From Rhynchopus sp. YZ270_cl-10 (lineage: Eukaryota), in NCBI GenBank assembly GCA_964035575.1, contig OZ037834.1, positions 1,984,001 to 2,048,000 on the forward strand: a DNA stretch of 64,000 bases, read 5' to 3'. Shown here piece after piece: positions 1 through 64,000 of this stretch; positions within the stretch are counted from its first letter, which is position 1; every line of letters starts with the position of its first letter. Position numbers and translations under genes: made by a program. Under the pieces are notes generated by a model. The model was not told the DNA's origin, did not search any database, and saw only the letters and a list, made by a program, of their open reading frames with translations.

Positions 1-3000
1 CCGGCGGCGATTGCAGATGCGGTTGTGGGTGCGGCGAAGGAGGTTGGGAAGGCTGCTGTGGCCGTGTGGGACACTGTGACGGGTGGGGTGACGGAGGCGT
101 GGAACTTTGTGAAGGGTGCGTTCAACCAGGCGCCGCTGAGCAACGTTGCAAGCAGGATTGGGAACTTCCTGAACGACGCAGGGGCGGCGATTGCAAACAT
201 CGGGCAGGCTCTGCTGGACGCAGGACTGAGCGACATCATCTCGCTTGGGAAGGACTTTGCGAACGGCGACTTCAGCGCGCTGGGTGACGCTGTGTTCGAC
301 CTTGCGGGGGTGTTCGGGCTGACGGGCACAGAGGGGCACACGGAGATCGACGCCGGGGAGGGGGCAAATGAGTACGGGTGCAGGTGGAAGAAGATCCGGT
401 ACAGTGAGTGCTTCATCACACCGGAGGTATGCATCCCGGAGGTGTGTGTCGGAGGCGGGTGCACCGGGGGCCAGTGCACAGGAGGCGGGTGCACGGGCGG
501 TGGCTGCGTGGGGTGCTGCGGGGTGCGTGTCTGTGCGCCGCGCATCTGCGCACCGCGTGTGTGCGTGCCGCGTGTGTGTGTGCCACGTGTGTGCACGCCG
601 CGGTCGTGTGTGCCTGAGTTCAAGACGTGCACAACCAAGTACGGGAACCGGTTTGCGGACAAGGCCTGCATGGAGGAGATTGCGGCTGCCGCGACAGAAG
701 TTGAGGGGAAGCTTGGTGTGATGAAGCGTAAGGAGGACGCGATCGCAGACTCGCACACGCAGAACCCAGGGCTTGAGGGACTGGCGGACGGGACCACGGT
801 GCCGGCGCCGTCCGTGCGGAACGTGACCCTGACGATCCCTATTGGAGCGACAAGCGCGTCGGGGGACATTGAGTCGGACGTGGAGGTGCTCTCAGGCCCG
901 TGTGGGGGTGCAGGTGGGATGCAGCGTTCGACGGTGGGTGGAGTGAACTTCAACATGGGGACGCTGGATGAGTACAAGGCGTCGATTGCGGCAGCACAGG
1001 GGTCGCTTGCGGCCAGCATTGAGGGGACGCTGCTGTCGAAGCAGTGCGGGCTGGGGACCACGATTCTGGGTGAGGCCGGGAAGGTTACCTACGCTCCACC
1101 GACGCTCACGGACCCGACAGACTTCTCAGTTTCGTGCACGCAGTCGGTGGACCTGGCGGCGGGGAAGCCGCTGTTTGCGTCTGTGGACGACGCGTGCCAC
1201 AGCGGGAAGGTAGTGAAGATGGTGACTGCGACTCCAGTGAGCCCGACAGCGTACCCGAACCGTGTCTGCGGGTCGTCGTACATGCAGGTGACGTGGAAGG
1301 GTTACGACGCAGGGATCTGCAACGGGGAGACGGTGGCGAAGTCGCACGTGATCACAGTGCTGCCGTTTGACCCGAGGTTTGACGCCTTCCCTGCGGATGT
1401 GAGTGTGACGACACAGGACAGCATGGCGCCCGAGGCCACGGGGGTGCCGACCTCGTTCCAGTCGGTGTGCAACCAGGAGGTCGATATCACGTACACGGAC
1501 GCGCCACCGGTGCTGAAGGCGGGGAAGTGCGGGGAGTGGACTGTGGCGCGGACGTGGTCGGTGAAGCCGTACTTCGCAAGCTGCACCGGCACACGCCTCC
1601 CGGGGCAGACACGTGTGCAGACGATCACTGTGTCGGACGTGACAGCACCTGTGTTCACGCGTGAGCCGCCGCCAGTGGTGTACGTGCCGTTCTTCGAGAA
1701 CTGGGGTGCCGCGAGCTCGATCCCGATGTCTGTTGAGGTGATGGACACTGCGATGGAGGCGCTTGGGCTGCACTCTTACCCGACGACGACGACGTCTGTG
1801 GACACCGCACTGTCGTACTCGAGCACGGAGCTGGCTGCCGAGGAGCAGTGCCGCCTTGATGGGATTGCACGGTACACGCGCACGTGGACGGTTGAGGATG
1901 CATGCGGGAACTCGCGCTCGGTGGACCAGGTCGTGATCCTGCAGCACCCGACGTCGGATCTGACAACGACGGATGTGTGGAACCCTGCGAACGCGCTGTT
2001 TGCGCACTCGACGGGTGTGGCGCAGGCGGCAGACGCCTGCAACCCGGGCAAGGTCGTGACTGGGGGACAAAAGAACTTTATCCCTATCCACCACGGTGAC
2101 CCCACAACAGACGATGTGTGTGGCACTGGGACATGGGACGAGGCTGGCTGCCGCAGGCTCTCGGATGTGGCTGTCAACTACGTGACACACGTGCAACCCG
2201 TCCCGCCACGGTACGAGACCTTCCCTGACGACATCACGATCAACACAGACTCGTCTGTGCAGCCGAATGTGACCGGGTGGCCTGCCGTTGTCGCCTTCTG
2301 TGGAACGCCGTACACGCTTGTGCACAGCGACGCTGCGCCGGTGCTGCAGGAGTGCGGGGTGTGGACGATTGAGCGGACGTGGAAGTTGCAGCCGTACTTC
2401 CCCGACTGCGGGGATGAGTTTGCTGTGTACCACGCGTCGCTGACCACGAGCAAGGTGCAGGTGATCACTGTGCGTGACGAGCGTGCACCGGACTACACCA
2501 GCACCCCTGACGCAGCTGTTGAGATCCCGTTCTTTGGGAACTGGCGTGCCGCAAACTCGATGCCCCTCACGGACGAGGTTGCCCACGAGGAAATGCTGGC
2601 ACTTGGTCTTGTGTCGTACCCAACAACAACGGTGTCTGTGGATGGGCCTCTGGTGGCAGCACCCACAGGTGCGGCAGACGAGGCGACGTGCCGCACACGC
2701 GGACTTGCGTCATTCACGCGCACGTGGACGGCAACAGACAGGTGTGGAAACAGCAGAGTGTTTGCGCAGGACATCATGGTGCAACACCCGCCGACAGCAC
2801 TGACGGCCACACAGCACTGGACGAAGGCACTCGGGGAGTTCTCGTACGCCCCGGGTGTGGAGCAGCTTGCTGATGACTGTCACGCAGGAAAGTCCATTGT
2901 GGGGAACACGCAGCACTTCAACCCGATTGACACCTCGCCAACGAACCCGAGTGCCTGTGTGGCACCCGAGTGGGACGAGAACGCGTGCAGGCGGGCACCG

Positions 3001-6000
3001 GTGGAGCACACGCTGTTGCTGCACTCTGTGGCGCCGACGTTTGCGAGCTTCCCTGCCGACATCACGATTGACACAGACCACTCACTTAACCCCGAGGACG
3101 AGCTGGGTGTGCCGGTCGGACACGCCTTCTGTGGGACACCGTTCACGATCCGCTTTGACGATGCTGCGCCTGTGATGGGTGAGTGTGGTGTGTGGACGAT
3201 TGAGCGGACGTGGAAGATCCAGCCACACTACCTTGACTGTGGAGCTGACCTTGCTGTGTACCACGCGTCGCTGACGACCCGCCAGGTGCAGGTGATCACT
3301 GTGCGTGACGTGCGTGCACCGGACTGGATGTACCGGCCGGAGGAGGTGCTGATGATCCCGTTCTTCCAGAACAACAAGGCAGAGAGCTCGATTCCGACAA
3401 CGCGGGAGACAGCGCACCCGGACATACTGGCGCTTGGTCTTGTGTCGTACCCGACAACCTTCGGTGCTGTGGACGGGGAGTTGGTGTACTCGAGCACGGA
3501 TGTGGCGGACGAGGCAACATGCAGGGCGAGTGGGATTGTGCGGATGGCGCGCACGTGGACGGTGACGGACAGGTGCGGGAACGCGCGTGTGTGGGAGCAG
3601 ACTGTGGTTGTCGAGCACCCGCCGGCCGAGCTGACGGAGGCTGAGAAGTGGGTGCGTGACCAGCGCCAGTTCTTCTACGCGCACGCAGTGGAGCAGGTGA
3701 GCACATGCGAGGTGGATGCACCGTGCCTGTCAGGGAAGGTGATCAAGGCAGGGAGCCGCGGGTTCATCCCGACAGACACACTTCCGGTGATGACGGACAT
3801 GTGCGGTGCGGACCCGTGGCTGGAGAATGGGTGCCGGAAGCTGCTGGAGACGGTGCACACGATTGAGCACGTGGCGTCTGTGCCGCCGTCGTTCGAGACG
3901 TTCCCTGCAGACATCACGATTGACACGGACCATCCGCTTGCTCCCGAGCTGGGGGTGGGTGTGCCTGTGGTGCACTCGTTCTGTGGGACGCCGTACACAA
4001 TGCGCCACGACGACGCGGCTCCTGTGGCGCAAGGCTGCGGGAAGTGGACGATTGAGCGGACGTGGAAGATCCAGCCGCACTACCTCGACTGTGGGGGCGA
4101 CGCTGCTGCGTACGAGGAGCGTCTGACGACACGTCGGGTGCAGGTCATCACGATTGAGGACGTGCGTGCGCCGGAGTGGACGTACACGCCGGATGCAGAC
4201 GTGGAAGTGCCGTTCTTCGGGAACTACCAGGCAGTGAACTCTGTGCCGCTGACGGAGGAGCGTGCCCACGCTGACATGGTGGCGCTGGGGATGGGGCTGG
4301 CGCACCCGACAACATTGACATCTGCAGACGGCGCGCTTGTGTTTTCGAGCACAGAAGCAGCAAACGAGGCGACGTGCCGTGCGGACGGTATTGCACACTT
4401 CACACGCACTTGGACTGCAAAGGATGCGTGCGGAAACGCACGGAACTTTGCACAGAAGGTGACAGTGCAGCACCCACCGGCAGAGCTGAGCAGTGTGCAG
4501 CCGTGGGTTGCCGGGAACCGCCTGTTCTCCTTCGCGCCGGGTGTGACGCAGGCGACTGACGCGTGTCACCCGGGGAAGACTGTGACAGGGGGTGTGAAGA
4601 ACTACGCGGTGCTCTCGCTCTTCGGGCCTGCTGGTCAGCTGGGGCACGCATGCGGGGCCGGATCGGACTGGGATGCGGTCGGGTGCCGCCGCCTTGCGGA
4701 CCTTGCTGTTGACTACGTAACGCACGTCCCCTCCGTTCCGCCGACGTTTGCGAGCTTCCCTGCCGACATCACGATTGACACAGACCACTCACTTAACCCC
4801 GAGGACGAGCTGGGTGTGCCGGTCGGACACGCCTTCTGTGGGACACCGTTCACGATCCGCTTTGACGATGCTGCGCCTGTGATGGGTGAGTGTGGTGTGT
4901 GGACAATTGAGCGGACGTGGAAGATCCAGCCGCACTACCTTGACTGTGGAGGTGACCTTGCTGTGTACCATGAGTCGCTGACGACCCGCCAGGTGCAGGT
5001 GATCACTGTGCGTGACGAGCGTGCACCGGACTACACCAGCACCCCTGACGCAGCTGTTGAGATCCCGTTCTTTGGAAGCTGGCGTGATGCAAACTCGATG
5101 CCCCTCACGGACGAGGTTGCCCACGCTGACATGCTGGCACTTGGTCTTGTGTCGTACCCAACAACAACGGTGTCTGTGGATGGGCCTCTGGTGGCAGCAC
5201 CCACAGGTGCGGCAGACGAGGCGACGTGCCGCACACGCGGACTTGCGTCATTCACGCGCACGTGGACGGCAACAGACAGGTGTGGAAACAGCAGAGTGTT
5301 TGCGCAGGACATCATGGTGCAACACCCGCCGACAGCACTGACGGCCACACAGCACTGGACGAAGGCACTCGGGGAGTTCTCGTACGCCCCGGGTGTGGAG
5401 CAGCTTGCTGATGACTGTCACGCAGGAAAGTCCATTGTGGGGAACACGCAGCACTTCAACCCGATTGACACCTCGCCAACGAACCCGAGTGCCTGTGTGG
5501 CACCCGAGTGGGACGAGAACGCGTGCAGGCGGGCACCGGTGGAGCACACGCTGTTGCTGCACTCTGTGGCGCCGACGTTTGCGAGCTTCCCTGCCGACAT
5601 CACGATTGACACAGACCACTCACTTAACCCCGAGGACGAGCTGGGTGTGCCGGTCGGACACGCCTTCTGTGGGACACCGTTCACGATCCGCTTTGACGAT
5701 GCTGCGCCTGTGATGGGTGAGTGTGGTGTGTGGACGATTGAGCGGACGTGGAAGATCCAGCCACACTACCTTGACTGTGGAGCTGACCTTGCTGTGTACC
5801 ACGCGTCGCTGACGACCCGCCAGGTGCAGGTGATCACTGTGCGTGACGTGCGTGCACCGGACTACACCAGCACCCCTGACGCAGCTGTTGAGATCCCGTT
5901 CTTTGCGAACTGGCGTGATGCTAACTCGATGCCCCTCACGGACGAGGTTGCCCACGCTGACATACTGGCGCTTGGTCTTGTGTCGTACCCAACAACAACG

Positions 6001-7926
6001 GTGTCTGTGGATGGGCCGTTTGTGGAAGCACCCACAGGTGCGGCAGACGAGGCGACGTGCCGCACACGCGGACTTGCGTCATTCACGCGCACGTGGACGG
6101 CAACAGACAGGTGTGGAAACAGCAGAGTGTTTGAGCAGGACATCATGGTGCAGCACCCGCCGACAGCGCTGACGGCCACGCAAGAGTGGGCAGAGGCGAA
6201 GCGGGAGTTCTCGTACGCCCCGGGTGTGGAGCAGCTTGCGGATGCCTGCCACGCAGGGAAACACGTGGTGACGGGAACGAAGGCGTTTGCTGCGATCGAC
6301 TCATCGGCCACTGCGAAGAACGTGTGTGCTGCAAACGTGTGGGATGCTGACGGGTGCAGGCGCCAGCTTCCAGACGTGGCTGTTGTGACGGACAGGAACC
6401 TGCACTCGATTGCACCCGTGTTTGCGTCGTTCCCGGCAGCCGTGGACGTGACGACGACGAGCACACTGAACCCGTACGACGTTGCGGGTGTACCTGGGCT
6501 GGGCTTCCCTGTTGGGGAGGCGTTCTGTGGGACGCCCTTCACGATCCGTTACGACGACGCGGAGCCGGTGCTGCAGGAGTGCGGTGTGTGGACAATTGAG
6601 CGGACGTGGAAGATCCAGCCGCACTACCTTGACTGTGGAGGTGACCTTGCTGTGTACCACGCGTCGCTGACAACCCGCCAGGTGCAGGTGATCACTGTGC
6701 GTGATGTGGACCCACCGACGTTTGTGTCGAAGCCTGCAGACGTCGTGTCTGTGCCGTTCTACACAGCCTACGGGACGGCGGTGACGGGTGTGCCACAGGT
6801 AGAGGACGTGGCGGTGCACGCAGACATGGCCGGGCTCGACCTTGTTTCGTACAACATCACACTTGAGCACAGCGACGTGCACGTGGTCTTCAACAGCGGG
6901 CCAGAAGGCTGCACGGACGGTGTTGCTGTGGTGACACGCAGATGGACTGCTGCGGACAGGTGTGGGACCACAGCCACTTGGGACCAGACTGTGCGTGTGA
7001 TGAACCCCAGTGTGAATGGGGACGGAACCCTGGGTGCTGTGAGCGAGTACGCTGTGTTTGGCAGCGGGAAGTTGAAGATCAAGGACACCTTGGGAAGCAT
7101 TGCTGGCAACGTCGGGACGAGCTACAAGGACCTTGATCTGGATCATACCACAGTGCTCGGCTCCGCGCAAGAGGACATGGACAGCGTGTCGCACGAAATG
7201 ATGACGTTCTCCGACATGTTGCGCTCACCTCCTGCGAACTGGAGAGAGGGTACTAAGTCGGTGCTGTGCACTGGGCATGGACAGGACAGCTGTGTTGTGA
7301 CTTCCGTGACGGAACCGTCCGTGTCGAAGATCACGTACGACAGTGCCAACAGCAACGACATGATTCTTGAGGGTGACGAGCTTGTGTACAACGTGTTCGC
7401 AGATGTGGATGTGAATGACTGGCTGTACGACCCATACCCGGTTGGACACAACACGAAGGCGAAGCACAGCCACAGCAAGAGCCACAGCCTGGGACACATC
7501 GACGCGGACCACGCGGGTCACATCCACGACTCTGAGCTTGTTGTGCGCGCTGGCGGGTTTGTGATTGTGAACCTGATGTTCGACAGCCCGCACAACGACA
7601 ACGACGTTGTGCACACGCACAAGGACCACTCGCACTTCACCGCTGTGCGCAAGGCTGTGTTTGACCAGGCGTACCCTGCCGGAAAGCAGTTCCTGATGTA
7701 CAACGTGAACAACAACGAGGCGTCGACGTCTGGGAGCAGGATTGTGAGGGTGCGTGAGGGTGAGCTGGTTGGGTCGCTGCTTGTTGCGGACTACACCCAC
7801 AAGGTGGACATCCGTGAGATTACGGTGACTGGGCAGGTCATCACGGACAGCAAGGAGAGCACCTTCCGCGACTGCACCTTTGACTGGAGTGTGTTTGCTG
7901 CAAGCACCATTTGTCCTGCGGTCTAG
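1..7926 (+). CDS. Giant repeat protein, 5'-truncated: helical region, Cys-ladder segment, 7 tandem ~280-aa modules of HYR-like Ig-fold repeats, C-terminal choice-of-anchor-A/ice-binding-like beta-helix with His-rich inserts
   Basis: Frame is open from base 1 (PAAIADAVVG...) to TAG at 7924-7926. Recurrent motifs FPADITI, W(T)IERTW, TRTWTATDRCGN and VITVRDxRAP are typical of HYR-like repeats. The FPAD marker occurs at 1387, 2221, 3049, 3901, 4756, 5587 and 6430. C-terminal YAVFGSG..IAGNVG, VIVNL, LMYNV, GSLL..GQVI resembles choice-of-anchor A. Domain names are by eye. Confidence 0.85.
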   Translation, partial: PAAIADAVVGAAKEVGKAAVAVWDTVTGGVTEAWNFVKGAFNQAPLSNVASRIGNFLNDAGAAIANIGQALLDAGLSDIISLGKDFANGDFSALGDAVFDLAGVFGLTGTEGHTEIDAGEGANEYGCRWKKIRYSECFITPEVCIPEVCVGGGCTGGQCTGGGCTGGGCVGCCGVRVCAPRICAPRVCVPRVCVPRVCTPRSCVPEFKTCTTKYGNRFADKACMEEIAAAATEVEGKLGVMKRKEDAIADSHTQNPGLEGLADGTTVPAPSVRNVTLTIPIGATSASGDIESDVEVLSGPCGGAGGMQRSTVGGVNFNMGTLDEYKASIAAAQGSLAASIEGTLLSKQCGLGTTILGEAGKVTYAPPTLTDPTDFSVSCTQSVDLAAGKPLFASVDDACHSGKVVKMVTATPVSPTAYPNRVCGSSYMQVTWKGYDAGICNGETVAKSHVITVLPFDPRFDAFPADVSVTTQDSMAPEATGVPTSFQSVCNQEVDITYTDAPPVLKAGKCGEWTVARTWSVKPYFASCTGTRLPGQTRVQTITVSDVTAPVFTREPPPVVYVPFFENWGAASSIPMSVEVMDTAMEALGLHSYPTTTTSVDTALSYSSTELAAEEQCRLDGIARYTRTWTVEDACGNSRSVDQVVILQHPTSDLTTTDVWNPANALFAHSTGVAQAADACNPGKVVTGGQKNFIPIHHGDPTTDDVCGTGTWDEAGCRRLSDVAVNYVTHVQPVPPRYETFPDDITINTDSSVQPNVTGWPAVVAFCGTPYTLVHSDAAPVLQECGVWTIERTWKLQPYFPDCGDEFAVYHASLTTSKVQVITVRDERAPDYTSTPDAAVEIPFFGNWRAANSMPLTDEVAHEEMLALGLVSYPTTTVSVDGPLVAAPTGAADEATCRTRGLASFTRTWTATDRCGNSRVFAQDIMVQHPPTALTATQHWTKALGEFSYAPGVEQLADDCHAGKSIVGNTQHFNPIDTSPTNPSACVAPEWDENACRRAPVEHTLLLHSVAPTFASFPADITIDTDHSLNPEDELGVPVGHAFCGTPFTIRFDDAAPVMGECGVWTIERTWKIQPHYLDCGADLAVYHASLTTRQVQVITVRDVRAPDWMYRPEEVLMIPFFQNNKAESSIPTTRETAHPDILALGLVSYPTTFGAVDGELVYSSTDVADEATCRASGIVRMARTWTVTDRCGNARVWEQTVVVEHPPAELTEAEKWVRDQRQFFYAHAVEQVSTCEVDAPCLSGKVIKAGSRGFIPTDTLPVMTDMCGADPWLENGCRKLLETVHTIEHVASVPPSFETFPADITIDTDHPLAPELGVGVPVVHSFCGTPYTMRHDDAAPVAQGCGKWTIERTWKIQPHYLDCGGDAAAYEERLTTRRVQVITIEDVRAPEWTYTPDADVEVPFFGNYQAVNSVPLTEERAHADMVALGMGLAHPTTLTSADGALVFSSTEAANEATCRADGIAHFTRTWTAKDACGNARNFAQKVTVQHPPAELSSVQPWVAGNRLFSFAPGVTQATDACHPGKTVTGGVKNYAVLSLFGPAGQLGHACGAGSDWDAVGCRRLADLAVDYVTHVPSVPPTFASFPADITIDTDHSLNPEDELGVPVGHAFCGTPFTIRFDDAAPVMGECGVWTIERTWKIQPHYLDCGGDLAVYHESLTTRQVQVITVRDERAPDYTSTPDAAVEIPFFGSWRDANSMPLTDEVAHADMLALGLVSYPTTTVSVDGPLVAAPTGAADEATCRTRGLASFTRTWTATDRCGNSRVFAQDIMVQHPPTALTATQHWTKALGEFSYAPGVEQLADDCHAGKSIVGNTQHFNPIDTSPTNPSACVAPEWDENACRRAPVEHTLLLHSVAPTFASFPADITIDTDHSLNPEDELGVPVGHAFCGTPFTIRFDDAAPVMGECGVWTIERTWKIQPHYLDCGADLAVYHASLTTRQVQVITVRDVRAPDYTSTPDAAVEIPFFANWRDANSMPLTDEVAHADILALGLVSYPTTTVSVDGPFVEAPTGAADEATCRTRGLASFTRTWTATDRCGNSRVFEQDIMVQHPPTALTATQEWAEAKREFSYAPGVEQLADACHAGKHVVTGTKAFAAIDSSATAKNVCAANVWDADGCRRQLPDVAVVTDRNLHSIAPVFASFPAAVDVTTTSTLNPYDVAGVPGLGFPVGEAFCGTPFTIRYDDAEPVLQECGVWTIERTWKIQPHYLDCGGDLAVYHASLTTRQVQVITVRDVDPPTFVSKPADVVSVPFYTAYGTAVTGVPQVEDVAVHADMAGLDLVSYNITLEHSDVHVVFNSGPEGCTDGVAVVTRRWTAADRCGTTATWDQTVRVMNPSVNGDGTLGAVSEYAVFGSGKLKIKDTLGSIAGNVGTSYKDLDLDHTTVLGSAQEDMDSVSHEMMTFSDMLRSPPANWREGTKSVLCTGHGQDSCVVTSVTEPSVSKITYDSANSNDMILEGDELVYNVFADVDVNDWLYDPYPVGHNTKAKHSHSKSHSLGHIDADHAGHIHDSELVVRAGGFVIVNLMFDSPHNDNDVVHTHKDHSHFTAVRKAVFDQAYPAGKQFLMYNVNNNEASTSGSRIVRVREGELVGSLLVADYTHKVDIREITVTGQVITDSKESTFRDCTFDWSVFAASTICPAV
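1387..7000 (+). repeat. Intragenic tandem repeat, ~830-855 nt period, 7 copies, some near-identical
   Basis: Marker spacings are 834, 828, 852, 855, 831 and 843 nt. About 2460-3320 is nearly identical to about 4998-5860 (offset 2538); the shadow ORFs 2688-2873 and 5226-5411 translate identically. Confidence 0.9.
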
Positions 7927-10403
7927 GTGGGTGAGCACTACCTGCGTTCCCTGCGAAACTGTATATTTTCACTACTTTACTTTACAACTATCATCCCACC
8001 CCCCATCCCATCCCATCCCATCCCTCCCCCCTTTTGCCTCATCGATTCGACATGGGTATTTATACTGTGTTGTCTCGTTTTTCTGTCTGCACATCAAAGG
8101 TATTTGAGACATTTCGTTTTGTCTTGTTTTTGATTCTTTTTTAATAAGTTTGGTTGCTCGTGAAGGTAAATGTATCTCACTATAACCACACCGCTGTGTG
8201 GGATAAGCTCGCCACATTTGGTACGTACCTCCTGCCTCCTTCACCCAGTGCATATTCATTTTATGTTGGCACTTTCTTCATGTGCCATTTCCCCCCCAAT
8301 CCACTTGCACTACCTTCAGCACCGAGCTCACATAATGGTACGACCAGAGCCAGACCTTGGGCGTTTCAAGAGCGGGGTACCCGCCACAGAAGACGCCTTG
8401 GTCTTGCTCTGCAAAGGCCTGGCCACCGTTTGGTTCACATTATATTCGTGTACGAGTAATATTTCGTATTGTATTTTGTGATTCAGTCAGTGGGGGTTTG
8501 GTCAGTCAAGAGCAGTGCAAGTCCTGACCACAGCAAATAGACTGTCTTCTTTTTTTGTGATTGGTTTCCCCTTTTCTTTTCCTTTCTTTTCCTTTCTTTT
8601 CGTATGCACGTTTCCACATTTATTTTTACTTTGTGTTTTGCTCTTTTTTTACAGGACCCCCCCACCCCTTTTTTATTTGTACTAACCGCACATTTTGGTT
8701 TCCTTTGCATGCACAAAAGGTTTTACCGTGGGGCTGTCACATTTGTGCCCCACAGATGCATGAGGCTGTAAAGCCGGTGCCGCTATCCTTTAGACATGTC
8801 GGAAGCAAGTTGTGGTGCGCTTTTTCCTTTTCCCCTTTTCCCCCACTCCCACGTTATACGCTCTGTGAGCATGCTTTCACTTTTTTACAATTGTCGTTCA
8901 GACACACCATCTGGAGGATTTGTAAGGAGGATAGTGTGCTTGACAGAGAACCCTCCCTTGCCACGAAGAGAGCAGATGACCCCGCTACGTGCGGTGTTGG
9001 ATAGCAGTCTCCTGTTGTTGCAAGGCACCTCATCACAATTGTTTTTTATTCGATATTAGTGCCTGCGTCTGCCGATCAACGGTGCGGCGTTTGCACTTTT
9101 AATTTCTCTTTTTATTCCTTACGAACAGGTGAGCCAGAGGCTCATCTCGCCCAACTTTATATTTTTTTTTTACGCAAAGTGTCACGTCGTTCACTCAACC
9201 AACCGTGCTCCACAACACTACGGTGTGGGATTAGTGTGTGTAGAAGGTCAGCGCATCACACAACTACAAGAAGGGGGGGTGAGGGAATGACTAGTGACAC
9301 TTTTATTTTTTTTTTTTGCTAAAATAAGATGAAGATAGACGAAGAGACAACGTTGGACATTGATCCACCCTGTAGTTAGGAATTATCTTATTTTCGCATT
9401 ATTTCCCCCACCCTTCCCTCCACTCTACTTCCCACCCCACCCTCTGAGCATGTCCTGTGCATTTTTATCACACACACCTGCCGTCTTTCACACCTCAGTT
9501 CTGCAATTCCCCGGAGGGGGTCTTCCACAAAGAACATGGCACGCTGTGATGTCCACGGCGGGTATGTGTGCAAAAAAAAAACAAAAAAAATGTTATTTCC
9601 TCGACAGAGGTGGTTGTGTATGTGTGCATTCATCTCAATGCACCGTTGCAACTGCTTCTGTTTTTTTTGTCCCACATTTATTTCGTTATTTTCCAAGCGT
9701 GTTCATCAGACCTTTTGCACCGCTTCATGTTTGTTACTTTATTTACATGTAGCTGTTTTGTGTTTATGCGTCCTCTGAAACACCTTGTTGTTTTTAGTTG
9801 TTTTTTGTATGTCACAGAGCGAGAACGACGTCCAAAGAAATTGCTTCCCCCCCTCCTTCAGTTTCAGTTTTGCTCTACCACATTGCCATACACCTTGGGC
9901 AAAGAATAATCCACTAAAGCAGTGCCTCGACAGACATCCAACAATTTCCCCCCCCCCCCCCCCTTTTTTTTGTGGTGTTCACAATACACACTATGTAAAC
10001 ACCCCATATGCTTTGCATATCCAGCTTGTCATGAGCACGACTTGGTGTGTTCACGAAACCACATGAACTGCCCCTTCTGGACACATCACTCAATTCACCT
10101 CCGAAACACCACTCCCGTAACAGACACAATACCAATAAAAAGCGAGAGCGCTAAGAACTTTACACACCCCCCCAAACGCACACACTCTCCCTTTCCCCTT
10201 CCCCATTATATTGAGAATCTAACCTCTCTTTGTCCTACCCCGAGGCATCTGCACACAGCTTCCTGCCCTCTTCTTCCCTCTTTGTTTTCTAGCTGAATCC
10301 TTTTTTATTAAACCAAATCTTTTTCCATCCTTTCTATACCGATTTGTGTTCACGCATTTGAGAGGCGGGTTCGTAAATACTTCTTTTTCTCTCGTTTCCT
10401 CTC

Positions 10404-12770
10404 ATGGAAGATGAAGACTACATCCTCGAGGATTGCAGTGATATGAGCGAAGACGACGAAGGCCTTGAAGATAGTGACGAAATTGCGTCCGGGTTTATTG
10501 CCCGCGATATTGACAGCGCGATTAAAGGGCACGTTCAAGCGGAGCGGCCGTTTGAATGCATCACAATGGACACTGTGAGGGCAAGGCAGGAAACTGTGTT
10601 GACATATCTAAATGAATTGCTTCAGTTGAAGGAAGGCTCCGCGAGGTTGTTGTTGAGGCATTGTAAGTGGAGTCCTGACCGGCTGCAGGAACGGTACTTT
10701 GAGGACGAAGGGAAGTTGATGGAGGAGACCGGGGTGTGCTTTCACTCCGCTCCATACGTCCATGCGCCTGCGGCAGCGGCGTGCGACATCTGCCTCGAAA
10801 AGTGTGATGCCGACACGCTTGTTGCAATCGAACGGTGTGCGCACTTCAGCTGCACAGACTGCTTTGGGATGTACCTTGCGCACAGCATAGGTGGGCGTGG
10901 TAAAGAGGCGGTGTGCACGATGTGTCCGCAAAGGGGGTGTACCAATGTCTGTGACGTGGAGCTGGTCCGATATGTGTTGCAGAAGGCCACCCTGCACCAG
11001 CCCTATGAAGGGCGGAATGGAGCATTGTTGCTTCGGTATGCTTATTTTTTTTCCTTACACGTAGTGTTATTAGAAACTCGAGTAATAAAGCCAACGTTTA
11101 ATCGCCTGATACCGACTATTTTCTCCTCCCCTTTAAAAATCACTTGCGCCAAAATTCAGATCTCATACACTGTTTTTGGCTGCGTTCAACGAAAATAATC
11201 TTCCCCCCTTTTTCTAGTCGAGTAATCAAGATCAGTTGGCAACTGTAAGAGTCGAGTTTCACGAAGTAACTTAGGTTTGTATAACCTTACCTACTATTTG
11301 CTTTTTCTTTGGGTGTGTTTCTCTTTGATCGTAAAGTATATGCAGTTTATTTTGATGTTTCTGCATTTTTTTGTCCACATGAAACCCATCATACCACACA
11401 TTGGGCTATATTCTACGCAATCATTGCCATCCCGCCGCCACACAACACAAGAAAAGGATTACAGTGGAGTTCATCCTTGGGTGTCTACACTAATACAACC
11501 AAGTTTTCAAGAAAAGGCGAAACCCGGGTGTGCCCTCTCTTTTAAAGGGCCATATTCTGCGCAAGAATTACCCTCACTAGGCATCCCACCACAACACAAT
11601 ACAACACAACACAACAGATATCAAGAACTCCTCGAGGCCTCCTTCGTAGACGACAACCCATCCTACCAGTGGTGCACTGCTGCCAACTGCGAACGCATCA
11701 TCCACGTCCCCAACCTCAGCATCCTCCAGGCCAAGCCCCGCCAAGAGGACGCTGACGGCGAGTCCACAAGCACCTCACTGTTCCGCGCGGTCCGCTCCAT
11801 CCACAACGGCGGCGACAAAGACGTACGCCTCAAACGCCCCCTTGTCGTGGCCTGCGAATGCGGGCACACCTTCTGCTTCGCCTGCAAAGAGGCTGCCCAC
11901 ACACCTGCAAAATGTTATATGATTCAAAGCTGGCTCCGCAAGCAAGAAGACGAATCTGAAACAGCAAACTGGGTCCTCGCGAACACAAAACCCTGCCCTG
12001 GGTGCCAAGCGGCTATCGAAAAGAATGAGGGGTGCAACCACATTACGTGCCGGAGGTGTGGGTTTAACTTTTGTTGGGTTTGTGAGCAGGAGTGGTCCAA
12101 GCATGGGAGCAACTGGTATAAATGCAACTTTTATGCGTCGGATTCGAAGGAAAAGGAGGAGGACGAAGACAAGCGTACCTCTGCACGGTGCGAGCTGAAG
12201 CGGTACATATTCTACTTCACACGCTACCACAACCACGAACGCTCCAAACGCCTCGAAAAACGCGTCCTCGAAAACGTAGAGCGCAGCATTATTGACATCC
12301 AAAAGGCCTCCAGCGAAAAGCTTCACCACATCGAATACCTGAGAGAGGCAGCATCGCAGCTGCTCAACGCGCGAGATGTGCTCAAGAACTCTTACGTCTA
12401 CGCCTATTACCTCCAAGATGGCAAAGAGAAGTCTCTGTTTGAATACAACCAGGTATGCAAAAATGCTAGACTGCTGGGCCATTAGTTAGAAGTAGAGGGT
12501 TCTTAAGTTATCTACAAAAAGGTGAGTGCTTTAGGGTGTCAAAGGCTTAGTGGGGTTGATTCTCGGGGGGCCGATAGTAGGCAAAGTGTTCAAAAAAAAG
12601 GAATGAATCATATTACTACACAAAAAAAACAGTCGCAAGTTGAGCACAACACAGAGTGCCTCAGTCGTCTCCTCGAGCCAAAGAACCGCAAGGCAGGCAC
12701 AGTTCCTGATAGAGAGGAGTCCATCAATCAGTCGGTTCTGGTGAAGCGGAGCTTGGAACGGCTGCAGCAG
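10404..12770 (+). CDS. ARI1: Ariadne-family RBR E3 ubiquitin ligase, spliced: exons 10404-11035, 11618-12452, 12633-12770; a last exon probably starts near 12947 but is unresolved
   Basis: Acidic N-terminus, RING1 (CDIC..CAHFSCTDC..CPQRGC), IBR (WCTAANC..CECGHTFCFACKEAAHTPAKC), RING2 (TKPCPGCQAAIEKNEGCNHITCRRCGFNFCWVC) and Ariadne domain (LKRYIFYFTRYHNH..LKNSYVYAYY..FEYNQ/SQVEHNTECLS). The GTATGC...CAG introns 11036-11617 and 12453-12632 restore the frame exactly. Confidence 0.92.
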
Positions 12771-14051
12771 GTTTGTTTTTTTGTTCACCCCTCTTTTGTT
12801 ATGGGGTTTTTGCGCTTTTGCAACTTCTCTTTTTTTTTTTTTTTTTTTTGAAAAAATATTTTTCTACCATTTGTCGGAGCGGCGAAGTGTGCAAATAACA
12901 AAAATGGTTCTTATACCATTTGTCGGAACTACCACGTCCACCCCAGACGATGGACAATTCTGTTCTAGGTCGCTCAGACTTCTTCTTCCTCGGTTCCACG
13001 TCTATGACGGATATTAGTCTTTTCCGCCTCCTTTGCCAGCAGCATCTGGTTGAAGTCTGGGGGTCACTGCACTCTGTCAATGTCAATGACAAACAACGTT
13101 GCTGTTGCCGTTGCTGGGGGCCTGGGGCTTCGTTGTGGTTACTCGCCTTGTAGAGCTCAAGAATGTCCAGCTTCTCCAGGTTTCCGACACCCTTCCTTCT
13201 GGGACTTGGGGACGTAGGTGTGGTCTTCCACGCTGACTTGCTGCAGGAAGTTGGGGATCTCCAACAGAACAACTTCGAACGCGCACTCGTCGCTGCACAT
13301 TAACCGGCTCTCCTGCCAATTTTCTTCTTCCGCTTTTGTGGAAACCTTTCGCCACGAGCGGCCTCCTTTACACAAGCTAGCTATGACCACATCGCTGCGA
13401 CCAGCCTTGCAGCCGTAAATAGTGATGCACATACCTTGGTTTGTGTGTGAGGCCTGCACGCTTTCTTCTTCTTCTTCTTCTGTCTCATCATACCTTGGAG
13501 ACATCGACACCGTGCTACCACCCATCTGCGGGGTTGCGTCGCAGAGAACACTGTCATCGCATTCTCTTGGGGGTCCCAGAGAGTGCCATGAAGCTGAGTC
13601 ACTTGTGGCCCTGTAGCAGTGCACAGCACTGCTGTATGTAGTGTAATGGAATGGCATCATAGTCTCATATACATACCTTGTGAAATGTCCGTCGGCTCCA
13701 CGATCCCTTCTTCTTTCTCGCTATCATCATATCTCTGGCTCATGCTGTACCCGCTTCCCTCACTCTCTGTAATAATCCTTACGACCTCGCATGGTACCGA
13801 GCTATTGTTGTCCTCACTCCTACAGTTGTGTGCACATCCCCACTTTATTTTTCAAACTTTCAAACTTCTGTCCACCTCTCCATTACCTACTTTACACACA
13901 GGGAATATTCGATTCGGAATCGATGTGTGCGGATGCACTGTGAATAGGTTCTAACCACTAACCCCATTGGAGCATCTGCCCCCCAGCGTTTGGGTAAGGA
14001 TAAAAGAAGGAACGTTGATAAAAAAAAGACACCAAAAAAAGCATCTAACCT

Positions 14052-14514
14052 CAGGGCGAACAACGATCGTATTTTTGTTTTTTGTTTTTTTTTTTGTTTT
14101 TTGTTTTTTGTTTTTCGGAAAGGGAAGGCTCGTTTTTCCATTTAATGTTACAAAGTAACAATAAAGGGGGGGGAGGGGGTCCGACCGAAATCCGGGGAAA
14201 AAACTTTTTTTTTTTGTAACAATGGCGGGAAAAAGTGGCTTTTTCCAACAACAAGAACTTGTCCATTTCGGCAGATTGACCCCACCACAGTGCGGACGGA
14301 TTCCGGAAATGCAAATGCGGGTGTTTTCGGATGTGCACGTCCACTGCGCCTTGTTGTTACAATAAATGAAAATTCGGAAAAACGGTTTTTCCGTGTAACA
14401 TAGGGGGTGGGGAGGGGGGGGTCACCGGGAAAAATGGTTTATTGTTACTTTGTAACATTAAAAGGAAAAACGAGCCTTCCCAAAACGGAAAAAATAATGA
14501 TCGTTTTTCACACT
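14052..14514. mobile_element. MITE-like element with long inverted repeats
   Basis: gggaaggctcgtttttccatttaatgttacaaagtaacaataaa (~14122-14165) is near-perfectly inverted as tttattgttactttgtaacattaaaaggaaaaacgagccttccc (~14438-14481). Weaker complementarity extends to about 14052 and 14514. Confidence 0.7.
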
Positions 14515-14988
14515 TTTTATATGTCTAACAATAGAGGAAAAGCCGCACTATGAAAAAGAAAACCCCCCCAAGGAGACCTCACCCCCCTTTTTTTTGTCTC
14601 CCGACACACTCTTTTCCTCATTCCTTTTCTATCACCCCTTTGTAATGTACTTTGATTCCAAAGGGAGATTCAACCCAGAACCCACCACGCCGGTATAGTA
14701 TGTACCATGCATTGGGGCGGCTGTTCTGCCCCTTGCGGTTGCTATATCGCTGACTCAAGGAAAAAAGGATTGACCACCGTTGTGTGACTGTTCACGAGAG
14801 GGCTTTGTATTTCAACTCTACGTTTACTTCCACCCCCTCCCCCTCCCTCCCCCCACGAACGAACCAATTCAACAGAACTACTCCCACCACTACCACACAC
14901 ACACCCCCAGGGATAGTTCCCCCTCCTCCTCCCCCCCCCCCTCCTCCTCCCCCGCCTTTCCCCCCTAACATCGCCACATTCTTGCACC

Positions 14989-16632
14989 ATGTCGAAAGGG
15001 ATGGTACAGTTTGGCGGAACCTTCCAAGGCCTTCTGCACTACATCTACCGCGATATGCGAAAGCTAGGCGGCAGTGTTGTAACCGACTCCTTCAAGCAGC
15101 TTATGCTCACCACAGAACGTTTCATAGAGTCACGCACACAGGGCACCCTACGGCAGCTTGAGAAGGACTATTGGAACTTCGACCCGAGACGTTCAGTCGA
15201 CGCAGACCGAACAAAAATGAAGAACCTCGTTGCAAGCGAAGGCGTCAAAGGGACGCTGAACTACTATGCTACCAGAGAGGCAGCGTTCTTCCGTCACCTC
15301 TTTCACCTTCTTCATGCCTGCGGATTCAATCATATTAGCGTAAAGGATGTTGATGACGCGCGGTTCAAAAGCTTTGGCACGCACCGCTTTAAAGTGAACT
15401 ACCACTGGCTTAGCTCCAATATGATTAACGCAAACTGTATTTGCTCCAAGCTTCATGGAAAACTTCGTCCTGATACATTATCAACACCGGAGTCGGTTTT
15501 CGGCAATGCAGTGTCAATGTACGTCAGGGGGCGTGGTAGGGTGAAGACAGAAGGCTATTTTTATCTCGAAAAGGCGGAAGCATTGCAGGGCATGGTGTCG
15601 TCGAAGATATACTACGTGTTTTTGCAGCTCTTCCCGTATCTCTCCGAACTGCTTGATCCTGATGTGTACGGATGGGAAACTGCGTATCTCGAGAGACATG
15701 CACGTCTCAGAGCGTCAAAAGGAAAGCTCAGCGCGATCCACCAAGATATTACCACCCAACTTCTCGGGGATTTTTCATTGCGCCACCTTCTTGGCAAGGT
15801 GACCCTCAAGGAGGAAACGTTTAAAGACGTTGTTGTTGTCTTCCGTCGCCGTCGGCCAAGACAAGCTATCGACGTCCATTCGTTGTGGCGAACCGGAGGA
15901 GGGGTTTTTAATCCATACAACATCGTGGTGCGAAAGTACAAAGACGTGCCACGAAGTGACATTAAAGTGTTGATGCCTGAAAAACGGTACATCCATAAGC
16001 CAGCTGATTACGTTACGTTAGCGTCTTCGTTGACAGTTCTGTCGTACACCGTGATGCAGGCGGTGCTGATGGGGTGGTCCTGGTCCTTCCCACAGCTTTG
16101 CGTTGCAACTGCAGCAGGGGGATATGCCTATCGAATGGCGGTTAAATTGCAGGCCTCCGCGGCGAGGCATACGCAGCTAATGGATTCGCTGCGTGACCGG
16201 AATTTGACTTCAACCGGGATAGGTGCACTACATGATTTACACCATGATGGAAAAGCGGAGACGCTAAAGCTTGCGCTTCTTGTTTATTATGTGTTGATTA
16301 AGGCAGCGGATTTTGGGAGAAATGTGAATGCGTGTTGTGCATGGGATGGGGCAACGTTGGAAGACAAGGTGATCGCAGAACATCAATGCGCCACGCAATG
16401 GCATGCGGAGAAGTCTGGCTTTGGTAATACCATCGAAAGGCGTACCAGAGAGCGTACCTTTGTCTCCAGCGGGATTTTAGCCGAGCGTGTTACCTCAATG
16501 GATGACCTCGGTGGGGTAGGCCTCTGGACCTTCTCGAAAGATCCCGGCCCAAATGGAGAACTGAACCTCAAACCAGAGCTGCCATCGACTGCGCACTATA
16601 TACTCAAGGATAAATGGGCGAAGTTGATATAA
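14989..16632 (+). CDS. DUF3754 / TMEM143-like membrane protein
   Basis: 547-aa ORF after a C-rich tract. Motifs TLKEETFKDVVVVFRR and IVVRKYKDVPRSDIKVLMPEKR are followed by two hydrophobic helices, matching the DUF3754 pattern. Confidence 0.75.
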   Translation: MSKGMVQFGGTFQGLLHYIYRDMRKLGGSVVTDSFKQLMLTTERFIESRTQGTLRQLEKDYWNFDPRRSVDADRTKMKNLVASEGVKGTLNYYATREAAFFRHLFHLLHACGFNHISVKDVDDARFKSFGTHRFKVNYHWLSSNMINANCICSKLHGKLRPDTLSTPESVFGNAVSMYVRGRGRVKTEGYFYLEKAEALQGMVSSKIYYVFLQLFPYLSELLDPDVYGWETAYLERHARLRASKGKLSAIHQDITTQLLGDFSLRHLLGKVTLKEETFKDVVVVFRRRRPRQAIDVHSLWRTGGGVFNPYNIVVRKYKDVPRSDIKVLMPEKRYIHKPADYVTLASSLTVLSYTVMQAVLMGWSWSFPQLCVATAAGGYAYRMAVKLQASAARHTQLMDSLRDRNLTSTGIGALHDLHHDGKAETLKLALLVYYVLIKAADFGRNVNACCAWDGATLEDKVIAEHQCATQWHAEKSGFGNTIERRTRERTFVSSGILAERVTSMDDLGGVGLWTFSKDPGPNGELNLKPELPSTAHYILKDKWAKLI

Positions 16633-18054
16633 TCAGGAGAAATTTTTTTCTTCTTCTCACAAAAGGTGAGTAATAACTACCATTTTTGTTTTGTACGATG
16701 TGAGAGGTTTGTTTTGAATCTTCTCTTTGATTTTGATTTTTTTTTTCCACAAAGGTGACTAAGCACGAGAGGCTTAGGAGCATCTTATAAACTATTCTTT
16801 GGAGGGAGGTGAGGTGGAGGGGAAGGTCTGTAGGGTTGATCTAAAAAAAACTGAAGGGGGTTTGCTGGATCTTGGCGTGAAGCAAATTAACGCCAAGATT
16901 TTGTTTTTGTTTTGTTTCTGTAAGACTCTGTGATTTTTTTGTGCACATCGAACGACCGGGTCTGTTCCATTTTTAAAAGGTGGCTAAGCACAGAGAGGCT
17001 TAGGTTCATCTTATAAACTTTTCCCCTTTTTTTAATACTGAAGTATTCTCTCACCCTATCTGACTGTCTTATGACAGGGATCGATTCTCGTTTGATATGC
17101 GGCAAACGAAAAAGGTAGCCCCAACTTTGCGGAACACTGCCTCATGTCTTCTGCAATGTTTGTGGTTCTCACTTTCAAAAAAAACGAAAGGGTGCATGTG
17201 TCGACCCTCTCAAATACTTTCAATTCTGCGAACTGAAAGTATATGAATCTGATCATTTTCTTTTAGTGACTTTACGATACCAATGTAAAGCTCTTGACGT
17301 CGCATCTAACCAACTTTTTCTCTCATGCATTGCAATTTTTTTTATTACAGGTACACTGTCCCAAGAGGGCTTTGTACTCCAACTCTTTATTTTTGCACAA
17401 TGCGTGCACACACACAGAGAGATTCACCTTTTAAATGTTCCTTTTTTATTGTGCAAACAAAGGGCTTATGCTCTGTGGTAGGTGATATACGTGATACCCC
17501 TAGCCAACACACTACCCCGACCTACGTTTTTCGCGGACATATACGAGGGTCGACCTGACCCGCCCCATCCATTTTTTTTTTTTGTGCTTTCATCCGGATG
17601 GCTGGTATCGTGGTTAGCCGGAGGGTGCCTGCATCAAAAACTACTCTTTTTCTTTGTGCTACTGTATCGGAAGGATGTTCTGTACGAGGCCATGTATTAT
17701 TCATATTCCTGGTCTTTTTTTTGTCAACCCTTCCATTGTCTTATGTTATCGTGCCTGCGTCCGCCGGGTTGTACGGCGAGGTGTTTGCACTTCTCTTTCG
17801 TTGCCACCCTTATCTCTGTGGGCACCCTTATTCTTCTGCACGGCCCTCACAACACATCCCCATAACATATCCCCGATGCTACTCCACACGCCATCCCCTC
17901 CCTCTGGGACCCCCCCTCCTCAGCTAACAGAAACACCCCTTCGAAATCATCCTTTCCCCCCCAGCTAGCTCATCGTCCTCCCCCTCCCACAGAGTGGAAG
18001 CGGGCTCTATTTGGTACCCGGCGCTGGTCGGAGAACCACCACTGCGTCCGCCTT

Positions 18055-18159
18055 CACGACGGCGAAGTAAATAACTTGACGTGTGGTTTTACTGTTGTAA
18101 GCCAACGGTGAAGCCACAAAGTAAAACCACGAGTCAAAGTCATTTACTTCACTGTCGTG
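18055..18159. mobile_element. Small MITE with CACGAC termini
   Basis: cacgacggcgaagtaaat ... atttacttcactgtcgtg; almost the whole element folds back on itself. Confidence 0.65.
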
Positions 18160-18343
18160 TATGTACGGTGAGGTGTTTGCACCAACTTCTCTTTGGTATG
18201 GTCTGAAACCAACTATTTTGCCTTCAGAAGTCGATTACCCACGTCGACACTACAAAATCCCCCATTTTTTTGCGTCTCTCTCAACTATTTCACAACTCAG
18301 AGAAACACACAACCCCCTTATCCCCCCCCTCCCCTTCCTCGCC

Positions 18344-20122
18344 ATGCCCCCTACAACACCTACCGCCGACCTTGTTGGATGCAAACGCCGCTCCTTCGAG
18401 ATGATGGGCACCACAGGCTCCTCCAAGCGTGTGAAGGCCGACCCCACCTCCACTGAATCAAAGCAATGGCTTGCCCGCTCTGGGGCACGTGCCCAGCTCT
18501 ATGCTGCAGGGTATGCTGAAGAAGACTTCGCGAAGCCCACTGTCGCGGTCATCTCCCCTTATATGTCGAAGATTATGTGCAATCAAAACACATTGGATCT
18601 GACACAGCACAGTGGCACGCATCTAGAGGCGATGGGCGCGGTGCCGTTCATTTCGCACACCCCAGTGGTATCCGATGGCCAGACAATGGGCACAGCTGGA
18701 ATGCGTTATTCCTTGGTTTCCCGCGATATGATCGCAGATTGCGTAGAGTTGATGACCGAGTCATATGCATGCGATGCCGTCATGACCTTCGGAGGATGTG
18801 ACAAAACCAATCCCGGCGCATTAATGCCTCTCGCCCGAACCAACGCAATCGGAATCACATTGTACCCCGGAACAGCTGCATCAGGGGTTCTTCCAGGCAA
18901 ACCTGAGGTCCGTTTGACACCAGGTTCTGCATATGAGGCGACCGGAGCGTTCTCTGCTGGAGTAATAGACATCGAAGAGTTAGTTGCGGTCGAGAAAAAC
19001 GCATGCCCCGGGTCTGGTACGTGCAGTGGGATGTTCACGGCGAACACAATGTCTACCTGCATTGAGGCGTTGGGAATGGCGCTGCCGTACACCTCAACTG
19101 CGCCTGCGGTGAAGGATGGGGGGATCAGCCCGGAGGTGCGCGCAAATTGTGTTGCAACGGCAGACGCGTTGTTGGTGTTGCTGAAGAAGAATATTAGGGT
19201 GCGTGATATCATGACGAGGGCGGCGTTTCTGAATGCGGTGACGGTGATGTATGCTTTGGGGGGGAGTACAAATGGGGTGTTGCATTTGCTTGCATTGGCG
19301 GAGGAAGCTGGAGTGGAGTTGACCCTCAAGGACTTCAACGACATCGCCGAGAAGACCCCTTTAGTAGGCAACCTCAAACCCTTCGGGGCGTACAATGTCG
19401 TAGATTTGCATGCAATCGGCGGAGTCCCGCTCCTCATGAAAGAGCTTCTCGAGGCCAATCTCATCGATGGAAGCTGCCTCACCGTGACCGGGCGGACCGT
19501 AGCAGAGAACCTTGCTTCAGCACAGCCCAGAACCAAGCAGGACGTTTTGTACCCATTGTCGTCTCCATTGCAGCCACCGAAAAACCATATTTTAGTGTTG
19601 CACGGAAGCCTTGCACCAGGAGGCGCAGTAATCAAGATGACGGCAAAGAACATCACAGAGTGGACCGGAATTGCGCGGGTTTGTGACGGCGAAAAGGCGG
19701 CTCTCGCTTGTGTAGTAGATGGTGTGCTGCAGAAGGGTGAGGCGTTGGTGATCAGATACGAAGGGCCAAGCGGTGCGCCGGGGATGCCCGAAATGCTTGG
19801 ACCCGGTGCAGCTATGGTTGGCCGTGGTCTGGGGGCGGACTGCCCATTAATCACCGACGGGCGTTTCAGTGGTGCGTCACACGGTATCATGGTGGGCCAC
19901 GTCGTCCCAGAAGCTGCAAAAGGGGGTCCCATTGCGCTCTTGAAGACAGGCGACAAGGTGACCATCAACCTGTCGACATGCTCCCTATCACACCACCTCG
20001 CCAAGGCTGAGGTGGCACTCAGGCAAAAAGCCTGGTCTGCCCCCAAGCCTCATCAAGCAGGTGTGCTGCGTAGATACGCAGCAGCTGTGCAGGAGGCGTC
20101 TGTGGGTGCGGTGTTGAGGTGA
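18344..20122 (+). CDS. ilvD: Dihydroxy-acid dehydratase (IlvD/Edd family)
   Basis: Motifs [64 protein letters not shown] and [21 protein letters not shown]. The ATG at 18344 (MPPTTPT) follows the C-rich tract and is preferred over 18161. Confidence 0.95.
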
Positions 20123-21020
20123 GAGGTGGGAGAGAGGGAAGGCAGCAAGTGATGGAAGTGGAGAGGGTGGAATTGAAATCGTTGTGTTTTTTTGGAGACC
20201 CGGAAAAAAAATGAGGGGTAAAAAAAGCCCATAACATAGAGTGGCGTAACCATTGTCTCAGGGGCAAAGATTATTGTCAATGCAAAATGGAATCTGTGTG
20301 TGTAATCTGTCTGTTCAGCATATTTTGCGTATAAAAGAAACGTGGTGTCGACCGTCCACAGAGGCGTTTGCACTTTCAGCTTTGCATTTTGTTTTATTTG
20401 GAGGTACACTGCCACGAGCGAGCTGTTGTATTTCAAGTCAACTTTTATTTTTTCAATCCAACGTTAACCTTTTCTTCCAAGCGTGAAGTGCCTGCATCAA
20501 TAACTACCATTTTGTTTGGCGACTGCGCACTAGATGCTCAGGGTCATCTTACCCCACGTTTCTTGTCTGTTGTCCGCCTGGTTGTACGATGAGGCATTTT
20601 GCGCTTTCAACTTCTGTTTCATTTGTTCTTTTCCCTTTGACTCCGTCGCCTAATAGGTGGCTACACTGAAAGCCATTTTTTTATTTTTTTGTTTTTTCGA
20701 TGCCACAGGGCTTTTCCTTGTCCTCGCTGCATCGGACAAAACCCCAAGCGTTTGTTACGTTGCTAGGGGCCGAGACATACAGTAGTGCCTGGTATTTTTT
20801 TCATTGGGGGAAACTAAGCACAATCAACAACTTAGGTTCATCGAACATAACTATTTTTTCCCCCATTTTTTAAAAAATCCAAGAGTGGTCTGCACATTCA
20901 CTTACTTTGTACTAAGGAGTAATACCATGAGGGGTTTTTTTGTGCCTGCATCCGTCGTTACACATTTAAATGAAGGATGCATGCAGGTCGAATATACTCC
21001 CTCCCCCCTCCCCCTCCCCA

Positions 21021-21208
21021 CACGACGGGGCCCAGTGACAAGTGACAAGTGAAAATGACAAGTGAAATGGGTGACAAGTAAATGACAAGTGAATGACAAG
21101 TGAGCCACTTGTCCACTTGTCATGACAAGTGATTTTCTATGGGGATATAGGCTATTCACTTGTCATGACAAGTGATTCACTTGTCACTTGTCATTGGGTC
21201 CCGTCGTG
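21021..21208. mobile_element. MITE with CACGACGG termini, internal TGACAAG arrays and 2-bp CA flanks (possibly CMC/EnSpm-like)
   Basis: cacgacggggcccagtgacaagtgacaagtga ... tcacttgtcacttgtcattgggtcccgtcgtg. More than 10 TGACAAG/CTTGTCA units; 'ca' on both sides. Confidence 0.75.
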
Positions 21209-21621
21209 CAACTCGCACTCGCAAAGAAATTCATTTCTTTAACTTATTCTAAAAACCCCCTCGCACACGACGCGGCCCAGCTCACAATTTTGACCACACA
21301 GTTACAGTGATTCCCTTAGTCATTTCACTCAAAAAGACAGACAGCGGAGCTCCGCAGACAACCACACTATTCCAACAAATTTTTCAAACAAAAAATAATA
21401 TAGTGGAACACACTCTAGGGTGGCTGCACTAATACAACCAAGTTTTCAAAAAAAGAAATACAACCAAAACCAATTGTCAGTTGTCGTTGAGCTGCGTCGT
21501 GCACCTTCCCCCCTCTGCGATTAACGTACAAAAAAAAAAAAAAGTTTCCCCACCCTTTTTCCCTCTCTCTCTTTACTCCTTTTTACCATCTAAGGGGCGC
21601 AAGAAGAAAATAAAAAAAAAC

Positions 21622-22116
21622 ATGAAAGAGGATGCCGTTCCCATTGATGGAGTGCAACCCAACGACGCCTCAGGGCTGTTCCCTGCAGCTAACGCATTTG
21701 ACGAGCTAGCAGAGCGGAATGCATACATCCTCAAGCTCGAAGAAACCCGTGGACGCCACAAGGCCTCCGGGTTTGACGAAATGGGTGACGACGCGCGGCT
21801 GCGCCCCTCTGTCATGTTTGACGATCTGCTTACCACACGAGATGCAGAGGTAGAAGCTACTCCTCTCGTGGAAAACCATGAAACAACCGATTTAGACTTA
21901 CCCCTTAAAGGCTTTGGACGCAAAGAGCTGGCAGAGGAGGAAGAAGAAGAAGACGAAGAAGAAGAGGACGAAGAAACCTCAGACGGTGATGATGCTGGGT
22001 ACACCGCAGTTGGAGAATGCCGAGGGGGAGGGGAGGAGGAGGAGGAGGATGAAGAAGAAGAGAACGATACACCGGAAGGCTACGGTGGCTTGGAGGAGGA
22101 GGGATCTGAAGAATAG
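21622..22116 (+). CDS. Small, highly acidic hypothetical protein (164 aa)
   Basis: ATG at 21622 (MKEDAVPIDG...), coding-like composition and long Glu/Asp runs. No recognisable domain. Confidence 0.55.
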   Translation: MKEDAVPIDGVQPNDASGLFPAANAFDELAERNAYILKLEETRGRHKASGFDEMGDDARLRPSVMFDDLLTTRDAEVEATPLVENHETTDLDLPLKGFGRKELAEEEEEEDEEEEDEETSDGDDAGYTAVGECRGGGEEEEEDEEEENDTPEGYGGLEEEGSEE

Positions 22117-22487
22117 AGGGGGAGTTTTTTTTTTGTCTTTGCATCTAGCCTTTTTAGAGTTGATTTTTGTGTTTTTTTACCTCCCCTTTTTTTTCGGACC
22201 CTATATTACACACCCCTTCCTTTGCAATGATCCCCATTCATCTACTGAGTGGAAGCGGGAGTAGCATATCAGATGCAAAACCACGAAATGGATGTAGGAG
22301 GTACAAGCCGGTCATTGTACCAAAGGTACACTGTCCACGAGAGGGCTTTTGTATTCCAAGCCAACCTTTACCACTCACCCCACCCTCCCCCCTTCCCCAT
22401 CCTTCCCTCCCCCTCCTCCTCCTCCTCCTCCTCCTCGCTTCCAAAATAAATAAACACTTCACATAACAGGGAGAGCGAAACGCTCCG

Positions 22488-24551
22488 ATGCGGGCATGTG
22501 TTCTAGTACTGTTGGGATGTGCAGTTGCCACCGGTGGGTTCAAAATCCCTGGACTTCCTCCCATCCCGATCCCACCTATTCCCCCTATCCCGCCGATCCC
22601 GCCGATCCCGTCTATTATCTTTCCACCACCACCTCCGCCTAAGACGCCCATTCCTAAGACAAAGTCGCCGCCCACACCATCACCGCCGACTCCATCTCCA
22701 CCAACACCTTCGCCACCAACACCGTCACCGCCAACACCATTTCCCGCCACGTTGTCGCCACCTACACCATCACCGCCGACTCCAGCGCCACCAACACCTT
22801 CGCCACCTACACCAGCACCGCCAACCCCGTCACCTCCCACCCCAGCTCCACTAACTCTGTCACCCCCGACACCGTCACCTCCTACGCCATCACCACCGAC
22901 ACCATTTCCTCCGACACTTTCCCCTCCAACACCACTCCCGCCGACTCCAGCTCCAGAGACGGATTCGCCTATTGTCATTATCCCTGATACAAGCATGCCA
23001 CCGCCGCCTAAGACAGCGGTACCGTTAACCGATGTACCTCATACGGTGGTGCCTGCAACGATGACGCCGGGTTTGCGTTTATCGAGGGTTCATGTTTTAG
23101 GTGAGGATACTACTGTGTCTATGGCGGGGGGGACGTCTCTGGTGTCGTCTGTTGGAGGAGGGGCTGCGGCTGCGCAAGCGATGAGATTGGTTGCAGTGCA
23201 GGGTTCTTGTGTGATGCTGGGGGAGGCGCCGAAGGAGCTGCCGAGGTCGTTCCATCCGACGCAACTGAAAATCCAGGGCAGTCTTGATGTTGGTGCTGTT
23301 GTTGCGAATTTCGGGATGACCCTCGCAGTGACGCTGCTTATGTACCTTGCGATGAAGGGGTTTCACCGTTGCTTTCCGGATCATATGTATGGTCGTGATA
23401 TGCAGGGATTGATTAGGTTTCCTTCGGCACCGTTGTTCATCTTTCAATGGTTCTATCAAGGCACCGCAGTGTCCGGGATGAGGCTGGTGTTTTACTATAC
23501 TACCGCGTTGGAATTTGTGGTAGGGTTTGCTGCGTGCGCGGTGTGCACCGTGCTTCCCTTTGTTGTAGCGTATAAGGTGAGGCAGGCTGTACCAAAGAAA
23601 GCAAAGTACCTTGAGGTGCCGGATATAGATGGGAACAGATGGTCGTTCGTGTCGAACGCTATGCTTGGCCGTGGGGAGTGGGTGTCGGTTCGGAAGGATA
23701 ATCATTGGTCGCAACGGTATGCGTCGGTTACACGCCGGTTTACTGAAGAGCACGCTCATTTTATGTTTGTAGAACTCATGAGTTCTCTCGCATTGGCCGC
23801 ATTGTCGAGTCTCAGAGTTGGTGATATGTGGCAATGTGGTGTCATTAAACTGAGCGAAGCCTTTGTATTCTTCATCCTCATTGCAATCGAAGCAACATTA
23901 TGGCCCCATGCCCGCGCCCGCGATTGTGTTATCGATTTGGTTTCAATTGGCGCCCAAGGGAGTGCTCTGGTTTTTATGTCGATCGGATACTTCTCTGATG
24001 GAGATGGGGAGTTTCTATTCCAACTTTCCGGCATTCTATTCACCAGCGCGGTGACATTGCTTTTGGTAAAGGTGGGTTTAGATTTGATCTGCGAGACGTA
24101 CGTTTTTTGTACAAGACGGCGGTGCGGTCTGCAGCAACAGTTCTGGGAGGACCTTGACAAGGAGAAGGAAAAAAACCTCATTGGCGACGACATGCTGGTC
24201 GACCGTATGGAGCTCTACGACGCTACAGAGTCTCTTCTTGGTGCCTCTACTATAGGCGACCACAGCGTCTCTGCGCACGAAACATCCCCACAACGTGTAT
24301 ACACAGCGTCCCCTTTTGCCCTCCCTTACCCTTTCAGCAGTAGTACCAGTGGAAGCGTCAGTGGCATCGGCGGAGACGTCTCCCCACTAACAGGGTTCTC
24401 CGGGCTCGACTCTGGAAAGTTCTCAATGCTAGGCGGCCCTTTGCTGGGCAAGAAGTCTTCGTTCCCGATGAGTACTATGAGTCTTCTTGGGGGAGGAGGG
24501 GGAGGAGGAGGAGGAGGGGGACAACCCGACTGTGAGACTATTGCGTTGTGA
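22488..24551 (+). CDS. Signal peptide + Pro-rich (PPTPS)n stalk + multi-pass membrane domain protein
   Basis: Hydrophobic N-terminus, about 19 PPTP(S/A/F) units and about 7-8 hydrophobic segments. Shares FHPT, RFPSAP..W.YQG, G.GEW.S and PHAR.RD motifs with 49466-51079. Confidence 0.85.
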   Translation: MRACVLVLLGCAVATGGFKIPGLPPIPIPPIPPIPPIPPIPSIIFPPPPPPKTPIPKTKSPPTPSPPTPSPPTPSPPTPSPPTPFPATLSPPTPSPPTPAPPTPSPPTPAPPTPSPPTPAPLTLSPPTPSPPTPSPPTPFPPTLSPPTPLPPTPAPETDSPIVIIPDTSMPPPPKTAVPLTDVPHTVVPATMTPGLRLSRVHVLGEDTTVSMAGGTSLVSSVGGGAAAAQAMRLVAVQGSCVMLGEAPKELPRSFHPTQLKIQGSLDVGAVVANFGMTLAVTLLMYLAMKGFHRCFPDHMYGRDMQGLIRFPSAPLFIFQWFYQGTAVSGMRLVFYYTTALEFVVGFAACAVCTVLPFVVAYKVRQAVPKKAKYLEVPDIDGNRWSFVSNAMLGRGEWVSVRKDNHWSQRYASVTRRFTEEHAHFMFVELMSSLALAALSSLRVGDMWQCGVIKLSEAFVFFILIAIEATLWPHARARDCVIDLVSIGAQGSALVFMSIGYFSDGDGEFLFQLSGILFTSAVTLLLVKVGLDLICETYVFCTRRRCGLQQQFWEDLDKEKEKNLIGDDMLVDRMELYDATESLLGASTIGDHSVSAHETSPQRVYTASPFALPYPFSSSTSGSVSGIGGDVSPLTGFSGLDSGKFSMLGGPLLGKKSSFPMSTMSLLGGGGGGGGGGGQPDCETIAL

Positions 24552-24660
24552 GAGGAGGAGGAGGAGGGGAGAAAAAAAAAAGAAAAATGATCTGAGGTAC
24601 TTCAGAGTAGAAGTGGAGGGCGTTTGTTCTCCTGAAAAATTGAAGAGAAAAAAAGGTATA

Positions 24661-24728
24661 TGGTGCTCCGGGAGGGGTCGATATTGACAGGTCGCCGACA
24701 GGTCGTTGACCGACTTCCGAAAGCACCA
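24661..24728. repeat. Short dispersed element with TGGTGCT...AGCACCA inverted ends (copy 1)
   Basis: A reverse-complement copy lies at 30510-30575. Confidence 0.7.
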
Positions 24729-27001
24729 GTATAGGAATCTATTTTTTTGTTTGATTTTGTCATGTAGGAGGAGCGCATTCTTTTCAAACAATTTTTTTTT
24801 TTGTGTTTTGATACACAGCAGATGTACAGCTATCCACAGCAGCTTTTCTTTTTTTTCTTTTTTCTTTTGTAGTTTTTGCAGGGGCATTGTTGTATCATTC
24901 CCTCCCACAGCTCAAACCCCCCTTTTTTTCTTTCTCTCCTTTTTCTCTGAGAGTCTTCCGGATAGTGATGCCTGTCCTCAATGGCAAACAGTGCATCAAA
25001 CAATCCTCTGATAGAGTTTCAACAAAAAAATAAGTTTTTAAGGGGGTTTTTGAGAAGTGTCTTAGAGACACCCAAGCCCGTTGAGCGAAATTCGCGTACT
25101 TTTTTTTTGCACCCTCGATTGAGTTGATACAACAAAAAGCAAAATGCAAAAATAAAAAAGAGTTAAAAGCGGCATGTGGGTGGTGTACAATGATGTGAAT
25201 TTCTTCTTCCTTTCTCTAAGTGATTTTTTTTTTAAATAATTTGTTATCAACCTTCACTTTCTTTCCAACAGGGGGAGGAGGGGTGATTTTATTTCCGGGG
25301 GGTTCGATAACCCGCGGAGTGTCAGTGCCCTGCGTCCCAGAGGGCGTTTGCACTATCAACTTCACTTTATATTTTTGTTTAGATGTGCATGCTGCGTGAG
25401 GCCTATGCATCTTTCGACTTTGGTTTGGTTTTGTTTTTTTGTGTGTGCATGTGTTCTGTTCTTATCATCGAATTTTTTTTTTTGACCCCCATTTGTTGTG
25501 TTTTGTGTCCTTCCCCTCATCACCCTGAACAAATGTGACAAACATAAACAGGGAACACCACGCAAGTGGTGACCCTCATCGTCGTCCCTTCCCAATCTAC
25601 TCAAATCAATTTTGTTTTTTCTTCTTTTTCCTTTTGGTTTTATCCTGCCTAGGGTTTTTGTTTCCCTCTTTTATACATTGTGCCCAAGGCAAATCTTTCA
25701 TCTTCCATTATTTTTTGGGAGAAAACAGTTTTTTATTTCCGAGACCCAACCCCCTGTGGACTGAAAGCAGCGACGACTCAGCGGAGTTACTGATATTTTT
25801 TGTCCAATTCAAAAAAAATTCAAAAAAGAAAAAAAACTTCTCTAGCTCTTGCGAACAGGGCTCGCGCAAAAAATTTGGACCAAAAATTCTCCATTTTTTT
25901 TTTATTATTTACCCTACCATACACCTCGTTTGGCCAGGAAATGCAACTATCTGCCTTTTCTTGACCCCCAAACCCTCTCCCCTCAAAGGTTTAAGGGTAC
26001 ACTTTTTTGCACCCGATTTCGGTTTTTTTTCGGAGAAATCCCAAATATTTAGCGCGAGCCCTTCGTTTGCAAAGCATATTTCTCTTTTAACAGTGTTGTG
26101 TGCAGACACGCGATACAAGTTTTTTCCCGCTATTTTTATAGACCAAATATTGGCAAAAGAGGAAATAGAATCGACGGAAGGTTGCCTGCAAAGTGTTTTT
26201 TTTCTTCTTCTTCTTCTTTTTCGTCTAGTATTTGTTTTACACTATTTCATACAAACTCATACAGCAAAAAAAAATGCAATTTTTGCAGAGCGACCAAACG
26301 CATCCAAAAGAGGTATTTTCTTTTGATTCAGTTTTGTCACATCCTGAAGTCAGATTCTAATTCCTTTTCCCCCCAACCAAGCGACTAAATTAGCACACAG
26401 AGACTCATCGTCCAGACTTTTTTTCTCTCTCTTTTCTCAAGTCTCATCCGCCCCTCAGAAATGACATAATTGTGTGACAGATTTCCACTTTTTTCAGTTT
26501 TTTTCTCTCTTTTTGTATTGTTTCTGTTTGATGGATCAGGGTGAAAAAAAAACCACTGGACCTTTTTGTGCGAGATACACACACCCACAAATACAACTTT
26601 TTATTTACCTATTGCATCCCTCAATAGAAGAAGCAAGAAGAAGTGTGAACTGTCTATGTGATTAATTATGAATACTGATTGGAGGGGGGGGTTTTTTTTT
26701 TTTGAAATTTCTTTGTACCACGTCTAAATTGAGTACAGACCCTAGATCGAACCAAGGGTACTTAGGCAATTGTTGCTACAGCAAAAAAAAATAAGGGGTT
26801 CAGGACGAATGACGTACCTTCCGTAGTACAAATGGCTTCGGACAGCATTGGGTACAGACCCTATTAGCGGTTCTTAGGCGATTGTCGACACAACAAAAAA
26901 AAAAAAGGTGGAGCACACTCTAGGGTGGCTACACTAATGCAACCAAGTTTTCAAAAAAAGCAGAAAGTCGTTTTGTGTGCTGTGTAGTATATTAAAAAAG
27001 G

Positions 27002-27120
27002 CCAACCTGTCTCACGATGATCTAAACCCAATTCATGTGCCCTATTAGGGTGAACAATTCAACCATTAGAGAATTCTGCTTTTGTTAGGCTGGGAAGAGC
27101 CGACAATGACAGATAAAAAA
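27002..27120 (-). pseudogene. Degenerate LSU (28S) rRNA fragment, domain V
   Basis: Minus strand reads tgtcggctcttcc...gcagaattc...ggttgaattgttcaccc..taataggg..tgaattgggtttagatcatcgtgagacaggttgg, matching the conserved LSU peptidyl-transferase region with many substitutions. Confidence 0.8.
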
Positions 27121-30100
27121 CCCTAAGGATGGTATAGGTACACGGTGCAGAGTGCTTTTTTTGCATAGTGTTTTTGACCGTTTTTTTTTTAATAAAAAAG
27201 TGTTCGGCCGACATTTCAACATAGACTCCCAGTTACCCACCAAAGATGGGTGGCCTGGGTAATCCATGCCATACGCCTCCTTTATATCGGATATGAAGTC
27301 TTAGTGACTACTTACACAGAGAAACGATTTGAGTTCATATTGTACCAAATTTTCTCGTCGATGTGTGTTGTACGAGAGTGTACATTCATCTTGGATTTTA
27401 TTTTTTTCTCTTGACACCAAATTAAAATTACAGTATCATTCTCACCCCCAAAAATTAGTTAAAAAAGACTATCTGGATAGCGACTACGCGAGAAAGCCAA
27501 CAGATTTATCAATAAAAAGGAAGAAAGAAGAAAAGAAGAAAAGCTCTCTTTCGTTATCTGAAAGATGCGTGCTCACTGAGGGTTCCTCAGATTTTTTGTT
27601 TTTCGCTCTCGAGAATTTGTCTTTTTCTGCGTGCGGATAAACGGTGAGGCGTTAACACTTTTTAAAGTGAAATAACATTCCTGTTCGGGTGTCCGCACTA
27701 AAGCCCACCAGCAATTTCAATAAAAAAACAGTGGAGCTTGTACAAGAGGCAACGACACTATTCCAACAATTTTTCAAAAAAAAGCAAAAAAGATTTTAGT
27801 ATAGTATAGTGGAGCACACTCTAGGGTGGCTACACCAAGTTTCCAAAAAAGAAAAAAAGTTAATATCCTTGGGTGCCTACACTAATACAAAAACCAAGCT
27901 TTCAAAAGCGCGTTCACACAGGTGGTGTGCACGTTGTCAAATTTTTAAAAATTTTCAAAAAAAAAAAAAAGACACAAAGAACCACATTGCATTCGACAAT
28001 GATTGATTTTCCCAAAGAACGGATTTTTTTAAAAATGTTTAGTGCCGCGACATCCTGACCACAGTCATACAACAAACATAGGTGGGGTAAAAACTAAGGT
28101 GGGTTTTTGGAATTTCACAATTCTGACGTGGGGTTTTTACCCCTATGTTTGTTGTATGATTCTAAGTATTTCAGTATTTCTCTGTGCCTATGACTGCCCG
28201 GGTGGTCCGGTGAGGTGTGTGCACTTTCAAATTCTCTTCTCGTTCGCGTGGAAGGGATGTCTGCCATTAGCAACAGTAGTTGGTATTATATCCTCTTAAA
28301 ACGATCGTGTATCAAATTAAAAAACAAAAAAAAAAAAATAGAATTCGGGGGCCTTCAATTCAAACATCGAACCATTTTTTTATGTGCCCAGAATGTTTCT
28401 TGGGTACGATTGCCAAATGCTTTTTTCAGAAAATGAGCAGTTACAACACCCCCCTTTTTTTGATAAAACAACTTGTTGTCAATTCTAAAAAGATTGGAGG
28501 CAGCGCTGCAGGGCATACAAAACGGATTGAAAAAAACAGAAGCTTGCTTGTTTTCTTTGAGTACTCAATTAACCACAACAACCGTACTTCAGTTTAACAC
28601 ATTTTTTCACCTTTTTGTTTTTGTCACCTCATGAAATGAAGGAGGAAATAGAAACAAAGCATTTTGAACACACTCGCGGTTCTAGGGACGAACCGCGCTG
28701 CAGAGCCACTCCTACAACCAAACAGGTCGAGGTGTGTGCGTTTCACCACAACCTCTCCCATGGGTTTTATCGTGTGATGAGTGTTAAGTTTCTATTTCCC
28801 GGCTTTGAGCGCACAAACAAAAGACCCGATCTTTTTTTTCATATTCAATTCAACGATAGTTTCTACGAGTGAGGGGGAGAGACAATTCATTGTTTTTTTT
28901 CAATATGATTTTCCCTCCCCTGCTCTCAGTCTTAGTGGGCAATTGTTCGTTTTTTTTCTTTCTCTCTCCTCTCTCTCTATTTTTTCCCTTTCTTTTCTCT
29001 CTCTCTCTATGTTTGTTTTTTCAAGGTACACTGCCACGAGCGGGCTGTTGTATTTCAAGCCAACTTTTTTTTTTTTTGGAGATGTTGCAGCAGAACCAGG
29101 TCCCAAAAACAAAAAACGATGTTTTTCAAATGAAAAATGAAAAATGTGGATTTTTTTTTTTTCTGTCATGGAGCTAAACATCTTTCCTACCCTCCCTTTT
29201 TTACTCACAACTGTAAGGTGACTTCAAGCAACGAGAGGCTTAGGGTTCATCTTATAATTTTTCTTTTTTCCTTTTCCCCTCATTATTTATCCCCCAATTT
29301 GACGCAAACGCTTTCGGTTATAACGAAATATGAAACAATCCCACAAAAAAAAAAGTTCCACCTTGTTACGCTCCCACTGAACAGTATGACCTATGCCGGT
29401 GTAGTGCGCGTATGGTCTAGGGTATTTAGTGCTCGGGTCCGTCGATGAACGGTGAGGCGTTTGCACTTCCAAATTCTCTTTGGGTGACCACAGAGAAATC
29501 ATAAACCCGGTATTGGTTCGGTCTTCTGCGTGCTTTTAAAAAAAAAAAAATGCACGCAGGTCCACTTAAGAATGTTGTGCGTGTAGTCTAAGGGTATTTA
29601 GGAGTATATCGCATGACCTGCTTTTGGCTCGCTTTTCCGTGTGCTAAAAAAACACAGTGTCTGTACAATGAGAGAAACCTCCCTTCCGGAAAGGGGGCAG
29701 GACTGGCAGTGCCACCCTGCCCCCCGTAGTTAGGTTGTGTTTTTAAAAAGGAGATTTGCACAACTGTGGCAACACAAACCCGAGGCAACTGCACTATTCC
29801 AACAATTTATCCAAAAACAAACAAACACCAAAAAAGAGAAATTACGTATAAACGATGTTCCCTTTTTATCCCTTGATTCATATTTTTTTCCTTCTCAAAA
29901 TAAGAAAGAAGGGAACATTTCGATTTGTACAGAAGCATCACCTTCCCCCATTTTAAATGCAACCACACCCACAGAAAATTATGTTTTATTTTTGTTCCGT
30001 ATAATTTCACGCCCACACAGTTTTTTTTTTTTTGATTTTTTTCGCCGTGCTTTTTTACACTTTCACTAATGACTCAAATGGTCCCCATTATCATACGCAT

Positions 30101-30509
30101 GTTCTGTATTTTTATCCCCCTCTTTTTTTCTTTTTTTTTTGGACAACCCAACTGAGAGCCCGAGGCGTTTTACCTCTGTGTGAGGAACTACCTACACCTG
30201 CAACCCCCCTTTTTTTTTGGAGGTGGTTTTTTTTGGGTGTCTTTTCATAGCGAAGTTCAGGTGAACTAAACAGAGTGATTTGTGTCACCTTACTTCTTTA
30301 TTTAGGCACATTGGCGTGTTGTGCAAGAGTCAAAACTTGAATGTGAACCACGAACCGTATAGCTTTTCCAGGGTAACAAAACATTTTTAATTTGTGCTTT
30401 GAATGAGTTATGTTCGATATTCCACAGCAAAAGAAAGAAGGAATACATTCCTTTTTTTATACAAAATCGTGGCCGCTCTCTCTTTTTTTCTGTCTTTTTT
30501 ATTCTCTTA

Positions 30510-30575
30510 TGGTGCTTTTCGGAAATCGGTCAACCTGTCGGCGACCTGCCAATATCGACCCCTCCCGGAGCACCA
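30510..30575. repeat. Short dispersed element (copy 2, inverted relative to 24661-24728)
   Basis: Near-identical reverse complement of 24661-24728. Confidence 0.7.
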
Positions 30576-31005
30576 TCTTATTTGTTTGTTTTTTTTTTGT
30601 TCTCCTTTCTCTCCTCTGAAGTGGTAGCTCAGCACAAGCGGCGCTGGGCCACCTTTCGTATCTCTGCCAAAAAACGTTTCCCCCATTATTCTTTTGTGTT
30701 CTTCGTTTCTGTTAGCAAAAAAAGGGGGGGTTCCCCCCCTCTGTTACGCCAGGACCCCGCCTCCGCCTGCTTCTGTTCCTGACCTTGTGTCTGTTCGTGT
30801 GCCTGCCACTCAGCCAATAGCTGGCGAATCCGGCATCGCGCCGTGACAGTGTTGGTGGTGGTGTTTTTTGAGGTGCATTGGAGGGAATGGAGGGGGGGGG
30901 GGGGGGGGGGGGGCTTTTTTTTTGTTTCATTTGTACATTTAGTGCACCCTATTATACCATTAAGTGACTAAATTTGAGGCTTGGGGTAAGTACCAACTTT
31001 TCCTT

Positions 31006-31480
31006 GGTGACTGCGTCTGCAAGATGCGCGGTCCTGATCTGAATCTTCAACTTTTGTTGAAGGTTCTTTTTTCTCCTTATTTTTTTTGCACAACTTCTCT
31101 TTTAAGTCTAATATGTAATTTCTTGCCCTGCATCTAGATGCATTCGTATATTACGCTCACTTTCTAAGATGTATGTGTGCAATGTAAATGGCACATTCGT
31201 CCGTTAAAGTATCTTTCTTTCTGGTGACCGCGTCTGCAAACTGTGTGGTCCGATCTGACCTTTTTTTTCCTCCTTATTTTTTCTCCTTGTTTGCACAACT
31301 TCTCTGTTAAGTCTAATTTCTTGCCCTGCATCTAGATGCATTCGTATATTACGCTCACTTTCTAAGATGTATGTGCACAATGTAAATGGCACATTCATCC
31401 GTTAAAGTATCTTTCTTTCTGGTGACCGCGTCTGCAAGATGCGTGGTCCGATATGAACTTCATCTTTTTGATGAAGGTTT
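31006..31480. repeat. Tandem repeat, ~200-215 nt unit, ~2.3 copies
   Basis: ggtgac(t/c)gcgtctgcaa starts at 31006, 31223 and 31421; the block ttcttgccctgcatctagatgcattcgtatattacgctcac is duplicated. Confidence 0.85.
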
Positions 31481-31870
31481 TTCCTCCTTTCCTATTCCCC
31501 CCCCTCCTTGACTAAGCTTTTTTGTAGGTTCATCTTACCTTTGTCTTTTAAGGTGACGAAAAGCAGAGGCTTCAGTTATTATAGTTTTTTCCATATTTTG
31601 CCTGCAATCCGCTTGATGAAGCGGCGTTTTTTTTGCACTTTCAACTTCTCTTTTTTGTGTATACCGTGTCTGTGTCCATTAGTCGTGTTCATGCGCATCA
31701 AAATTTACTTCACTTTATTGGCTTGGATGTGAACGGGGTTGCGAAGGTCTCTTCGTCTGGTCCCCCACACAGCCCGTAACTAGTTTTACGCAGCTCCATG
31801 TTTGTGTTCTCTCTTGAAAAAAAAAAAAAGCTTTTTTTTCTTCTTTTTTTTGATCGTGTGCAGATCTCCT

Positions 31871-31977
31871 TACGGTATTCGTACAAATTATGAACTGTAA
31901 TAATGTTCGACCTTTTCAGGATTTTTTCTGGAAGTTCGACCTTTTTTTACGATAATTTTTTTTGTACGAATACAGTA
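31871..31977. mobile_element. MITE with TA ends (Tc1/mariner-like); related copy at ~43086-43192
   Basis: gtattcgtacaaa ... tttgtacgaatac. The internal gttcgacctttt...ctggaagttcgacctttttt is shared with the 43.1-kb copy. Confidence 0.65.
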
Positions 31978-32495
31978 CATTGCGTGTGTGTATTAAGAAC
32001 TGCATACTCCAAACTAATTTCTTTTCAACGAAGAAATAGTGGGTGTTGACTGAACAGCCCATTTCATTGGGTCTTAGTCGCACCAAAAATACAATATGGG
32101 AAAAGATAAAATACCCTGTTTCTGTGATAGCTTATTTGTGAACGTTTTCTTTTTTTAAAGCATTTGTGTATCGCAAACTCTGTTTGACTTTTCGACTTTT
32201 TTTTTTTGCTCAATGTGAGGATTCCTCTCTCAAGTTTTCTTTGTTATTTTTCTTTAGGCGCGTCTTTTGTACGAACATTTTCAAAATGTTCATTTTCTTT
32301 TGTTGCTGTACACCCGCTTGGGTCATCCCAACAGGTATTAACTATGATATTGTACTCGCTTCAACTCCCTTTTAAAAGATGTGCGTGCATGAGCACATGC
32401 ATATACAAGTTTTCTTTTAAAACGCAGACTGCCTTGCGTCCCACAAGGTATATGTTTGGATATATTTTTTTTTTTTTGGCAGTTTTCAGTGGTAT

Positions 32496-32645
32496 CATGG
32501 ATGTCCAAAGTACTTGAAGTATCCTTGATACGTATCTTCAAGTACTTGACTGTCATTTTGAGAGGAAAAAAAAGGGGGGGGGTCAAGTACTTCAAGTACC
32601 ATAAAAAATCCAAAAAAAGTACTTCAAGTACTTTGGACATCCATG
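32496..32645. mobile_element. MITE with CATGG termini and 6-bp TSD
   Basis: TIR catggatgtccaaagtacttgaagta / tacttcaagtactttggacatccatg; tggtat is duplicated at 32490-32495 and 32646-32651. Confidence 0.8.
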
Positions 32646-35147
32646 TGGTATATTATCTTCCCTTTTTTTTGTGTTCCGCCGTCTTAGCTTGCAAAACTTT
32701 ACCCCTTTTACGTTATCTTCAGCTTACCTTGTGTTAAAGATGATTCACAGTACGACGTAGGTTCATCTCACCGAGGTTCTCTTTTTTGAGCAGTGCCTTT
32801 TGTGTCTGCTGGGTTCCCCTCGGGTGAGGTGTCTGCCCTTTTTCAATCTCTTTTTTTCTTTTTTTTTGTTTTTATTGCGATTATCACCCATATCACCACC
32901 TTTCCCCCCCACTGAAGACCATCTCTTGGCATCAAGCCTGTATCTTCACAGCGCTTTTCTGAATGTGTACCCCTTTTCATCTGGTCAAATCAGATGTTTT
33001 TTTTTCTCGCTTTAAATTGCTTTCTTTTTCTTAAATCTGATTTTTTTTGCCTTGAAATTTGGTGAAGTTTAGTCAAATCAAATTCCATCAAATTCCAAAG
33101 AAAAATGAGGTAGTGAATTGAAAGCATGAAATTTAACATTAAAGAGTTGATGATTTTGTGTTAAACTTTTATGAAGCTTATGTTTTTTAGGGAGAGGTGC
33201 ACTACAAGAGGGCATATCTTAAATGGCGACGAAGGCTTAGAATCAGTTTTTTATAAACTTTTTATTGAAAGTTTTCCTTTTCTGATGTCGGCCGCTGGGT
33301 CCCAATTACCCCCCTTTTTTGTTTGCTTCAAAATTTTTCTTTTTTTTTCTTGAAGTGATGTGGCTGAAACCAGCTTTGAAGAAGTCCACAAAAAGTGTAC
33401 CTTTTTTGGGCTCAGCCACACCGTAAAGTACCTACCTTTTTAATAAGATGACTATTGCCGGGAGAGACGTAACTTCGTCTCAACCCTTTTCGTTTATTGG
33501 TGTTCTGAAAAGTACCGATATTGCCAGGTCCCTGACAAAAGGTACTTGACAGATTTTCACACCATTTTGTTTTTTTATTTTATTTTATTTTTTCTGCCTC
33601 CGCAAAGCGTCCCTTACTTCTATTTGCTCTCCTTTAAGGATCCTGTGAAGAAAAATCGTAGCTGACTATGCATATCTAGTGATAGTAGTCTATAATTAAA
33701 ACAAAATTTTCTGCCTCGCATAGATACCGCTGAGCGATTACATCAAATACACAAAAAAATTGAGGACAAAAAAAAATGGTGTGGCTCCCCCCAACTTACA
33801 AAATAATCACAAAAGAAGTACAAAAAAAAAATTACACTTTATTTTTGGGATGCGCCACACCATTTGGAAGGGGGCAAATAGACCCGATAAAATGAGGGGG
33901 GTATGTGTGGCTGTCGTGCTACCACATGCCTTTCTGTTCTTTGATAGTATATGAGGAAATTATTTGTTCCCCTCGGAACATAGTTTCTGTGAAAGAAGGA
34001 AAAGCAGCTCCCGGCAACAGGAGCATGAACCCTCGATACCATAACTTGTTGGAAAAGATGTGAATGCACCATAGGAATGTTCATCTTTTCAATCGTTTAT
34101 TTCTTTCTTTTTCTTTTTAAATTGCTAGTGTTTTACTCGGGTTTGCTATTCTTTTGCCAGCCTCCCCTTTCGGAATCGCGTGTTCTTATTTGTGTTTGAA
34201 CGCTTTCCCCTCCCATTTCCCCGCCAAATTTCTTTATCAAAATTCCTGCCCCTCCGTCCACCTCCCTGCTTTTATTTTTTTTACCAAGGTACACTGTCAC
34301 GAGAGGGCTTTGTATTTCAACTCTACCTTATTTATAGCGCACGTGAAAAAAACGTTTTATGGTCGTACCTGGCTTGAGTGAAATGATGTTTCTTTTATTT
34401 CAAGAAGAGGATTGGTGCCAAAGTGTGACTGCATCTGGATCTACGAGGTGCCCTCCTTTGTTCCGCCACTTCTGCAGATGACCACGGAAAGCATGTCACG
34501 GGAAGTGCCTAGTAGCGCGCCCATGTACGGCATCTACCATTCCAGGTTAGGTGTACAGTGTGTTCGTCCCAGAAGGCTGAATTTTAAACTCTGTTGCGTA
34601 AAGACAGTCGCTCAGTATTGAGGGCGCCACCGACAGGTAGTAACGGAGGGCCACGCCAGTCTAGTTCTGTACGCAAGTTGGCATGTGACGGACCAGCCAG
34701 TTACAACCATAAAGACGTTTTTACACTTGTGAAATAACAGTGAATGAGAACACTTTTTTGCATGAAAAAAGGACCCTCGTAACTCATATTCCCATCTTTT
34801 CGCTCGGGAAATAATGTACTAGGGAGCCTTTTTCGTGGCACCGTATTTCTTCTCTAAGAATTTTAGTTCAAAAGTTTTGAAACGCAAGAAAAACAGCATC
34901 CCCCCCTTTTTTTGATGATCACTACTCTCCCCCTTTATCTGACGAAGGAATGTTGTACTTTTTGTCCTGAGGAAGGTGCTCCTAGTGTTGTTCAGAAAAC
35001 AGCCAAGGGATGTCTTCCGTAGAGCCTGCTGGTGCTGCATGAATAGCGCCGCTTGCAGAGGTACAAATTACCCAGAGCGCAAGACACAACACCACCCACC
35101 ACGCAGATTTTACTTTATCTAAAGACACCCACTCCCTAGAACCAACG

Positions 35148-38100
35148 ATGCGGAGCATGACCCTGGCAGCTGTGCTGCTGGCAACCCTGCTTGGTGCTGC
35201 AGTGGGACAGAACGCAGATGTGGCTGCACTTGATGCTGCGATTGCAGAGGCGCATGCGGACGAGCTGTTGACAGGGCGCGAGAGCATGCTGCTGGACGAC
35301 ACCTTCGCCGACACGGACACGGAGAGCGACAACGACGTTGACTCTGACGTGGACACGGAGACAGAGATGGAGATGGAGAGCACAGAGACAGAGAGAGACG
35401 AGGATCTGCTGGTGCTTGGCTGCTCAAGCCACGGGATGCTGGAGGTGTGCGTGGAGGTGCACCCTGCACTGGAGGCAGGGATCCGCTCCTGCCTGGAGAC
35501 GGGTGCGGCGGATGCGACAGAGGAGGAGGTGGCTGTGACGGGCGGGGTGAAGGGGAGGACGCCGTTTGTGCGGTCGGAGGCAGGGTCCGGGGCGCTGTCG
35601 TGCGTGGCGGGTGCTGCGGTGGTGGCGGTGGACGCGGCAGGGGAGGCAAACGTGCACAAGGAGAACCTGCTGCTGGAGGGGACGCTGATGGGGCTGTCGC
35701 TGACTGTTGTCGCAGATGATAATGGTGGGCTTGCAGTGAACTGGCATGGGACGCTGATGAGCGGGGAGATGGCGGTGGGCCGGTCGGAGGCAGTGGACGT
35801 GGGCTTCAGTGTGAACCGCCCCTCGAACACAAGCGAGGTGGTGACGGAGGTCTACTTGGACATCTCGGACCTGGCGGACGGGCTGCTGGACCTGCCTTCG
35901 CGTCTGTCGTTCTCGCAGGAGGGCCTGCCCTTCTTTGAGGGAGGTGCACTCGACGTTGCGGAGTCGTGCCCCTTTGACGCTGTGGTGGTGGCGGGTGCGG
36001 ACCTGGGGGTGGCGGTGCCGGGTGTGGAGGCGGCGCTGGTGCTGACGAAGGCGCAGTTTGACCTGTGTGCGTTTCTGTCTGACGCGGACAAGAAGACGCC
36101 GTTCCTGACTGTGGCGGCCGGGATGTCAGGCCCCATGGAGGTGAACGGGGTGCCGGTTGAGGGGCTGACGGCGGCGCTGTCTGCGGCACAGGATGCGGAC
36201 GTTGCGGGTGCCGTGGCGTGGACTGGGTCTGTTGCCGGGACGGTGCAGGTGTTCGGCGGGTCTGTGGTGTCGGCGGCAGAGGCGCAGTTCACAAGCGAGG
36301 GGATGTCGGCGTTGTCTGTCGCTGTGGACATGGAGACGGGGGGTCTGCACCTGGTAGGGGATGTGCAGTACGTATCGGGCGGATGCAGCAGTGCGAACCG
36401 TGGGGCTGTGTCGCTGTCAATCCCGTCGGTAGGAGGCTTCGCAGGGAACGGGACGCTTGTGCAGAAGGACGGGTGTGTGGGGGTGGGGACAACAGAGCCG
36501 CAGCCGCTGTGGGTGGTGGATGTGGAGCTTGCAGCGGACGCAGGTGCGCTGGAGGTGGCGGGTGTGTCTCTGGTGGGTGCGTCTGCGCACCTTGAGTCGT
36601 GGCCTGCTGCCCCTGCTGCTGTGGCGATGCCGCCGAGGTGGTCGGGCACTGTGTCTGGGACGGTTGCGCTTGGCTCCGGGAGCACAGGGACGGCCGAGGT
36701 CACAGTGGACGGGGTGGTCGGGCTGATCAGCGTTGCTGTGCAGGGTGCTGTGAGCGTCGGCCCTGTGCGTGGTGCGGTGTCCCTTGAGGTGTCTGACGGG
36801 GTGATGCGTGGTAACGGGTCCTTTGTGTTTGGTGCAGATGCAGATGCTGTGCCGCTGGTGCCGACCTTCTCCGCAGCTGTGGTGCACGTGAGCACGTACC
36901 GCCCCGAGAACGCGCACATGCCTGTGTGGGACGTGCGTGGGTCGCTATCGTCGCTGTCGGTGCACGGGTTCATGCTGGACTCTGTGTCTGTGGTGCTGTC
37001 GGCGGCCTTCGTGAACCCCGAGAAGGCGGGGGACGTGCCGGAGCTGGCGTGGAATGGGTCTGTGGCCGGGGCCGGGTCGCTGGAGGGGACGTCTGTGGCG
37101 CTGGCGGCTGCTGTGGAGGAGGGGGGGTTTGGGTCGCTGGTTGGGGCGGTTGTGGTTGAGGGTGAGGGCCTGGTGTTCAACGGGTCGATTGAGATCACTG
37201 CAGACAACGCGCGTGACGAGTTTGCGCTGCTTGCCGGGGAGGGGGAGCTTGTGCTGACGGCGACGTCGCACACGTTCATGGCGTCGCTGCTGTACAACAA
37301 GTCTGCGCGTGCTGCGGGGGATGTGCGGTATGCTGTGACTGGGACGGCAGCGGGGGCACTGCAGCTGGACGGATTGGAGCTGGCTGCGGCGTCGTTTGAG
37401 GCGACTGGTGTGGTGTCTGGGTCTGGGTCTGCGCTGACGTGGAGCGGACACCTTGCAGCAACGGGACACCTGTTTGGGGGGTCGTCGAGCGTGCAGGTGG
37501 TGTTTGCGGAGGGGGAGCTGCAGGCAGCGGAGGTGCACACAATGTTCATGACGCCGAACGGGATGCTGCAGGCAGCAGTGGACTTTGTGTATGTGAACAG
37601 CTGCACAGAGGCGTCGCGTGGGCACGGGTCTGCAAAGGTGCGCCTGCCGGGGACGGCAGACCTGACAGTTGTGACGGACGTGGCGTACCACCCGTGCAGC
37701 GGGGCGATGGAGCTGACCGGGACGTACGACGGTCGCTGGGACGGGCCCGGCGCACAGCTGGAGGCGGTGTCTGTGTGGCTGCACACGGGTGGGCACGGCG
37801 GGGCGGCGATGCTGAGCACGCGGACGTGGGTGGGGACGATGAACGCAACGACGGCGGCGGGGCTGTCGGTGTCTGTGGAGTTCAACAGCAGCAACCCTGG
37901 GGCTGTGGTGTCGACGCTGGAGTACGAGGACAGCCACGTGCGTGTGACGGCGACGGTGGACGGGACGGACTGCACTGGAGAGGGGCTGCTGATTGTGAAG
38001 GACCTGCCGCACAACATCCCTGCGATGGAGCTGGGCGTGTCGCTGACAAAGGCCTGCGGGGCGGATGCAGACCAGTCGTGGCGTGTGGAAGGATCGCTGG

Positions 38101-40580
38101 CGGACGTGCGGATCCCGTTCTACGGGAAGACGCTGATGATCTCGTCGGCGACTGTGGAGGTGACGTCGTCTGCAAGCGGGGCGAAGACGGTGTCGGTGCA
38201 GGGTGCGTTCCTCAAGGACTTTGAGCTGGACCTGTCGTTCCCACTGCCGCTGCGTGCGGAGGACGTGGGCCTGCGCGGGGCTGTGCGTGCCGGTGCGGCC
38301 ATGACGCCGGACGGGTTTGCGACTGCGTGGCAGGGGTCCGGGTCGGCGTCGCCGCTTGCAGACTCACTCGGGGCTGCGGCACCGGGGATGGTGAAGGGGC
38401 TGAAGGGTCTGGCACTGTCGTCGGCGGAGGTGGTGGTGGACTTTGGGGGCACGGCATCGCTGACGGCGACCGGGACGGCGTTTGGGCTGGACTTTGCGGT
38501 GGCAGTGTCTGTGGTGAAGACAGGGACGGTGTGGAACTACGCAATGGCGTTCACGGCGGACGAGCCTGGGAGCGTGTCTCTGTCTGGGTCTGAGAGCGAG
38601 GACCTGCCTGTGTCTGTGCGGCAGATGATGAAGTCCCTGTCGCCGTCGTGGGTGCGGTTCTCGCTGGCGAAGGCGGCGCTGGTGGTGCAGGGAGTGTCGC
38701 TGCGCCGTGGGCTGTCGCTTGCGGCCTTCCTGGGTGAGGACAACGGGCCGCTGAAGGCGATGGTGGCTGCGTGCCCGTCTGGGCTGGAGGAGCAGGTGGC
38801 GGCTGCAGGTGGCGGCGGTGCGGGTGTGACGGTTGTAGCGGACATTGTGTCGGAGGCGGAGATGACGGTGTTTGTGATGCTGGCCGGGCAGGTGGCGGTG
38901 GGGGACAGGGCCGTGCTGCGCGAGGTGGCGCTGGCGTTTGTGGTGAAGACCGGGGTGCCTGAGATGGGGTTCAAGGTGGTGCTGGACTTCACTGTCGGGG
39001 GCGGGGCGGATGCGCAGACCTTCAGTGCAGGCGGGTTCATCGGGCTGTCTGCGGCAGGGTCGCTGTCGGTGGCGCTGTCAGTGGAATCGGACACGCCGTG
39101 GGTGAGGCCGTTCGGGGTGGCGGGGGTGAAGGTGCTGTTCCCGCTCGGAGTGAAGATGACCATCACACCTGCCCTGCTGCCGTCGCAGTTTGCGCTGATT
39201 GGGGGCCTGCAGATCGGGGGTGCGTCTGGGACGGTTGCGGTCGGAGTGGACCTGCAGGACTTCTCGAAGTGTGCGCTGACAGCAGAGGTGGAGAAGTTCA
39301 ACCTGAAGGGGATCGTTACGGACGTTGTGCAGTGTAATGACTGCCTCGGGCGTGTGGCGAGTGTGCTGAGCGACGTGTCTGTCGAGCATTTTGCGGTTTC
39401 GTTCAACCCGGACCCAGTGAAGGCCGTGGCCATCACGATTGCGGACGTGTCTGTGACGGTCCCTGCAGGGGTGTCGATCGAGGTGGAGGACCTGCGCCTG
39501 TGGGGTGTGGTGCACGTGGTGTCTGCGCACTTTGCTGCGTCGGAGGGGGCGCTTGAGATTGCGATGCTTGCGGAGCCGGTGGAGTGGGGCCCGGTCTCGA
39601 TCACCAGTGTGGACGGGAAGTCGGGGCCGACGTTTGAGGTGGCGCTGACGTCGAAGCAGCAGGAGGTGCGCATTGACGGGCGGGCAGTGGTGCTGGGGCA
39701 GAGTGTGGCGCTGCTGCTGGAGCTGTCGGACGCACGCAAGTACGGGCACCTGGCGCTGTCGCTCGGGTCTGGGCTGTCTGTTGACGTGGAGCTGGAGGCT
39801 GTGGGCACACCCGGGAAGCGCGGGTTCTCGAACACGCTGACGGGGACGGTGAAGTCCGACATCGTGCGGCAGGCGGCGGAGCGTGCGACGAGCTTCCTGC
39901 TGGAGCTTGGGACGAAGGCGACGTCTGCCCTGCGGTCTGCGGGGGGCAAGGTGTCGTCTGCGCAGCGCAAGGTGCGGTCTGCCACGAAGAAGCTGAAGAA
40001 GGTGCAGTACAAGGCTCTGAAGAAGATCAGCTCGGCGAAGAGCACTGTCAACAAGTGGAAGAAGAGCCTCGACAAGAAGAAGAAGTCGTGCAAATCGAAG
40101 GAGAAGACCTGCAAGAGGAAGTGGTGGAAGTGCGGGGCTGTGCCTAAATGCTGGATCGGGTACGGGACGGTCAAGGTTGCGTACTACGCTGCAAAGAAGG
40201 TGCTGAGCGTGGCCGAGCGTGCAGTCAAGGCTGGGATCAGCGTGGCGAAGAAGGCTGTGAAGGCTGCAGACAAGGTGCTGGGTGCGGCAAAGGCTGTCCT
40301 GCGGGCTGCGTCTGCTGTCGTGAAGGCGTTCAAGAGCATTGCACGCGCTGTGGGTGGCGCACTCAAGGACGCCCTCCGCATCCACTCCCTTGTCTTCTCA
40401 AGCGATCTCTCCAACTCGGACACGGCTGTGTCGGTGAAGGCAGACATGACGGTTGTGGGCCACCGCTTCAACTTTGCCTTCAAGACCAACGTCAACTACG
40501 AGAAGTTTGTGTCGAACATTTACAACGAGTTCAGACACCACATGAGGCAGAGGTTTGGGAAGCTCATCAAGGCACTGTGA
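35148..40580 (+). CDS. Large secreted protein (1810 aa): signal peptide, acidic pro-like segment, ~1450-aa beta-rich body, Lys-rich helical hairpin with a Cys-containing tip
   Basis: Uninterrupted GC-rich ORF starting MRSMTLAAVLLATLLGAAVG. Alternating hydrophobic beta pattern throughout. C-terminal KKKKSCKSKEKTCKRKWWKCGAVPKCWIG is flanked by A/K-rich amphipathic helices. Confidence 0.88.
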   Translation: MRSMTLAAVLLATLLGAAVGQNADVAALDAAIAEAHADELLTGRESMLLDDTFADTDTESDNDVDSDVDTETEMEMESTETERDEDLLVLGCSSHGMLEVCVEVHPALEAGIRSCLETGAADATEEEVAVTGGVKGRTPFVRSEAGSGALSCVAGAAVVAVDAAGEANVHKENLLLEGTLMGLSLTVVADDNGGLAVNWHGTLMSGEMAVGRSEAVDVGFSVNRPSNTSEVVTEVYLDISDLADGLLDLPSRLSFSQEGLPFFEGGALDVAESCPFDAVVVAGADLGVAVPGVEAALVLTKAQFDLCAFLSDADKKTPFLTVAAGMSGPMEVNGVPVEGLTAALSAAQDADVAGAVAWTGSVAGTVQVFGGSVVSAAEAQFTSEGMSALSVAVDMETGGLHLVGDVQYVSGGCSSANRGAVSLSIPSVGGFAGNGTLVQKDGCVGVGTTEPQPLWVVDVELAADAGALEVAGVSLVGASAHLESWPAAPAAVAMPPRWSGTVSGTVALGSGSTGTAEVTVDGVVGLISVAVQGAVSVGPVRGAVSLEVSDGVMRGNGSFVFGADADAVPLVPTFSAAVVHVSTYRPENAHMPVWDVRGSLSSLSVHGFMLDSVSVVLSAAFVNPEKAGDVPELAWNGSVAGAGSLEGTSVALAAAVEEGGFGSLVGAVVVEGEGLVFNGSIEITADNARDEFALLAGEGELVLTATSHTFMASLLYNKSARAAGDVRYAVTGTAAGALQLDGLELAAASFEATGVVSGSGSALTWSGHLAATGHLFGGSSSVQVVFAEGELQAAEVHTMFMTPNGMLQAAVDFVYVNSCTEASRGHGSAKVRLPGTADLTVVTDVAYHPCSGAMELTGTYDGRWDGPGAQLEAVSVWLHTGGHGGAAMLSTRTWVGTMNATTAAGLSVSVEFNSSNPGAVVSTLEYEDSHVRVTATVDGTDCTGEGLLIVKDLPHNIPAMELGVSLTKACGADADQSWRVEGSLADVRIPFYGKTLMISSATVEVTSSASGAKTVSVQGAFLKDFELDLSFPLPLRAEDVGLRGAVRAGAAMTPDGFATAWQGSGSASPLADSLGAAAPGMVKGLKGLALSSAEVVVDFGGTASLTATGTAFGLDFAVAVSVVKTGTVWNYAMAFTADEPGSVSLSGSESEDLPVSVRQMMKSLSPSWVRFSLAKAALVVQGVSLRRGLSLAAFLGEDNGPLKAMVAACPSGLEEQVAAAGGGGAGVTVVADIVSEAEMTVFVMLAGQVAVGDRAVLREVALAFVVKTGVPEMGFKVVLDFTVGGGADAQTFSAGGFIGLSAAGSLSVALSVESDTPWVRPFGVAGVKVLFPLGVKMTITPALLPSQFALIGGLQIGGASGTVAVGVDLQDFSKCALTAEVEKFNLKGIVTDVVQCNDCLGRVASVLSDVSVEHFAVSFNPDPVKAVAITIADVSVTVPAGVSIEVEDLRLWGVVHVVSAHFAASEGALEIAMLAEPVEWGPVSITSVDGKSGPTFEVALTSKQQEVRIDGRAVVLGQSVALLLELSDARKYGHLALSLGSGLSVDVELEAVGTPGKRGFSNTLTGTVKSDIVRQAAERATSFLLELGTKATSALRSAGGKVSSAQRKVRSATKKLKKVQYKALKKISSAKSTVNKWKKSLDKKKKSCKSKEKTCKRKWWKCGAVPKCWIGYGTVKVAYYAAKKVLSVAERAVKAGISVAKKAVKAADKVLGAAKAVLRAASAVVKAFKSIARAVGGALKDALRIHSLVFSSDLSNSDTAVSVKADMTVVGHRFNFAFKTNVNYEKFVSNIYNEFRHHMRQRFGKLIKAL

Positions 40581-41799
40581 GTGTGCGAATGTGAGGATGT
40601 TTTGTTCTAAATGATTGTGTATTGCATATTGTTACAACTGACGGATGTGTGGGTTGTGTTTTTAAAGGGCCTTCAAAGGGCTCATCTGTTACGCTATACT
40701 TTTGCGGGGCTGTATTCTCCCCAAATGTGCTGTTCTGTATTTTTATTCATTTTTTCTTGATGAGTGTGTCTCCATCTATTGATGTGTGGTGCATTCATCC
40801 ATCGAACTTTTTACCTTCATTCTTGGAAATGTGTACGACGTAGCGAAAGAGCGGCACATGCATCTTCCAAGTTTTGATTATATTCCTTCGTTTATCAGTG
40901 TGATCTAGAACAAAAAGGGGCAGTCTCACTGCACCCAGGGGATGTGCCTTTAACTTAACCGTGCCTCCAAGGAATCGAAACCAACCGTTCCGCCTCTACC
41001 TCCATGCTTGATGCTGGGTAGGGCAGGCGGGGCAGGAGGTTTCTATTCTATTTTTCTATTCTTTTAAGGTGATAAGCAAGAGGCTTAGGGTTCATCTTAT
41101 AAAATTTTTCTTTTTGGTATGGCAAGACCGTGTGTGGTTTTACGAGATGGCTGTATGGTGTCTTTTGTGCGTGCTCTGGTGGCCGTTCATGTACACACCG
41201 TTTACACCTTTTTTGTTCCCTTTTGTTCTAAATTCAGATTGATTCTTGCTCTTTTGTTCTTCTTCTTGTCAGTATTCATTGCTCCCTTCGGAGGACTGCG
41301 TGAGGCGAGCCACACCAGAAAGACCAACCACTGTGGTTCTCCCAGCCCTTCTCGAAGCAGATTCCCCGAATACCTACTCATGCCCCCCCCCTTTCAGATC
41401 CCGAAGACCTTTGCCTCCTGATGGCTACGTTTTCCGAAGCGCTCTCGCCCCCCCTCGGGAATGAGTGTTGCGGTGAAAAATACGAAGCTTACCACAGTAC
41501 TGAGGTCTTTGCCCTGATTTGTGTGTGGGGGGGGTCCCAGTGTTCCTAATTTTGCGTTTAAAACGTTTAAAACGTTTTAAACGTTTTAAATTATTTAAAA
41601 CGCGTTTTAAACGTTTTAAACGTTTTAAACTCGAATAAAAAACGGGTGACAGTTCTGCACAAAAAAACGTAAAAAATGTGGGGGGAATTTTTTGAATTTT
41701 TTTTTCTGTATCAAAAATCATAGTTTTGGTGCATCTGGGGTCAATTTAGCCTGGTTTTTCTTGGTTTCTCCTGCTAACTTGTTTCCTGTACGGTACCCT

Positions 41800-42042
41800 A
41801 ATGAGTGCGCCAAAACCTGGCTGATCAAGCGCTTGGTGCCAGCATTTGATGTGTCAAAAATTCCCAGCGGGTTCCAGATGGGTAACAGGGTACTTAAGGC
41901 TGAGTATGACAGGGTCATGGTTCCTGTGAGAGCAGCCCTAGCAAAGAGCCTGCACATCTCGGTATACGTTGATGGCTGGAAGGCGCACAACGACGAGAAG
42001 GTGTTCACCCTTGTCGCGAGGGTGCGGATGCCCGCCCTGTAA
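41800..42042 (+). pseudogene. hAT (DUF659-like) transposase fragment
   Basis: RLVPAFDVSKIPSGFQMGNRVLKAEYDRV..LAKSLHISVYVDGWK resembles the PSR..L...Y..V...S...DGW region leading to the first catalytic Asp. It ends in a stop codon. Confidence 0.65.
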
Positions 42043-42199
42043 GCACAAAAGTTTTGGAGGAGGACTTGCACAATGCGGAGGAGATCTGCACGCACCTGCA
42101 TGAGAAAAAGATAAGTTGAGTGGGCTAGTGTGTGATGGGGACACCATGGGACACCACTGTGTCTTCTCTGTTCACAACAGCAGCGGCGGACGACCTGGA

Positions 42200-42704
42200 G
42201 AAGTTCATGCGGGTGGAGGACTCCCCTGGTAGAGCTGCTGCGACATCGACCAAGCTACCTGCAGGCGACAGCTGGCTTGCCGGAGCGATAGAGACTGTGG
42301 AGGAGACGGGAGCCTATCGCCACAGCATACGCGCACCCTTACTGGACCACGACCCCGTGTCACCGTGGGAGTGGGATCGTACGCTGAAAGACGTGCTGAT
42401 CACACCAGAAATACCGGGTGTCAGCAAGAGTGACTCTGCAAGGAGCAAAGAGAACCGGCAAAGGACGGAACTGGCTCTTGCGGCTCTGCCACCCCACACG
42501 GTACGCGTCTACACAGACGGATCCTTGCACACGGTAAACAGAACACCACGCGCTTCACTGACCACCAGACCAGCGCACCCCCAAGGAGGAGTGGGGGCCA
42601 TCTTCTATCACAACGACGGCTCCACTACACCAAAGGGGGCACATCAAGCATCCAGTGGCGCAGGCACACTCTGCTCGGCCTATCAGGCAGAGCTGGTGGC
42701 ACCT
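42200..42704 (+). pseudogene. Truncated RNase H fragment of an Ingi/I-group-like non-LTR retrotransposon
   Basis: VRVYTDGSL...GGVGAIF...SGAGTLCSAYQAELVA corresponds to the RNase HI N-terminal motifs (YTDGS, AEL.A). Truncated at a hairpin. Confidence 0.75.
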
Positions 42705-42812
42705 TGTAATTAGACACCATGCGGTGTCTAATTACACCGTGCCTGCTGCCACTGAAAAGTTCAGCAAAGAGGAAAATACCACATTTTTTCGCAAAGACAT
42801 TTTTTTTTGCCT

Positions 42813-42846
<34 letters not shown>

Positions 42847-43212
42847 CCTGAAAAGCCAAAATTCACCACCGTTTTTTATTCGAGTTTAAAACGTTTAAAA
42901 CAGTTTAAAACGTTTAGAATTTAAAACGTTTAAAACGTTTAGTTTAAAACTAGCGTTAGGAACACTGGGGGGTCCCCTTCCCCCTCACCCCTGCTCTCTT
43001 CTCCCCTATTTCCAACTCTTTCCCCCTTTTCCCGTGGGAGGTGGGAGGGCGACGGCGGCAATGCTGTTCCTTCCCATCTTCCCATTACCGCATTCGTACA
43101 AATTATCGACCGTACTAAATGTTCGACCTTTTCAAGATTTTTTCTGGAAGTTCGACCTTTTTTTACGGGCAAACATTTTTACGAACACAATATTTTAATC
43201 CTCCCCCCCCCT

Positions 43213-44862
43213 TAGGGGCGTCAGCCCTTAAGGAAATCCTTAAGAAACCTTGTCACAAAACCATATTTTTGAGTTTTAGGTTAAGAAATCCACTAAAATA
43301 GTCGTATTTGGCCCCAAAACCACCTCCCGATCACAGAAATATGTCAATAAAACCACAGACGACCTTAACAGAGGCTTTGTTACCAAAAAAAATCGGTGTT
43401 TTTATGAAAAAACACCCCAAAACCACGTCACGCTCGCGTCACGCTATTCACCGATTTTCGAACCCTTTTTGAAATATGGCTCTAAGTTCCACCAAGTCCC
43501 TCTAAACACCCCAAAACCGCCTGGGTACCCCTCGGGATAGGTTCTGGGGTGAAAATATGTGGTTTTGGGGGCTTTTCTGGTCCCCAGAGGCGTCTCAGAG
43601 CTATTTGACACACCCAAAAGCTCCATTTTTTATCAAAAAATGCTTGCTTTTTTACCTTGTCATGAGCATTAACACCCTCAATGAGACCCCCAGAACGTCT
43701 CTAAAGTCCAAAAATCACCCCGGAATTGATTCCCGGACCTCATCATAGGTGGAGTACCATGTTTCTGGGGTCAAAAATGCGTTGTGGTCCATTACTGTTC
43801 CCCCTGACAATGAGCGATAGAGTAGCGATAGAATAGAAATATGACCACCTCCAGGAAACCAAAATTTTGACAAATAACACAAAAAAATGCGTACTAAGGT
43901 GTATAAACACCCTACACCGCCTGGGTACCCCTCAGGATAGGTTCTGGGGTGAAAATATGTGGCTTTGGGGGCTTTTCCGGCCCCCAAAGACGTCTCAGAG
44001 ATATTTTTCACACCCAAAAACTGCAGTTTTATCCTACAGGGGTATAAGGGGGAGCTAAACTGCAGTTTTTGGGTGTGAAAAATATCTCTGAGACGTCTTT
44101 GGGGGCCGGAAAAGCCCCCAAAGCCACATATTTTCACCCCAGAACCTATCCTGAGGGGTACCCAGGCGGTGTAGGGTGTTTATACACCTTAGTACGCATT
44201 TTTTTGTGTTATTTGTCAAAATTTTGGTTTCCTGGAGGTGGTCATATTTCTATTCTATCGCTACTCTATCGCTCATTGTCAGGGGGAACAGTAATGGACC
44301 ACAACGCATTTTTGACCCCAGAAACATGGTACTCCACCTATGATGAGGTCCGGGAATCAATTCCGGGGTGATTTTTGGACTTTAGAGACGTTCTGGGGGT
44401 CTCATTGAGGGTGTTAATGCTCATGACAAGGTAAAAAAGCAAGCATTTTTTGATAAAAAATGGAGCTTTTGGGTGTGTCAAATAGCTCTGAGACGCCTCT
44501 GGGGACCAGAAAAGCCCCCAAAACCACATATTTTCACCCCAGAACCTATCCCGAGGGGTACCCAGGCGGTTTTGGGGTGTTTAGAGGGACTTGGTGGAAC
44601 TTAGAGCCATATTTCAAAAAGGGTTCGAAAATCGGTGAATAGCGTGACGCGAGCGTGACGTGGTTTTGGGGTGTTTTTTCATAAAAACACCGATTTTTTT
44701 TGGTAACAAAGCCTCTGTTAAGGTCGTCTGTGGTTTTATTGACATATTTCTGTGATCGGGAGGTGGTTTTGGGGCCAAATACGACTATTTTAGTGGATTT
44801 CTTAACCTAAAACTCAAAAAAATGGTTTTGTGACAGAAAAACCCCCTAGGCTGACGCCCCTA
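43213..44862. mobile_element. Palindromic (foldback) non-autonomous DNA element A
   Basis: 14-bp TIR taggggcgtcagcc. Arms of 779 bp at 43251-44029 and 44057-44835 are near-perfect reverse complements around a 27-nt spacer. An internal ~110-bp direct repeat recurs at 400-nt spacing in each arm. Flanks are tccccccccct. Confidence 0.88.
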
Positions 44863-45181
44863 TCCCCCCCCCTAGGGGGTCCGACTCCTAATAGACTTGT
44901 GTATAAAATTTCGTACAAAAAACCTTTTTTTCACGTTCTGACCATCTCCCGGGCAACTGCAGGTCATAAACACCCCCAGAATGGGTTTCTGGGGCAAGTG
45001 AGGCCGGTTTCTGACCGAAACACCTTCCGAAAATGGAAAAAATGGAAAAAATAGGCTTATTTGTGGCTATGTGCCCAAGGACGGTAAAACGGCCATTATC
45101 ACAAGAAGGGGGGATAGATGGGTGTTGCTTTTTTGTTGTATTGATGTAGCATGAGTGATTGAATACTTTGGGGGGGGGAGG

Positions 45182-47506
45182 CTAGGATGGTTTGGGGACG
45201 TCTCCCTCATCATAGAGGTATCGTGCAAGCTCAGGTATGGTGTCACTTTTAGTGGTATAAACGATGCCACGTTCCTCACACTGTTCCTTAATATCAAGGT
45301 AACATGTGTCTTTGAGTTTGGCACAAATTTTGGATACCGAGGCTGTGCTATGAACCCGCCCCTGCACCTTAACATTTTTTTCTTTAAAAAAAGTACTGTA
45401 CCGCACTGCGGCATCCCATATCTCAGGGGTCACAGACTGGGTAGAAAATCCCGTACTCTCTAGAGTCCCAATGTTATGCCTGTACATAGCAAGCATTGCA
45501 ATACGGGGGGGGGTGGTATGTAACCCCAGGCGATCAAACAACATTGAAAAGGTACCGTGGTACCCCTCAACGAAGTCATTTGACGCCGGAGTTGCAAGGA
45601 GGTACTCCTCAGGAATGTGACTCAAGTCAGCATCCTTTGCAACAAAACGATCCCATGTCGCACACCCTTCCTCAACAACAGCAGCCATCATCTTGCGGAA
45701 CCTCCGTCGGATCGCCTGTGTCCGTCCTGCCACTTTGAGTGCCTTCGCGACTGCCGGGCGGGTCTTCGTCGTCTCCACCCAGCTGGGGAAGGTGAGTGGG
45801 TCGGTGTCGGAGGTTGCAACGCATTGCAGCGAAACAATCTTCTCGCGAAGACCACCGTAACCTGAACGCGCAGTCTTCACGTTCTTCACTCCACCCTTCT
45901 TTGTCGCGACAAAGACTGCACTCATCCATGAGTGGATAAGGACACACGCGCTCATCTGCAGTAACATCGTTGGGTCCTTCAGCAGCAGGTCGAGCGCCTC
46001 GCTCCCAGGGATCAGCATCTCCCCTCTGCGGACCTGTGCCTCCGCTTCCTCGAACCGCGAGAAGAGGTTGTACGCGTTCGTGGCGGCCCACCCATAGCGG
46101 GTCCCCACCTCGCGAGTCACCTTGAACCCCTTCTTCGCACGACCTCCACCTTCAACGGCTGCACGTGACCGGTTGATAAGGCCAGTGTTCGTTGTGGAGG
46201 CCGTGGCAGAGGCGTCGCTGGCTGTGGCGAAGGTGCGCAAAGCCTTCTCCAGGGGGTCCTCCTTCATCTCCTTCATCGACTTCATCCCCTTGGCCTTGTG
46301 CAAGAAGAAACTTGCAGCCTGCTGCATACCGCCGACGGTGTTGCTCATTTTATGGCTAGAGCAGCCTGTCGACGGTACAGCATCCTTAGCTGAAGCGCCG
46401 ATGCCGGTGGCCGCGTGGTCGACACAGTTGACCCAGTGCGCCACGGGGATGTGCATGTCTTTGCATGCTGTGCGGAACTCGTCGAGTTGTGCCGCCTTCG
46501 TCGCGTCACGCCCGTTCTCCCCGACTGTGACATGGCCGATGACTTGTCGTACGGTGTTGGGGGTCTTCCAATCGGCCACGTTGAGCGCAAAGGCTGACGG
46601 CGTGTACCCCTTCGCCCCCCTCGAGCCGCTCGCCGAGTCCTGCGAGCACGTCGTCCCCCACTTCTTCCCAGCGTTCCGCACCTTCATCGCTTCGCAGAAG
46701 GGAACAAAAGAGAGGGGCCCAGAAACCCAGTCCCATTCTCCGATGGTGCTGACGGCGGGGGGCTCCATCTTCTCACCCGTCCACAGCTCAAGCTGTGATG
46801 CCAAGATCGACCTGGTCGAATCGAGGCCGATGCCGTGGCTGCGCAGTTGGATGCACAGCATCTTGATGGGCAGATGCCATCGGTCACCCTGCGGGGAGGC
46901 GCCATGCGTCTTAGTGGGGATGGTGAGGTTGGTAAGGCGAACAATCTCCTGCTTTAAGGTTTCGATCTCCTGTTGTAGTAGCTCGACTCGGTCGTCTTGT
47001 CGCAATATTTTTTGATGCTGCGCTGCGACCTTCTTTTTGCGCTGCTGGTGGGTGTGGGCAGGTCTACCTGTCACGTGCAATGCTGGCGAGTCCGCGTCGG
47101 GGAAGAGTTCGACACCGCACTGTGATGGAGAACGGTTGGGCTTGTGTCGCTTCTCCGGGCTACGGGGGGTGCTGCCACCAGGCTCACTACGCCGTTTAGC
47201 CCTTTGTGGTGTCGTCTCCTCCTCTTCCTCCTCCTCCTCCTCCTCCTCGTCCTCCTCTTCTCCCGTATAATTGGAGTGGCTGCACGTCAAACACCAAACC
47301 TGCACCCGCTGACCACTAACGGAGGGCCTCCTCTTGCAACACCCTAACTCATTTAGTGCCTTACTGAAGGGGAGATCTGGGGTCGTGTTGCAGTTGTAAC
47401 GGATGCGCAGAGTTTCGAAATTCGTAGCATCTAACCCACACACGTCTCCCTTGCGCAGGGCAACCTTTCGCATAAGCTTCTGTGCCTCTATTCTTGCACC
47501 ATCCAT
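45182..47506 (-). CDS. DDE transposase with CxxH insertion-domain signature (hAT/P/MuDR/Kolobok-related group; superfamily not assigned)
   Basis: Intact 774-aa ORF inside the TIRs. Candidate catalytic motifs are TCSQDSAS (D), NCVDHAAT (D), GCSSHKM (CxxH), EVGTRYG and SNDFVEGYHG (E). It also has a coiled coil, an N-terminal winged-helix-like segment and a C-terminal SAP/HeH-like IKEQCEERGI..TKSDTIPEL. Confidence 0.78.
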   Translation of the reverse strand: MDGARIEAQKLMRKVALRKGDVCGLDATNFETLRIRYNCNTTPDLPFSKALNELGCCKRRPSVSGQRVQVWCLTCSHSNYTGEEEDEEEEEEEEEEETTPQRAKRRSEPGGSTPRSPEKRHKPNRSPSQCGVELFPDADSPALHVTGRPAHTHQQRKKKVAAQHQKILRQDDRVELLQQEIETLKQEIVRLTNLTIPTKTHGASPQGDRWHLPIKMLCIQLRSHGIGLDSTRSILASQLELWTGEKMEPPAVSTIGEWDWVSGPLSFVPFCEAMKVRNAGKKWGTTCSQDSASGSRGAKGYTPSAFALNVADWKTPNTVRQVIGHVTVGENGRDATKAAQLDEFRTACKDMHIPVAHWVNCVDHAATGIGASAKDAVPSTGCSSHKMSNTVGGMQQAASFFLHKAKGMKSMKEMKEDPLEKALRTFATASDASATASTTNTGLINRSRAAVEGGGRAKKGFKVTREVGTRYGWAATNAYNLFSRFEEAEAQVRRGEMLIPGSEALDLLLKDPTMLLQMSACVLIHSWMSAVFVATKKGGVKNVKTARSGYGGLREKIVSLQCVATSDTDPLTFPSWVETTKTRPAVAKALKVAGRTQAIRRRFRKMMAAVVEEGCATWDRFVAKDADLSHIPEEYLLATPASNDFVEGYHGTFSMLFDRLGLHTTPPRIAMLAMYRHNIGTLESTGFSTQSVTPEIWDAAVRYSTFFKEKNVKVQGRVHSTASVSKICAKLKDTCYLDIKEQCEERGIVYTTKSDTIPELARYLYDEGDVPKPS

Positions 47507-47517
47507 TATGATTTTGG

Positions 47518-48257
47518 GTGTTTTTTAAGACGATTTTCTGTCGTGTTTTTGCGGTGTTTGGGTGGGGATGTGGTGGAAATTTGGAACTATCTGGGCTCCC
47601 AGGGTCCTTTTTCGGGGGTTTTTGGCATTTCTTGACCCCTATATGGGTCAAACAGCATGCCGGAGTGCTGCCGGAGCGCTGCCATACCATTGCCATACCA
47701 TTTTTTTTGATGTAAAAACACCAAAAAAACACTTCCAAAAGTGTCAAATATGTCCAAAACAGGTTGGAATGGACTCACAGGCCACTTTTGGGGTATATTT
47801 GTGCCAAAGGAGGTTTTGTGATGTCAAAAAATAGCCGTTTTTTTGCTTTTTTTTTGAAAAATCGCTATCGTCACACAGGCTCCATAATGACCTTTTTGAA
47901 AAAAGTGTGTTTTTTAAGACGATTTTCTGTCGTGTTTTTGCGGTGTTTGGGTGGGGATGTGGTGGAAATTTGGAACTATCTGGGTTCCCAGGGTCCTTTT
48001 TCGGGGGTTTTTGGCCATTTCTTGACCCCTATATGGGTCAAACAGCATGCTGGAATGCTGCCGGAGCGCGGTCAGGGTATTGCCAGGGTATTTTTTTGGA
48101 CATAAAAACACCAAAAAAACACTTCCAAAAGTGTCAAATATGTCCAAAACAGGTTGGAATGGACTCACGGGCCACTTTTGGGGTATATTTGTGCCAAAGG
48201 AGGTTTTGTGATGTCAAAAAATAACCATTTTTTTGGTTTTTTCTTGAAAAAACGCTA
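47518..48257. repeat. Subterminal direct repeat (2 copies, ~390-nt period) upstream of the transposase
   Basis: gtgttttttaagacgattttctgtcgtgtttttgcggtgtttgggtgggg... starts at 47518 and 47907, with high identity over about 340 nt. Confidence 0.9.
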
Positions 48258-49465
48258 TTTTGCCCAAAATGGCCAAAAGCGTCAAAAAGCCGTTTTTTCA
48301 CTATTTTTTCCCATTTTTTTGTATTCTGGGGTGGCTTCTGGGTCGTTTTTCGGCCCACAGGCCCCCTGTGACCCACTCTGAGGGTGTTTTTCACCCGCAG
48401 TTGCCTTGGAAATGACCAGAAGTTTAATAATGAGTTTTTTGTACGGTAATTTTACTCACAGTCGGACCCCCTAATCCCCCCCCCTCCCTCCCCTCCTTCA
48501 CCTCCCCCCACAGTGTGCTGCGCCCGCAAGAGGCGTTTGTACCCTTGAACTTCGATTCCTTTAGGTGAGCAAAGCACAGAGAGAGGCTTGGGCACCATTG
48601 CATCATCAACGTTTATATGTTTGTTCCTCGGACATCTTTTTTTGACAGCCTTTTGGAAGAACGTCCTTTACCAGAGTGAGGTTTTGTGTTGGTGTCGTAC
48701 TTAGGTTCCATTTTTGCAGAGCTTTTTCTTGTAGACTTCTCTGCGCTCTGGTATTTGGAATTTCGTTCTTTTGGTGTTGTCGCGAATCCAACGTACATTT
48801 TTTGTTAAAGATGCTGGATACGAGAAAGATGGCTGCTTTTTTCCCTTATTTGTTTCATTCATTTCCATTCTCGCTTTTGAAAAGAACAATAAAAAAAGAA
48901 CGGATACTTTGTTTATTGTCGTTACAAATGGTGTGGCTGGCGACCCCCAAAATAGCAGAAAATAGCAGAAAATAGCACCGGAGGAGCCTCCTCTGCAGAG
49001 TCAAGAAGAAGACTTTCGTGCCGATGGATTTGTCGACTGTCCATCTTCCGCTTCCGCAGCCGTGTCACCACATTCGAGAGAACAGGGTCGCGCGACAACC
49101 AAGCCACACCAACAAATCTTTTCCTCGGAGGCCGCCTTCGGGATAATGTGATACATTTACCCCCCTCTTTTCCCCCCTTCTCTCCCGAAATCCCATTCAC
49201 AAACACACACACAGCGTATACACACCCCATTGTTTCTCTTTTTCTCTTGCCCCCCTCCATACCCCCAGACCCCCATACCCCCACACCACCTTCCACTCAT
49301 ATTTCAAGTACCTCCCGAACGACCTTTATCACTTCTTCTCAACCTTTTTTCTTTCTGTGTTTTTCCTCTCAACTCTCAACTCTCCACTATGCGTGAATAA
49401 GGGGGGGGGGGGGGGTTTTTTTTTTCTCTCTTTTTTCAGTTTTGGTTGGTGGGCTTATCTTTTTG

Positions 49466-51079
49466 ATGTTGTGTTTAGTTTGCATTTTTCTAGTGGGAAT
49501 AGGGCATGTATCGTCTACACCGTTTGGTGTTGAGGAGAACAGCAGCGTCACAGCTCCTCCCAGTCTTTCGCAGGCGGAGGTGATGCCGTTGTGGTGCGAC
49601 CCTTTGGGTGAGAGCAGGGATTTTGCGTCGTTGGCGGCGCTTGTTGCTGGGGCAGCTTTTAATGGCGCGGTGATGCAGGCAAATCAGCTGGTTGTTGTTA
49701 CATCGGCGTGCAACCGGGCCCCCATTGAGGTTCCTCCCTCCGATGCTCCAGAGACGGAATCGCCAGAAACGTTGGCTCCAGGAGATACTGCGGCCCCTCA
49801 TGTGTCTCCTCCTGTCCCTCCACCGTATCAAGTCGCGTTGCCAAAGGTGTTTCATCCAACAGGAGTTGCAGTAGGTCCGGAAGGGAGGAGATCTTCGGAG
49901 GCAGGTGCAGTGCTGTTGGGGCTTGGCATGCTTGCAGGGTCTGTGGTGGTGTGGCGTGTGCTGGGGATGGTGCTCGGGGTGGTCTTGCCGAGGATCGATA
50001 CATCTGCCGTCTTTTCTGTCCCTCCAGACCCGTATGCGCTGGCAAGGTTCCCTTCCGCCCCTATCTTTGTGTTAAAATGGTGCTACCAAGGCTGCACCTT
50101 GGCAGCATTCTCGCTTTGCATTTATGGGTTTTCGGAGAGGCAAATTGTTCTTGGCGGGGTAGCGCTTTTTGTTTGCATGGTGCTTCCAATGGTCATTCTG
50201 TTTGTAATTCGCTATGAAGTGCCATCTTCTGCGATTGTTGTGAATGTACCGGAAACGGGGTTGATCTCGTCCGTTTTGTTTGGAGATGGGGAATGGATAT
50301 CGAGAGACCCAAAACGGCAGGTTGCTTCTCAGTGGGGATGCGTTGTGCGGCCGTTCACGGAAAAGCGGGTATGGTTTGGGACGATATATTTTGCATCGTC
50401 CTTTGCGTTAAGCGGGATGAGCTCTGTTCGAGTGGATACTTCTGTGGAATGTGCGCATATCAGAAGCGCGCAGAGTGTTCTTTTCGCGTTATGCCTTATC
50501 TCTGAGGTAGCAGCGCAACCACATGCCCGACCACGTGACGCGATCCTCACCTTCATGATTTATGCGGCAAACTGCGTCGCTACAGCGCTCCTTTCCGTTG
50601 CCTACCACACGCACACTACATTCCCCCATGAAGTCGCAGTTCATCTTCTCCAAGGCAGTGCTGTGCTCATCATCACAAAAATCGTTCTTGATTTGCTCTG
50701 CGGCAGCTATCTCCTATGGAGTGGACGACGGAGGCATTTAGAGCAAGACTTCTGGGAAATGCAAGAGGAAGGAGAGGGTGAGGGGGACGGCGAGGGGGTA
50801 CCCATGGAGTCGCAAAAGAAGCGGTGCGAAGTGATTGCGCCAGGGATGGGCGGGGTGGTGGCGTCGGAGCTGTGCCTGCCGTCTTTGTTGCGGACTGTGC
50901 CCTCGGATTCTGGAGGGGTGGGGTTAGGGGGAACAGGGGCATCTGGGGGCAGTCTCTGGGGTGGTGGGCGGCAAGGTACGGACGACACGCTCGCATCGTC
51001 CCCGGCGAAGTTCCCCCTTCTTGCGGCAGAGCCTGTCGTGCTCAGCCCTCTGGCGCGCAGCGGGGGGTCGTTGTTGTAA
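49466..51079 (+). CDS. Multi-pass membrane protein, paralog of 22488-24551 with a short ectodomain
   Basis: First ATG at 49466 (MLCLVCIFLVGIG, signal-like). Motifs LPKVFHPT, RFPSAPIFVLKWCYQG, GDGEWIS, PHARPRD and K..LDL.C are shared with the paralog. Confidence 0.82.
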   Translation: MLCLVCIFLVGIGHVSSTPFGVEENSSVTAPPSLSQAEVMPLWCDPLGESRDFASLAALVAGAAFNGAVMQANQLVVVTSACNRAPIEVPPSDAPETESPETLAPGDTAAPHVSPPVPPPYQVALPKVFHPTGVAVGPEGRRSSEAGAVLLGLGMLAGSVVVWRVLGMVLGVVLPRIDTSAVFSVPPDPYALARFPSAPIFVLKWCYQGCTLAAFSLCIYGFSERQIVLGGVALFVCMVLPMVILFVIRYEVPSSAIVVNVPETGLISSVLFGDGEWISRDPKRQVASQWGCVVRPFTEKRVWFGTIYFASSFALSGMSSVRVDTSVECAHIRSAQSVLFALCLISEVAAQPHARPRDAILTFMIYAANCVATALLSVAYHTHTTFPHEVAVHLLQGSAVLIITKIVLDLLCGSYLLWSGRRRHLEQDFWEMQEEGEGEGDGEGVPMESQKKRCEVIAPGMGGVVASELCLPSLLRTVPSDSGGVGLGGTGASGGSLWGGGRQGTDDTLASSPAKFPLLAAEPVVLSPLARSGGSLL

Positions 51080-53704
51080 AAAGTCTATTTTTTTGTGCTT
51101 TCATCCGGATGGCTGGCATAGTGAGTCAATCGGAGGTGTGTGTGTGTTTGATAACTAGTAGGGGTAATTCTTGCTCAGAATATGGCCCCAATGTGCGTGT
51201 GTGTGTTTCAGACCAAGTTACCTAGGGTATTTCGTGTTAATTAAATCAAGGCCGCACTTGCAAGGAGTGGTGCGCGCTTTAGAAGTAATTTATTTGTTTT
51301 CATCATTTACCGTCGGGGGCACGGGGTCCTGAGCGGACCCTGCGATGCCCAACTCGCTGAAGGGGAGGTGTCGTCACTCACCTGGGTCCATCATCATGCC
51401 AAGGGATCTAGTCTTGGCATTCCGGAGCTGCTGCCCCTGTGTGTGTGTGTGTGTGTGTATACACCAATAACTATCTTTTTGAGGTGGTGCCTTTTTCCTC
51501 TGGCATATTCATCTTCGACTGTTGATTTGAGGATAAGTTCCGTCTATGTAAACACCCCGAATGCGTGCCCCGAATCCAGGAGGTGACGAACCACACGGGG
51601 GGTGGCCTTGGTTCAGATTAACGTTTTTGTTTTTTTTAGCGGTGGTTCCTAAACCTGGGAGAGAAAAGGACACATCAAAATGTAGAGATCATCTGTGCAG
51701 GTAGGGAAGTCGTCTCACATCGTTGACGTGTCAGTTTTTTTTTTAAACCAAGCAGGAAGCATTGTATAATGAGTCCACAGCAGTAGGTAGTGCTGTCGTA
51801 GCTGGCGTGCGACCCTGTGTGTGATTACTTCTGTTTTTTTGTTTTGTTTTGTTTTGCGTGATTCGATTGAAAATATTATCTTATTTTCCTTCTAAAAAAT
51901 TGCGTGCACAAGAGACATTCTTTATCCTTCGTTTTCTTGTTCTGTTTTTTTTTTTTTTTGCTGTGCCCAACGTCCTATGGATGGTGAGGCATTTGCACTT
52001 TCCACTTCTCCTTTGTGCTCTTGGGGTGGCTAGGCGGATAACACAGAAGCACTCACAGGTGATCCACAGATGAAAAGGAGAAGACGAAGTGGAGATTGCA
52101 CAACTGTGGGCAACACAAACCCGAGGCAACTACACTACTCCAACAATTTATCAAGAGAAGAAAAAAATAGTGGAGCACACTCTAGGGTGGCTACACTAAT
52201 ACAACCAAGTTTTCAAAAAAAAAACATTCGGGTTGGATCTTTTTTTGTGATGTTTCCCTACCTGATTTTGCCTGAAAATTTTTGTGGAGTTTCAGTGGGG
52301 TTTAAATACCACCAAAAAACCCCACCAAATTTTCGGGTAAAATCAGGTGGATTTCTTGTGGTCTTGTCGCCCCAAATTGATACAAAAATGGGATGTTTTT
52401 TTGGTATATTTTTCCATATTTCTTCGTTTCTTTATTCTTTATTCTTCTTTTTTCTTGTTATTTTTTTTGGGAGGATTCTTTGAACTAAACTTCAAGACAC
52501 CCCTCCTCAGACAAACTAAAATAAGAAATTCTTTGTATGTTTTCTCTTTATATGTAACCAGACGTTCTCCCTCTCGCACCACGACCAAGCGACAGACATG
52601 GCCTTGGTACATTACATGCTTCACCCTTTGGTGCTGCTCATGTAGTGTATTGTCTGGACCCAACCTGTTGCTCTGCCGTAGGTGTATTGGATCTCAACAT
52701 CAGAGACTTCCCTCTGAGGTGTGGACTGTAAATCTGTAACCTTGGGTTTTGTGTTTGGATTTTTTTTTTTGGGGGGAAAGGGGGGGGTGGAAGCACACTA
52801 CTCCTTTACCCACCCCACGCAGATTGGGGAAGCGTTTTGCCAAAACTAAAAATAAGGAAAGTGGAGATTTGCACAACTGTGGCAACACAACCGAGGCAAC
52901 AACACTACTCCAACAATTTATCAAAAAATAGAAACTTTTGGCAATAGGGTTGTATCCCTGCGCCCTTTGGGTGCCATCAGAGTGCACCCACTGCGGTCTT
53001 TGGTGAATGTTGCAAAAGAGGAAAGAAAAAAATTGCCTTTCACTTTCTGTCCCCATGGCGATTCTATTCTCCGCACACAGATTGTCTAAGTGAAGAAAGG
53101 TAATCTTTTTTTTTTGAACGAAAGTCGCGTTGCATTCTTCAAAGATGTGTGTCTGTGTGTGTTTGATAACTAATAAGGGTAATTCTTGCGCAGAATATGG
53201 CCTCAATGTGTGTGTGTGCACGAGAGACACATTTATCTTTCAAGTTTTCTTCTTTTTGCTTTTTAAGTAAGGTGACTAAGCACGAGAGGCTTAGGGTCAT
53301 CTTATAAACTTTTCTTTTTATTATAAAGGTGCGTGCACAGAGAGGCAGTATCCATTTTTGGTTTGATTTTTTTGCCTCGCATCTTCTAAGTTTGCTGCTT
53401 AACAAAGTTTGCAAAAATACTAGGGCACTTTTTTTTTTTTGAAAGTACAACCCAACGTCCTTTGTTGTTTTCCCCGCTTTTGAACCAGTTTTCTGTAAGC
53501 CGGGAGGGGGAGACTAACCGTTCCAACCGATAAAACAACATATCCACTCGTTGTGTCTCGGAAACGCATAGGTTAAGTGTGTATCATTCAGCCATTATTA
53601 CAATGCTTTTCTATTTTCCTACTTTTGGTGATGTCGAAACCGAAGTATGCATCAAGAAAACTTTGTCAGGACTTTGCAAAGCTTTTTTGCAAAAGTGCTA
53701 AGAA

Positions 53705-53816
53705 CACCTGATTTTTACCCCGCGTATAGGTGCGTATAGGCGCGTATAGGTGCGTATAGGACCGAATAGGACCGAAAACGCACGTGTACGCGCCTATACG
53801 CGGTAAAAATCAGGTG
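53705..53816. mobile_element. MITE with CACCTGATTTT termini and GCGTATAGG internal repeats; related copy at ~52259-52349
   Basis: cacctgatttttacc / ggtaaaaatcaggtg; flanks ctaagaa / gtaagaa form an imperfect 7-bp TSD. Confidence 0.75.
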
Positions 53817-55238
53817 GTAAGAACACAGCAATAACAAATCAACAATAATCCACTCTTCTTTGTTTGCTATTGTTTTCTGTGTGAAAGGCGTTCTGAAAGA
53901 ATATTTTTAAAAGTTTTAAACTGCCTCATTCGATCTCTTAAGTTCCTTTTTTTTTTACGTTCCCTACTTTCTCGACTAAGCTTGACGCTTATTTTCATCT
54001 TTCCAACTTTTTTCTCTTCTTTATCCACCCTTTTTTTAAAGTGAAAGTAGTGGGACACCAACCACTTCTTGTTTCTAACGTACAACAAAAAATTTTTTTT
54101 TCGAAAAAAAAATTTTTTCTCCGCCTGTTCAACGTTCGTCCCCTCGCTTCCACACCATCTTACTTTCCACACCCTTTTCGTCACGGTTTGTATTTTTGTG
54201 TACAGGATACATGCCACATACAACACCATAAATGGCTTGTCACTTGTACACCTTATTTGTATATTTTTCCCCCCCTGGCAAAAGTACAAAAAGAACAAAA
54301 AAAACCCCCTAGAACTACAAAGCAGTACAGCACATCCTATGTGAGCTATTAACCGGGTTTTCAAACTACCGAAAGGAATTTTCAGTTATTTTGTTCTCTC
54401 TCTCTTTTTTTATTCCACAAACTCCCACCCAAAGTATATAGTACCCCCCCGTATATCCACACGAACGTGAACCATGTTATTTCATTTTCCACTTATTATA
54501 CCTTCTATTCAGTAGAATAGATAGTATATGAAACGATTTTTCCACTATTGCTTCTCTTTCCTGAAGATGGAGTTGCCAGGACGCGCATTCATCTTGTTTT
54601 CACCCTCCCCTTTTTAGCAGAAGGTGGGCCGCCAGCCGACAAGCGGTTGTTGTACACCGCCTCCCCCGTTCACACATACAGTACGGGCAAGCCATTAGGT
54701 TTCCTTTTTGTCGGCAGGGGATTCATCAGTAGGATGGCTGGCATCGTACAGTGGGTCAGTCAGTCAGTGGGGAGGTACCTGCATGAACAACTACCATGTG
54801 CTTTTTTTTTTTTTTTTTGAAAACTTGAACTCCACTATATAATAGTATACCTACAAAAGCGTAGCTTAAAAGGAGAAATAGTTTCCTCCGATACGGTCGC
54901 CAATCACCCCCCTCCAAGGGTAATTGAGCAATCAACGGAAAAACCTTTTTTTTTCCTTTTACCTATCAGAGTTACTATTTTTTTCCACTTGGTGACTAAG
55001 CGCAGAGCCACTGTTTGGCGCTTTTTCTTTTTTCTTCTTTTCTTTTTTTTGGCCGCCAAACATATTTGGACAACTGCACAGTTCTTTTACATCATCTCCC
55101 AGAACGTTTTTTTTGCTTTTCTTTTTTTACGGTCACTACGCAAATACGCTTCGCTATTCATCCCTCCGCTTTCCTCTTCCTCAACCTCCCAGAGTAACCC
55201 AGCCGCTCGGCAGCCACAACCCAAATATGGGTTGTGTT

Positions 55239-55350
55239 CAGGGCGTTCGCCCCGGGGCGAAAAATATTTTTTTTCGTTAAAAAAAATTTTTCCTGAAAAA
55301 ATGACATTTTATTTCGCCCCAGGGCTTCGCCCCACCGGGGCGAAACCCTG
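55239..55350. mobile_element. Small MITE with CAGGG termini
   Basis: cagggcgttcgccccc ... ggggcgaaaccctg with internal ttcgcccc/ggggcgaa repeats. No clear TSD. Confidence 0.55.
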
Positions 55351-56235
55351 TATAAATAAATAAATAAATAAATAAATAAAAAAAGGGGAGAAAAAAAAAT
55401 AAAGAGAGAGAGATTTCTCCCCACCACCCTGTCGACCCCCCGGAGGGGGGGTCGCAGAGGGGTGTCTGTTCCGCAAACCCGCCTGCCGTGAGAGGAAGTT
55501 TCCCCAGCACTCCCGCTCCTCAATCCTGCAGTCTGGTGAAGCCCCTGTTATAGAAGGTGTCACTACTCGTGTCAACTCTACCTTCAACGGCAGAGAGACG
55601 TTTTAGTTTATTGAAAATAATCAAAATAAGGATGAAGTCTCATATGACGGATGCCTCTCTCTTGTACATCTGTTTGATTAAACAACACAAAGAGACCCTC
55701 AGTGAGGGGGGATTGATGAAATTCTCCATCGTTTTGCTGGTTTTAGTCAGGAAAGTGCAGCTGTAATAGCACTTGTGCTGGGGAAGGGATCACGCGCAAA
55801 TCGCAAATTTTTTTTGACCACTCAGTACCAGGGATTCACCCCCCACGAACTAGCTTCTCTCCGGCGGAAAATTTTTTTTGACCTATTTTAAGCACTAGTA
55901 AAAAAGCAAAAATTTCGGGTTTTTTGGCATTTCGCCACGATCAGGAAAAAACGATGGCGATAGCGAACGCCCTGGTTGTGTTTGCAAAAAAAAAAAGTGA
56001 TGACGTTGTGTCAAAAAATGTTATAATGAAGCTCACCCTCGGGGTGTCAAAGCTGTAGAACCTCAGTTGCGTTCTGTATCCAAAAGGAAAATAGAAAAGA
56101 AAAAAAAGTTCTCTCCCATCCTTCCCTAAACCTTTTATTTGAAATGACATTATCCCCCCCGACTCCCCTTCCAAATCCGTCCAGCTGCTGTTGTAGTGGA
56201 CTACCGCGGATAGGGCAGGAGTGGGCTGAGAGGGA

Positions 56236-56640
56236 TGCAGTTGACCGAAACGAAAACTAACGCTAGCAATAGCAGTGGTTCTTTGGATGAAACAGGTCAA
56301 CCGAGCGATAGCACACAGACTTGATCTGGTGCAAGCCCGCAGGAGTATCTGCCCTATCAGCTTTTGACGGTAGTGTAGTGGACTACCGTGGCTGTAACGG
56401 GTAACGGGGAATTAGGGTTCGATTCCGGAGAGGGAGCCTGAGAAACGGGCTACCACATCTAAGGATGGCAGCAGGCGCGCAAATTGCCCAATAGCAACAC
56501 TGCTGAGGCAGCGAAGAGAAATAGTAAACTTCTGGCACTACGTGTTATGGAGCTTGCAATGGATGATATCTAAGCCTATCAATGAGTATCGATTGATGGA
56601 CAAGTCTGGTGCCAGCACCCGCGGTAATTCCAGCACCAAT
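56236..56640 (+). pseudogene. Isolated SSU (18S) rRNA fragment, euglenozoan type
   Basis: Contains ctgccctatcagct..gacggtagtgtagtggactacc, gggaattagggttcgattccggagagggagcctgagaaacg, ggcagcaggcgcgcaaattgccca and caagtctggtgccagcacccgcggtaattccagc. Only about 400 nt are present, flanked by non-rDNA. Confidence 0.9.
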
Positions 56641-56889
56641 ATATAATACCGATTAGATGAACAACCTACCCTAAACAGGGTTATACAATCTCAGCGTAAA
56701 ACATTTTTCTCCTCTCTCTTTCACCCCTCCTTTTTAGCAACACAACCACACCCCATCCCCCCCACTCCCCTCTCCAGGCACCTACCCCCCCTCCAAACCC
56801 TTTTCATTTACACAATCCTCTTTTTTTAACCCCCTGCTGTTTTACATAAACCTTGACCATTTTCGGTTTCCCCCTTCATTCCTCCCCCT

Positions 56890-58125
56890 ATGCCACCTAC
56901 ACGAGGCGGGGTGTATACCAAGCATGCTCCGGTCGCGGTTGTGAAAAATGAGTTTACGAAGAAGTTTAAGGTGACCGCACCTTTGATGCAGGCACCTTTG
57001 CTGGGTGCGACGAGCGTGGAGATGGTCGCGGCTGCGTGCGAGGCAGGGGCGTTGGGGTGTTACCCTTTGGGCTACGGACCGCACGATGACGCAAGCATGA
57101 GAGCACTCCACGACACCATCGATGACATCAAGATGTTCACCTCACGACCCTTTGGGGTCAACCTCCGAATCTACGACCCAGATGGCGATACTGAGGCACT
57201 CCAAACACACACCACCCTTACCCCCGCCCTACGTTCTGGCTCCCGCCTCCCTGCGATCCGTTCCCTTCTCGCACCCTTTCGAAAATTATTTGGTACAACC
57301 GAAACTGATGAAACCGATGAACCGCCTTGTCAAGATGCACCAAAGAAAAATGATTTTAAACGTCTCACATTGCTTTGTGTTGAAACAAAGGTTGCGTTTG
57401 TTTCGTTTACCTATGGAATTCCACCGGATTGGGTGATATCCGAGCTACACTCAAATGGAATCAAAACAATAGGCACTGCAAGCTCCCTAGAGGAAGCGGT
57501 TGCAATAGAAAAGCATGGGTTAACCGCAGTAATAGCTTCTGGGGTAGAAGCTGGAGGGGACACTCCAGCGTTTCTTTCGTCGCAGGACCAGGCGATTGGG
57601 GTGTTGTCGTTGGCGTCTTTGGTGAAACTACATTTAGACATTCCGGTTCTCGCTGCGGGAGGGATAAGCAGTGGGAAAATGGTAAACGCGGTGCTCCAGG
57701 TTGGAGCCTCAGGGGCAGTTCTAGGGACAGCATTGCTTCTTTCTTATGAGTCGGTATGGGAAGGAAAGCCTTCTGTGAAGAAGATTAACGAAGGCCGCGC
57801 ATTTCCAAAACCAACGGTTATCTCAAGGGTGTACAGTGGCAAGGCGTGTAGGGTGATTGAAACCGATATGACGCAGGGGTTAAGGGACAGCGGTGCGTCG
57901 ATACCGTTCTGGCCGCTGCAGAGAGCGATCATGACGGACTTCAGAATCTTCTTCACAGAGCACCCTATGCACGACTGCGCGCCGCTTGCGTGTGGCTGTG
58001 CATACTCCGTTGCCGAGGCGAAGAGTGTGCGTGACATCATCTTCTCCATCATGGAAGAGCTCGGCGAGGCTAGGGGCATCCCCTCCCACATCGAGCCTCC
58101 TGCTGCAGCAGATGCGGTTGAATAG
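56890..58125 (+). CDS. Nitronate monooxygenase / 2-nitropropane dioxygenase family FMN protein
   Basis: Motifs PLMQAPL, AACEAGALG, RPFGVNL, VSFTYG.P, G.EAGG, IPVLAAGGI..G, GASGAVLGT and SRVYSGKACR. Confidence 0.9.
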   Translation: MPPTRGGVYTKHAPVAVVKNEFTKKFKVTAPLMQAPLLGATSVEMVAAACEAGALGCYPLGYGPHDDASMRALHDTIDDIKMFTSRPFGVNLRIYDPDGDTEALQTHTTLTPALRSGSRLPAIRSLLAPFRKLFGTTETDETDEPPCQDAPKKNDFKRLTLLCVETKVAFVSFTYGIPPDWVISELHSNGIKTIGTASSLEEAVAIEKHGLTAVIASGVEAGGDTPAFLSSQDQAIGVLSLASLVKLHLDIPVLAAGGISSGKMVNAVLQVGASGAVLGTALLLSYESVWEGKPSVKKINEGRAFPKPTVISRVYSGKACRVIETDMTQGLRDSGASIPFWPLQRAIMTDFRIFFTEHPMHDCAPLACGCAYSVAEAKSVRDIIFSIMEELGEARGIPSHIEPPAAADAVE

Positions 58126-58554
58126 AGAGATATCTGTGTGTTGCGAAAAATGCCATTACACCCGGTTGTACCAAGGTACATAGTGTTCACGATTGGGTGT
58201 GTTGTGTTTCGAGTTTTATATAGGGGGGATCGGGGTTGCGTCCACAGAGGGGTGTTTTGCACTTCAGCTACCTTTTTCAGGTTTCGCCTTCTGCATGAGA
58301 TGGACTGAAATGCATTTTTGTTTTGTACCCGCAAATTTTGCTAAACAGTATTATTCTTCTCAAATCTCGCATTTTAAAAAAAGTTCCGCGCAGATCCAAA
58401 AAAAACGAGGAATTTTTTTTTTTTTTTGTTTTCTCCCCGCTCATTTCCCTCAATATCCTCCCCTCTCCCCTCTTGTCTTCTCCTCTCCTCCCTAGACCTA
58501 TTAGCGGGACGTTCAGAATTCCCACAAAGCCGATTTACCCAAGCGCAACACCAA

Positions 58555-59280
58555 ATGGACATCACCGTACACGCCTTTGATGGTACAGCGTGTACTGTGG
58601 AGGTGAGTCCAGAGGATACGTCTAATGTGCTCCGCTGCAAGATAGCCGTTGCAGTGGGGGTACCGGAGGACAGCTTTCATGTGCACTGTGGAGGTGGTGC
58701 GGTGGAAGACGTACGAGGTTTGAGCGCTGGAGACTCCATCGTGTTGAAGAGAACTAGGCGGTACCGCGCAATCGCAGCGCTCCACGCATTAGGTGAAACC
58801 GAACTGACTGCAGAGAGAATGGCCTCAGTACGGGACCTGAAGGTGGCCTCTCTCTTCCTAGAGGCTGAAGTGACAACGGCGATTCCGGATAATTTTTTGT
58901 GGAACTCTTGCCTAACTACCCTTGACCTTTCTGCTGGGTCTGGGATTACCAAAATTGGGGATAATTTTGCGGCAGAGTGTCCTAATTTAGAGACCGCAGA
59001 TTTCTCTGGGTTGAGCAGGGTCAGGGAGATCGGGGACTCTTTTTTGATGTGCTGTGGTAACTTGCGGGAGGTGGATCTGTCGGGGCTGCGCAATGTAGAA
59101 GAGATCGGAAGCTCCTTTCTTGGCTGCTGCTTCTTCTTGGGGGAGCTGGACCTCTCTGGCCTCTGCAGTGTGGCAAATGTCAACGACGACTTCCTCTGGG
59201 ATATTACCCCCCTAATGATCAACACCTCAGACTACACCCCTGTTGTGTTGGACTTTCTCCGCAAGACTAAACGAATTTGA
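58555..59280 (+). CDS. Ubiquitin-like domain + BspA-type LRR protein (copy 1)
   Basis: MDITVHAFDGTACTVEVSPEDT..LRCKIA is a Ubl pattern, followed by repeats IGD.F...C.NL...DLSGL..V. Confidence 0.82.
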   Translation: MDITVHAFDGTACTVEVSPEDTSNVLRCKIAVAVGVPEDSFHVHCGGGAVEDVRGLSAGDSIVLKRTRRYRAIAALHALGETELTAERMASVRDLKVASLFLEAEVTTAIPDNFLWNSCLTTLDLSAGSGITKIGDNFAAECPNLETADFSGLSRVREIGDSFLMCCGNLREVDLSGLRNVEEIGSSFLGCCFFLGELDLSGLCSVANVNDDFLWDITPLMINTSDYTPVVLDFLRKTKRI

Positions 59281-59493
59281 GTCATCCAAAGAAAACAGCT
59301 CAAAAAATTCGCATATTCAATAGAGGAGGGATGTCTTCTCTTCTCTGGAATTCACATATTTAAGGCGAAAAAAAGAGTTGTATAGATTATAGCGACTACC
59401 TCCTCGGGGTGTCTGCACTAAAAAAAAGTCAATCAAGTTTTTTTCTTCTTATATCCTCCCCTCTCCCCTCTTGTCTTCTCCTCTCCTCCTGGA

Positions 59494-59586
59494 CATAGTG
59501 TGCAGACGAACCAAAAGTTCGTCAATGTTCGTCGACGACCATCGACGAACCAAAACGACGAACTTTTGGTTCGTCTGCACACTATG
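59494..59586. mobile_element. Palindromic MITE (CATAG termini, 6-bp TSD) inserted upstream of Ubl-LRR copy 2
   Basis: 30-bp TIR catagtgtgcagacgaaccaaaagttcgtc; flanks cctgga / cctaga. The paralogous site at 58491 has a single cctaga. Confidence 0.88.
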
Positions 59587-59652
59587 CCTAGACCTATTAG
59601 CGGGACATTCAGAATTCTTCCACAAAGCCGATTTACCTCCAGACAACACCAA

Positions 59653-60420
59653 ATGGACATCACCGTACACGCCTTTGATGGTACAACGTGTACTGTGGAG
59701 GTGAGTCCAGAGGATACGTCTAATGTGCTCCGCTGCAAGATAGCCGTTGCAGTGGGGGTACCGGAGGAGAGCTTTCATATGCACTGTGGAGGTGGTGCGG
59801 TGGAAGACGTACGTGGTTTGAGCGCTGGAGACTCCATCGTGTTGAAGAGAACAAAGCAGTACGACGCAATCGCAGCGCTCCACGAATTAGGTGAAACCGA
59901 ACTGACTGGAGGGAGAATGGTGGCAATACGGGATCTGAAGGTGGCTACTTTATTCCTCGATGCTGAAGTGGCATGGGCGATTCCGGATAAATTTCAGTGG
60001 AAGTCTCGCATAACTACTCTTGACCTCTCTTCAACTGGGTCTGCGATTACCAAAATTGGGGATAATTTTGCGGCAGACTGTGCGAATTTAGAGACCGCAG
60101 ATTTCTCTGGGTTGAGCAACGTTGTGGCGATCGGGGACCGTTTTTTGATGTGCTGTGGTAACTTGCGGGAGGTGAATCTGTCGGGGCTGCGCAACGTAGA
60201 GGAGGTGGGGATCTGCTTTCTTGGCTGCTGCGCTTCATTGGAGGAGCTGGACCTCTCCGGCCTCCGCAGTCTGACAAAGGTCAAAGGACGAGACTTCCTC
60301 TGGGAGACCAGCCCCCGCTTGATCAACACCTCAGACTACACCCCTGTTATGTTGGAATTTCTCCGCTCGACAAATCGAATTTTCCCGGCGGGGAAAATTT
60401 CGTTTGATTATGATCCCTAA
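59653..60420 (+). CDS. Ubiquitin-like domain + BspA-type LRR protein (copy 2, tandem duplicate)
   Basis: Highly similar to copy 1, including upstream and downstream flanks. Confidence 0.82.
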   Translation: MDITVHAFDGTTCTVEVSPEDTSNVLRCKIAVAVGVPEESFHMHCGGGAVEDVRGLSAGDSIVLKRTKQYDAIAALHELGETELTGGRMVAIRDLKVATLFLDAEVAWAIPDKFQWKSRITTLDLSSTGSAITKIGDNFAADCANLETADFSGLSNVVAIGDRFLMCCGNLREVNLSGLRNVEEVGICFLGCCASLEELDLSGLRSLTKVKGRDFLWETSPRLINTSDYTPVMLEFLRSTNRIFPAGKISFDYDP

Positions 60421-61141
60421 AAAATTTCATCATCATGGGGTAGAGCCCTGCATATTTAAGGCGAAAAAAAAAGAGTTGATGTTATAGAGCTCTCCTCAGA
60501 GTGTCTGCACTAAAAAGTCACCAAGTTTTTTTTTCAAAAAAACGCAAGCATTTCCGTCGCTTTTGATGTAAAACCACGAAATGGATGTAGGACTGCATGG
60601 TTGGGGGGGTGGGTCTTCTCCACGGAACATTACCAAATATAACCAAAAAAAAGTTACAACTGCAAAAAGGAAATCCCACCCCCTTCAACTCCGAAGGCTG
60701 CAAGTCAAACAAACGTCTTGGGCATTGCGACTGCTGCTCTCCAACAAGCACTGTAGGGAGGTTCATGTGCGCCACCTCGGGAAGACCCTCACAAAGTCTG
60801 TGCAAAGACTCCTCGTTGATGTCCTGGTATGCTGGGTGACCATTATCACGTAGCGAAAGGCAATGCATTCTACTCCGGTACACAGCCGGTCATTTGTACC
60901 AAAGGTACACTCTTCTTCGCGGGCTGTTATATTTCAAACCAACTTTTTTTTTTTCTTATTCCTACGAAGCTTGCTTTAAAGGAGAAATAGTATTACCGGG
61001 TACGCCAAATCATCCCTCAAACAGGAGGATTTTGTGCAATCAATGAAAAACAACTTTACCTTACCTACCCCGATCCTACTATTTTCCTCTCGACACTTTA
61101 CAACTCAGGAGAGAATTTTATTTCCCCCCCCTCTTCCAACA

Positions 61142-61726
61142 ATGTTCGCGTTGTCCCTGCTTCTTTCTCTCACCCTTGCGGAGAAGGAGCAGTACTACGC
61201 TGCACGCCTCGAGGCCTGCATGGGGTGACGACTGAAGGCGTTCCCCACCGTCAAAACCTTCAAGGAGGAGCTGGCTGGGGACTACCCTCGCGTCGAGGTG
61301 AAGAACACTGCGGGCCTGCAGTACCCTATTCTCTACTTTCTGGACGAGCACTATTCGGATGTGAAGGTAGGGTACAGATTCAAAGGGCGTGAAACCATGG
61401 ACTTCTGGCTCAACCTGCTTGAGGAGCATGGTGTAGGGAAGGGGAAGTCTGCGCCAGAATTTACCCCAGAAATATTCCCACAGACCTACCATTGTTTGGC
61501 ATGGCGGGCGGAGGGTACGGATGGCTCCAGGTCGCATCTGCTTTACCCATACGATCTAAGCTGCCACAACTACGTCCGCAAACCCCACCCAGGGAACTGT
61601 GAATGCCGTGACGGCTCCTCCGTGAGAGTGGAGTACTCCCCAAAGGGCAACCGCGAGCCCTTCACCTGCGAGGACAAATGCAGAGATTCAGGAGCAGCAG
61701 CGGTGATGGACGATGAGGAGTTGTAA
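61142..61726 (+). CDS. SELENOM: ER selenoprotein of the SelM/Sep15 family (194 aa; UGA at 61226-61228 read as Sec) with a Cys-rich C-terminal domain and DEEL
   Basis: Signal peptide MFALSLLLSLTLA, then AARLEACMG-TGA-RLKAFPTVKTF..DYPRVEVK...PILYFLD, which is the SelM/Sep15 CxxU motif context. The frame is the same on both sides of the TGA, and the protein ends MDDEEL. Confidence 0.85.
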
Positions 61727-62308
61727 TAACGTTATAATTTGAGAAGAGGGGGAGGGTTTTTTCCAAAAAAAAAAAAAAAGGAGGGATTCTAGCTAGGGAG
61801 GGGAGAAAAAGGGAGGGTGTATTATGAAAAAAAGGATTATTTCGGATTGTTTCTGATTTCAAGGTAACTAAGCAACGAGAGGCTTATAAACGTTTCTTTC
61901 ACGTCCTTGTTTTATCTGCCATCTTTTTATTATTGCTTTTTTTTGCACTTTCAATCAATTCCTCCTTTTTTCCCCCTCTCAAATAACATCCTCTTTTCAT
62001 AGTGACGGCCCCTTTTCTATTGCGTCTTTTCCCTCATGACCTTTTGTTGCACAGCTTACTTCTTTTGTTTAGGGTGGGTATGCGAGGCTTAGCATATTAC
62101 CCAACAACGTTTCCCTTTGTTTTTTTTCCCCTTGTCCTTAGAAAACCGGGAGAAAAAAAAAACTAAAAAAAGGTAGTGAAAAGAGCAACACCGAAGATTA
62201 TTACAGTCGTCTGTATTTGGCACAAAAAAATCCCCATTTATTGTTAGTAGACTGCAATTCAAAAAAAGAAAAAGAAAAGTGTGCACAATGGTCATACTCC
62301 GCAGTCCC

Positions 62309-62421
62309 GCCTGAGTCCGCAGGAGTCCGCCCCTGACTTGAGACGGACTTTCAAAGTCTGCCATAGTCCATCTCAACTCGGGCGGGGTCTTGATGGGATT
62401 TTTTTTTTGGCGGACTCAGGC
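62309..62421. repeat. GC-rich foldback / small MITE-like element
   Basis: gcctgagtccgc ... gcggactcaggc with nested inner complementarity (ccgccc..ttgaga..ggact / agtcc..tctcaa..gggcgg). Confidence 0.55.
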
Positions 62422-63221
62422 TGACCACGAAGTATGCATGGTGAGCTAAAGATGCATGTAGATTGTGTACAAAACCTATTTATAGCTTCGACAGTAGGAG
62501 GAGAAGTGGTGTGTGTGTGTTTCAAGGTGATATCTTATTGTTTCTCCTTCTTCTTTTTTTTTGAAGAGTGTAGTTGCCTCCGTGTGCAAGCTCCTCTGTT
62601 TTTTTTTTTTTTTTCTTAAATTTGCGACCCACCTTCCACCCCCATTCCCTTCTCTTCCTTAAAGTCTGCACAAGGGCGGCCTGATAAGAGTTATCTTTGG
62701 ATGGAAAATATGAGGGGGGAAAAAGGCGGAATTGAAGTTTTTTTTGTGCAATAAATGGTAAGTCTACCCTACACATTCGAATTTAAAAAAAAAACAGAGT
62801 TCATTTTTTTTTTTTTGGTGGAAGCGTACAACTAACAAACTCTCCCCCTATTTCGTTTCCCGTTTTTCCTGTGTGGGCGAAGATAGTTATTGACACCTGT
62901 AGTATTTCTCTTTATCCTTACGGTATGGAACACCCATATCCCACCCTTTTGCATCGACTGAGATGCGTTTTCGCACTTTTCAACTACTTTTTTTTTCTAT
63001 AAACCCCCCTCCTCCTCCTCCTCTACACAACAAAACAGAACAACACCTACACTAACCCCGCCTCCTCGTATTCCCCTTATTTAACCCCTGCTCGCCTATC
63101 ACTCTTTCTTCCCCCCCAAAAAAAACCCCCTTTTTTTCTAACAATGTGTACGTAACGTTGTAACACACCCTGGGAGGGTGTGTGTGTGTGTGTGGGTTGC
63201 ATTTTTTTTTTTTTTGTTATC

Positions 63222-64000
63222 ATGGATGCTTCTCGGGCTTCGAATCCGTCACCGCCATCACCTGCATCGCCGATGGAGTTTAATGTCTCTTCTACGCCTG
63301 ATGATGACGTACCTATCCCCGATCTGAATCCATCCCCTCGAGCAAATCGTGGTGGGTTAAGAGGGAACATGAGAGGCCGTGGTGCGCATCTTGCCACAGC
63401 TACTCCTCCGTCCCCGAATGGAGGGTCTGGGGTCGTGCCATTTCAAAGCGGTGCACCGTCACCAACCGGATTGAAAACAAAAAACTCATTTTTATCCCAT
63501 TCTGACATATCCGACGTAGAGAACGACCTGGACGACGATGACCCAGATAAGAAGCCTGTCAAACGCAGGGCGTCGTTCCAACGAAATGTGTTTGGCAACC
63601 ATTCGACACGAAAGCATCGGATGTCGGTTGACTCACGCCGATCAGTGGTTGGTGGCAATGTACCGGGATTGGTGAAGATGCCATCCTACATAAACGATTT
63701 TGGGAGAGACGATTCACTCCGACTAGGTCCTTCAAGACAAGCATCATTTAAGGCCGACACCGGAGGAACAGACAGCCCCATCATACTGAACACCGGACAG
63801 AACATTGAGCTCAGCGGATTCTCACCGCAGGACGACACAATATCTGAAGGATCAAGCCAGCTCCCATTATTACCACTTGACGCATTGTTGCAAAGGCATC
63901 TAAACAGCCATCCTGAACTCCGCAAAGAAGCGGTTATGTACCTTCAATCAATGATAGCAGAACGTCTCCAATTCGCGCCTTGGCGACAACGTTTGCACGC
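63222..64000 (+). CDS. Hypothetical protein, N-terminal low-complexity part; runs off the window end
   Basis: ATG at 63222 after a T-tract; frame MDASRASNPSPPSP...LQFAPWRQRLH is open to base 64000. It is absent from the ORF track because there is no stop. Confidence 0.7.
   Translation, partial: MDASRASNPSPPSPASPMEFNVSSTPDDDVPIPDLNPSPRANRGGLRGNMRGRGAHLATATPPSPNGGSGVVPFQSGAPSPTGLKTKNSFLSHSDISDVENDLDDDDPDKKPVKRRASFQRNVFGNHSTRKHRMSVDSRRSVVGGNVPGLVKMPSYINDFGRDDSLRLGPSRQASFKADTGGTDSPIILNTGQNIELSGFSPQDDTISEGSSQLPLLPLDALLQRHLNSHPELRKEAVMYLQSMIAERLQFAPWRQRLH

Follow-up and report, generated by a model that had tools for sequence, protein, structure and literature searches.

The window analysed here is a stretch of 64,000 nucleotides from Rhynchopus sp. 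YZ270_cl-10 (contig OZ037834.1), and it carries two stacked elements, A and B, both within one C run. Their features are the following, with positions counted from the first base of the window.

43202-43212, strand +: left target-site duplication (TSD) of A, T-C9-T, 11 bp
43213-44862, no strand: element A, 1650 bp, non-autonomous, foldback-like, with 14-bp terminal inverted repeats (TIRs)
43251-44835, no strand: palindrome inside A, with arms of 779 nt each, a 27-nt loop and a 400-nt period per arm
44862-44872, strand +: left duplication of B, A-T-C9, 11 bp
44873-48473, strand -: element B, 3601 bp, with an intact transposase ORF and 14-bp TIRs
45182-47506, strand -: transposase ORF P0001, 774 aa, intronless and uninterrupted
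47518-48258, no strand: two roughly 390-nt subterminal repeat units of B, upstream of the ORF
48474-48485, strand +: right duplication of B (48474-48484), then the last base of A's, the T at 48485

Element structure and order of insertion

The TIRs of A match at 14 of 14 positions (TAGGGGCGTCAGCC), as do those of B (TAGGGGGTCCGACT), both beginning with TAGGGG. TIRs of hAT elements are short, with a consensus start of C/T-A-G, to which both pairs conform. Element A has no coding capacity and is palindromic, its arms (43251-44029 and 44057-44835) differing at a single position, 43265, where the matching base is read in 4/4 runs. The loop occupies 44030-44056, the repeat within each arm covers about 121 nt at 88%, and the spacers are asymmetric, the left one being 11 nt longer than the right. 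Inside the TIRs of B lies an imperfect subterminal inverted repeat of roughly 90 nt at 74%; of B's two spacers, the ORF-downstream one is longer by 12 nt. A repeat period of 389-390 nt (about 350 nt at 93%) is present at the ORF-upstream end only. The two repeat units there form the part with the deepest coverage in the run contigs, depth figures not being taken as copy numbers. With its intact ORF, B is predicted to be autonomous. A third match to its TIR in the window, at 14173 (12/13), is within chance (three matches seen against 1.26 expected; 12/100 shuffles).

A and B have short motifs alone in common (best BLAST E 7e-4; a local score of 54, where 50 mononucleotide shuffles reached at most 41), so the idea that A arose from B by deletion was rejected; A probably has its own partner transposase. 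In three runs, short derivatives bring left and right A-type ends together (joints 43251-44838 and 43253-44823), and A-type right ends are also present at other loci in the run contigs, none of those listed spanning the loop.

B's left duplication overlaps A by its terminal base and shares 10 bases with the 11-bp right duplication of A, which B splits into 44863-44872 and 48485. B was inserted after A, one base inside A's end, which bears out the stacked insertion proposed in a preliminary description of this DNA; its coordinates, TIRs, 11-bp TSDs and placement of B within A's right duplication are confirmed base for base, and its subterminal periodicity of ~390-400 nt holds for A and for one end of B. 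Both duplications are anchored by bases other than C. When 25 boundary shifts per element were combined with duplication lengths of 2-24, symmetric TIR ends left 11 as the sole possible length for A and for B; lengths below 11 are reached only if the ends are asymmetric and intrude on the C run, and one asymmetric parse, in which the start and the end of B each move by 1, gives 11 as well. That description had itself cautioned that the 11-bp call rests on a homopolymer, a worry that is smaller because non-C bases pin both duplications; the length comes from 2/2 insertions, both in one C run, these being the copies readable at both ends.

Scanning the whole window for exact TIRs of at least 10 bp with an exact TSD of 6-14 bp gave nine matches, two of them with 11-bp TSDs, namely A and B; the match of A is partly fortuitous, B's first T substituting for base 48485. 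Ordinary hAT-type elements in the same window, serving as in-window controls, have 8-bp TSDs, so the length of 11 bp does not come from the way the host repairs insertions in general. The region is pyrimidine-rich, and a nearby 8-bp hAT-type element also lies within a G run (TSD G5TCC). No exact empty site occurs among the 15 of 23 joints listed from the run contigs; the joint 43083-48505, which in X1, X2 and X4 carries 29 other letters, is a diverged paralogous flank and does not represent this site.

The transposase and its predicted fold

The N-terminus of P0001 carries a CxxCxH module at 72-77, followed by an acidic linker and a coiled coil. The RNase H core residues are D290, D363 and E647, with a CxxH (C382xxH385) shortly after the second Asp and an insertion of 284 aa between the second Asp and the Glu. 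Counting rows with a residue in an alignment of 57 sequences, D290 is conserved in 28/28, D363 in 26/27, E647 in 34/35, C382 in 30/30 and H385 in 25/27. Position 471, after R/K, is aromatic in 29 of 31 (Y 20, F 7, W 2) and may be equivalent to Hermes W319, judging from motif order rather than superposition; by that putative equivalence, the GxR(Y/F) motif has mostly Tyr/Phe in the A/B lineage compared to Trp in hAT. P0171, a false match with Ig repeats, was removed from the alignments, and the core alignment leaves out seven matches covering the N-terminus only. SAP-like helices are possible at the C-terminus, SAP matches being found in homologues only and under Pfam's cut-off.

Regarding known domains, no Pfam transposase family is among the listed matches, and neither PF05699 nor a BED finger has a match in P0001-P0003 or in 28 homologues (for PF05699, at E<=0.05), nor is either among the 25 of 77 families listed for the 57 alignment members. 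The listed matches likewise include no MULE Pfam family and no THAP domain.

A model built from the 57-sequence alignment (pLDDT 93.7, pTM 0.91) replaced an AlphaFold model from 3 sequences (pLDDT 41.6) and, together with the alignment, places the DDE triad in an RNase H fold with a large Hermes-like helical insertion. Hermes is the top Foldseek match (E 6.6e-6) and scores Z 17.0 in VIA-align (rmsd 4.0, 334 aligned, 12% identity), the other scores being ISCth4 (IS256/MULE) Z 9.6, P 8.3 (rmsd 7.2), Transib 8.1 and RAG1 7.2. The alignment reaches Hermes residue 609 despite the missing PF05699 match; PDB sequence searches gave nothing at E<0.1. As modelled, the catalytic core clearly resembles that of Hermes, a hAT transposase, more than any other solved fold, with Kolobok, Dada, KDZ, Academ and hATm having no structure among the matches.

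Target runs and relatives

Intact ends of other copies gave four listed flank groups (10 contigs, run X2), each of which carries a run of at least seven C or seven G, in either orientation. The right ends of A-type copies lead into AT-G7 in 1 contig and into T-C7 in 2; in front of the left ends of B-type copies stand C9 or more in 3 contigs and, in 4, a G-run consensus with an agreement of 0.72. As background, C7+/G7+ occurs in 273 of 63,800 window 11-mers (0.43%). Two contigs of X1 and one of X4 have exactly C11 between a B-type end and the end of another element. The flank sample comprises 6 of 8 loose-end rows, with loose parts in 13/66 contigs, and the query stretch contains C9, giving an advantage to C-run flanks and none to G-run flanks. 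In one row (1 contig), the last 3 bases of A are missing and the flank is non-homopolymer. Two listed contigs starting at the position of the C-run row, with depths of 7.7 and 16.1, could be error variants.

A relative from another assembly, L001, with a protein 40% identical to P0001, terminates in CCCCTA, after which a G run extends until the contig stops; relative to the ORF, this is the side on which B has its G9. Poly-G at a contig end can be a sequencing artefact, which bears on this run. Considering these flanks, the lineage likely picks G/C homopolymer runs as targets.

The ends read are TAGGGGC (A), TAGGGGG (B) and TAGGGGA (L001), that is TAGGGG(C/G/A) at 5/5 ends. Among the 63 profile matches, none is nameable as hATm; names were obtained for five of the 20 looked up, all five being diplonemid transcripts, and the lineage likely comes from diplonemids, which are marine protists. 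The sole strong viral match is a Pandoravirus hAT protein (E 2.7e-8). No candidate relative was confirmed in viral contigs (0/29) or prokaryote genomes (0/38), none was found in plasmids, and a metagenome scan confirmed 1/114. Several relatives (P0136, P0138, P0188-P0191) lie on long contigs of 0.3-1.7 Mb. No RNA data set containing the sequence was among those listed, which counts neither for nor against expression. The best language-model neighbours of the transposase are fungal and chordate clusters without a name (0.92-0.95), while named atlas neighbours are mostly hAT-related (DUF659, PF05699, ZBED1) at 0.78-0.80, at lead level only. The lineage is apparently undescribed in the literature searched, most subscription papers and Repbase Reports lying outside that search.

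Comparison, alternatives and significance

Hermes from Musca domestica (PDB 4d1q, 6dwz) resembles the predicted enzyme in its RNase H core with a large helical insertion, and the A/B system in having DDE plus CxxH, short TIRs starting with TAG, subterminal repeats and asymmetric left and right ends. However, its TSD is 8 bp instead of 11 bp, and the A/B lineage is set apart by the likely G/C-run target, the low sequence identity, the CxxCxH module and the lack of a listed PF05699 or BED match. There are hAT subgroups with 5-, 6- and 7-bp TSDs (PMC12730594), and the 11 bp of A and B is outside both the 8 bp and the described 5-9 bp. In the accessible part of its source, hATm is described with TAGGGTG ends and TSDs of 8-9 bp (PMC6004678), hence sharing TAGGG termini and a TSD that can exceed 8 bp; A and B differ from that description, to which the comparison is confined, by TAGGGG(C/G/A), 11 bp and no listed PF05699. 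Dada, as far as the consulted sections of PMC3706591 and PMC8869645 describe it, also combines DDE with C/DxxH, a repeated genomic target and tandem insertions one TSD apart, but it targets tRNA, snRNA and 5S genes, lacks TIRs, makes TSDs of 6-7 bp and carries CCCC and CCHC fingers. CryptonV (microsatellite insertions) and Pokey are likewise DNA transposons with a repetitive target; however, the former uses a tyrosine recombinase and the latter is piggyBac-type in 28S rDNA, and neither is hAT-like nor described as homopolymer-targeting in the sections available (PMC8869645).

Taken together, A and B probably belong to a hAT-like lineage that duplicates 11 bp on insertion and targets G/C homopolymers, in which B carries the transposase and A is a non-coding relative. 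Its novelty is the combination of features, not the machinery. The "new DNA-transposon system" of the preliminary description was therefore overstated, as the predicted core is closest to Hermes, the outcome also of the structure prediction it had called for on the 774-aa ORF. Its view that the elements fit no named family stands for the combination and not for the parts, since TAGGG ends (hATm), an 11-bp TSD (MULE) and the fold are known; the distinct lineage is supported, and so is the poly-C preference, which the other-locus flanks and L001 back and which extends equally to G runs.

As for the mode of action, the starting point is what the junctions show: the TIRs, duplications of 11 bp, and the arrival of B after A. 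The enzyme is modelled as Hermes-type DDE/CxxH, with an RNase H core and a large helical insertion, and cut-and-paste is predicted. By analogy with hAT/MULE biochemistry, excision would proceed via hairpins on the flanking DNA, using the CxxH histidine and aromatic 471. The target would be a run of seven or more C or G, whichever way it is oriented, as the other-locus flanks support, and joining would occur with an 11-base stagger. Each insertion would duplicate the run, leaving a fresh target beside the element's end, so that later elements may stack there, as B did. The subterminal repeats may be bound by the CxxCxH module, in place of a BED finger, and many short non-autonomous derivatives could be mobilised in trans.

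Alternatively, the pair could be a divergent member of a named hAT subgroup, most plausibly hATm, whose TSD length and target bias drifted. The TAGGG start common to hATm, the Hermes-like fold, the mostly hAT-related atlas neighbours and the variation of hAT TSDs over 5, 6, 7, 8 and 9 bp (PMC12730594 and the available portion of PMC6004678) are consistent with it, but all five ends depart from TAGGGTG, the TSD is 11 bp, PF05699, reported for hATm-6 in the text available, has no match in any of 28 homologues and is absent from the families listed, and the named relatives are diplonemid; this is unlikely. A regional C-rich or pyrimidine preference without sequence-specific targeting, in which composition, sampling or slippage produced the flanks and the true TSD is 8-9 bp, would suit the pyrimidine-rich region, the neighbouring element in a G run and a flank sample that is small and partly biased. 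It carries little probability, given the rarity of such runs among window 11-mers, the G-run flanks that gain nothing from alignment, the same flank at the distant relative L001 and the slippage needed to yield C9 in 3/3 copies of the run.

It is very improbable that B is real while the perfect palindrome of A is an assembly or long-read foldback artefact: its arms are effectively 100% identical and its loop is spanned by no listed contig, but the spacers differ between its outer ends, the flank resumes correctly with the duplication, and A-type ends occur both in the derivatives of three runs and at other loci. A MULE/foldback element of the MuDR superfamily would account for the 11-bp TSD and for the palindrome, as MULE TSDs span 8-11 bp (PMC4858842, in part), CxxH is common to both, Muta1 has foldback forms and subterminal repeats (PMC5499845, in part) and IS256-family ISCth4 is the second-best fold match. 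Even so, it is hardly credible, since the insertion domain is much shorter in MULE/MuDR, Muta1 and ISCth4 (107 aa in ISCth4, from D241 to E348, according to the available text of PMC7780238, against 284 aa), Hermes scores 7 Z units above ISCth4, the TIRs are 14 bp rather than 100-500 bp, and no MULE Pfam family is among the listed matches.

Beyond the hAT-like lineage preferred here, a bolder proposal is conceivable, if doubtful: a separate superfamily-level CxxH DDE branch across diplonemids, the first cut-and-paste lineage on G/C runs, with an 11-bp stagger of one helical turn, its own CxxCxH module and a target regenerated into nested stacks. The nameless fungal and chordate clusters may be sister groups of such a branch.

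Target-sequence specificity is described as less known among DNA transposons, the consulted part of PMC8869645 naming Pokey, CryptonV and Dada. An enzyme of hAT fold that targets homopolymers, its stagger exceeding the canonical one by 3 bp, lets the setting of TSD length and the reading of the target be tested, helped by an intact, intronless ORF and by both ends being known. The D. papillatum genome paper reports TATE, MULE and Helitron ORFs, 'hAT' being absent from its main text and rigorous TE identification pending there (PMC10161547, as far as its available text goes). The A/B lineage adds to this poorly catalogued mobilome and, having no Pfam transposase match, would be overlooked by standard annotation.

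Structure and order of the stacked elements

The coordinates of element A (43213-44862) and of element B (44873-48473), which carries the transposase ORF, were borne out by sequence inspection and by an explicit junction test, the latter also finding perfect 14-bp terminal inverted repeats (TIRs) starting TAGGGG in both. For each element, 11 bp is the sole match between flank suffix and flank prefix with symmetric ends among the tested lengths of 2-24, in agreement with the 11-bp target-site duplications (TSDs) claimed in the preliminary description. Its concern that this value floats inside a homopolymer carries less weight than feared: non-C bases anchor both duplications, therefore the TSD length does not drift inside the C run.

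Features of the window
670-7926: 2418-aa protein, internally repeated (label by inspection)
32496-32645: small element, 150 bp, perfect 26-bp TIR starting CATGG, 6-bp flanking duplication
35148-40580: 1810-aa protein (label by inspection)
41538-42967: hAT-type element, ends CAGTGTTCCTAA, exact 8-bp TSD G5TCC, inside a G run
43213-44862: element A, TSD T-C9-T (11 bp), from the flanks after in silico removal of B and one duplication
44873-48473: element B, TSD A-T-C9 (11 bp), from the flank suffix/prefix match
45182-47506 (-): transposase ORF of B, 774 aa
55239-55974: canonical hAT-type MITE, 736 bp, 12-bp TIRs starting CAGGG, exact 8-bp TSD
58555-60420: tandem pair of ubiquitin-like and leucine-rich-repeat ORFs (labels by inspection)

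The target of B did include the last base of A, giving a 1-base overlap with its end: the A at 48474 is that base and is missing from the original left flank, so A was inserted before B. The terminal T is part of B's end, not of its flank, as shown by the G-run flanks of four contigs, which abut 44873, and by the end of L001, a contig from another assembly encoding a 40%-identical relative of the transposase.

Element A is a palindrome without coding sequence, having 779-nt arms, a 27-nt loop and an internal period of 400 nt. The ORF of B is encoded on the minus strand, with 967 nt between it and the upstream end and 309 nt between it and the downstream end. The reported periodicity of about 390-400 nt stands in A, and in B as two units of about 390 nt upstream of the ORF. 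Sequence common to A and B is limited to short motifs; in both elements the spacer between the 14-bp TIR and the restart of subterminal similarity at one end exceeds that at the other by 11-12 nt. The ORF-upstream region of L001 (1-118), its upstream end missing, is a tandem array with a unit of 10-11 bp in place of the 390-400 nt repeats, which shows that the subterminal architecture varies within the family.

Copies and target runs

In the four sequencing runs compared, 77-79% of sampled words are present, and the best of these runs possibly stems from the same source as the window. Apart from a 60-nt repeat that is skipped, the ORF is matched without any difference by contigs of runs X1, X2 and X4. 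Depth in X2, a sum over contigs and not a copy number, is similar for the ORF (96) and the flanking contig (78), and tens to thousands of times higher at the element ends. Short non-autonomous derivatives of both elements exist, as seen by run contigs joining left to right ends (A, 43251-44838 and 43253-44823; B, 44888-48435), and a 963-nt X2 contig, about 87% identical to part of the ORF, is a further family member. A short repeat of very deep coverage (43085-43200, also 31870-31951) adjoins A on the left; a paralogous flank lacking this repeat, A and B (joint 43083-48505) occurs in three runs.

The proposed poly-C preference is supported in a broader form, as G runs also flank intact ends elsewhere. 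Among six of the eight loose-end rows from X2 contigs aligned on 44812-44928 (66 contigs, 13 with loose parts), four, together 10 contigs, lie at intact termini. After the A-type right end comes AT-G7 in one contig and T-C7 then A-C6 in two; before the B-type left end, three contigs have C9 or more, and four have a G run by consensus (agreement 0.72). The sample is small, two contigs at the position of the C run have little depth, and the aligned stretch favours C-run flanks. The fifth row (1 contig) holds A minus its last three bases with an ordinary flank, and the sixth is internal. As background, C7+/G7+ occurs in 273 of 63,800 window 11-mers. Independently, L001 shows a CCCCTA end followed by a G run of 16 bases, on the same ORF side as B's G9, this run being located at the contig end, where poly-G can be a sequencing artefact. 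At another locus, exactly C11 separates a B-type end from the end of a CAGTGTT-type element (two X1 contigs, one X4), a spacing such as an 11-bp duplication lying directly against another element would leave. Within a 44-bp inverted repeat (14122-14481), a G8 run is followed by a sequence matching B's TIR at 12 of 13 bases, a match that was rejected because, taken by itself, it is within chance.

The transposase and its placement

Word-based searches found two relatives of B's transposase, and a full profile search 63 (E ≤ 0.001). A 57-row core alignment shows near-invariance at D290, D363, C382, H385 and E647 and an aromatic residue at position 471. Of the 22 proteins checked, 17 have a CxxCxH motif close to the N-terminus, in two copies in the homologue P0133. 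The Pfam matches listed for B's protein and its homologues include no transposase family; some homologues have weak C-terminal SAP and Rho_N matches below cut-off. The predicted structure of residues 200-774 (pLDDT 93.7) has Hermes as its top Foldseek match, and the suggested structural check bore fruit in a VIA-align match to it (Z 17.0, rmsd 4.0, 334 residues), ISCth4 (9.6), P (8.3), Transib (8.1) and RAG1 (7.2) scoring well below. Among language-model protein neighbours, those at 0.92-0.95 are unnamed Basidiomycota and Chordata clusters, and the named clusters at 0.78-0.80, mostly hAT-related, serve as leads. Names are available for five of the 20 relatives looked up, each from a transcriptome assembly of a diplonemid (one of Flectonema neradi, four of Lacrimia lanifica), and the remaining 15 could stem from other groups. 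The dihydroxy-acid dehydratase of the window has its best species-named match in Diplonema papillatum (64%). Together these point to a probable diplonemid host that is not D. papillatum itself.

The terminus comparison draws on the hAT consensus of short TIRs starting C/T-A-G. The predicted mode of working is like that of hAT. The TSDs are not of 8 bp and the hAT signature is not among the Pfam matches listed, so the lineage is called hAT-like rather than a hAT member. Element 41538-42967, one end of whose family is separated by 11 C from a B-type end elsewhere, possesses two ORFs: a short one (41692-42042) containing DGW, a hAT motif, and one of 193 aa (42132-42713) for which a Pfam search gave no match. 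As this element and the MITE at 55239-55974 are ordinary 8-bp hAT-type elements, the TSD lengthening is not a host effect. A and B differ from hATm in terminal sequence and TSD (PMC6004678) and from Dada in TIR, TSD and target (PMC3706591). B differs from MULEs in TIR and, compared with ISCth4 (PMC7780238), in insertion size; the TSD range of MULEs, 8-11 bp (PMC4858842), does include 11 bp. The variant represented by A and B is real and apparently undescribed, with a hAT-like fold, TAGGGG ends, an 11-bp TSD and a G/C-homopolymer target; its rank as a superfamily-level branch is doubtful.

Proposed mechanism

Transposition would proceed by cut-and-paste with hairpins on the flanking DNA, as suggested by the conserved CxxH and by hAT and Muta1 biochemistry (PMC5499845, PMC4763223). 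An 11-nt stagger corresponds to about one helical turn, so that both joining sites would share one target face. Insertion would duplicate the run, providing a fresh target next to the element's own end, which would account for the A/B stack. The target run opens a pyrimidine tract ending in CAG (48485-48513) that resembles a splice-acceptor tract. Speculatively, if such CAG-ending tracts were general, these elements would land beside splice sites.
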